A stretch of 32,000 nucleotides of DNA. It comes from Limnohabitans sp. 15K (GTDB taxonomy: Bacteria > Pseudomonadota > Gammaproteobacteria > Burkholderiales > Burkholderiaceae_C). The translations under genes and the position numbers were made by a program. This document shows positions 1 through 32,000 of the stretch, piece after piece. How positions within the stretch are numbered: position 1 is the stretch's first letter; every line of letters starts with the position of its first letter. The notes below the pieces were generated by a model that saw only the letters and a program-made list of their open reading frames with translations, had not been told where the DNA came from and searched no databases. The stretch lies in NCBI RefSeq assembly GCF_002778285.1, contig NZ_NESM01000001.1, positions 110,529-142,528 on the forward strand, read 5' to 3'.

Positions 1-504
1 CAGTGCATTGAGCAACTCGCGCAAGGACATGCGGTTTTTACCGAAGAAGGTGTTGCTGGTGTCGAACACGGTTTCTTGGTCGGCGTCGGTGAAACCGAAG
101 AAAGCGGGATCGAGGTCAGGAATGTTGGGGCGCTCGGTGCGCTTGAGGGGGTCCAGATCTGCCCAGCGTTGGCCCACGTTGCGGTAGGCGGCGATCAGCT
201 GCTGAACGGCGGTGCGCTTGCGGCCCATTTCGACGTCGGCACTGGCCAAAACGACTTTGGTGCCGCCGGCTTTGGCGCGTTCGGCAAAAGCGTTGATCAC
301 GGGCTGGTGTGGCACATCTTTGGCGTTGGAGCCATCAACGGCGGGAACGTGCTGGAGTGCATCGAAATAGTCGCGCCAAGAATCGGGCACGCTGCCTGGG
401 TTGGCCAGGTAGTTTTCGTACATCTCTTCGACGTAGGGGGTATTGCCCCCGAAGAGATGGGTATTGCCTGAATAGGCAGAGTAGACGGAATTAGTCTCGC
501 TCAT
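1..504 (-). CDS. sucA: 2-oxoglutarate dehydrogenase E1 component, N-terminal part (gene runs off the left edge)
   Basis: Reverse translation from ATG 504-502 gives MSETNSVYSAYSGNTHLFGGNTPYVEEMYENYLANPGSVPDSWRDYF..., the conserved SucA/OdhA N-terminus. GGAGG lies a few nt upstream. It is missing from the ORF track because there is no stop inside the window. The + ORF 76..471 is its antisense shadow. Confidence 0.85.
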   Translation of the reverse strand, partial: MSETNSVYSAYSGNTHLFGGNTPYVEEMYENYLANPGSVPDSWRDYFDALQHVPAVDGSNAKDVPHQPVINAFAERAKAGGTKVVLASADVEMGRKRTAVQQLIAAYRNVGQRWADLDPLKRTERPNIPDLDPAFFGFTDADQETVFDTSNTFFGKNRMSLRELLNAL

Positions 505-645
505 TTTTCGCTGACCTCCGTTTCCCTCGGGGAAACATTAGTTGGTGGATTGTTACCTTCCGCGACACGGCTGGACCGGTTGGCGGATGCGACTGTGGCA
601 GGGGAAGGGCCGGAGTACAAAGCACATTGTGCCATGGCTTGGGTA

Positions 646-2544
646 TCAGCCTTTGATCTGGTCCACGATCTGCTGTAAGGCGGCGGGGTCGTCCATGGTG
701 GTCAGGTCGCCCGGGTCACGCCCTTCGGCAACCGCCTGAATGGCCCGGCGCAACAGTTTGCCGCTGCGCGTCTTGGGCAAGGCCGAGACGAAAAACACGC
801 GAGATGGCCTCGCCACCGCGCCCAGTTGAGCATCCACCACCTTCATGACTTCGCCTTCGAGCTTGAGACGCGCCGCCGCATCGGTCAGGCCAGAAGTGTC
901 CTTGGCGATGGCAAACGCCATGGCCACCTGACCTTTGAGCTGATCGGCCACACCGACCACCGCCACTTCGGCGATGTTGGGGTGGCTGGAAATGCTTTCC
1001 TCGATCTCGCGGGTGCCCAGGCGGTGCCCTGCGACGTTGATCACGTCGTCGGTGCGGCCCAAAATGAAGAAGTAGCCGTCCTCGTCGCGCACCGCCCAGT
1101 CGAAGGTGCTGTAGACCAGTTTGTTGGGGACGGTTTTCCAATAGGTTTTGACGAAACGCTCATCGTCGCCCCAAATGGTTTGCAGGTTGCCGGGGGGCAA
1201 GGGGCCCTCGATGGTCAACACGCCCTTTTGGTTGGCGCCGGTCAACTCTTCGCCAGTCTGGTCGTCGACCAACTTGACGTTGTAGCCGTAAATCGCTTTG
1301 CCGGGCGAGCCGAACTTGCTGGGCGCTTTTTCCACGCCATTGCAAATGCTCAGGATCGGCCAGCCGGTTTCGGTCTGCCAGTAGTTGTCGATGATGGCCT
1401 TGCCGCTCAGGCCTTCCGAAATCCATTTGGCGGTCGGCTCGTCCAGCGGCTCGCCCGCCAGGAAGAGTGCCTGCAGGCTCGACAAGTCGTACTTGGACAG
1501 CAGCGCAGGGTCTTGCTTTTTGAGCACACGAATCGCCGTGGGCGCGCTGAACATGACCTGCACCTTGTACTTCTCGACCAAGCTCCACCAAATGCCGCCG
1601 TCTGGGCGAATCGGCAGGCCTTCGTACAAGATGGTGGCCATGCCGCCGATCAGCGGGCCGTAGATGATGTAGCTGTGGCCCACCACCCAGCCGATGTCGC
1701 TGGTGCAAAAGAAGGTGCCGCCGGGTTTGCCTTCAAACACGTTGGGGATGCTGGCGGCGAGGGCCACGGTGTAACCCCCAGTATCGCGTTGCACGCCTTT
1801 CGGTTTGCCGGTGGTTCCTGATGTGTAAAGCGTGTAACTGGGGTGCGTGGACTCCACCCACTCGCAAGGCACCACGGTATCCATCTGCTTGGTACGCTCG
1901 GTGGCGTAATCCAGATCACGTCCAGCCACGGGCGTGAAAGCGGCGAGATGGCGGTCCACCATGACCACCTTGGCTGGTTTGTGGGCAGACAACTGAATGG
2001 CTTCGTCGAGCAGTGGCTTGTAGGCCACCACCTTGCCACCGCGAGAACCGGCGTCGGCACTGATGATGACTTTTGGCGAGGCGTCTTCAATGCGGGTGGC
2101 CAGCGAGTGCGAGGCAAAACCGCCAAACACCACCGAATGGATGGCCCCCAAGCGCACACAAGCGAGCATGGCGAATGCGGCTTCGGCGATCATGGGCATG
2201 TAAATCAGCACACGATCGCCTTTGACGACGCCCAAATCCTGGAGGATGGCGGCCATGCGCTGCACTTCGGCGTGCAGCTCACGGTAGGTGTAGGTTATTT
2301 CGGTGTCGGTTTCGGTCGACACAAAGATCAAGGCAGGCTGATCGGCGCGCTCGGCCAAATGGCGGTCCACCGCGTTGTGGCACAGGTTGGTTTCCCCCCC
2401 CACAAACCACTTGGCAAAAGGTGGATTGCTGTAATCGCAGATTTGCTGGGGCTGGACTTTCCAGTCCACCAGCTTGGCCTGCTCGGCCCAGAAAGCGTCG
2501 CGGTCGTTGATCGAACGTGCGTGAAAGTCAGCAAAGCTGCCCAT
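646..2544 (-). CDS. prpE: propionate--CoA ligase (acyl-CoA synthetase family)
   Basis: Collinear with enterobacterial PrpE as I recall it (FWAEQA, WFVGGETNLCHNAVDRHL, YTSGTTGKPKGV, GHRLGTREIEE, LPKTRSGKLLRR, GDLTTMDDPAAL). AGGAGA 6 nt before the ATG at 2544 (MGSFADF) favours this start over 2568. Confidence 0.9.
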   Translation of the reverse strand: MGSFADFHARSINDRDAFWAEQAKLVDWKVQPQQICDYSNPPFAKWFVGGETNLCHNAVDRHLAERADQPALIFVSTETDTEITYTYRELHAEVQRMAAILQDLGVVKGDRVLIYMPMIAEAAFAMLACVRLGAIHSVVFGGFASHSLATRIEDASPKVIISADAGSRGGKVVAYKPLLDEAIQLSAHKPAKVVMVDRHLAAFTPVAGRDLDYATERTKQMDTVVPCEWVESTHPSYTLYTSGTTGKPKGVQRDTGGYTVALAASIPNVFEGKPGGTFFCTSDIGWVVGHSYIIYGPLIGGMATILYEGLPIRPDGGIWWSLVEKYKVQVMFSAPTAIRVLKKQDPALLSKYDLSSLQALFLAGEPLDEPTAKWISEGLSGKAIIDNYWQTETGWPILSICNGVEKAPSKFGSPGKAIYGYNVKLVDDQTGEELTGANQKGVLTIEGPLPPGNLQTIWGDDERFVKTYWKTVPNKLVYSTFDWAVRDEDGYFFILGRTDDVINVAGHRLGTREIEESISSHPNIAEVAVVGVADQLKGQVAMAFAIAKDTSGLTDAAARLKLEGEVMKVVDAQLGAVARPSRVFFVSALPKTRSGKLLRRAIQAVAEGRDPGDLTTMDDPAALQQIVDQIKG

Positions 2545-2684
2545 GAGAGTCTCCTGAATGCCTACCAAGTTGAAGCCTGAGAAGCGGGCGATGGCGTGGC
2601 ATCACCCTGCACTTCTGAATTCATAATTATGGTGAGGGGACTTGCAAGAAGCTGACTTGTGTGGGCGTGTACCCACGCATCACG

Positions 2685-3290
2685 TCATTTGAAAAGCGAT
2701 TGAAGCAACTTGAAGTCGGGATGCTCGGCGGTGCGAACCCACTCAAACGCCACCATTTCGGCGGTGACCAACTCGGCCCCTGCCCCGGCCAAGCGGTCGT
2801 AGGCGGCATCGCGGTTGCGTTCGGTGCGCGAGCTGCAGGCATCGGTCACCACCCACACCTCAAACTCGTCTTCAAGCAAATCCAAGGCGGTTTGCATCAG
2901 GCAAATGTGCGCCTCGCAGCCGGCCAGCACAATGGTTTTGCGCTCCTCGGCACCGGGCTGGGTTTTTTGCAGGTGGCGAGGCAAACTGCGTGCGTTGCCC
3001 TTTGGCGCTTGAGGCGGCTCGGGTTGCAGCCATTCGCCCAGACCTTCTTCCACGGCGCTGAACTGCATCTTGGCCAACACCTGACGGCAGTGGCTGCGAA
3101 TTTCAGGGGGCATCTCGCCCAGGCGAGACGGGTTTTGTTCCGTGCCCCAAGTGGGCACATGGAGGGCTTGGGCCAAAGTGGCCAAGCGGGCGGCATTGGC
3201 CCACACCGCGTCGGCGTCCAACATCACGGGCTTGAGACTGGCCTGAAAATCCACCAACACCAATTGGCTTTCGTCTGCATCGATCAACAT
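2685..3290 (-). CDS. isochorismatase-family (cysteine) hydrolase
   Basis: N-terminal LVLVDFQ motif and catalytic-Cys context VLAGCEAHICL. GGAG lies 6 nt upstream of ATG 3290. The longer ORF to 3353 has no better signal. Confidence 0.75.
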   Translation of the reverse strand: MLIDADESQLVLVDFQASLKPVMLDADAVWANAARLATLAQALHVPTWGTEQNPSRLGEMPPEIRSHCRQVLAKMQFSAVEEGLGEWLQPEPPQAPKGNARSLPRHLQKTQPGAEERKTIVLAGCEAHICLMQTALDLLEDEFEVWVVTDACSSRTERNRDAAYDRLAGAGAELVTAEMVAFEWVRTAEHPDFKLLQSLFK

Positions 3291-3390
3291 AAGGGCTCCA
3301 TTGAGAGTAGCCGTGATTGTCGCAGGCCCGCACTGGTACAAAGGGATGGGCATCCGTTATGCTCAGCGCCAACAATCAGCCTCTAAAAAA

Positions 3391-4098
3391 ATGAAAACAC
3401 AAATTGACCACCTGGTGGTGATGGCCTCCTCCTTGGACGAAGGCGTTCAGTGGTGCGAAGAGACGCTGGGCATCACGCCAGGCCCTGGCGGCGAACACGA
3501 AAAATACGGCACCCACAACCGCCTGTTCAAAATCGCCTCGCCCAAATTCCCATTGGCTTATCTTGAAATCATCGCCATCAACCCCGCGGCCGTGATCCCC
3601 AAGCGCTCCCAAGTGCCGCGCTGGTTCGACATGGACAACGCCGCTTTGCAAAAAGCCATCGCACAAGGCCCTCGGCTCATCCACTTTGTCAGCAGCACCG
3701 ACGACGTGAAAGCCGCCCGCCATGTGCTGCGCACCCAAGGCATTGAGCGCGGACAAGTCGTGCACGCCAGCCGCAAGTCGGGCAAAGGCACCCTGAACTG
3801 GCAAATCACCGTGCGCGAAGACGGTGAACGCCTGTTCGACGGCACCTTGCCCACCTTGATCCAATGGGGCAAACCCGACGCCACCGACCCGCTGCGCCTG
3901 CACCCTCGCAACAGCCTGCCGCGCTCAGGCGTGACGCTGCAAAGCCTGAGCGTGAGCCACCCGAGTGCGGCCAAGTTGCAAGCCGCTTACCAATCCATTG
4001 GGCTGGAAGGCATCGCCATTGAGGCGGGCGAAGCCAATTTGGTGGCCACGCTGCAAACCCCCAAAGGCCTGGTGCAACTGCAAAGCTTGGGGCTTTGA
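3391..4098 (+). CDS. VOC/glyoxalase-like domain protein
   Basis: MKTQIDHLVVMASSLDEG...AYLEIIAINP is typical of the glyoxalase-like VOC family. I moved the start to ATG 3391, because the upstream part of ORF 3301.. overlaps the divergent gene. Confidence 0.65.
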   Translation: MKTQIDHLVVMASSLDEGVQWCEETLGITPGPGGEHEKYGTHNRLFKIASPKFPLAYLEIIAINPAAVIPKRSQVPRWFDMDNAALQKAIAQGPRLIHFVSSTDDVKAARHVLRTQGIERGQVVHASRKSGKGTLNWQITVREDGERLFDGTLPTLIQWGKPDATDPLRLHPRNSLPRSGVTLQSLSVSHPSAAKLQAAYQSIGLEGIAIEAGEANLVATLQTPKGLVQLQSLGL

Positions 4099-4108
4099 AG
4101 AAGACGCC

Positions 4109-5326
4109 TCAGGCCACAATGCCTTGCTCTCGCAGCGCCTTGATTTGCGCCGCACTCAAGCCCATGCCTGCCAGCACCGCATCGCTGTCCTGACCGACAG
4201 CCGGCGCATTGCGGCGGTGACCACCCGGGGTGCGTGACAGCTTGGGCACGATGCCCGGCACCAGCAAATCACTCCCGTCGTCCATGTGCACCGTTTGCAG
4301 CATGTCCCGCGCTTGGTAGTGGGCGTCTTGCGCGATGTCGGCCACGGTGTAGATGCGCCCAGCCGGCACGCTGGCGCGGTCCAGCGCGGCCAATACCTCG
4401 TCCACCGTGTGTTGCGCGGCCCAGTGTCCAATCACCCCATCGATTTCAGCAACCCGTGCCACGCGGCCGGTGTTGTCCTTCAGGCCAGGGTCTTGCGCCA
4501 AATCGTCGCGGCCAATCTCGGCCATCAGGCGTTTGAAAATGCTGTCACCATTGCCCGCAATCAGGGCATAACCGCCGTCCTTGCACAGGTAAGCGTTGCT
4601 CGGCGCAATGCCCGGCAAGGCGCTGCCAGCGGGTCCGCGCACTGCGCCAAAAGCGCTGTACTCGGGCAGTAGGCTTTCCATGCAATTGAACATGGCTTCG
4701 TACAAAGCCACGTCGATCACCTGCCCCCTGCCTGAGGTCTTGCGCTCGTGCAGCGCCAGCAAAATGCCAATCACGCCGTGCAAAGCCGCCAGCGTGTCGC
4801 CCAAGCTGATGCCCACACGCACTGGCACGCGTCCCGGCTCTGCAGTCAGGTGGCGAATGCCGCCCATGGCCTCACCCACCACGCCAAAACCCGGACGGTC
4901 GCGGTAAGGGCCAGTCTGGCCGTAGCCGCTCACTCGCAGCATGATCAAGCGCGGGTTGAGGGCCAGCAAATCGTCAGGCCCCAAACCCCATTTTTCCATC
5001 GCACCCGGTCGAAAATTCTCAATCAGCACGTCGCTCTCGGCGGCCAGTTGGCGCACGATGTCTTGGGCAGCGGACTGCTTCAAGTCCAGCGCCAAAGACT
5101 GTTTGTTGCGCGACTGCACCTGCCACCAGACCGATGTGCCGTCCTTGATCAAACGCCATTGGCGCAAGGGGTCACCCGCACCGGGCGGCTCGATCTTGAC
5201 CACATCGGCCCCGAAGTCGGCCAAGGTTTTGGCGGCAAAGGGACCGGCAATCAGCTGACCCAGTTCAAGAACTTTGAGACCAGCCAGCGGTCCAGTGGAA
5301 GGTAAAAAAGCTTTGGCGGTGGTCAT
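4109..5326 (-). CDS. family III CoA-transferase (CaiB/BaiF family)
   Basis: The 405-aa ORF has the N-terminal signature LAGLKVLELGQLIAGPFAAKTLADFGADVVKIEPP and ENFRPG. Its ATG overlaps the stop of the upstream ORF (ATGA at 5323-5326). Confidence 0.85.
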   Translation of the reverse strand: MTTAKAFLPSTGPLAGLKVLELGQLIAGPFAAKTLADFGADVVKIEPPGAGDPLRQWRLIKDGTSVWWQVQSRNKQSLALDLKQSAAQDIVRQLAAESDVLIENFRPGAMEKWGLGPDDLLALNPRLIMLRVSGYGQTGPYRDRPGFGVVGEAMGGIRHLTAEPGRVPVRVGISLGDTLAALHGVIGILLALHERKTSGRGQVIDVALYEAMFNCMESLLPEYSAFGAVRGPAGSALPGIAPSNAYLCKDGGYALIAGNGDSIFKRLMAEIGRDDLAQDPGLKDNTGRVARVAEIDGVIGHWAAQHTVDEVLAALDRASVPAGRIYTVADIAQDAHYQARDMLQTVHMDDGSDLLVPGIVPKLSRTPGGHRRNAPAVGQDSDAVLAGMGLSAAQIKALREQGIVA

Positions 5327-5823
5327 GGTTTGGCAAATTCAGCATCCACCCAGGCTTGGGCGGTCTGACGGTTGAGTTTGAAGCTGGCGGCGACCTTGAC
5401 CTCGGCCAAAGCATCGCCGCTTTCGTCCTGCGCACTCAGCATGGCGTAGGGGTTGTCCTCGTCGGGCACGATGCGCAACAACACCGTGATGCGACTGTCT
5501 TGGCCATTGACGGTGACGCTTTGGTTCAGCTGCGCATGCAACTGCTGCTCGCTGCGGCGCACAAATTCGCTGGCGGTTTTCACCAAGGTGATGAAGGCCG
5601 AGCCGTCAAGCGGCTTGGGGTTCTTTTTGTCGCGGCCCATGGTCCAAGGCCCCACGAGCGCTGGTTCGCTCTCGCCATCTTTGTACATGGCCACGGCCCA
5701 ACCGTCGTCATCGTCGTTTTTGATGACCTGGGCAGTCCACTTCTCGTTTTGCCAACGGCGTGGCTCTTGCACCAGGGGCTGGTCTTGCATCTCTTGCAGG
5801 TCTGGGGGGTTGTCGTTCATCAT
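5323..5823 (-). CDS. hypothetical protein (acidic, no recognisable domain)
   Basis: The ORF 5323..5844 opens with TTG. The first ATG pair is at 5823/5820. The ORF is translationally coupled to the CoA-transferase gene and its codon usage matches the host. Confidence 0.5.
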   Translation of the reverse strand: MMNDNPPDLQEMQDQPLVQEPRRWQNEKWTAQVIKNDDDDGWAVAMYKDGESEPALVGPWTMGRDKKNPKPLDGSAFITLVKTASEFVRRSEQQLHAQLNQSVTVNGQDSRITVLLRIVPDEDNPYAMLSAQDESGDALAEVKVAASFKLNRQTAQAWVDAEFAKP

Positions 5824-5863
5824 TTTCTTCACATCAAGCGCCAATCATGCCTCAAGGCCGACC

Positions 5864-7933
5864 TCAAGGTCGCAGGTGCAAAGCCAGCAAAAGCACCTGG
5901 CTGGCCCCCTGCTCGCGCAAGAGCGCTGCCGCCACCGTCGCCGTCCAGCGTGTGCGCACATCGGTGACCACCAGCAGCACCGGCCCAGCGGGCATGGCGG
6001 CATCGGGTGCCAAGCCAATGGCAGACTCCAGATGCATCACCACGGGGGTGGAAGCCGCGTCGTCCGGCGTAGGCCCGCCCGACCAGCTGAACACGTCGTG
6101 CAAAGGCAGACGGCCCTTTTGGGCGATGAACTCGGCCAAGCGCCGGTTAGAAGCCATGTCGGGTGCAGGCATGGGCACCACACACACCGGGCGGCCAGGC
6201 CAGGTCTTGGCCCAGCGCCCGAGCAAGGCCACGGCCCCCGCCAAGATTTCAGCAGGCACATCCCCGGGCGCAGCGGTGCGCAAAGCCTGCAGCTCGGCCA
6301 CCCAAGCCGGGTCGTCGGCAAAAGCGACAGCGCGACCCACATCAAAACCTCGGATCGTCCCCTTGCGCCCCACCCCACTGGGCCAACGTTTGCGTGGCTC
6401 GATGTCCACGTCCATGCCGCGCAAAAAGTCTCGGGCGGCGATCATTTTTTCGGGTGAAGGCGCAAGGCCCGGAAACGGCACATGCCCGGTGCACACCGAG
6501 CAGCGCCCGCAGGGCGCTGGCGAAGGGTCGTCCAGCGCGGTTTGCAAATAGGCCATTAGGCAACCTTGGCCATGGGCGTACTGGCGCATGATGCTGGCCT
6601 CTTGCTGGCGCACTTGAGCCAACGCCGTCCATTTGGCGGTGTCGTGCACATAGGGCACGCCCGTGAAACGCCAATACGTTCCCGACTTTTCGACCACGCC
6701 TTCCACCGCCAGAATTTTCAGCAGCGCCTCCAGCCGCCCCCGGCGCACGCCCGTGTCGGCTTCGATCTCGATCAGGCTGCATTCGTCACTGCCCAGGCTT
6801 TGCAAGACCTTGTCAGCGGTCTGCGGGTCTGGAATCGACGCAGTGGCAAAGTAATCCCAAATGCGCTCATCGGCATCCGACGGCAACAACACCCCTTCGG
6901 CATGCGCCACCGCCCTGCCCGCCCGCCCCACCTGCTGGTAATAGGCCACCGGGGTCGAGGGCGAACCCACATGCACACAAAAGCCCAAATCCGGTTTGTC
7001 GTAACCCATACCCAGCGCCGAGGTGGCCACCACCGCCTTGACCTGGTTGTGGCGCAAACGGTCCTCCACCTTCAGGCGGGTGTCGGCGTCGATCTGCCCG
7101 CTGTAGGCATCCACCGCATGACCGCAACTGCGCAAAAAAGCCGTCAGCCGATCGGCCTCGGCCACCGTCAGCACATACACAATGCCCGAACCGGGCAACT
7201 GCTCCAAGGCGTCGGCAATCCAGGCGTAGCGCTGCAAAGGCGACAAACCGGGTACCACCGACAGCGTGAGCGAAGTGCGGGCCAGCGTGCCGCGAAAAGT
7301 GACTGTGCCAGCGCCGAGTTGCTTGCCAATGTCCAAAGTCACCCGCTCGTTGGCCGTGGCCGTGGTGGCCAGCACGCTGGCGGTGGGCGTGGACAAGAGC
7401 GCCCGCGCCAGCCGCTGGTAGTCGGGCCGAAAGTCAAAACCCCAGTCGCTGATGCAATGCGCCTCGTCGATCACGATCAGTCCCACCCGCGCCAGCAAAG
7501 CGCCCAGCCGCGCCGCAAAGCGCGGGTTGCCCAGCCGCTCGGGCGAAACCAGCAGCACGTCAATCGCGTCGTCGTCCAGCCGCTGAAACACCTCGTCCCA
7601 GTCGTCGATGTTGGTGGAGTTCACGGTGGCCGCCTTCAGCCCCGCCCTCTCGGCCGCACTGACCTGATCGCGCATGAGTGCCAGCAGCGGCGACACGACC
7701 AACGTGGGCCCCGCGCCCTTGCTGCGGATGGCGTGCGTGGCCGCCCAATACAACGCCGACTTGCCCCAGCCCGTGGCCTGCACCACCAGCACGCGCGACG
7801 CCAGTTGGAGCACAGCGTGCACGGCATCTACCTGGTCGGCACGCGGCACCGCACCTGGCCCGGCCAGGCGAGCCAGGATGGTGTGCATGTGGTGTTCTGC
7901 AAATGTGCGTTGCACAGTGTTCAAGGTTGTCAT
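5864..7933 (-). CDS. RecQ-family ATP-dependent DNA helicase with an extra C-terminal domain
   Basis: Motif I is QATGWGKS, motif II is VIDEAHCISDWGFDFRPDY, motif VI is QQVGRAGR. There is a Cys cluster PCGRCSVC. The C-terminal ~150 aa end in VLLVVTDVRTRWTATVAAALLREQGASQVLLLAL, which looks like a degenerate PRTase/ComF motif. Confidence 0.85.
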   Translation of the reverse strand: MTTLNTVQRTFAEHHMHTILARLAGPGAVPRADQVDAVHAVLQLASRVLVVQATGWGKSALYWAATHAIRSKGAGPTLVVSPLLALMRDQVSAAERAGLKAATVNSTNIDDWDEVFQRLDDDAIDVLLVSPERLGNPRFAARLGALLARVGLIVIDEAHCISDWGFDFRPDYQRLARALLSTPTASVLATTATANERVTLDIGKQLGAGTVTFRGTLARTSLTLSVVPGLSPLQRYAWIADALEQLPGSGIVYVLTVAEADRLTAFLRSCGHAVDAYSGQIDADTRLKVEDRLRHNQVKAVVATSALGMGYDKPDLGFCVHVGSPSTPVAYYQQVGRAGRAVAHAEGVLLPSDADERIWDYFATASIPDPQTADKVLQSLGSDECSLIEIEADTGVRRGRLEALLKILAVEGVVEKSGTYWRFTGVPYVHDTAKWTALAQVRQQEASIMRQYAHGQGCLMAYLQTALDDPSPAPCGRCSVCTGHVPFPGLAPSPEKMIAARDFLRGMDVDIEPRKRWPSGVGRKGTIRGFDVGRAVAFADDPAWVAELQALRTAAPGDVPAEILAGAVALLGRWAKTWPGRPVCVVPMPAPDMASNRRLAEFIAQKGRLPLHDVFSWSGGPTPDDAASTPVVMHLESAIGLAPDAAMPAGPVLLVVTDVRTRWTATVAAALLREQGASQVLLLALHLRP

Positions 7934-9120
7934 GCCTGCGCGTCCGTTGGGGCCTCTTCAGGCAAAGTGGCCAACAAAGCCATGCCCAGCAGCATCACCC
8001 CGGCGGTCAACCACAGCGCTCCCTTAAAGGTGCCGGTGGCCTGCGCCATGGCCCCGGCCACCACGGGCGCGATCACCTGCGCTGCGCCATAACTCAAGGT
8101 CAATCGGGCCATGGCTTTGCCGGGGTTGTACGGTGCTCGCCGCCCCACCAGGGCCAGCGTCAAGCTCACAATGCCAATGAAAGTGCCGCCATAGCCCAAG
8201 GCACCGCACAAAGCAGCGGCCAAAGAGCCCGACAGCGCGGGCAAGATGACGGACACGGTTTGCAAGCCAAAGGCCAACAACAAAGCCCGTGTGTCGCCCA
8301 CACGCCGGGCCACCTTGTCCCACAGAAAAACGGTGGGCATGGCTGCCAAACCCACCAAAGCCCAGGCCAGTGCGCCCTGCCCGGCCAAAGCCGGTTCGCG
8401 CTCGACAATGGCCACGGTGAAGGTGGCGCTGATCACAAAACCCCAACCCGCCGCAAAGTAGCTGCCCGCCATGGTCAGCATCCAGCGGCGAGAGACTTTG
8501 TGAACCGCCTGTGCTGCCGTTGCTGCAGACGTTGCAGGCGGGACGGGTGGCCGCCACAACCAAGCCGGCACAAAAAACACCAGCCCGATCGCCGCCATGG
8601 CCAGCCACTGCTGCGACCACAGCGTCCAGATTTGCGACACGCCCCATGCCCCAAGCGCCGACACCACAATGCCCAAGCCCAGACCAATGAAATGCACGCC
8701 CAGCTCGGGCCGTCGACCTTGCCGCATCAGCCAACCCAAGACCAAACCGGCGCCCAACAGCATGCCGGTGGCCCCACACAAGCCGCCCAGATAGCGCCAC
8801 AGTGCCCAAGCAGGCATCCAAGTGGACAGCGCCATCCCCGCCACAGTGAGCAGCGACAGCCAAAGCCCCATACCGTAGAGGCGGTGCCGCCAGCGGACAT
8901 CGTCGATCCAGGCTGCGGCCAAAGCGCCGGAGATGTAACCCGCGTAATGGATGGCTGCCAAGCCCCCGGCTGCGGCATCGCTCAGGCCGGTTTGCAATTG
9001 AAGCTGGGGCAACAAGGGGGTGAAGGCAAAACGGGCCAGTCCGATGCTCAGGACCAAGCCACAAATACCGCCGACGATGACTTGCCAGGGTTGCAGGGTG
9101 GCGGAAGAAGCTTTGAACAT
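7930..9120 (-). CDS. MFS transporter (YbfB/YjiJ-like)
   Basis: The 396-aa protein is highly hydrophobic with about 12 predicted TM segments. ATG is at 9120. Its stop overlaps the helicase start (ATGA at 7930-7933). Confidence 0.8.
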   Translation of the reverse strand: MFKASSATLQPWQVIVGGICGLVLSIGLARFAFTPLLPQLQLQTGLSDAAAGGLAAIHYAGYISGALAAAWIDDVRWRHRLYGMGLWLSLLTVAGMALSTWMPAWALWRYLGGLCGATGMLLGAGLVLGWLMRQGRRPELGVHFIGLGLGIVVSALGAWGVSQIWTLWSQQWLAMAAIGLVFFVPAWLWRPPVPPATSAATAAQAVHKVSRRWMLTMAGSYFAAGWGFVISATFTVAIVEREPALAGQGALAWALVGLAAMPTVFLWDKVARRVGDTRALLLAFGLQTVSVILPALSGSLAAALCGALGYGGTFIGIVSLTLALVGRRAPYNPGKAMARLTLSYGAAQVIAPVVAGAMAQATGTFKGALWLTAGVMLLGMALLATLPEEAPTDAQA

Positions 9121-9319
9121 GTTCGGGGCATGTTAACGGTGCGTGTCGCCAAGATGCGTCACTTTCGCGGCCCCAGAGACGCCGAAAAATCGAGAAATAC
9201 TTTTAATTTCGAGGATTTTTATGGATTTTCATCAAAATCGTCTGAAACATCCCCAATTGGGGGTGTTCTAGGGATTTGGTTTTATCGAAAATAAAAAAAT
9301 CAATATAAAAATCAATCAG

Positions 9320-9946
9320 ATGTCCGAAACCCTGAACCGCGAAATCGACAACGCCACCACCAGCGCTGAATTTTTGACCAGTTCCCAAGCCGCCAAGCGT
9401 TTGGGTTTGTCCATGGCAACGATCCAAAAGTTGGTCGACAACAATGTCTTACAAGCTTGGAAGACCTTTGGCGGACACCGCCGCATCTCGCTCGCTTCCA
9501 TCCTGAACTACCAAAGTGCCAACAATTTTTTGGATGTACCACGCCAGAGCACCGATCGCCGAGCCAAGGTGATGATGGTGATCGAGTCGCCCGAGATGAC
9601 CGCCCGACTGAAAAAAGACATCCCTCAGTGGCATCTGCCTTTGCAAGCCGCGTTTCAAGAATCCTTGACCGAAGCCCTGCTGGAACTTCTGAACGACAAG
9701 CACGATCTCTTGGTCATACAGATGAGTGGTCTGAAGAAGCAGCAAGAAAAAGTCTTGGAAATCTTGCAAAAGTTCATGAGCTCTCGGCACACCGTGGCCC
9801 ACACCCTGGTTCTGACCCAAGAAAATGAGCTCTTGCCCAGCAGCACGTCGGGCGCGCCTGTGAGCATCCAGGTGCTCAACAAAGACCTCTCACCGATGTG
9901 GCTGTCGGCCTATTTGTCAGGCTTTGTGGCGCAGCGACGGCTCTGA
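9320..9946 (+). CDS. excisionase/MerR-type HTH DNA-binding protein with a degenerate receiver-like C-terminal domain
   Basis: LTSSQAAKRLGLSMATIQKLVDNNVLQAWKTFGGHRRI is an HTH_17/excisionase-type motif. The following segment, KVMMVIESPE...DLLVIQMSG, has a receiver-like beta-alpha pattern but lacks the acidic pocket and phospho-acceptor Asp. Confidence 0.6.
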   Translation: MSETLNREIDNATTSAEFLTSSQAAKRLGLSMATIQKLVDNNVLQAWKTFGGHRRISLASILNYQSANNFLDVPRQSTDRRAKVMMVIESPEMTARLKKDIPQWHLPLQAAFQESLTEALLELLNDKHDLLVIQMSGLKKQQEKVLEILQKFMSSRHTVAHTLVLTQENELLPSSTSGAPVSIQVLNKDLSPMWLSAYLSGFVAQRRL

Positions 9947-9959
9947 GTACATCTGCCAC

Positions 9960-10871
9960 TCAGATGTGGCCCCAAACCATCAAGGCGTCACGCCCTTCGG
10001 TGACCAGGTCCACCTTGGCGCCCACGGGCAGCAGCACCTTGGTTTCGACATGGCCGAAGGGCAAACCGGTGAGCACTGGCGCTTTGATCTGGCTGCGCAG
10101 CCGCTCGACCACGGTGGCCAGCTTGAAGCCCTTGTCGTGCGTGGGCACCAGCTTGTATTTGCTGAATTGCCCGATCAACACCGCCTTTTGCTGGGCCAAC
10201 ACACCCGCAAGCAAAAGCTGCGTGAGCATGCGTTCAACGCGGTAAGGGTGCTCGCCCACGTCTTCTAAAAAAAGCACGCCGCCTTTAATTTGCGGAAAGT
10301 ACGGTGTGCCCAGCAAGGACACCAACACCGACAAGTTGCCGCCCCACAGGGGCGCGTCTTTCACCAGCACGCGGCGCTCGGCCTCGGCTTTGGGCAGTTG
10401 CCAGCCTGTGCCTTCGCCTTGCTCCAACAGCAGGTCGTCAAAACAGGCTTGCATGATGTCGTCGGGCTCCTCTTCTGAGCCAAAGTCTTCACCCAGCGCA
10501 GGGCCTTGCCAGCTGATGCGGCCAGTCTTGGCGTACACCGCTTGGTTGAAGGCGGTGAAATCACTCAAGCCCACAAACTGCATGCCGCCATCAATCGCTT
10601 TGGCGATCTGTTTGTAGGGCAGCGCGGGCAGGATGCGCGTGAGGCCGTAGCCGCCGCGCGAGATGAGGGCCACATCTGCACCGCTGGCGGCAGCGCGGGT
10701 GATGGCAGCGATGCGCGTGGCGTCGTCGCCTGCAAAGCGCATGTGGGTGTCCAAAGCCGATTCGTCCACTTCCACTTCGTGGCCTTGGGCTTTGAGGCGT
10801 TTGATGCCGCGACGAAAAGCGGCTTTGTCGCGCACAGCGCTGGAAGGAGAAAAAATGTAGATGTGGGCCAT
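9960..10871 (-). CDS. ldcA: LD-carboxypeptidase (peptidase S66, muramoyltetrapeptide carboxypeptidase)
   Basis: MAHIYIFSPSS...ISRGGYGLTRIL...GLSDFTAF (Ser nucleophile context)...GHV. The start is set to ATG 10871. The ORF extension to 11084 overlaps the upstream gene and looks like GC-rich read-through. Confidence 0.8.
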   Translation of the reverse strand: MAHIYIFSPSSAVRDKAAFRRGIKRLKAQGHEVEVDESALDTHMRFAGDDATRIAAITRAAASGADVALISRGGYGLTRILPALPYKQIAKAIDGGMQFVGLSDFTAFNQAVYAKTGRISWQGPALGEDFGSEEEPDDIMQACFDDLLLEQGEGTGWQLPKAEAERRVLVKDAPLWGGNLSVLVSLLGTPYFPQIKGGVLFLEDVGEHPYRVERMLTQLLLAGVLAQQKAVLIGQFSKYKLVPTHDKGFKLATVVERLRSQIKAPVLTGLPFGHVETKVLLPVGAKVDLVTEGRDALMVWGHI

Positions 10872-10885
10872 GCGGGTGTTCTTGA

Positions 10886-12876
<1,991 letters not shown>

Positions 12877-12980
12877 GGCGATGAATGTACCAAACCAAGG
12901 TTGTGCGAGTTGGTACACGAACGGTTGAATGGATCGAAAATCACTTGACGTTTAACGCATGTCGTTATACGCTTCGCAAC

Positions 12981-13259
12981 ATGATCCAGTCGTTTCGATG
13001 CAAAGACACCCATGCATTGTTTGCAGGTCAAACAGTTGCTCGGTTCGTCAACTTCGGCAAAGTGGCCGAACGCAAACTGGTCATGTTGCACCGATCGGTT
13101 CGACTAGAAGATTTGAGAATACCCCCGAACAACCGGCTCGAAGCGCTCAAAGGCAATCGCAGTGGTCAATTCAGCATCCGCATCAATGACCAGTGGCGCA
13201 TTTGCTTCCGATTTGAAAACGGCCATACGTTCGATGTTGAGATAGTGGACTATCACTGA
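12981..13259 (+). CDS. higB: type II toxin, HigB/RelE-family (plasmid maintenance system killer)
   Basis: The 92-aa MIQSFRCKDTHALFAGQ...RLEALKGNRSGQFSIRINDQWRICFRFENGHTFDVEIVDYH is the classic HigB-type pattern. It sits directly upstream of a HigA-like HTH gene. Confidence 0.85.
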   Translation: MIQSFRCKDTHALFAGQTVARFVNFGKVAERKLVMLHRSVRLEDLRIPPNNRLEALKGNRSGQFSIRINDQWRICFRFENGHTFDVEIVDYH

Positions 13260-13270
13260 AAGGAGTTGAG

Positions 13271-13612
13271 ATGAAAGTTGAAGATGCCACCCCAGCCTAC
13301 CTCGTTCCAGTCAACGGCATGCGCCCCATTCATCCTGGCGAAGTGCTGCGGGAAGAGTTTTTGACGCCCTACCAACTCACGGCACATGCCCTCTCAATGG
13401 CGCTGCAAATACCCGCCCCGCGAATCAACGACATCGTGCGCGAAAAACGCGCCATCACCGTGGACACCGCCTTACGTTTAGCCAAGTTTTTTGGCAACAG
13501 CGCCGAATTCTGGATGGGCTTGCAAACCGACTTTGACATGGCCGTGGCGCGTCAGTCGATGCAAGATGCACTGGACAGGATTCGGGAATATCAGCCCGCA
13601 CAAGCACAATAA
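13271..13612 (+). CDS. higA: type II antitoxin HigA (XRE-family HTH)
   Basis: IHPGEVLREEFLTPYQLTAHALSMALQIPAPRINDIVREKRAITVDTALRLAKFFGNSAEFWMGLQ is the HigA/VapI signature. AAGGAG lies upstream of the ATG. Confidence 0.85.
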   Translation: MKVEDATPAYLVPVNGMRPIHPGEVLREEFLTPYQLTAHALSMALQIPAPRINDIVREKRAITVDTALRLAKFFGNSAEFWMGLQTDFDMAVARQSMQDALDRIREYQPAQAQ

Positions 13613-13617
13613 AACAA

Positions 13618-13640
13618 AGGCACCCGAGGGTGCCTTTTTT
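13618..13640. terminator. rho-independent, probably bidirectional, terminator
   Basis: The stem is AGGCAC/GTGCCT with loop CCGAG-like, followed by TTTTTT on the + strand and TTTGTTTT on the - strand. It immediately abuts the guaA-3'-end relic at 13641. Confidence 0.65.
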
Positions 13641-13656
13641 GTCATTCCCACTCAAT
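13641..13656. repeat. attL-like core (relic copy of the guaA 3' end)
   Basis: GTCATTCCCACTCAAT has reverse complement ATT GAG TGG GAA TGA, which reads I E W E stop. It matches 22791-22806 at 14/16 positions. Confidence 0.75.
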
Positions 13657-13830
13657 ACATACACAGGCAAAAACCCTAATAAAATCAACAACTTGCATCT
13701 ACTGATTTTGTGCGTGTAAGTTTTGTGTGAGTTTCGCAGTTAATCAGACACTCAACAAGGCATGCTTAAAGTGTTGAAAATCATTGCTTAAGCAGGAATA
13801 TGGATACACGTCGTGTAGCAATTATAGAAG

Positions 13831-14079
13831 TCAAATTCGCCTCACATCACAAAACCAAATTTTTGACTCATAACCATTCCAAGTTCCATACTGGATAGTA
13901 TCACCTGATTTTAATAAAAATAAATTTTTCAGGGTTAGAGGATATGAATTTTCCCAATTAGTTAAGTTCATTTTCCTGTAACTTCCGTCATCAAGCAACA
14001 AGATAATTTCATTGTCTCTGATGTAAAAACCATAAAAAATTGCTTTATTCCATGTGACGTCACCTAAAATATGTGTCAT
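13831..14079 (-). CDS. hypothetical small protein (82 aa)
   Basis: The ORF lies 6 nt downstream of the secreted 192-aa ORF on the same strand. It has island-type AT-rich codon usage and no recognisable motif. Confidence 0.4.
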   Translation of the reverse strand: MTHILGDVTWNKAIFYGFYIRDNEIILLLDDGSYRKMNLTNWENSYPLTLKNLFLLKSGDTIQYGTWNGYESKIWFCDVRRI

Positions 14080-14085
14080 AGTAAA

Positions 14086-14664
14086 TCAAAATAAAATTTT
14101 CTTTGAGTCTTTAACACACTTGCCTTCAACCTCAAGATTCACATACATATCACGAACTCTAGTAGGCAGCAAATCGTTAAGCCAACTACTAAAGCCGTAT
14201 ATTGTATGACTCCAAGAAAAACTTCCATCAACCCTATCGAGCACTATAAACCTGCGTGTATAAGAATATAAGCTTCGTTCAATGGGGTATTTTTCATCAT
14301 CTTTGAAATTTTTATAGCGTTCACGAGTGTAGCTACCACGATAATATGTATCCTTTACCTCTAAACCACCATACTCAAACAAATGGTCATTGCTTGGATC
14401 AGAATAAACAGAAGGTATGTTTTTAAACTCGTAATCATTATTAACCGTGATAATTCCGTCAGCTATTGTAACAACTAACGTCATGGGCTTGATTTTTACG
14501 AACTTATCAAGCTCATTTTTAGGGATGTTTATATTAATAGATGGACCAACCTTAGCAGCACCTTCACAACGAAGGTAAATTTTATCTTGTCCTAGTACGG
14601 AGGTACTTGCCAAAGTACAAAGAGAGACAATGAGAAGGGTTAGATGAGACTTAAATTTGAGCAT
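14086..14664 (-). CDS. hypothetical exported protein (192 aa)
   Basis: The N-terminal signal peptide is MLKFKSHLTLLIVSLCTLASTSVLG/QD. The mature part is rich in Tyr/Asp/Lys. I recognise no family. Confidence 0.55.
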   Translation of the reverse strand: MLKFKSHLTLLIVSLCTLASTSVLGQDKIYLRCEGAAKVGPSININIPKNELDKFVKIKPMTLVVTIADGIITVNNDYEFKNIPSVYSDPSNDHLFEYGGLEVKDTYYRGSYTRERYKNFKDDEKYPIERSLYSYTRRFIVLDRVDGSFSWSHTIYGFSSWLNDLLPTRVRDMYVNLEVEGKCVKDSKKILF

Positions 14665-14677
14665 AACAGCAGCCGTT

Positions 14678-14706
14678 TTGACATGTAGGTTGGTTGCTTA
14701 TATGAT
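14678..14706 (+). promoter_or_regulatory. sigma70-type promoter for the H-NS-like gene
   Basis: TTGACA (14678-14683), an exact 17-nt spacer, then TATGAT (14701-14706). TAAGGAG follows 7 nt before ATG 14755. Confidence 0.5.
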
Positions 14707-14754
14707 ATGGAGGGAGTTACCAATTGTCAATCTCAGCACCTAAGGAGCCCCTCA

Positions 14755-14985
14755 ATGATGTCACGTGTAGACGAAATCAACGCACAAATCGCCAAGCTGG
14801 AAGCTGAACGCACCTCTGCTATGAAAGCAGAACGTGCAAACGTGCTTGCGAAGATGAAAGCTGACATCAAGCTGTATGGCTTCAAAACAACAGACTTCAA
14901 AGGTGTCTTGTTGACACGTGCTAAACGTAGCCCCAACGGTACACGTGCGGCTAAGAAGGCTGCGACTAAGAAGTCAACAAAGTGA
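14755..14985 (+). CDS. truncated H-NS-family protein (oligomerisation domain plus basic tail, no canonical DNA-binding domain)
   Basis: MMSRVDEINAQIAKLEAERTSAMKAERANVLAKMKADIKLYGFKTTDFKG matches the N-terminal coiled-coil/dimerisation pattern of betaproteobacterial H-NS-like proteins. The ORF ends 26 aa later in a Lys/Ala-rich tail without the TWxGRGRxPxW-type motif. Confidence 0.55.
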   Translation: MMSRVDEINAQIAKLEAERTSAMKAERANVLAKMKADIKLYGFKTTDFKGVLLTRAKRSPNGTRAAKKAATKKSTK

Positions 14986-15019
14986 ATTTTTCCATTTACT
15001 GTTGTTGTTGAGGGATATT

Positions 15020-15361
15020 ATGCAAAGCTACTATTCAGCACAAGTTTGGAATAAACAATCAGTAAAGTTGCCTTACACCTGTAAAACTGCAAAGCCCTCT
15101 GACTGGGAACAGGTATCAAATGTACCTGTAATTCACGTCATAGACGCGATGTATAGAAATTCAACCGTAAGCGGAACTTTTGTAATTTCCCCCTTTGTTT
15201 TAGTTCCCATATCACTAAATCAATCAGGAAAAATTGATGTTTTATGCAGATGGTTTAATCACAGATTGGTTTCAACTGGATTATCTTTAATTATCAATCT
15301 AACAACCACAAAATTCGATCACAACTTTACAGGAAATGTGATTTCAAATATTGAAAAATGA
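15020..15361 (+). CDS. hypothetical protein (113 aa)
   Basis: ATG 15020 is preceded by GAGGGA. The longer ORF from 14918 overlaps the H-NS-like gene. No motif is recognised. Confidence 0.4.
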   Translation: MQSYYSAQVWNKQSVKLPYTCKTAKPSDWEQVSNVPVIHVIDAMYRNSTVSGTFVISPFVLVPISLNQSGKIDVLCRWFNHRLVSTGLSLIINLTTTKFDHNFTGNVISNIEK

Positions 15362-15498
15362 GAGATTTGGAATGGTTTTTCATCAATCTTGATCATCAAC
15401 AGCGGAAAAAGCAATCCAATTCATTTAAATTAGATCGAGTTCAATTCAATTTTGATGTTGCTTTTTTTACTTTTCAATCAGTTAATAAAGGACTTTAA

Positions 15499-16173
15499 AT
15501 GTCAAATTTCTGCTCTCAGTGTGGTACAGCAGTTTCAGAAAATAACTCTGCAAATTGTGTTAACTGCGGAAAGCCCCTAAGCGTAAACTCTGAAAGCTCA
15601 AAAAATGATTCAATAAATGAGGCAAAAGATAAATTATTTAATTTTGCAAAGAGTATCAAAGATGCATCAATTAAAGCAAGCCAAGACTTAAAATCTGATG
15701 AAACTAAATCAAAGATAAAAAATTTTACAGATCGAGCTCAGAGTTTTGCGTCAGAAAAAACAAAAACTATTAAAGAAGATTTTAACAAAATCAACGAAGC
15801 AAGAAAGGCAGCTATAATTGAAGTCAACGATATAGATTCAAAATCGAAGATTGAGACAACCAAAAAATTCACATTTTCTTTCTGGTCTAAATTAACTGGA
15901 AATCAAAAAGGAATATTAATTGGATCTTGTGCGGTATTAATTTTATTAATAACGCAATTTGGAGATGATATAAATTCAGATGCCAGAAAGACTGCCAGCT
16001 ATATTTGTGTTATAGATAATTATAAAAAAATGGATGAATTATCATTAGGGAAATATATGGACGAGGCAAGTGAATGGATGAAAAAAATGCGAATCAAATA
16101 CTCGGACCCGAGAAAATTTAGCGAATACTCATCTGCCGTTGTTAATGCCCAGAAAAAAACTTGCGGCTTCTAA
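15499..16173 (+). CDS. zinc-ribbon domain membrane protein
   Basis: The N-terminus has CSQC-x11-CVNC (four-Cys zinc ribbon), followed by a Lys/Ser-rich probable coiled region and one TM helix (ILIGSCAVLILLITQF). AAAGGA lies upstream of the ATG. Confidence 0.6.
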   Translation: MSNFCSQCGTAVSENNSANCVNCGKPLSVNSESSKNDSINEAKDKLFNFAKSIKDASIKASQDLKSDETKSKIKNFTDRAQSFASEKTKTIKEDFNKINEARKAAIIEVNDIDSKSKIETTKKFTFSFWSKLTGNQKGILIGSCAVLILLITQFGDDINSDARKTASYICVIDNYKKMDELSLGKYMDEASEWMKKMRIKYSDPRKFSEYSSAVVNAQKKTCGF

Positions 16174-16190
16174 TATTTACAAGGGAATAT

Positions 16191-16340
16191 ATGTTTGATG
16201 TATTTTTTGGAATTATTCTTGCGTTTGGTTTCATTTATTTAGTTGGAAATTTTAAAAACTTCTCACCAGCAACAAGAGCACTAATTGGAGCAATAGCTGG
16301 TGCTTCATTTATGATATATATGCTTAAGAGTTTTACATGA
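16191..16340 (+). CDS. possible 49-aa two-TM micro-protein (below the ORF-track cutoff)
   Basis: ATG 16191 is preceded by AAGGGA. The product is MFDVFFGIILAFGFIYLVGNFKNFSPATRALIGAIAGASFMIYMLKSFT, with two hydrophobic helices. Confidence 0.35.
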   Translation: MFDVFFGIILAFGFIYLVGNFKNFSPATRALIGAIAGASFMIYMLKSFT

Positions 16341-16347
16341 TATTTCT

Positions 16348-16461
16348 TTAAGCCAACTCAATCGCTTTGCGTTTCATTGCGTCATTGACGTCAATGTATG
16401 CCTGTGTAGTTGAGATATTCGCGTGCCTTGCGATGCTTTGTAACACTCTAACGCTATCACC
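16348..16461 (-). pseudogene. 3'-terminal relic of a tyrosine recombinase gene (last 37 codons plus stop)
   Basis: The relic encodes GDSVRVLQSIARHANISTTQAYIDVNDAMKRKAIELA-stop. By hand alignment it is 96/114 nt and 35/37 aa identical to 17629-17742, the end of the intact recombinase. The frame breaks upstream (stop codon, similarity decays by about 16470). Confidence 0.75.
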
Positions 16462-16536
16462 TATTTACAACACCAAACTGTCTTGCCTTTGAGTCATAAC
16501 AAAAAACTTATAACGCAGCCTTATCTTCGTATTGCC

Positions 16537-17625
16537 ATGAAATATTTTCGAATCACATCAATATGTTTTTTTATTACATATCTTTTATGCGCTTCACATA
16601 TTGCCAATGCATTTTGGGGCAGTGATTATGACGAACCTCCTCCGATAATTCGCACTGAACCACCAAACGCTCAAGAAATTAAAAATTTGAAATTTGGCAA
16701 TAAAGCACTCAATGAACAAGTAATAAGGTTTGGGTTAGCGATTCATACACCTTTAATTCCAGATTGGAGTGAAAAAAAATCTGGAAAGCTTCTTGCAAGC
16801 TGGAATCCTAATAATCAAAATGGGAAAAACCCAACACTTGTTATACAGCATGGCGGTGTTGGTGGACCAGGCGCAACAGACTACGGGCATGCGCGATGGT
16901 TCCTTGCTCAAGGTTTTAATGTTCTAGTTCTTGATAGCTTTTGGAGTCGAGGTTTTATAGCAAACTGGCGAAGAATTGAAGCAAGTGTCAGCGAACATGG
17001 TAATGCGTTTTCGACACTGGGAGCCAATACTCGTGCTAGGGACGCATTTGCGGCAGCTCGATGGCTACGGGAGCAACCGCAAGTTGATACAAATCGTATA
17101 TTTCTAATAGGCGGGAGTCAAGGCGGCTGGAGCGTTTTACGAGCATTTACAGACGAAAAATCAATTACAGAAAATTATAAAGAATTATTTCGTGCTGGAA
17201 TTTCAATATATCCTGCTTGTTGGAGCTGGCAACGCACTCCAGGCAATCACGGCAAAAACGCCACTCAGAATTTAAATCCAAAATTAGGTCCATTTTATGC
17301 TCCAGTTTTTTTGATTTCAGCAGAACTAGAGCCGCCAGGTACTGCCACTGACATTAATTCTTGCAACCCAAATATCGTTAATTGGGCACACAAGCATTTA
17401 AGACTAGCAGAAACCACTCATGCATTTGACTCAGAAACACCTCCAGAAAAACCAGTTAACAGTTGCTGGTACAGCAACAATCCACATTGGTGTACAGCAT
17501 CTGGTGGGCGCGATGCATTAACAAGAAATTGCATTGGTGCACCTAAAGCTGACTTCTGCTCAGATATTGAAGTAACAAAAAAAGTAAGAAGCGAAATGCT
17601 TAATTTCTTAAATTCATTTAAATAA
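16537..17625 (+). CDS. secreted alpha/beta-fold serine hydrolase (esterase/lipase/dienelactone-hydrolase-like)
   Basis: The signal peptide is MKYFRITSICFFITYLLCASHIANA. The nucleophile elbow is IGGSQGGW. The C-terminal part is Cys-rich. The track ORF begins with TTG at 16483, and ATG 16537 gives the signal peptide at the N-terminus. Confidence 0.7.
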   Translation: MKYFRITSICFFITYLLCASHIANAFWGSDYDEPPPIIRTEPPNAQEIKNLKFGNKALNEQVIRFGLAIHTPLIPDWSEKKSGKLLASWNPNNQNGKNPTLVIQHGGVGGPGATDYGHARWFLAQGFNVLVLDSFWSRGFIANWRRIEASVSEHGNAFSTLGANTRARDAFAAARWLREQPQVDTNRIFLIGGSQGGWSVLRAFTDEKSITENYKELFRAGISIYPACWSWQRTPGNHGKNATQNLNPKLGPFYAPVFLISAELEPPGTATDINSCNPNIVNWAHKHLRLAETTHAFDSETPPEKPVNSCWYSNNPHWCTASGGRDALTRNCIGAPKADFCSDIEVTKKVRSEMLNFLNSFK

Positions 17626-17628
17626 TAT

Positions 17629-18204
17629 TTAAACTAACTCAATTGCCTTGCGTTTCATAGCGTCATTGACGTCAATGTAGGCTTGGGTTGTACTGATATT
17701 CGCGTGCCTCGCGATGCTTTGCAACACCCTAACGCTTACGCCTTTATCTGCCAAATTGGTTATTAGCGTACGTCTTGGGCTGTGACTGGAAGCACCCTCA
17801 ATACCTACGCTCTTAAACAAGTGATGGAAGAATTGGCAAAGCGTGTTGCTGTTCCAGCCATCTTGTGGACGCTTCTGTGAATAGAACAGTTTGTCTGTGA
17901 GTGCTTTTGGCGGTATTGATTTGACGTAAGCTTGTAGCTCTTTGCGTAGCTTGTCGCTGACAAATACAGTGCCTGCTTTGCTGCCCTTTGTCTGTTCTGG
18001 CGTTAAGCGTATTTCAGCCCTAATCTTGCCCTCCCCGTCAATCACGTCCTCATAACGCAAAGCCGCGCACTCCTTAACACGAAGTCCTGCGTAGTACATC
18101 GTCAACAACATCGCACGATTACGCAGGCTGTGCTTGCGTGTAGCTACGTAATCCAGCACACGACGAATTTCTTGGGCAGTTAGTGTTTTTGCTTGCTTGG
18201 ACAT
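17629..18204 (-). CDS. small tyrosine recombinase, catalytic domain only (191 aa)
   Basis: AGLRVKE (Arg I), HSPRRT (H-x-x-R) and ARHANISTTQAYID (His and catalytic Tyr). AGGAGA lies 6 nt before ATG 18204. There is no N-terminal core-binding domain. Confidence 0.85.
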   Translation of the reverse strand: MSKQAKTLTAQEIRRVLDYVATRKHSLRNRAMLLTMYYAGLRVKECAALRYEDVIDGEGKIRAEIRLTPEQTKGSKAGTVFVSDKLRKELQAYVKSIPPKALTDKLFYSQKRPQDGWNSNTLCQFFHHLFKSVGIEGASSHSPRRTLITNLADKGVSVRVLQSIARHANISTTQAYIDVNDAMKRKAIELV

Positions 18205-18340
18205 CAATGCTCTCCTAAATGTAAGCTTTTCAATGTCTAAAGCATAAATTCTTTGTTTCTTAATTCCTACCTGTTTTTGGCTTTGTTGGTTCAAGTTGTT
18301 TTCCTTAATGATTTCAACGACTTAGCGTTTGAATGCGAAA

Positions 18341-18370
18341 AACCAAAGCTAATAGTAAAAAGCTTTGGTT
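18341..18370. terminator. 10-bp perfect stem hairpin, terminator-like in both orientations
   Basis: AACCAAAGCT, loop AATAGTAAAA, then AGCTTTGGTT. The + strand continues CTTTATTTAT and the - strand continues TTTTTCG. Confidence 0.45.
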
Positions 18371-18733
18371 CTTTATTTATGGAAAATATTGTGGGATTTA
18401 AGCGACTAAGCTTGCTTACGCTATACAAGCTCTACACGCTGTTTTTCACTGTGCCAGCTACCCAATGCTTCGCTCAGTGCTTTCAAGCGTTTGTAGCTTG
18501 TTTTTGCGTATCAGTTCTGCCCTACTGCTTTTGATTTGCTTTGTAGCCAAACAAATATGATGCGTACTGCTCATTATTTGAGTGTTTACTATAGTACTTT
18601 AGTTAAGTTTCATTGTTTGTTTGTGTGTTTGATTGCTTGTTTGATGTTTGTTTTAGACATAGCTACGCCATTAAGCACATTGCTGTGCTTTCAACCATCA
18701 ACCGCAAGCGTCACTTTGGACAGGAATGCTTAA

Positions 18734-19318
18734 CTACGGTAGGTAAAGATTTTTCATATCTTTACCGTCAAGTTTTTTTGTAATGTATGTGAGCCAACCC
18801 TCGTCAATCAAGTCGAGTTTGTATCTGTATTTTTCAGCCAAACTATTTGCTTCAGCGTCATAGTTTGGATTTGCAATTTCAAAGTCACCGCTCAATTCAA
18901 GTGCTTTTTTTACTGCTCTAACGAAATCTTTAAGCGGAACTTTTTCTGGCCTACGAATGGCAAAGTGAGCGTGTAAATCAATCAATTCTTGTTCACCCTC
19001 TGTCACCATCACAATGTCCAAACGCTTGTTAAAACGCTTGTAAGCTTGCTTGAATGTGAGCCTGTTTAGAAGCTCTACAAACCTATTGCTGGCGCTGACA
19101 AGCTCACTGCTGTTTAAGTGACGTAGTACCTGCGGGTTTTTCATCTCATAGCGAACTGATTTCTGCTTGTGATGCACCTTTTTGGGCATCAGCGTCAAAC
19201 CCATATCAAAACGCTGTTCGCAGCCCTTGCCAAGCCAATCTGCAAGCACCTGCCTGCGTGACAGCCTGTCATAGCCCTTTTGCTGGCATCTCTCCTGTAG
19301 TTCCTGTAATTTGCTCAT
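18734..19318 (-). CDS. YagK/YfjJ (inovirus gpII-like) family candidate, possible HUH nuclease/replication initiator
   Basis: The product from ATG 19318 is 194 aa. RFDMGLTL (compare RFDLHFP in YagK), LHAHFAI (u-H-u-H-u-u-u) and LTYITKK (YxxK) are in the order and spacing expected for HUH proteins. The track ORF extension to 19525 overlaps the divergent gene. Confidence 0.45.
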   Translation of the reverse strand: MSKLQELQERCQQKGYDRLSRRQVLADWLGKGCEQRFDMGLTLMPKKVHHKQKSVRYEMKNPQVLRHLNSSELVSASNRFVELLNRLTFKQAYKRFNKRLDIVMVTEGEQELIDLHAHFAIRRPEKVPLKDFVRAVKKALELSGDFEIANPNYDAEANSLAEKYRYKLDLIDEGWLTYITKKLDGKDMKNLYLP

Positions 19319-19420
19319 ACGTTTATTTATACAAACCAAAGAAAAGGAGATAGTTTTTTCAGGTTGTCCTATAGACATTTTGGTTATATAGTTTAGTTTT
19401 AACAACCAAAAAGGTGATAT

Positions 19421-19861
19421 ATGACAGCCATTGCAAAGCTTAAGCTGGTATCCAGCAAGAAAGAGCGTAACGTTAGTCCAGTCGTAGCTCGCAGAAACAA
19501 ACTTGCAGGAAAAATTGATGAGCAATTGCTGTTTGCTACTGCACAGCGAGATGGACAGATTTATGCTCCAAAACGGCTAAAGAACGTCATTGACAAAGCA
19601 ACTGGTGAACGAAAAACAGTTGAAGCGACAAAGCGTATTAAAGAATGGTACTGGACGAACAGTACAGGCAAAATCCATCTGTCTGTTCGCTACGGAAGCA
19701 AAACACTTGAGTTGGCTAAAGGCAAGAACGCTATTGAATTGAACTCTGGTGATGAATTGCTTGCGACACTGGCAACGCTGAAAGAAGCTGTTATTGCAGG
19801 CGAATTAGATGATGCCATCGCTCAAGCAAGCGACAAACTGAAAGCAGGATTCACCAAATAA
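19421..19861 (+). CDS. conserved hypothetical protein (146 aa)
   Basis: AAGGTGA lies upstream of the ATG. The pattern SPVVARRNKL...YAPKRL...RIKEWYW...VRYGSKTLELAKGKNAIE...AGELD resembles a hypothetical family I recall from plasmids and islands. I cannot verify the family name. Confidence 0.55.
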   Translation: MTAIAKLKLVSSKKERNVSPVVARRNKLAGKIDEQLLFATAQRDGQIYAPKRLKNVIDKATGERKTVEATKRIKEWYWTNSTGKIHLSVRYGSKTLELAKGKNAIELNSGDELLATLATLKEAVIAGELDDAIAQASDKLKAGFTK

Positions 19862-19882
19862 AGAGATTTTAAAATTACAAAT

Positions 19883-19932
19883 AGCTCCATTTGAGATTAC
19901 TGATAAGTAATTTTGAATGGAGCTTTCTTATG
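19883..19932 (+). terminator. long hairpin (about 19 bp including G-U pairs, GAUA loop) followed by a T-rich tract
   Basis: AGCTCCAT-TTGAG-ATTACT-GATA-AGTAAT-TTTGA-ATGGAGCT, then TTCTTAT. It starts 22 nt after the stop of the 146-aa gene. The right arm contains the GGAG that would serve ATG 19930. Confidence 0.45.
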
Positions 19933-20118
19933 ACTATAAATGAACTTAAAGGTATCAAACCAATTGGACCTATGTCGCCTGAAAAGGCACGAATTGAAGC
20001 ACTCAAAAGAACGAAAGATACGGCAGCTAAAAACTTAAAGGCAGAGAGAGAACGTCAAAAACTCGCAAAAGCGAGAGACACCGTTTCTGCTCTCGCTTTT
20101 AAGTCAATCAAGCTTTGA
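19930..20118 (+). CDS. hypothetical small basic protein (62 aa)
   Basis: ATG 19930 has GGAG 8 nt upstream, but that SD is buried in the hairpin. The product is Lys/Arg/Ala-rich and probably helical. Confidence 0.3.
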   Translation: MTINELKGIKPIGPMSPEKARIEALKRTKDTAAKNLKAERERQKLAKARDTVSALAFKSIKL

Positions 20119-20230
20119 TGTAGGCACCATACAAGCTGTCGTTTTGTTTTCCGTTTGCGACACGGTTTGTCTGCCTATTTTAACGCCGCTGTAGGGCTGC
20201 TTTGACGTGTTTATTGGTGCCATTAAGCGA

Positions 20231-21322
20231 TTACTTAAGTGGAATTTTAAGGAAACCACCCCAGTCTGATATGAGCGCGCCTTCAGACTCAATCATCCAT
20301 CGCATAGATGTAAATTTATAACTTTTTCGAGTTGGGTCCACCCAATCTTTATTCTCGTAAATTACTTCAGAATTTTTACCACATATCTTTTGGATGAAAA
20401 CACCTCTGTACCAAATTGCTCTATTGCCTTTTTCTCCGCCAGTCCGCATTACATACAAACAGTTGTCATTTTTCGACAGTATAAAATCCAAAACATTGCC
20501 AGCGCCAGATACGGGCGGGATAGTTAACCCGCCAAAATTTGCGAACTCATTTTTACCATTATTAAAATATATTGTTGTGGGCGTTTCCCACTCATGTGCG
20601 CCAGATATAACGTCGAACTTTCCATCACTGTTCACATCTATTAGTTCAATTGAAAATGCACGTTTAATTTGACTTAATGTCCTGTCATATTTGAACTTTC
20701 CATCTCCCAAGTTAATATAGAGTTTGGGGCTATTCATTGTACCTACTAGCAAATCAGGAAATCCATCTCCGTTAAAATCCTCACTTGCACCCCCATGATA
20801 AAAATCTACATCGTCGTGCAAAACTTGAAAATCATATTCATTGGAAGATTTACTCAATAAAATCTTCATCTTTTCACCTGGAAATGGCATTGCATCATAT
20901 CCCTGACACATAAATGCAAAATCAATTACATTGTCATTATTAAAATCAGCGGAAACTATTTTTCGAGCATGGATACATGTCTCTGCTTTGTAATTTATTT
21001 TCACATCTGCTTTTACCCACTCTGAATTATTCATTACATAAAAATTTACTATTCCAGATTTTGCTTGTTGCAATGTGTGATTATGCGTTTGATACCCATG
21101 CTCATTTGCAAGTAAGCCATTATTGCCATCTGCATATTTAAAAAAGGCTCTTGCCTCCGCCAATAATGGAGTACGCCCCCATGAATCAAGAGGAAATGTT
21201 TCAGAATAAAAAGGTGGATGTTTGGCGTTCTGATAGGAGCTTATTTTGTCGAATGAATTAGCATTCGTACAATTCAAATAAACCACCAAAAACAAGAAAA
21301 TCAACTTTGTAAAATTAGTCAT
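20231..21322 (-). CDS. secreted FG-GAP/VCBS-repeat (beta-propeller) protein
   Basis: The signal peptide is MTNFTKLIFLFLVVYLNCTNA. Repeated Ca-binding-type motifs are DFNNDNVIDFAF, DFNGDGFPDLLVG and DVNSDGKFDVISG. AGAGG lies upstream of the ATG. Confidence 0.7.
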   Translation of the reverse strand: MTNFTKLIFLFLVVYLNCTNANSFDKISSYQNAKHPPFYSETFPLDSWGRTPLLAEARAFFKYADGNNGLLANEHGYQTHNHTLQQAKSGIVNFYVMNNSEWVKADVKINYKAETCIHARKIVSADFNNDNVIDFAFMCQGYDAMPFPGEKMKILLSKSSNEYDFQVLHDDVDFYHGGASEDFNGDGFPDLLVGTMNSPKLYINLGDGKFKYDRTLSQIKRAFSIELIDVNSDGKFDVISGAHEWETPTTIYFNNGKNEFANFGGLTIPPVSGAGNVLDFILSKNDNCLYVMRTGGEKGNRAIWYRGVFIQKICGKNSEVIYENKDWVDPTRKSYKFTSMRWMIESEGALISDWGGFLKIPLK

Positions 21323-21348
21323 TGTTTGCCTCTTTCATTGATTGACGT

Positions 21349-22632
21349 TTACTTGGGAATCAACATCCCGTCTTTGTACTCATAATCTGCCAAAGCATTG
21401 CTAATCATCTTCGCTTCTGTTGTATGGTAATAAGTCTTCTCAATTTGCGAGATGCTTGTACCGCACATCTCTGCTACTGCCGCAGGTGGCAAGTTACTGT
21501 TGACACGTTTGGTAATGAAGTAATGCCTAAAGCTGTATGGCACTAAGTCTCTATTTTCTGTGTGTTTAATTTCTGCCAGCTCAATAATTTTGTCAAAGTG
21601 GTAGCCAATTGAGCGTGGCGTAATACAGCTTTCACCATTAAGCCTAAAAATTAAAGAGTTTGCAAATTTAGCTTTTTTGTCCTCGCCTTCGTATTCATCT
21701 GCAAAGCGTTTGTATTGAAGCTTAAATAGTCTGTCAAAGTAATCCAAATCTTTAATTACAAATCTTCGTGTCTTTAAGACTTTGCTTGTTTCCGCACGTA
21801 CAGTTATTCTTACTAAATTGAAGTCAACTCCGTCTTTTCCACCAACGTTGTGCTCGAATTCTGTAATGTCTTTCCAGCGTAGTTGTAATTGCTCGCCTCT
21901 GCGTAATCCACTAAGTAAGCTAATCATCAAATAGTAGCCAGTAATTGCCTTTATTAGATTTCCGCTTTCATCGATTTGCTTCTCTGCTTCATCAATGTAC
22001 TTGTCAAGCTCGTTACTAATGTCGCGCACTTCATCGTCTGTAAACGTTGCACGTCGATTTTCATCAAGTCCTTTGTCGATACGCTTTAATTTCTTAAAGT
22101 CGAAGCCATCAATGTTTGTTTCTTTGTGCTTATGAAGCCAAGCAATCATTGCATTTATGGTGCTTTGTTCATTCTCAACAGTAGTCTGACTAATCTTTAT
22201 GTTTTTCTTTGTCTTTGTTCTTTTGTAGCCGTAATCTTCGCAATCCGTTCGCTCTAATTCCTTAAGCTTTACGTCTTTGCCAATAAAGTTAAGCCAATGA
22301 TTTAGATGTGTGCTGATTGTTTTGTATCTGCCAACGACAATGTGTGTGCCAATTTCTTTCTTTTTGTATTCCAAAAACATCTCAACACCCATCTTAGTGG
22401 TGATTGAAAAATAGCTTTTGCCTTGCTTCTCCATCACCTTAAGCTCGTAGTAATGGCTCTCAGCTTTGTCGATAGCTGTGCTTTTGCTTCGTGTTTTTAG
22501 ACTGAAACGGGCGTATTTGTGTTCGTTGGGCAGCCACATACGCATCTGCCAAAACTCGCCTCGTTTGTACAGAACGGCGTTGTCAAACAGCGGAATTTCG
22601 TCGTCGCTAAATTGCTTTTTTTTGAGCGTCAT
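21349..22632 (-). CDS. int: tyrosine-type site-specific integrase of the island
   Basis: LSGLRRGEQLQLRW (Arg I), YSFRHYFITK (H-x-x-R) and SQIEKTYYH (catalytic Tyr). The gene is adjacent to the att core at guaA. The track start 22668 is TTG, and the first ATG is at 22632. Confidence 0.9.
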   Translation of the reverse strand: MTLKKKQFSDDEIPLFDNAVLYKRGEFWQMRMWLPNEHKYARFSLKTRSKSTAIDKAESHYYELKVMEKQGKSYFSITTKMGVEMFLEYKKKEIGTHIVVGRYKTISTHLNHWLNFIGKDVKLKELERTDCEDYGYKRTKTKKNIKISQTTVENEQSTINAMIAWLHKHKETNIDGFDFKKLKRIDKGLDENRRATFTDDEVRDISNELDKYIDEAEKQIDESGNLIKAITGYYLMISLLSGLRRGEQLQLRWKDITEFEHNVGGKDGVDFNLVRITVRAETSKVLKTRRFVIKDLDYFDRLFKLQYKRFADEYEGEDKKAKFANSLIFRLNGESCITPRSIGYHFDKIIELAEIKHTENRDLVPYSFRHYFITKRVNSNLPPAAVAEMCGTSISQIEKTYYHTTEAKMISNALADYEYKDGMLIPK

Positions 22633-22680
22633 AAAGCTTTGGGTAACTACAGTTTTGAGTAGCCGCAACGCTGTGCGACT

Positions 22681-22782
22681 CTTTGTGTAACTGTAAACCC
22701 AAAAGCGTTTAAAAGCAACGACTTAGCGTGTCGCGTGAAACTTTTGTGTAAGCTGAAAACCTATATAAATCAACAACTTAGC
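22681..22782 (+). promoter_or_regulatory. two imperfect tandem units upstream of int (candidate arm-type integrase/RDF binding sites and int promoter region)
   Basis: Unit 1 is CTTTGTGTAACTGTAAACC..AGCAACGACTTAGCGT (22681-22729). Unit 2 is CTTTTGTGTAAGCTGAAAACC..ATCAACAACTTAGC (22741-22782). Confidence 0.45.
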
Positions 22783-22790
22783 TCAAAAAA

Positions 22791-22806
22791 GTCACTCCCA
22801 CTCGAT
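22791..22806. repeat. attR-like core overlapping the guaA stop codon
   Basis: GTCACTCCCACTCGAT has reverse complement ATC GAG TGG GAG TGA, the true end of guaA. It is a direct repeat of 13641-13656. Confidence 0.75.
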
Positions 22807-24405
22807 CGTTGCCGGTGGTTTTGAGCTCACGTCGTATGTGACTCGGTTGATGCCGCGCACCTCGTTGATGATACGCCCCGACACTTTCTTGAGCAGCGCA
22901 TAAGGCAACTCAGCCCAGTCGGCGGTCATGAAGTCGCTGGTTTGCACAGCGCGCAGGGCCACGACGTAGTCGTAGGTGCGCCCGTCGCCCATCACGCCCA
23001 CGCTTTTCACGGGCAAGAACACCGTGAAAGCCTGGCTGGTCAGGTCGTACCAGGTCTTGCCCGATTCGTCCGTGAAGTTGCGCAGCTCTTCGATGAAGAT
23101 CGCGTCGGCACGGCGCAGCAAGTCGGCGTATTCTTTTTTCACTTCGCCCAAAATGCGCACGCCCAAACCGGGGCCTGGGAAGGGATGGCGGTAAACCATC
23201 TCGCGGGGCAAACCCAGCGCCACGCCGAGTTCGCGCACTTCGTCTTTGAAGAGTTCGCGCAGCGGCTCCAGCAGTTTCAAGCCCAATTGCTCGGGCAAAC
23301 CGCCCACGTTGTGGTGGCTCTTGATGGTGACGGCTTTCTTGCTCTTGGCGCCGCCCGACTCGATCACGTCGGGGTAAATCGTGCCTTGGGCCAGGAATGT
23401 CGCGCCTTTGTGGCCGCCGTCGCCTGCTTTCAATTTCGCAGCCTGCTCTTTGAACACGTCCACAAACAAGCCGCCAATGATCTTGCGCTTGGCTTCAGGC
23501 TCGCTCACGCCCGCCAGTTTGCCGAGGAACAAGTCGCTGGCATCGACGCGGATGACTTTCGCGTGCAGCTTGCCCACGAACATCTCCATGACCATGTCAC
23601 CTTCATTGAGCCGCAGCAGACCGTGGTCCACAAACACGCAGGTCAGCTTGTCGCCGATAGCGCGGTGGATCAAAGCAGCAGCCACCGACGAATCGACGCC
23701 GCCCGACAAGCCGAGGATGACTTCTTCGTCACCCACTTGCTCTCGGATTTTGGCCACGGCTTCTTCGATGTAGTCGCCCATGATCCAGTCTTGGCGGGCC
23801 TGGCATATGTCGAGCACAAAACGGTTGAGCAGCGCCTGGCCTTGCACGGTGTGTGTGACTTCGGGGTGGAACTGCACCGCATAAAAACGGCGGGCCTCGT
23901 CGGCCATGCCTGCAATCGGGCAAGCCGGGGTCGAGGCCATGACCTTGAAACCGTCTGGCATCTGGGTGACCTTGTCGCCGTGGCTCATCCAGACCTTGAG
24001 CATGCCGTGGCCTTCGGCCGTGGCGAAGTCTTCAATGCCTTTGAGCAGTTCAGTGTGGCCGTGGGCGCGGACTTCGGCGTAGCCAAACTCGCGCGTGGTG
24101 CCTGCCTCGACCTTGCCGCCGAGTTGCTGGGCCATGGTTTGCATGCCGTAGCAAATGCCCAGCACGGGAATGTCCAGTTCAAACACAGCATCGGGGGCTC
24201 GGTCGTCAACTTCGTAGACGCTGGCATGGCTGCCCGACAGGATCACGCCTTTGAGGTTGCCGTCCTTGGCGTATTCACGCACCCAATCGCTGCTCACATC
24301 GCAGGGATGAACTTCGCAGAACACATGGGCCTCACGCACACGACGGGCGATGAGCTGGGTGACTTGCGAGCCGAAGTCGAGAATCAGGATCTTGGAGTGC
24401 TGCAT
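22792..24405 (-). CDS. guaA: GMP synthase (glutamine-hydrolysing)
   Basis: The 537-aa protein has the GATase domain (GICYGMQ, catalytic Cys), the ATP-PPase P-loop (LSGGVDSSV) and the canonical C-terminus PPATIEWE. Confidence 0.97.
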
Positions 24406-24431
24406 GGCAGGCGCCGTTCTAAAGAAATGAA

Positions 24432-24456
24432 AAGGCGTCTGGGTTGCAGACGCCTT
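24432..24456 (-). terminator. hairpin between guaB and guaA (attenuator or partial terminator)
   Basis: AAGGCGTCTG, loop GGTTG-like, then CAGACGCCTT. On the - strand it is followed by TTTCATTTCTTT. Confidence 0.4.
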
Positions 24457-24474
24457 GAAGGTCAGTTGAAGATT

Positions 24475-25947
<1,473 letters not shown>

Positions 25948-26004
25948 CTAAGGCTCCAAAAAATGGATTGTACCCGTGCATGCCAAGGGATTTCCCTGAT
26001 TTTT

Positions 26005-26032
26005 TAGCAAAAACAGGGCCCACCAAGGCCCT
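26005..26032 (-). terminator. rho-independent terminator after the methyltransferase gene
   Basis: On the - strand: AGGGCC, loop TTGGTG, GGCCCT, then GTTTTTGCTAAAAAA. Confidence 0.5.
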
Positions 26033-26044
26033 CCCCTCGCGAGC

Positions 26045-26953
26045 TCAGGCGTTTTGGTAATGCAGCACCTTGAGCGACTTTTCTGGGTCGATGTCGGCAA
26101 AAGCCGCGGGATTGGTCAAGCGTTCCACAAAGCGCAAGCCGGGTGCCGCTTCGGCCACCTGGGCGTGCAAAAAAGCCGTGTCCAATTCGGGCGCGTTCAA
26201 GCACAGCAACACATGACCTTGCGGCTCCAGCAAATCGGGCAAGCGCCTGATCAGCTTGATGTAGTCCTTGGTGGCGATGAAACTGCCCTTTTGGTAGCTG
26301 GGCGGATCGATCACGATCACGCCATAAGGCCCCATCTTGCTGATCTTGCCCCAGGTCTTGAAGATGTCATGGCCCAGAAAGCGGGCTTTGGCGGGCAGGT
26401 CGTTGAGGCGGTGGTTTTGCTGCCCTACGGCCAGAGCGGCCTGGCTCATGTCCAAGTTCACCACTTGCGCCGCGCCGCCTTGCAAGGCGACCACCGAAAA
26501 CGCGCAGGTGTAGGCAAACAGGTTGAGGATGTTTTCGTGTTGGGCGTGGTTCTTCAGCCATTCGCGGCCGTTGGCCATGTCCAGAAACAAGCCATGGTTC
26601 TGACCACGCAGAACATGCACCAGGTACTTGGCGCCCTGCTCTGTCACCACATGGGGTTCAGGCACAGCGCCAGACATCAGGCGCGTTTCGGCTTCACCAG
26701 CAGCGCGGCATTGGAACACCCAATTCAAGGGCTCACCGGGTGCCAGCGTTTGCCAACGGGTTTGCAGCGCACTTTGGCAAAGGGCCAGTTCTTCTTCGGT
26801 CACCGGCTTGAAGCTGGTCAGCACCCAGACGGGGGCAAACCAGTCCAATGACCATTGCTCAGATACGGGGTAAAGCCCCCCACGTCCGTGAAAGACCCTC
26901 TGCGCATCCGTGGTGATGTGCATCTGAGCGATGGCATTCAAAAGGTCTTGCAT
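26045..26953 (-). CDS. class I SAM-dependent (RlmI/YccW-like) methyltransferase
   Basis: NLFAYTCAFSVVA...VNLDMS...VIVIDPPSY are SAM-MTase motifs I and IV. The start is set to ATG 26953 (MQDLLNAI). The longer ORF to 27217 overlaps rnfH. Confidence 0.7.
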   Translation of the reverse strand: MQDLLNAIAQMHITTDAQRVFHGRGGLYPVSEQWSLDWFAPVWVLTSFKPVTEEELALCQSALQTRWQTLAPGEPLNWVFQCRAAGEAETRLMSGAVPEPHVVTEQGAKYLVHVLRGQNHGLFLDMANGREWLKNHAQHENILNLFAYTCAFSVVALQGGAAQVVNLDMSQAALAVGQQNHRLNDLPAKARFLGHDIFKTWGKISKMGPYGVIVIDPPSYQKGSFIATKDYIKLIRRLPDLLEPQGHVLLCLNAPELDTAFLHAQVAEAAPGLRFVERLTNPAAFADIDPEKSLKVLHYQNA

Positions 26954-26961
26954 GACGGCTT

Positions 26962-27330
26962 TCAATAACCCGCAGCCGAGCCGCTTTTGCGGTTGGCAAA
27001 CAAACCTGTGCGCCCCTTGCCTTGGCGCTTGAAGCGCTGGCGGCGGGCCACTTTGGGATCGACTTTGAGAGGACGATAAAGCTCGATGCGGTCGCCCGCC
27101 TGCACCTCTTGCGTCCAAGGCACCTGACGGCCCCAAATGCCGGGCTGATGAAATTTCAGCGATGACAAAATTGACGCATCGGCGGCCACTTGGCTTTGCC
27201 CCCAATGCACCATGCACTGCTCCAGCGCCGCCTCGACCGTGCTGCGCTCGGGCACCGCAAGGCTGATCTCTTGAACGTGGCGCGGCCCAAGGCTCCAGCA
27301 GAGTGTGACCTGAACCGTCAGCTCAGCCAT
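26962..27330 (-). CDS. rnfH: RnfH-family ubiquitin-like protein (RatB)
   Basis: The motif GDRIELYRPL and the basic tail are RnfH features. ATG 27330 overlaps the ratA stop (ATGGCTGA). The ratA-rnfH pairing is conserved. Confidence 0.8.
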   Translation of the reverse strand: MAELTVQVTLCWSLGPRHVQEISLAVPERSTVEAALEQCMVHWGQSQVAADASILSSLKFHQPGIWGRQVPWTQEVQAGDRIELYRPLKVDPKVARRQRFKRQGKGRTGLFANRKSGSAAGY

Positions 27331-27763
27331 AAACAACTTCGGCGCGCTTCACAAAGGCATCAACCATACTGGCTGCAATTTTGTCGAACACAGGGCCAAC
27401 AATGGCGGCCAATGTTTTGCTGGAAAAACCATATTGCAGTTCCAGCTCAACTTTGCAGGCGCGCTGAGTCCCATCCCCGACAGGTGAGAAGCGCCAGACG
27501 CCGCTGAGGTTGGAAAACGGACCTTTGACCAGGCTCATGGCGATCGATCGGCCCTCTTCGTGGTCGTTGCGGGTGATGAAGGTTTGTTGAATGCCGCCCA
27601 AGCTGATGCCGACTTCGGCCACCATGCCTTGGGCATCGGTTTCCAACACGCTGGCGCGGTCACACCAGGGTAAGAACTCGGGGTATCGGGCGACGTCGGT
27701 CACGAGGCGAAACATTTCCTCGGGGGTGTACCAGATCAGAACGGACTTGTGGATATTCTTCAT
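27323..27763 (-). CDS. ratA: SRPBCC-fold RatA/Coq10-like protein (ribosome association toxin RatA family)
   Basis: The 146-aa product starts [34 protein letters not shown]. It is divergent from smpB, as in many proteobacteria. Confidence 0.85.
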
Positions 27764-27857
27764 ACAATGGTGCGATTGTAGTTTTTCATTTCTTCTCTGG
27801 GCTTGCAGCCACTTTGCTCGCCCTTGTGAACGGCCAGCCCGTCCTCATTTGCTCACC

Positions 27858-28343
27858 ATGGCCACTCCCAAGAAATCCACAGCACCCGTTTTTGCCAAGA
27901 TCGCCGAGAACAAAAAAGCGTCCTTCGACTATTTTTTTGAAGAGCGCTACGAGGCAGGTATGGTGCTGGAAGGTTGGGAGGTCAAGGCGATTCGCGAAGG
28001 CAAGGTGCAACTGACCGACGGTTACGTGGTGATCCGCAACGGCGAGCTCTACATCATTGGCTGCCTGATCAACCCCCTCAAAACCGCGTCCACCCACATC
28101 AACCCCGAAGCCGCACGCACGCGCAAGTTGCTGCTGAACAAGGAAGAGATCAAGCGGCTGATCAGCAAGATCGAGCAAAAGGGTTACACCCTGGTACCCA
28201 TCAACCTGCACTGGAAAGCGGGCAAAGTGAAGTGCGACATTGCACTGGCCAAAGGCAAGGCCGAGCACGACAAACGCGACACCATCAAGGACCGCGAAGG
28301 CAAACGCGAGGTGGAACGCGCCATGAAGAGCCGGCACCGCTGA
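27858..28343 (+). CDS. smpB: SsrA-binding protein
   Basis: [35 protein letters not shown]...[12 protein letters not shown]...[16 protein letters not shown] is canonical SmpB. The start is ATG 27858. Confidence 0.95.
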
Positions 28344-28422
28344 ATTGAATGTGGGAGCCCCGCCCTCGGGGCGATGAAGCACCTGAGCGGAGCACACGCC
28401 TATCGCGAAGAGGGCGCCGCTC

Positions 28423-29505
28423 CTACAGCAAATCGCGCAGCGGGTGGTGCTCGGTTGGCCAAGGGCTAGCAAAGAAACGGGCTGCTTCGGTAGCGTCCAC
28501 TTCTTCCACGCGAGCAGGCTTCCAGTTGGGTGTGTGGTCTTTGTCCACCGCCAAGGCCCGGATGCCTTCAACCGTGTCGCTGTCACCCACAGCGCGCAAA
28601 TGGAAACAGTGGTGCACCATGTCGCGCTCCATGCGCAAATCGTCGGCCAAGCTCATTTGACGGGCGCGGCGAATTTGTTCCAGCACCACCTGCAGCATCA
28701 AAGGCGAGCGCTGACGCAAAGCATGGGCAGTCTTCTGGCTCCATTCGTCGCTGGCAGACTCCAGTTTTTGCAGCATGTCGGCCACCGTGGGCAGGCCAAA
28801 AACCTCGTCAATTTGGGGCTGGGGCGTGAGCTTTTCAGGCGTGAAAGCACCCGCCTGAGCCATCACCCAACGCTCCACAGACTCCGCATTTTCAAAGGGG
28901 CTGCTGATCAGTTTTTGCCAGATGGGCTCGAGCATGCCGCTCGTCAAACCGATGTCGGCCAACTTGGCCGCCACGGCTTGTGCACCCGTGAGCATTTGGC
29001 CAGTCAGGCCCAAATATTCACCCAAACGGCCTGGGCAACGGCTTAAGAAATAACCACCGCCAACGTCGGGGAACAAACCAATGAGGGTTTCGGGCATGGC
29101 CATCTTGGTGCGCTCGGTCACCACGCGCACACTCGCGCCTTGGCTGATGCCCATGCCACCGCCCATGACAATGCCATCCATGAAGGCGATGTAGGGCTTG
29201 CTGTAGGTGTGAATCAGGTGGTTGAGACGGTACTCTTCCGTGAAGAAGTCCCCCAGAGAGGCGTCACCCGCATGGGCGGCTTGGTGAAAAAACCGAATGT
29301 CGCCACCTGCGCAAAATGCGCCAAATGGACCTTCCTTGCCCGTGCCCCGCACGGCCACGGCCAAGACCTGGGGGTCGTCTCGCCAAGCCAGCAGCGCCTG
29401 GGTCAATGAACGCACCATTTCCAGCGACAAGGCGTTCAGAGCCTTGGGGCGGTTCAAGGTGATGCAGCCGATGCGGCCTTCGATTTGCGCGATGACATCA
29501 GACAT
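28423..29505 (-). CDS. enoyl-CoA hydratase/isomerase family protein, 3-hydroxyisobutyryl-CoA hydrolase-like
   Basis: The protein is 360 aa. It has ITLNRPKALNAL, FCAGGDIR and IAFMDGIVMGGGMGIS, plus the long C-terminal extension typical of the HIBYL-CoA hydrolase subgroup. Confidence 0.8.
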   Translation of the reverse strand: MSDVIAQIEGRIGCITLNRPKALNALSLEMVRSLTQALLAWRDDPQVLAVAVRGTGKEGPFGAFCAGGDIRFFHQAAHAGDASLGDFFTEEYRLNHLIHTYSKPYIAFMDGIVMGGGMGISQGASVRVVTERTKMAMPETLIGLFPDVGGGYFLSRCPGRLGEYLGLTGQMLTGAQAVAAKLADIGLTSGMLEPIWQKLISSPFENAESVERWVMAQAGAFTPEKLTPQPQIDEVFGLPTVADMLQKLESASDEWSQKTAHALRQRSPLMLQVVLEQIRRARQMSLADDLRMERDMVHHCFHLRAVGDSDTVEGIRALAVDKDHTPNWKPARVEEVDATEAARFFASPWPTEHHPLRDLL

Positions 29506-30382
29506 TGTTTTGTCTCCAGCCTAAGCATTCATTGAAAAGCAAGGCACCCAAGACGAGGGCACCTCCCAAAAGCACGCTCAGTTGCGGCGCTTCGTTTGCG
29601 CCCCACCAAGCCAAAGCGATGCCGAAAACGATTTCAAGCAATGCCAGCAAAGCCACCTCGGGTGCTTTGAGCACTCGGGCACACACCACCGACAAAGCGC
29701 AGGGAATGGCCAATTGGAACAAGCCCAGCATGGCCAGCAAACCCACATCATGCGCCGAAGCCTGAAACGGCATGGACAAAGGCAAAGTCAGCAAGGTCGA
29801 CATGAGCGCCCCCAGCATGACGCTGGGCACCAGGTCGAGGTTTTGCCCCTCGCTTTGGCTTTTTTGCGTCAGCGTCCACTGCACAGAGCCTGCAATGGGG
29901 ACGCACAGAGCGACCAATGAACCGATCAAGAAATTGGGATCGCCCAAGCTCAGTTGTGAGCCATACATCCAGGAAATGCCCATGCCTGCCAGCACAATCG
30001 CCAGCCAGGTCCGAGTTGGCAAACGGTGCCCCAAAAACACCCGAGTGATCAAAGCGGTGAGCAAAGGCCCCACCGCCATGGTGATCAACACGTTGGCCAC
30101 CGCGGTCAGGGTGAGCGCCACCATGAAGGCTGTGAACATGACACTCCAGCAAATGCCGGAGTACCAAAAGTAACGGCTGCGCAAAGGCAGCCGTGACCAA
30201 ACACCTCGGCCCTGCCACAGGGGCAGGATGATCAGCAATGACACAACGGTGAAGAAGCTGCGCCAGAAGGTGACTTCAAAGCTGCGTGCTTGCTCCAGGT
30301 GGCGTGTCACCACCCCGGCCATGGACCACAGGGCGGTAACACCCACCATGGTCCATACAGCCAAACCGTGCGTTAAACGCAT
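29498..30382 (-). CDS. DMT-superfamily (EamA-like) transporter
   Basis: There are about 10 hydrophobic segments. The first ATG is at 30382, and the track start 30391 is TTG. The 3' end overlaps the downstream start by 8 nt. Confidence 0.75.
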   Translation of the reverse strand: MRLTHGLAVWTMVGVTALWSMAGVVTRHLEQARSFEVTFWRSFFTVVSLLIILPLWQGRGVWSRLPLRSRYFWYSGICWSVMFTAFMVALTLTAVANVLITMAVGPLLTALITRVFLGHRLPTRTWLAIVLAGMGISWMYGSQLSLGDPNFLIGSLVALCVPIAGSVQWTLTQKSQSEGQNLDLVPSVMLGALMSTLLTLPLSMPFQASAHDVGLLAMLGLFQLAIPCALSVVCARVLKAPEVALLALLEIVFGIALAWWGANEAPQLSVLLGGALVLGALLFNECLGWRQNNV

Positions 30383-30395
30383 GATCGTCAACCGA

Positions 30396-32000
<1,605 letters not shown>

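Follow-up and report, generated by a model that had tools for sequence, protein, structure and literature searches.

A small AT-rich element at the 3′ end of guaA in Limnohabitans sp. 15K, probably of a guaA-targeting family with an HUH protein and a mini-recombinase

The 3′ end of guaA is occupied by several described mobile elements. GIsul2 is a 15.4-kb resistance island (Nigro & Hall 2011), the function of whose integrase has been demonstrated (PMC9376610). The epsilon15/CMGI-3 cluster, which falls in the IntSXT subgroup of tyrosine recombinases, targets the guaA 3′ flank (PMC8138268), and the integrative mobilisable elements (IMEs) ATE-1 of Trueperella pyogenes and the IncP island of Brucella suis also lie at the guaA 3′ end (PMC5704250). 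The tycheposons of marine picocyanobacteria use tRNA or tmRNA targets and carry primase or helicase hallmark genes (bioRxiv 10.1101/2020.12.28.424599).

We have studied a 32,000-nt stretch of DNA from the freshwater bacterium Limnohabitans sp. 15K (the window), in which a 9.15-kb AT-rich island at positions 13641–22806 lies in the last codons of guaA. This is very probably the integrated form of a small site-specific element, belonging to a guaA-targeting family with an HUH/mini-recombinase backbone. Like GIsul2 it has a tyrosine integrase whose gene adjoins one att site at the end of the island, besides genes related to replication and a further recombinase gene (resG in GIsul2), and its core octamer is identical to the one proposed for GIsul2, GAGTGGGA (PMC9376610). 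An earlier note on this DNA had named GIsul2-type elements as users of this target, but the island is not of the GIsul2 type. BLASTP comparison of the window integrase (Int) with GIsul2 Int (from pAB3) gives E = 6.2, i.e., no detectable similarity, and with epsilon15 Int E = 0.61. Both of those proteins have the architecture Arm-DNA-bind_3, Phage_int_M and Phage_integrase, whereas the window Int matches only PF00589 in Pfam, and that weakly. The island lacks alpA, IncQ-type repA/repC, trbJKL, toxin-antitoxin, ars and CR2-sul2 genes; its replication would depend on a 194-aa HUH protein, and its second recombinase is a catalytic-only tyrosine enzyme. The epsilon15/CMGI-3 elements are phages and large islands, in contrast to an element of 5–13 kb without phage or conjugation genes. 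The lack of similarity to these integrases, together with the different domain architecture, points to convergent targeting.

ATE-1 and the Brucella IncP island resemble the present one as small non-conjugative islands with a tyrosine integrase, but compared by description they carry toxin-antitoxin or RepA/antitoxin modules (PMC5704250) instead of an HUH gene and mini-recombinase. The likeness to tycheposons is one of design. In both, a site-specific tyrosine integrase points inward from one end, a small replication module is present in some elements only, and the niche or defence cargo can be exchanged; remnants in decay collect at the target, and both kinds of element are common in planktonic bacteria. 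The window island differs in using guaA and in its HUH Rep and mini-recombinase module.

The island, its att sites and empty targets

The GC content of 500-nt intervals is 0.56–0.65 up to position 13000 and 0.59–0.63 from 23001, falling to 0.31–0.43 over 13501–22500, with transitional values of 0.526 (13001–13500) and 0.506 (22501–23000). The segment between the terminal repeats has 38.4% GC. The abrupt fall from about 0.60 at 13641–22790, and the direct 16-nt repeats at the ends of the island (Table 1), both of which read I-E-W-E-stop on the minus strand, are as the earlier note had described them. A search for tRNA genes in the window found none.

Table 1. Positions of features in and beside the island
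Feature	Position	Strand	Remarks
Bidirectional terminator hairpin	13616–13637		Outside island; original downstream flank of guaA
attL, distal orphan guaA-end copy	13641–13656	minus	GTCATTCCCACTCAAT
Crossover octamer GAGTGGGA	13646–13653 (attL); 22796–22803 (attR)	minus	Identity between two mismatches
Motif A (TAAGTYGTTGAWWT), P arm	13682–13695	minus	25 nt inside attL
82-aa protein	13831–14079	minus	Cargo
192-aa protein, signal-like N terminus	14086–14664	minus	Cargo
75-aa coiled-coil protein, basic tail	14755–14985	plus	ORF listed from 14707
Island-specific segment relative to Rim47	14973–17628		~2.7 kb
Zinc-ribbon membrane ORF, 224 aa	15499–16173	plus	Within 14973–17628
Membrane ORF, 59 aa	16161–16340	plus	Within 14973–17628
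Second small-recombinase 3′-end relic, 116 nt	16347–16462		Repeat D1, 84%
alpha/beta-hydrolase gene	16483–17625	plus	Within 14973–17628
Catalytic-only tyrosine recombinase, 191 aa	17629–18204	minus	PF00589, E = 2.3e-29
Conserved non-coding region, HUH–small recombinase	18295–18733	minus	
Motif A, fourth copy	18311–18324		Within 18295–18733
HUH Rep-like endonuclease (predicted), 194 aa	18734–19318	minus	HUH motifs and fold
DUF6641 protein, 146 aa	19421–19861	plus	PF20346, E = 7e-13; phrog_31551, E = 1.2e-23
Hairpin, 19-bp stem, and 62-aa ORF	19883–19924; 19930–20118	plus	
FG-GAP repeat protein, 363 aa	20231–21322	minus	PF13517, E = 1.4e-16
int, tyrosine integrase, 439-aa ORF	21349–22668	minus	PF00589, E = 6.7e-9; phrog_1, E = 8.8e-24
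Motif A, two copies, P′ arm	22712–22725; 22767–22780	minus	Between attR and int
attR, functional guaA end	22791–22806	minus	GTCACTCCCACTCGAT
guaA ORF, 537 aa	22792–24405	minus	Closed by right repeat

The repeats differ at two positions (13645/22795 and 13654/22804), between which the octamer TCCCACTC is identical. The chance expectation for a 16-mer copy with no more than two mismatches is 0.0026 per 10 kb. Read on the minus strand, attR is ATC-GAGTGGGA-GTGA-C, its left part being host-derived, and attL is ATT-GAGTGGGA-ATGA-C, with a left part derived from the element and a right part from the host. The distal copies in nine other loci all start with ATT, and the part of attL that follows the octamer matches the attB of empty sites. 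In related metagenome contigs the empty attB reads ATC-GAGTGGGA-ATGA, and in L054, L059–L061 and L075 it is ATCGAGTGGGAATGA, which joins the outer half of attR in the window to that of attL. Recombination inside GAGTGGGA between such an attB and an attP reading ATT-GAGTGGGA-GTGA is thus expected to leave the hybrid attL and attR of the window, in agreement with the crossover role suggested earlier for the octamer. The data agree with this argument without singling it out, because empty attB alleles vary (ATT/ATC, GAA/GAG, TGA/TAA).

What does the locus look like without the island? Contig L053 aligns with the joined flanks as one collinear stretch of 5265 bp that runs through the junction. In 27 of the 53 metagenome contigs that reach from guaA to paiB the two genes are 48 bp or less apart, and in about 5 more (L051, L053, L075, L077, L096) higBA alone lies between them. 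The nearest empty-site contigs have a DNA identity of only ~88–91%, and the comparison thus does not bear on presence and absence within one species. The terminator hairpin that adjoins attL stands directly after the guaA stop codon in uninterrupted relatives (L051, L053, L054, L058–L061). These empty sites support the claim of a site-specific island, with the right repeat as the real end of guaA and the left one as an orphan beside the old terminator. In the carrier guaA is kept intact; the element supplies its stop codon together with the third base of the Glu codon before it.

The integrase and its family

The int ORF starts 123 nt from the guaA-proximal repeat, where a tyrosine integrase had been predicted. 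The start is probably Met13 at 22632, giving a protein of 427 aa; most of the 1717 homologues have 425–430 aa, and the alignments begin at residue 13. An AF2 model contains an N-terminal four-stranded sheet with a helix, a helical core-binding domain and the catalytic domain, and in Foldseek it comes closest to XerH, Tn1549 Int, XerA and lambda Int. Int is full length, with a tyrosine-recombinase fold plus an additional N-terminal sheet domain. It matches no NCBIfam model, and the literature searched holds no description of the family. A tblastn search of 72,556 plasmids (pAB3 included) returned nothing at E ≤ 1e-5, whereas epsilon15 Int finds 1681 records there; the same search of 50,697 phage records gave a single weak partial match, and 2.9 million IMG/VR contigs contained no relative. 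No excisionase was recognised in the island.

Motif A has four matches in the 32 kb, a number reached in 0 of 100 shuffles. Three are placed at the att arms and one upstream of the small recombinase gene; the attR-proximal copy, ~11 nt after the guaA stop, is conserved family-wide. From the extra N-terminal β-sheet domain and the motif A repeats on both arms we infer that Int may bind arm and core sites in the heterobivalent manner of lambda integrase.

The earlier proposal that this integrase should be sought beside guaA in other taxa proved fruitful. The IEWE-stop end of guaA lies just upstream of int in 42 of the 47 loci found with the integrase profile, which represent several phyla as judged by record title. 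Distal guaA-end repeats bound elements of ~0.66–12.8 kb in nine further loci, and also in L132 and L133. Decayed remnants beside guaA include N-terminal fragments of int in ~15 loci and scars of 0.66–2 kb in L034, L040, L047 and L050. The integrase genes of the family have 36–50% GC against 47–67% for the host guaA (r = 0.11). Elements of this family thus have a low GC content whatever the host. The composition says nothing about the donor, and the donor of much lower GC that had been postulated is not required.

Backbone genes, a possible life cycle and its alternatives

The family backbone consists of Int, the DUF6641 protein, an HUH Rep-like nuclease of 194 aa and a tyrosine recombinase of 191 aa that is reduced to its catalytic domain. 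The DUF6641 gene lies beside int in 17 of the integrase-profile loci and in L132–L134; in the window it is divergent from the HUH gene. A 263-aa ORF reaching 19525 overlaps the DUF6641 gene, and for this reason the start of the HUH protein is taken as Met70. The evidence for the assignment of this protein, which upholds the Rep-like label given to it earlier, comes from its motifs, from a transitive profile link and from a modelled fold (mean pLDDT 75). The motifs GLTLMPxK, EG..D.H.H and YITK are invariant across 26 homologues. No Pfam model matches the protein itself above threshold. A profile search finds 347 relatives, the distant ones matching PF23343 REP_ORF2-G2P (P0241 scores 31.2 bits, cut-off 27.8). 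Foldseek against BFVD gives 24 matches at E ≤ 1e-3, those with names being replication initiators of microvirus or inovirus type; matches to PDB folds were not significant. The GLTLMP, HxH and YxxK motifs and the predicted fold are thus like those of ssDNA phage and plasmid rolling-circle initiators (PF23343; Microviridae and Inoviridae Rep), but the protein is far shorter than those matches that are microvirus initiators (263–573 aa), and its gene lies in a chromosomal island beside a tyrosine recombinase.

The small recombinase matches only the C-terminal halves of XerA, XerD and XerC models. Its ORF was listed as 17629–18294 from a TTG; alignment places the real start at ATG 18204, behind AGGAGA. 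The HUH gene was detected in just 10 of 48 loci. It is paired with the small recombinase gene in L133, and in L135 the pair stands alongside a different integrase. The intergenic region of the pair contains the block AGCATTCCTGTCC..GTGACGCTTGC, hairpins at 18673–18690 and 18338–18373, and GTAGCT/AGCTAC motifs that include an imperfect inverted repeat (18425–18440/18486–18501). The 18673–18690 stem covaries among elements of ~90% identity (ACA/TGT in the window, GTA/TAC in L001, ATA/TAT in L014). This region is a candidate origin and/or recombination site.

In the scheme that we propose, Int recombined an attP of sequence ...GTATGT ATT-GAGTGGGA-GTGA CTTTTTT... with the attB of the chromosome (ATC-GAGTGGGA-ATGA), which is made up of the final four guaA codons and the stop, strand exchange occurring inside the 8 bp. 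Because attP itself encodes I-E-W-E-stop, guaA stays intact and its displaced original end has become attL at the old terminator. After excision by Int, the HUH protein might nick the conserved site in the intergenic region, so that the circle is copied in rolling-circle mode or transferred as a single strand, and the small recombinase could resolve multimers in the same region. Neither an excised circle nor an attP junction was seen in the IMG/VR scan, and the 7.9-kb contig L132 is also integrated.

The HUH protein could alternatively be the relaxase of an IME, acting at an intergenic oriT and hitching on a co-resident conjugative system with no replication of its own. In streptococcal IMEs, HUH Rep-type proteins do act as relaxases (PMC7563843); a hairpin that covaries, with a conserved 3′ flank behind it, resembles the layout of an oriT, and spread across phyla requires some transfer route. 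However, searches of the island gave no coupling protein, no T4SS gene and no member of a known relaxase family, the closest folds are those of viral replication initiators and not of conjugative relaxases, and the loops of the 18673–18690 hairpin, GNRA-like in three members, would also fit a plain RNA terminator. We regard the IME reading as possible though rather unlikely. It is improbable that the island is an immobile relic, acquired once and now inherited vertically with int and att sites out of use. The missing circle and the common remnants at guaA would suit such a history, but the window copy has full-length int, small recombinase and HUH genes, the last with the motifs that are invariant in the family, and its two att cores and its arm motifs are all undamaged. 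At the same site close relatives have other family members, remnants or nothing, and modules exchanged at 92–96% nucleotide identity suggest that the traffic is recent.

As a phage satellite, a PICI-like island or a decayed prophage, the element would need a helper phage in order to be packaged, with the Rep-like gene serving induction-dependent replication. SaPIs likewise use the guaA 3′ end, and there is a similarity of size and layout (inward-facing int at one end, small replication gene), to which the phrog_31551 match of the DUF6641 protein and the ssDNA-phage-like Rep fold may be added. Yet the island contains no capsid, terminase, portal, packaging-redirection, repressor or AlpA gene, and the phage and IMG/VR searches described above argue against this origin, which is very improbable. 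That the island is simply a GIsul2-type or epsilon15/CMGI-3-cluster member with unusual cargo is scarcely credible, since the common target and 8-bp core, and the record of other elements at this end of guaA, are set against the dissimilar integrase, its absence from the 72,556 plasmids searched and the missing GIsul2 genes. The reading as a small element of a distinct guaA-targeting family is the one that we carry forward.

Cargo and the private segment

Searches of the island found no resistance, transfer, phage-structural or defence genes, as had been noted from the sequence. The cargo had also been said to resemble no known island; most of it is in fact present in Limnohabitans sp. Rim47 at 90–98% amino acid identity. 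The 192-aa and 82-aa proteins, both 90% identical in Rim47, give only a weak DUF7731 match. The 75-aa coiled-coil protein had been taken for a truncated H-NS, but it has no H-NS match in Pfam, NCBIfam or PDB; it belongs, at full length, to a family without a Pfam domain whose 1250 proteins have ~75 aa, and occurs also in L006, L014 and L041. The FG-GAP protein, with a hydrophobic N terminus that may be a signal peptide, has 96% identity to its Rim47 counterpart and is missing from L001. Cargo is replaceable in this family.

The window copy itself is a mosaic. Its int module is like that of L001, its backbone and cargo are like those of Rim47, and it has a private insert of 2.7 kb, which may have been left by fusion with a second family member. 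The recombinase relic at 16347–16462 has 91% identity to the 3′ end of the Rim47 recombinase. The 62-aa ORF that follows the DUF6641 gene matches nothing in Pfam or PADLOC. The hairpin ahead of it buries GGAG before the ATG at 19930 and is more stable than shuffled sequences (z = −4.06, 0 of 200 shuffles), and hairpins at the equivalent position are conserved in other loci.

Borders of the island and the empty site

We have examined the low-GC segment of the window, which the earlier note had taken to be an element inserted in the 3′ end of guaA. A 500-nt composition scan gave GC fractions of 0.31-0.43 across 13501-22500 and 0.56-0.65 on either side, with transitional values at 13001-13500 (0.526) and 22501-23000 (0.506), confirming the reported abrupt drop over 13641-22790. 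Between the att repeats the GC content is 38.4%. A sequence search found the two 16-nt direct repeats that border the segment. They have TCCCACTC in common, and their two mismatches are both synonymous on the minus strand; a given 16-mer is expected by chance at up to two mismatches 0.0026 times per 10 kb. The right repeat (attR) closes the guaA ORF and is the true end of the gene, and the left repeat (attL) is an orphan touching a terminator hairpin, as proposed. No tRNA genes were found in the window. The segment is a genuine integrative island, and had been correctly read as such.

Metagenome contigs were scanned with the product of paiB, a gene of the left flank, giving 80 loci, 53 of which span guaA to paiB. 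In 27 of these 53 contigs paiB lies no more than 48 bp from guaA, and in about five (L051, L053, L075, L077 and L096) the gap holds higA-higB alone, the gene order of the window's flank. Alignment of L053 with the artificially joined flanks of the window gave a single match of 5265 bp at 87.9% identity, running straight through the junction. The empty site expected for an inserted element is thus found among relatives. The nearest such contigs are 88-91% identical in DNA, and therefore do not belong to the species of the window. In the empty-site contigs the guaA stop is directly followed by the same terminator hairpin as at attL in the window. Larger gaps between guaA and paiB (e.g., in L091) contain host-like genes (GNAT, HupE and an fn3 protein) and no member of the island's family. 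The higB-higA pair lies outside the island and is an insertion-deletion polymorphism in its own right, present between the terminator of guaA and paiB in the five contigs named above and absent from the 27 in which paiB directly follows guaA. Its GC content of 0.53 is slightly below that of the host, and an exact-protein look-up of the window HigA found nothing on record.

The commonest empty attB is ATC-GAGTGGGA-ATGA. In the window attR reads ATC-GAGTGGGA-GTGA and attL reads ATT-GAGTGGGA-ATGA, consistent with attR comprising the left half of attB and an element-derived right half, and attL the reverse. These hybrid sites would give attP as ATT-GAGTGGGA-GTGA and place the strand exchange within the octamer. 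Since the empty attB alleles vary (ATT, GAG and TAA also occur), this reading is consistent with the data and not uniquely forced by them; it is backed by the distal guaA-end copies in other loci, all of which begin with the element-type ATT. The suggestion that the octamer is the crossover segment fits the hybrid structure of the att sites, and the octamer equals the core used by the resistance island GIsul2. The Int profile finds no relative in IMG/VR, which consequently gives no excised circle or attP junction, no circular contig and no sign of association with virions. A 7.9-kb contig (L132) encoding an integrase 99% identical to that of the window was considered as a circular form and rejected, as it is integrated in guaA.

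A 14-nt motif, TAAGTYGTTGAWWT (motif A), has four copies in the 32-kb window, all of them on the minus strand; none of 100 shuffles reached this number. The core-proximal copy, about 11 nt after the guaA stop, is kept in most members of the family, and the copy upstream of the small recombinase gene recurs in six other loci. In a circularized element all four copies would lie upstream of a recombinase gene, and they may be either arm sites for the integrase or operators.

A third GAGTGGGA is present at 20586-20593 on the minus strand, in the orientation of the att cores. It is part of the FG-GAP gene and is read there as H-E-W-E. By analogy with GIsul2, in which a third, internal att site is functional, this octamer could in principle serve as a secondary site. 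As an att site of the island it was rejected: there is no motif A near it, and three matches were reached in 2 of 100 shuffles, i.e., at the level of chance.

Features of the island, its flanks and its predicted recombination products
Feature	Position	Strand	Remarks
TadA-like deaminase + alpha/beta-hydrolase fusion, 468 aa	10886-12292	minus	left flank, after paiB
paiB (FMN-binding PaiB-like gene)			left flank, after higA-higB
higB-higA	12885-13612		left flank, outside island
Bidirectional terminator hairpin	13616-13637		touched by left repeat
Left repeat (attL) GTCATTCCCACTCAAT	13641-13656		minus strand reads I-E-W-E-stop
Motif A	13682, 22712, 22767	minus	flanking the two att cores
ORFs of 192 aa and 82 aa	13831-14664	minus	
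75-aa coiled-coil protein	14755-14985	plus	ORF listed 14707-14985
59-aa ORF and 224-aa zinc-ribbon membrane ORF	15499-16340	plus	
Relic of another small-recombinase 3′ end, 116 nt	16347-16462		repeat D1
Alpha/beta hydrolase	16483-17625	plus	
Small tyrosine recombinase	17629-18204	minus	
Non-coding region, 440 bp			between HUH and small-recombinase genes
Motif A	18311	minus	upstream of small recombinase
GTAGCT/AGCTAC motifs	18415-18510		inverted orientation
AATTGGCGWAGCT			after hairpin 18673-18690
Hairpin	18673-18690		after AGCATTCCTGYCC..GTGACGCTTGC
AGCATTCCTGYCC..GTGACGCTTGC			directly after HUH stop
HUH protein, 194 aa	18734-19318	minus	
DUF6641 protein, 146 aa	19421-19861	plus	
62-aa ORF	19930-20118	plus	ATG 19930 behind 19-bp-stem hairpin pairing its GGAG
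FG-GAP protein, 363 aa	20231-21322	minus	
Tyrosine integrase (int)	21349-22668	minus	beside guaA-proximal repeat
Right repeat (attR) GTCACTCCCACTCGAT	22791-22806		minus strand reads I-E-W-E-stop
guaA, 537-aa ORF	22792-24405	minus	closed by right repeat
guaB	24475-25944		after guaA
Predicted attP junction			...TTGATTTTATTAGGGTTTTTGCCTGTGTATGT ATTGAGTGGGAGTGA CTTTTTTGAGCTAAGTTGTTGATTT...
Predicted restored attB junction			...CCACCGGCAACG ATCGAGTGGGAATGA CAAAAAAGGCACCC...

The integrase and other guaA-targeting elements

The gene beside the guaA-proximal repeat, which starts 123 nt from attR, encodes a tyrosine integrase (Int), as the earlier note had recognized. Int matches phrog_1 and PF00589 (36 bits), the latter being its sole Pfam match, and no NCBIfam model. 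In the AF2 model (pLDDT 75), residues 24-81 form a four-stranded sheet with a helix and residues 91-180 a helical domain, in addition to the catalytic domain; its Foldseek matches include XerH, the Tn1549 integrase, XerA and full-length lambda Int. The N-terminal sheet of the model is plausibly an arm-binding domain.

Integration at the 3′ end of guaA is well known, and as a kind of element the island is not new. GIsul2 inserts there at 5′-GAGTGGGA-3′, and the action of its integrase at this site has been demonstrated (PMC9376610). The guaA 3′ flank is likewise the target of integrases of the epsilon15/CMGI-3 cluster (PMC8138268), and the integrative mobilizable elements (IMEs) recorded at guaA include ATE-1 and an IncP island of Brucella (PMC5704250). 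The island shares with GIsul2 both the target and the octamer, which is identical to the GIsul2 core. The integrases are nevertheless dissimilar. In BLASTP comparisons, Int gave E = 6.2 with the GIsul2 integrase, taken from pAB3, and E = 0.61 with that from the epsilon15 genome, placing it outside the epsilon15/CMGI-3 cluster (IntSXT subgroup). Whereas both of those proteins have the domain order Arm-DNA-bind_3, Phage_int_M and Phage_integrase, Int matches PF00589 only. A tblastn search of 72,556 plasmids (E ≤ 1e-5, pAB3 included) found no match to Int, compared with 1681 plasmid records matched by the epsilon15 integrase; at E ≤ 1 only XerC-like noise appeared. A plasmid match of the epsilon15 integrase (H23) that might have been a GIsul2 element was rejected, being a BREX island. 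The GIsul2 backbone of alpA, repA, repC, trbJKL, resG, ars and CR2-sul2 is also absent from the island. Judged by these comparisons, the element is like GIsul2 at the integration step and is not a member of the GIsul2 family, and convergence on a coding sequence that hardly varies is the best reading of the common core.

Other known classes were also compared. Tycheposons target tRNA or tmRNA genes and carry primase and helicase hallmarks, whereas the island is in guaA and has neither enzyme. Traits of phage-inducible chromosomal islands and other phage satellites (packaging or capsid hijacking, an AlpA-type regulator, a primase-replicase) are absent by Pfam, PHROGs and NCBIfam, and Int has no match in virus collections except for one weak partial match in a tblastn search of phage records. 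No known relaxase family was matched in the island using Pfam and NCBIfam; if it were an IME, the HUH protein and the conserved hairpin region next to its gene are the sole candidates for relaxase and oriT.

Gene content and the putative HUH-recombinase module

The absence of resistance, transfer, phage-structural and defense genes asserted in the earlier note was upheld using PADLOC, PHROGs, Pfam and NCBIfam, none of which found defense, resistance, conjugation or virion genes in the island. Two other claims about the cargo did not survive. For the supposed truncated H-NS, a product of 75 aa, searches of Pfam and NCBIfam (E ≤ 0.01) and of the PDB gave no H-NS signal; the protein is a full-length member of a family of 1250 proteins of about 75 aa, whose homologues have no domain. 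Nor is the cargo unlike that of any other island, as it is shared by Limnohabitans Rim47. The FG-GAP, hydrolase and 192-aa proteins may be exported, on the basis of their hydrophobic N-termini only. Between the DUF6641 gene and the 62-aa ORF there is a hairpin (19883-19924, 19-bp stem, z = −4.06), and hairpins of different sequence occupy the same position in other family members; it may act in translational control or as a terminator. A search of Rfam over 13000-23200 gave nothing above noise.

The Rep-like gene noted earlier is supported by three lines of evidence. Firstly, in 26 homologues of its 194-aa product the motifs GLTLMPxK, EG..D-x-H-x-H and YITK are invariant, corresponding to the three motifs of HUH endonucleases; in the window protein GLTLMP precedes D114-x-H116-x-H118-F-A and Y178-I-T-K181, in canonical order. 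Secondly, an exhaustive profile search gave 347 relatives, the distant ones of which match PF23343 (REP_ORF2-G2P), one (P0241) with 31.2 bits against a cut-off of 27.8. The protein itself has no Pfam match, and its profile found nothing among PDB sequences. Thirdly, the AF2 model (mean pLDDT 75) gave 24 Foldseek matches in BFVD at E ≤ 1e-3 (TM 0.38-0.48), those with names being microvirus replication initiators, ORF2/G2P-domain proteins and a Vibrio phage Rep; matches in the PDB to the AAV Rep nuclease and ISDra2 TnpA were non-significant (E ≥ 0.0045). We assign the protein as an HUH Rep-like nuclease with moderate confidence. An HMM search found the gene in 10 of 48 loci. In a member lacking it (L002), hhalign of the HUH profile with the ORF in the same position was not significant.

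The small recombinase (191 aa) begins at an ATG behind AGGAGA, and matches the catalytic halves of Xer models only. Its gene is adjacent to the HUH gene in L133, and the pair also occurs in L135 with a different integrase, indicating that it behaves as a portable module. The L135 island (7668-16000) lies beside yggX and mutY and not guaA; its integrase has 393 aa and SAM-like N-terminal domains, and it carries GmrSD and an EcoRI-type methylase.

The spacer between the HUH and recombinase genes is conserved far beyond the needs of a promoter. The stem of the hairpin at 18673-18690 varies in a compensatory manner between elements that are about 90% identical (ACA/TGT, GTA/TAC and ATA/TAT), and the loops are GCAA, GCGA and GAAA, so that three members have GNRA-type loops. 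A hairpin in the same place after the HUH stop, with conserved flanks on both sides, was seen in L001, L014, L041, L012, L006, L036, L133 and L135. The spacer could be an origin or nick site for the Rep protein, a resolution site, or a plain terminator with a promoter. RNAalifold detected no covariation in the conserved block upstream of the small recombinase; a stem seen there by eye was dropped, as its register shifts between members.

Comparison of sequences shows integration at attB within GAGTGGGA, with the guaA end regenerated by the element and the site occupied in some genomes and empty in others. The general mechanism is conventional. Int would bind the core and arm sites, with excision as the reverse reaction in the presence of a directionality factor; the HUH protein would nick the excised circle and copy or transfer it, and the small recombinase would resolve multimers.

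The element family and the history of the window copy

Int has 1717 homologues (E ≤ 0.001), nearly all from environmental assemblies, the named ones being from Limnohabitans and Polynucleobacter. Searching one genome per GTDB species with the Int profile yielded 47 loci, and in 42 of these the guaA IEWE-stop end lies just upstream of the Int match, the adjacent guaA being 53-99% identical to that of the window. By record title the loci span Limnohabitans, Polynucleobacter, Rhodocyclaceae, Nitrosomonas, Gallionellaceae, Methylococcaceae, Ca. Thiosymbion, Desulfuromusa, Nitrospira and alphaproteobacterial metagenome-assembled genomes (MAGs). One contig (L012) is titled as an uncultured Bifidobacterium sp. 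MAG; with 73-74% identity of guaA and guaB to the betaproteobacterial genes of the window, it is probably mis-binned.

Distal guaA-end repeats were found in nine more loci. They bound elements of 6.9 (Rim47), 8.6, 10.4, 4.8 and 12.8 kb, and scars of 0.66-2 kb that include a 1.56-kb remnant in Limnohabitans T6-20 with paiB and tadA next to it. Two further members integrated in guaA, L132 (7.2 kb) and L133, both have att repeats. The L133 element (6905-16341; 9.4 kb) has 37% GC beside a guaA of 54% GC, and its cargo is an MmeI-type restriction-modification enzyme of 920 aa. Defense genes are thus carried elsewhere in the family, and the cargo varies: the window copy has predicted exported hydrolases and FG-GAP proteins, and other members have MmeI-type restriction-modification genes. 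About 15 loci have only N-terminal int fragments beside guaA, indicating that decay in place is common. Scars with guaA-end repeats or arm-like motifs lie beside guaA at L040:9838-11830, L050:8604-9309, L034:4457-5135 and L047:9832-11407; in the first of these, from Jezberella, a second repeat followed by another arm motif suggests tandem remnants.

The inference of a donor lineage of much lower GC content must be withdrawn. The int genes have 36-50% GC whatever the GC content of the host guaA (47-67%; r = 0.11), so that AT-richness is a property of the family and is silent on the last donor.

Three aspects appear to be new. One is a second integrase lineage that uses the same 8-bp core with no detectable similarity to the first; this is a clean natural case of convergent target choice, and helps in asking why the region of the guaA stop lands elements so well. 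The second is a backbone that combines a DUF6641 protein with the 194-aa HUH Rep and a tyrosine recombinase lacking the core-binding domain; in the literature searched (guaA islands, tycheposons, Polynucleobacter and Limnohabitans islands, DUF6641) we found no description of the family. The third is the size of the family, which is seen with varied cargo both in isolates of Limnohabitans and Polynucleobacter and in MAGs labelled as Nitrospira, Desulfuromusa and Gamma- and Alphaproteobacteria. We tentatively propose, giving it slightly less than an even chance, that this is an undescribed family of miniature AT-rich elements, very widespread among bacteria of freshwater and sediment (with members in Beta-, Gamma- and Alphaproteobacteria, in Desulfuromusa and in a Nitrospira MAG), whose integrase lineage evolved specificity for GAGTGGGA independently of GIsul2 and epsilon15, and in which niche and defense cargo is moved between phyla by a self-contained module of HUH Rep and catalytic-domain-only recombinase that can be combined with other integrases. 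If so, the family would be a functional counterpart of the marine tycheposons. To our knowledge conjugative elements are scarce in freshwater bacterioplankton, and if active the element would be a plausible vehicle of gene flow there. The convergent targeting and breadth of the family should interest those studying mobile elements and freshwater microbial ecology, and a practical rule for annotation would be to search downstream of guaA for ATT-GAGTGGGA repeats.

The window copy is a mosaic by blastn. Over 21347-23001 it shares 96% identity with a Limnohabitans Rim8 MAG (L001), and over 17629-21546 and 13642-14972 about 92% with Limnohabitans Rim47 (L014), whose integrase has only 66% protein identity with Int. 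The remainder, 14973-17628, is private to the window and contains the relic of a recombinase 3′ end. The relic forms a 116-nt direct repeat with 17628-17743, and resembles the recombinase gene of Rim47 (91% identity) more than that of the window itself (84%). It seems to be a scar left where two members of the family fused. The simplest reading of these sequences is that members occupying the same site swapped modules by homologous recombination, and that a tandem pair then collapsed, leaving the relic.

Two observations concern the flanking DNA. The TadA-hydrolase fusion is 95% conserved in Limnohabitans sp. T6-20 and kept in most of the metagenome relatives. A second, milder low-GC patch (9001-10000; 0.49-0.54) lies between genes for an MFS transporter and an LD-carboxypeptidase, and contains a 208-aa ORF (9320-9946, plus strand) with an HTH_17 domain of the excisionase/MerR type.

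Follow-up and report, generated by a model that had tools for sequence, protein, structure and literature searches.

A stranded recombinase 3′ end beside a hydrolase gene in a guaA island of Limnohabitans as a probable fossil of joined island lineages

The window analysed here, a stretch of 32,000 nt from the Limnohabitans sp. 15K contig NZ_NESM01000001.1, carries a 9.1 kb, low-GC island at the 3′ end of guaA, with the att core GAGTGGGA at each end. A core search places the right end (22796–22803, minus strand) in the last guaA codons and the left end (13646–13653, minus strand) in a five-codon guaA relic, ATTGAGTGGGAATGA; TCCCACTC is present at both positions. The island integrase, a tyrosine recombinase recognized by Pfam in a 439-aa ORF (21349–22668, minus strand), adjoins guaA. 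A DUF6641 gene, also assigned by Pfam (19421–19861, plus strand), is found in 43 of the 69 loci with an intact small recombinase, and a small HUH Rep-like protein (18734–19333, minus strand) is recognizable by its motifs, of which LTLT(L)K, LHxHFAI and GWxxYITKE are invariant; it has no match in Pfam, PHROG or PDB. Together with a 191-aa recombinase that comprises a catalytic domain only, these genes form the backbone of an island family that is very abundant in freshwater Betaproteobacteria (Limnohabitans, Polynucleobacter and their relatives), and of which we found no description in the literature searched.

The small tyrosine recombinase gene (17629–18204, minus strand; PF00589, E = 2e-29) encodes 191 aa from an ATG behind AGGAG. 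The catalytic residues R, K, HxxR, H and Y are all present (LRVKE, TKGSK, HSPRR, ARHAN and QAYIDV). The protein matches the XerA, XerC-like and XerD structures in PDB over residues ∼100–280 only: it aligns over its whole length to ∼102–273 of 4a8e and ∼109–281 of XerD, the N-terminal core-binding domain being absent, and models of XerC, XerD and XerA score it far below their cut-offs. Relatives number 2767 at E ≤ 1e-10, and none was found in IMG/VR. Upstream of the gene, motif conservation reveals a cis region (18395–18520, minus strand) that is a candidate origin or recombination site, in which the near-invariant AACAGCGTRTAGGGCTT (core 18430–18440) makes an inverted repeat with AAGCTACAAACGC.

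Convergent with the recombinase, on the plus strand and not on the minus strand as the first-pass annotation of this DNA had it, lies a gene (16537–17625) for a 362-aa secreted alpha/beta-hydrolase with a signal peptide and a GGSQGG serine motif. Its Pfam matches, to Peptidase_S9, DLH and Abhydrolase_3, are weak, and its relatives carry the JGI name ‘dienelactone hydrolase’. The stop codons of hydrolase and recombinase are separated by 3 nt in the window, by 3 nt in the related locus L069 and by 5 nt in the Polynucleobacter locus L039. The hydrolase GC content of 40.3%, described earlier as higher than that of its island neighbours, does exceed that of the cargo to its left (31.9% for a Zn-ribbon gene and 30.6% for orf59) but lies below the 47.7% of the recombinase.

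The hydrolase gene is bracketed by two copies of the recombinase 3′ end. A repeat search returns 16347–16462 and 17628–17743 as a 116-nt direct repeat of 84% identity with a spacing of 1281. Within it, R1 (17629–17742, minus strand), identified by this search and by alignment as the live copy, comprises codons 155–191 plus stop and closes the 191-aa ORF with all its catalytic residues; R2 (16348–16461, minus strand) is its partner in the same orientation, a stranded remnant of a second, diverged recombinase copy that consists of the final 37 codons and the stop, 5′-truncated and without a start codon. Our recount returned the same values as the first-pass annotation: 96 of 114 nt and 35 of 37 aa are identical, and 15 of the 18 nucleotide changes fall in synonymous codon pairs, a TCA/AGT serine pair among them. 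On the minus strand R2 reads GDSVRVLQSIARHANISTTQAYIDVNDAMKRKAIELA, and live R1 reads GVSVRVLQ...ELV. With dS ∼1.0 and dN 0.057 (Nei–Gojobori), the aligned repeats bear out the earlier proposal that R2 comes from a diverged copy once under protein selection. Chance or low complexity as the source of the match was ruled out by shuffling (n = 5000; mean 29.6 and maximum 45 identical positions of 114). The weaker similarity reported to extend leftwards over the gene junction did not hold up, 12.5% of shuffles scoring as high. A 14-bp palindrome within the repeat, CATTGACGTCAATG, was rejected as a recombination site because its wobble positions vary freely among relatives.

R2 retains the His-III and catalytic Tyr codons, and is best read as having no function of its own. 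Translation into a peptide was rejected, there being an in-frame TAA directly upstream and no ATG, and so was a role as hydrolase promoter, with no sigma-70-like site in 16300–16540. R2 also holds an internal GTG, with no sign of its use. An Rfam scan of 12500–23000 returned no RNA family. Only six differences, five of them synonymous, separate R2 of the window from that of L069; we rejected selection on the relic as the cause, gene conversion being the better explanation because of a conversion tract in loci L115–L117, described below, and because hydrolase identity is patchy along the gene (70–97%).

Between R2 and the hydrolase start codon lies a 75-nt spacer, jH (16462–16536, plus strand), delimited by locus comparison, whose left edge joins non-recombinase DNA to recombinase codon ∼148–155. 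The spacer contains no GAGTGGGA core, no guaA fragment and no backbone fragment. Its 19 nt adjoining R2 (TATTTACAACACCAAACTG) are identical in L069, and R2 with the same upstream junction also occurs in L069, L110 and L115–L117; judged from sequence, the jH|R2 junction is identical by descent in all of these loci and the window. The DNA past the R2 stop codon differs among the window, L115/L117 and L069 despite this common junction. In the window it is the plus-strand cargo 15499–16340, defined by locus comparison as a Zn-ribbon gene (15499–16173) and the overlapping orf59 (16161–16340), whose stop lies 7 nt from that of R2; L115 and L117 have instead a 125-aa gene, for which no sister island was present in our sample, and L069 has other genes. 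On its far side this variable slot is bounded by a small conserved gene (14707–14985, plus strand), recognized by locus comparison, which occurs in 31 related loci and is convergent with the recombinase; it has an H-NS-type look by eye only, no match in Pfam or NCBIfam, and one in a PHROG of unknown function.

Across the family, cargo begins at the recombinase stop codon, with 54 downstream sequence types among 70 genes, so that the variety of abutting genes raised as a possibility by the first-pass annotation is indeed found. The relic–hydrolase–recombinase module itself occurs in six other loci, in four other contexts, at 87–98% identity. Extra direct recombinase copies are nevertheless rare: among 78 loci they are confined to the hydrolase lineage and L065, relics next to cargo genes are absent in 74 of the 78, and an nhmmer scan for decayed relics between other cargo genes found none beyond these two. 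Truncated recombinase copies are common in decayed islands, with diverse start points: those of relics elsewhere are at codons 41, 74, 93, 95, 103, ∼125, 139, ∼161 and 168. Examples are L039 (codon 74, fused to integrase codon 32), L065 (codons 95 and ∼125), L068 (139), L070 (∼150), L072 (∼160, after integrase codon 112), L111 (∼161) and L071 (168).

The copies recombine. In L115–L117, whose islands are 96–98% identical to that of the window, R1 equals R2 over the 3′ 90 nt, with six differences in the first 24 nt; the 90-nt identity marks a tract of conversion or crossover within the repeat. Between loci L002 and L003 identity is 99.85% until 10 nt remain to the recombinase stop, and from there on synonymous codons and cargo differ. 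The position of crossover inside the repeat thus varies, from ∼24 in L115 to 10 nt before the stop in L002/L003. The recombinase gene is also a mosaic, because identities of the window to L069 and L011 differ by segment: to L069, R1 is 82.5% and R2 94.7% identical, and to L011 the 5′ 462 nt of the gene are 92% and R1 85% identical. Of the earlier prediction that recombination between the repeats excises the hydrolase gene as a circle, the recombination is supported and the excision is not: no circle or deletion product was seen, and the module has been stable enough for six other loci to share it.

Among the relatives of the hydrolase are high-GC chromosomal genes lying 0.04–2.9 kb from the guaA 3′ end in L073, L078–L080, L084 and L101. 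For L084, synteny with the window extends to both flanks of this spot. In L039 a recombinase stub abuts a hydrolase that keeps its chromosomal TctC neighbour. Since related genomes have such genes natively in the chromosome next to guaA, we believe that the hydrolase gene was probably captured from the flank of the integration site. A host gene of this type is thus seen in three states (in the chromosome, joined to an island in decay, and mobile, as cargo in a host of another genus) and would be a natural example of an island taking up a gene from beside its own integration site.

We favour, with a probability of about 0.6, the view that R2 is the fossil of a single non-homologous join between two island lineages, kept and spread afterwards by homologous recombination. 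On this view a second, related lineage of guaA islands contributed a recombinase gene that was once intact, and R2 is its 3′ end, the 5′ part having been lost. The first step would have been a stop-to-stop fusion between a chromosomal hydrolase gene next to guaA and the 3′ end of the recombinase gene in an integrated island. DNA ∼75 nt upstream of the hydrolase would then have been joined to codon ∼148–155 of the recombinase of another island; the junction itself is seen in the sequence, and the founding event was presumably non-homologous, perhaps an insertion-duplication, or else a deletion that took place while two islands stood in tandem or were co-resident. A tandem-array route would need an extra or very large deletion, because the stretch from hydrolase to R2 has neither an att scar nor any remnant of a backbone. 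The product would be the order recombinase, hydrolase, relic, older cargo. From this point the relic may have acted as a homology arm; protein conservation in the recombinase gene is highest over the last ∼40 codons, which would keep the relic ∼85–95% identical to live copies. Gene conversion from live copies, of which the tract in L115–L117 is an instance, would keep it looking ‘selected’, and homologous recombination via relic and live gene, presumably RecA-dependent, would move the hydrolase module and swap the cargo past the relic stop.

In support of the fossil reading we count the synonymous divergence, the common jH|R2 junction, the mosaic gene, the varied relic starts, the rarity of extra copies, the flank capture and the 3/3/5-nt stop spacers. 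We also count the lack of nucleotide-level constraint: family-wide pS is 0.81 for codons 155–191 versus 0.78 for codons 1–154 (pN 0.13 versus 0.22), and the recombinase 3′ end is under no synonymous-site constraint. Of the two origins that the first-pass annotation had offered, recombination of two related elements with loss of one recombinase gene fits best, and a dedicated cassette system with the recombinase 3′ end as its target is disfavoured by these pS values, by relic starts ranging from codon 41 to 168 and by the varying crossovers. Several observations count against a fossil. The longest exact run shared by R1 and R2 is only 20 nt; a donor island without hydrolase but with the left cargo of the window was not found; relic boundaries at codons ∼148–156, of which four are independent (R2, R_b of L110, R1 of L069, and L070), cluster more than expected under a uniform breakpoint model; and L110 resembles a two-unit array, with the order recombinase, gene, relic, hydrolase, relic. 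A permutation of units between window and L110 was itself rejected; their Zn-ribbon genes are not the same cassette because they share an N-terminal domain only (50% identity).

The last two of these observations would be accounted for if an enzyme of the island, whether the small recombinase or another, inserts circles of a recombinase 3′ end plus a convergent gene at a site around codons 148–156 of the recombinase gene, each insertion giving a new live 3′ end and shifting the old one downstream as a relic, in the manner of an integron-like platform with its attachment site in the recombinase coding region. We regard this as unlikely; it keeps its limited weight because of the four clustered boundaries. 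L110 would then represent two insertions in a row, each unit with a relic behind it. TTGTAAA stands just upstream of GGTG at both junctions, but can be read as a decayed TTGGCAGATAAAGG of the gene itself. AGCGTTAGRG, found at the start of both R1 and R2, 2–9 nt inside each boundary, resembles the AACAGCGTRTAGGGCTT core and the family-wide intergenic AGCGTGTAGRG; the two forms have only three matches in the window, against 0.11 expected. Such insertion would also fit cargo variation that starts exactly at the stop codon. However, pS is unreduced at the supposed site (0.77–0.79 for codons 145–167), SVRV codon usage varies over the family, alpha-proteobacterial members lack the motif, and cargo flanks have no common attC-like motif. 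The scattered starts of other relics, the near-absence of relics beside cargo, decayed ones included, and crossovers at no single point also speak against it. That a recombinase consisting of a catalytic domain only docks circular units of a replacement 3′ end and one gene at its own codons ∼148–156, beside AGCGTTAGGG, we likewise hold to be unlikely. If true, the enzyme gene would be rebuilt at each capture, old 3′ ends being left as separators, and the islands would harbour a new kind of gene-capture platform, self-targeting and integron-like.

We consider it improbable that the repeat arose in place, within one element, by tandem duplication of the 3′ end or by hydrolase insertion with a long target duplication, the present 16% divergence being the later result of exchanges between R1 and other islands. 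The R1 of the window was, to go by the AGT–ACA–ACC variant that it has in common with L018 and L010, clearly replaced by exchange, and the outgroup hydrolase-linked repeats are nearer to R2 than this R1 is (the L039 repeat is 91% identical to R2 of L069 and 89.5% to R2 of the window). This takes some force from the argument of the first-pass annotation against a recent in-place duplication, an argument resting on an R1 that has itself been exchanged. Nevertheless, the recombinase|hydrolase junction is present in L039 and L111 with no relic upstream of the hydrolase, so that the two junctions arose at different times; relatives of the hydrolase in chromosomes have upstream surroundings of their own; and there is no known mechanism for a target duplication of at least 114 nt around a 1.2-kb insert.

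Rolling-circle plasmids form deletions at nick sites, and the invariant HUH motifs I–III of the neighbouring protein, the conserved inverted repeat with AGCGTGTAGRG between rep and recombinase, and the look-alike sequence on the same strand at the relic boundary would suit nicking or termination by this protein at a putative pseudo-origin AGCGTTAGGG in the recombinase gene, which would have truncated a copy; this is very improbable, since the look-alike is coding and varies at synonymous positions, and the origin sequence predicted on one side is absent from either side of the jH|R2 and jZ|R_b junctions.

As the fossil of a join between island lineages, R2 would be a trace of island evolution that is clear but of a fairly ordinary kind, and a dated scar from which the order of cargo acquisition by a small integrative element can be read. 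The loci compared here also indicate that a short, protein-conserved gene end can serve as a portable homology arm that drives cargo shuffling in guaA islands.

The recombinase is like Xer-type and other simple tyrosine recombinases in its R-K-HxxR-H/W-Y catalytic domain, and unlike them in having no core-binding domain. The arrangement around it recalls Campbell-type insertion-duplication and the 3′-end duplications made at tRNA genes and guaA: a direct repeat of a gene 3′ end flanks inserted DNA, a working gene is made whole by the promoter-proximal copy, the distal one has lost its 5′ part and is silent, and the copies recombine homologously, as the converted repeats of L115–L117 illustrate. 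It differs in that the duplicated gene is the island’s own accessory recombinase and not a host gene, that the inserted unit has no integrase, and that the copies differ by 16% and trade sequence with their counterparts in other islands. As in the mosaic evolution and tandem accretion of islands, a conserved backbone with mosaic genes adjoins a hyper-variable slot, and decayed islands retain cargo after losing mobility genes. Unlike recombination in island backbone genes, the homology arm here is a 114-nt stub refreshed by gene conversion, and the att or backbone remnant that tandem accretion with deletion might leave in jH is absent, as is possible if the deletion removed it.

An integron likewise has a tyrosine recombinase gene followed by unrelated single genes, and repeats stand between the units in L110 and the window. 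IntI, however, has ∼320 aa with an IntI-specific extra domain, and the recombinase has 191 aa with no N-terminal domain and scores 46.6 bits with TIGR02249 (cut-off 265) and 22 with NF011946 (cut-off 435). There are no attC-like imperfect palindromes: the 70 downstream sequences share no motif, and the separators are recombinase stubs. Cargo genes point towards the recombinase gene, each with a start of its own, and repeats occur in two lineages only. On a fixed crossover such as that of an integron at attI the observations are divided: four relic starts fall at codons ∼148–156 but others at 41–168, and crossovers vary within the repeat.

A close parallel to the island as a whole is GIsul2, a guaA-targeting element with the same 8-bp core, GAGTGGGA, reported with its derivatives on IncC plasmids (PMC9376610). 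Both integrate at the guaA 3′ end with the core at each end, and have the integrase beside guaA, then replication-type genes, then cargo. The integrase of the window had no tblastn match at 1e-20 in 72,556 PLSDB plasmids, a set in which an intact GIsul2 int may not be present. By description, GIsul2 has an alpA–repA/C–resG backbone, names that Pfam and NCBIfam do not give to that of the window, with its DUF6641 protein, mini HUH Rep and small tyrosine recombinase. The islands described here, unlike GIsul2, have freshwater Betaproteobacteria as hosts, and their cargo consists of defence, secreted and unknown genes and not of resistance genes.

Relic R2 (16348–16461, minus strand) is the fossil 3′ end of a second copy of the recombinase gene. 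A repeat search of the window returned direct copies at 16347–16462 and 17628–17743 (84% identity, spacing 1281 nt), and the 96 identical positions out of 114 counted in the first-pass annotation between R2 and R1, the 3′ end of the live gene (17629–17742, minus strand), were recovered. As also described there, both repeats read as the final 37 codons plus stop of the tyrosine recombinase, with 35 of 37 residues identical, and for 15 of the 18 substitutions the paired codons are synonymous, one such pair being the TCA/AGT serine switch. dS between them is ∼1.0 and dN 0.057 (Nei–Gojobori), and shuffled copies gave a maximum of 45/114 matches, compared with 96/114 for the real pair. Towards the recombinase 5′ end the homology breaks off sharply at codon ∼155 (perhaps ∼148, with decay); in the other direction it ends at the stop codon. 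The weaker similarity proposed to continue leftwards is not significant, as 12.5% of shuffles score as well; nor do all the genes lie on the minus strand, the hydrolase (16537–17625) being on the plus strand. Its GC content (40.3%) is indeed above that of the left cargo (31–32%), but it is below that of the recombinase (47.7%).

The repeats lie in an island of 30–46% GC (about 13646–22803) that adjoins the 3′ end of guaA, in window DNA of ∼60% GC. An 8-bp core, GAGTGGGA, occurs twice, within the final codons of guaA and in a relic of five guaA codons that marks the left island end; GIsul2 has been reported with the identical core (PMC9376610). Reading from guaA, the island contains a 439-aa integrase, an FG-GAP protein, DUF6641, an HUH-motif small protein, a conserved non-coding region, the 191-aa recombinase, the hydrolase, R2 and more cargo. 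The recombinase (17629–18204, minus strand) has the full set of catalytic residues; its alignment is limited to the catalytic domain of XerA, XerC-like and XerD proteins, and against curated Xer and integron models it scored far under every cut-off. The FG-GAP repeat protein (20231–21322, minus strand) occupies a second variable slot, between integrase and DUF6641, in the window and two related loci (L011 and L116), most relatives having other small genes there. For the backbone protein at 18734–19333 (minus strand) there was no match in Pfam, PHROG or PDB; its LTLT(L)K, LHxHFAI and GWxxYITKE motifs are invariant among 33–90% identical relatives and, judged from sequence, are the motif I–II–III pattern of HUH rolling-circle Rep proteins, which suggests that the island may replicate or be mobilized as a circle.

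Upstream of the recombinase, at 18395–18520 (minus strand, core 18430–18440), a near-invariant motif, AACAGCGTRTAGGGCTT, is kept even in family members of 60% identity. It pairs with AAGCTACAAACGC, ∼50 nt upstream, as an inverted repeat whose arms co-vary and are perfect in one locus (L035). This element is a candidate for an origin or a site of recombination, and R1 and R2 begin with bases similar to the motif's core. Between the Rep-like gene and the recombinase, 18300–18345 (minus strand) holds a conserved hairpin, CCAAAGCT(N7)AGCTTTGG, with a T run after it, which probably acts as an intrinsic terminator. The invariant, indel-free leader ACAGGTAGGAATTAAGAAACAAAGAA (∼18249–18273, minus strand), 45–70 nt upstream of the recombinase ATG, is often taken by gene callers into a 221-aa ORF with a TTG start; an in-frame TAA occurs within this region in L012, and the leader is likelier to be an element acting as DNA or RNA than to be translated.

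Recombinase relatives numbered 2767 at E ≤ 1e-10, many 83–96% identical and chiefly on short metagenome contigs; among genomes, copies were found in Limnohabitans, Polynucleobacter and further Comamonadaceae and Burkholderiales, and more distant ones in Alphaproteobacteria. Related islands repeatedly show the backbone order guaA, integrase, (variable), DUF6641, Rep-like, recombinase. Cargo starts at the recombinase stop codon, mostly with a gene converging on the recombinase, the two stops overlapping or standing at most ∼30 nt apart. Downstream of the 70 intact recombinase genes for which 150 nt could be read, 54 unrelated sequence types were found. Differing genes thus do abut the recombinase 3′ end, as a cassette-variable position had been envisaged; that position is simply the backbone/cargo boundary of the entire family. 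Family cargo includes restriction–modification genes, and a small gene, H-NS-type by eye and without a named family match, often forms the opposite flank of the variable slot. The window's left cargo comprises a Zn-ribbon protein gene (224 aa) and orf59, overlapping by 13 nt (15499–16340, plus strand). A 267-aa protein of locus L110 (1350–2150) shares only the N-terminal 145 residues with this Zn-ribbon protein (50% identity), and such proteins look like members of a cargo family in which a shared N-terminal module is combined with differing C-terminal domains. Searches of PLSDB and INPHARED with 17629–18204 found catalytic-domain-only relatives (33–47% identity) to be common on plasmids of Acinetobacter (156 records), Piscirickettsia (143 records, up to five copies per plasmid) and Legionella and in phiCbK-like Caulobacter phages, all annotated solely as site-specific integrase or hypothetical protein.

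Three JGI metagenome loci (L115–L117), 96–98% identical to 16348–22800, carry recombinase, hydrolase, 75-nt spacer and relic as in the window, with a differing 125-aa gene left of the relic stop. In a MAG locus (L069) the module is 87% identical, the DNA beyond the relic differs, and a deletion has removed the backbone between a point just upstream of the integrase start and recombinase codon 155/156. Its hydrolase (P0177, 10547–11233) has a premature stop at codon 229 (TGG to TGA); because the 228-aa product is recorded from 22 contigs, an assembly error is improbable and the truncation is likely to be genuine and widespread. L110 has the recombinase, a Zn-ribbon gene, a decayed relic that has lost the catalytic Tyr, the hydrolase, and then spacer and relic as in the window. 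L111 has the hydrolase and a recombinase stub from about codon 161, without an upstream relic; in Polynucleobacter L039, integrase codon 32 is joined to recombinase codon 74, followed by the hydrolase without a relic, and a chromosomal TctC gene lies upstream of the hydrolase. The recombinase/hydrolase junction predates the spacer/relic junction, since its stop-to-stop gap is 3–5 nt in the three loci read (window, L069 and L039). A sensitive nhmmer scan found no extra direct recombinase copies outside the hydrolase lineage and Reyranella massiliensis (L065, 3747–12812). There, two 5′-truncated direct copies, starting at codons 95 and ∼125, come after an intact small recombinase; the spacings are 6.9 kb (with GDSL lipase and radical-SAM genes) and 1.6 kb (with a single 359-aa gene). 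That locus lacks the guaA-island backbone and is a second, independent instance of relics interspersed with cargo.

Two origins had been offered for R2. Recombination of two related elements with loss of one recombinase gene fits; cassette insertion or exchange at the recombinase 3′ end is disfavoured. We propose that related lineages of guaA islands were linked by a single non-homologous join, which created R2, and that homologous recombination and gene conversion have since kept and spread it. In L115–L117, R1 equals R2 over the last 90 nt, all six differences lying within the first 24 nt. The 99.85% identity between L002 and L003 ends 10 nt before the stop, beyond which synonymous codons and cargo differ, and compared with L010, L011 and L018 the window R1 is a mosaic. 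Between the window and L069 the R2 copies are 94.7% identical, the R1 copies only 82.5%. These four observations favour homologous recombination. Five of the six differences between the window and L069 relics are synonymous; conversion from live genes would also explain why the relic still appears protein-constrained.

That exchange instead uses a dedicated nucleotide site within the recombinase gene seems to us unlikely. Four independent boundaries do fall at codons ∼148–156 (R2, the second relic of L110, R1 of L069, and L070), and L110 looks like a two-unit array. Moreover, AGCGTTAGRG, 2–9 nt inside each boundary, is similar to AGCGTGTAGRG, the core of the intergenic inverted-repeat motif, and matches of this type number three in the window with 0.11 expected. 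We rate this reading low because the clustering and motif were spotted after the fact, and because the motif sits in coding sequence with varying synonymous sites. Further points count against a conserved site: synonymous changes are saturated along the gene without any dip (0.81 in codons 155–191 versus 0.78 elsewhere), a 14-bp palindrome inside the repeat is not conserved among relatives, relics of other loci begin at codons 41, 74, 93, 95, 103, ∼125, 139, ∼161 and 168, and the nhmmer scan placed extra direct copies in the hydrolase lineage and L065 only. The predicted excision circle of the hydrolase was not seen in the sequences at hand, which may simply have missed such circles.

The hydrolase beside the relic was probably captured from the guaA flank. 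Thirty metagenome loci with 63–76% identical hydrolases have neither recombinase nor relic; theirs are chromosomal genes, often adjoining a TctC/Bug gene and of high GC in the loci profiled, and six are convergent with guaA at 0.04–2.9 kb. A high-GC homologue is a native guaA neighbour in related Comamonadaceae (L073, L078, L079, L080, L084 and L101), lying in L073 37 nt from a 60-codon guaA fragment; the host of the window has no such native block (compare 12633–22792). L084 is syntenic with the window on both sides and has its native hydrolase block where the window holds only a toxin–antitoxin pair and the island. The chromosomal copies nearest to the island-borne hydrolase (40–44% GC) are 78% identical and come from ∼45–50% GC contigs; the simplest reading would be that the island picked up the gene beside its integration site in a host of lower GC and then mobilized it. 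The putative toxin–antitoxin pair, so read from its sequences, consists of two small neighbouring ORFs of 124 and 113 aa (12885–13612, plus strand), immediately beyond the left att core. Its GC content (∼50%) is intermediate between host (60%) and island (35%), and it may have been left behind by an earlier insertion into this site.

No description of this guaA-island family was found in the literature searched, where ‘DUF6641’ appears in no paper. The relic is a phenomenon of a known kind, that of mosaic island evolution and insertion–duplication scars.
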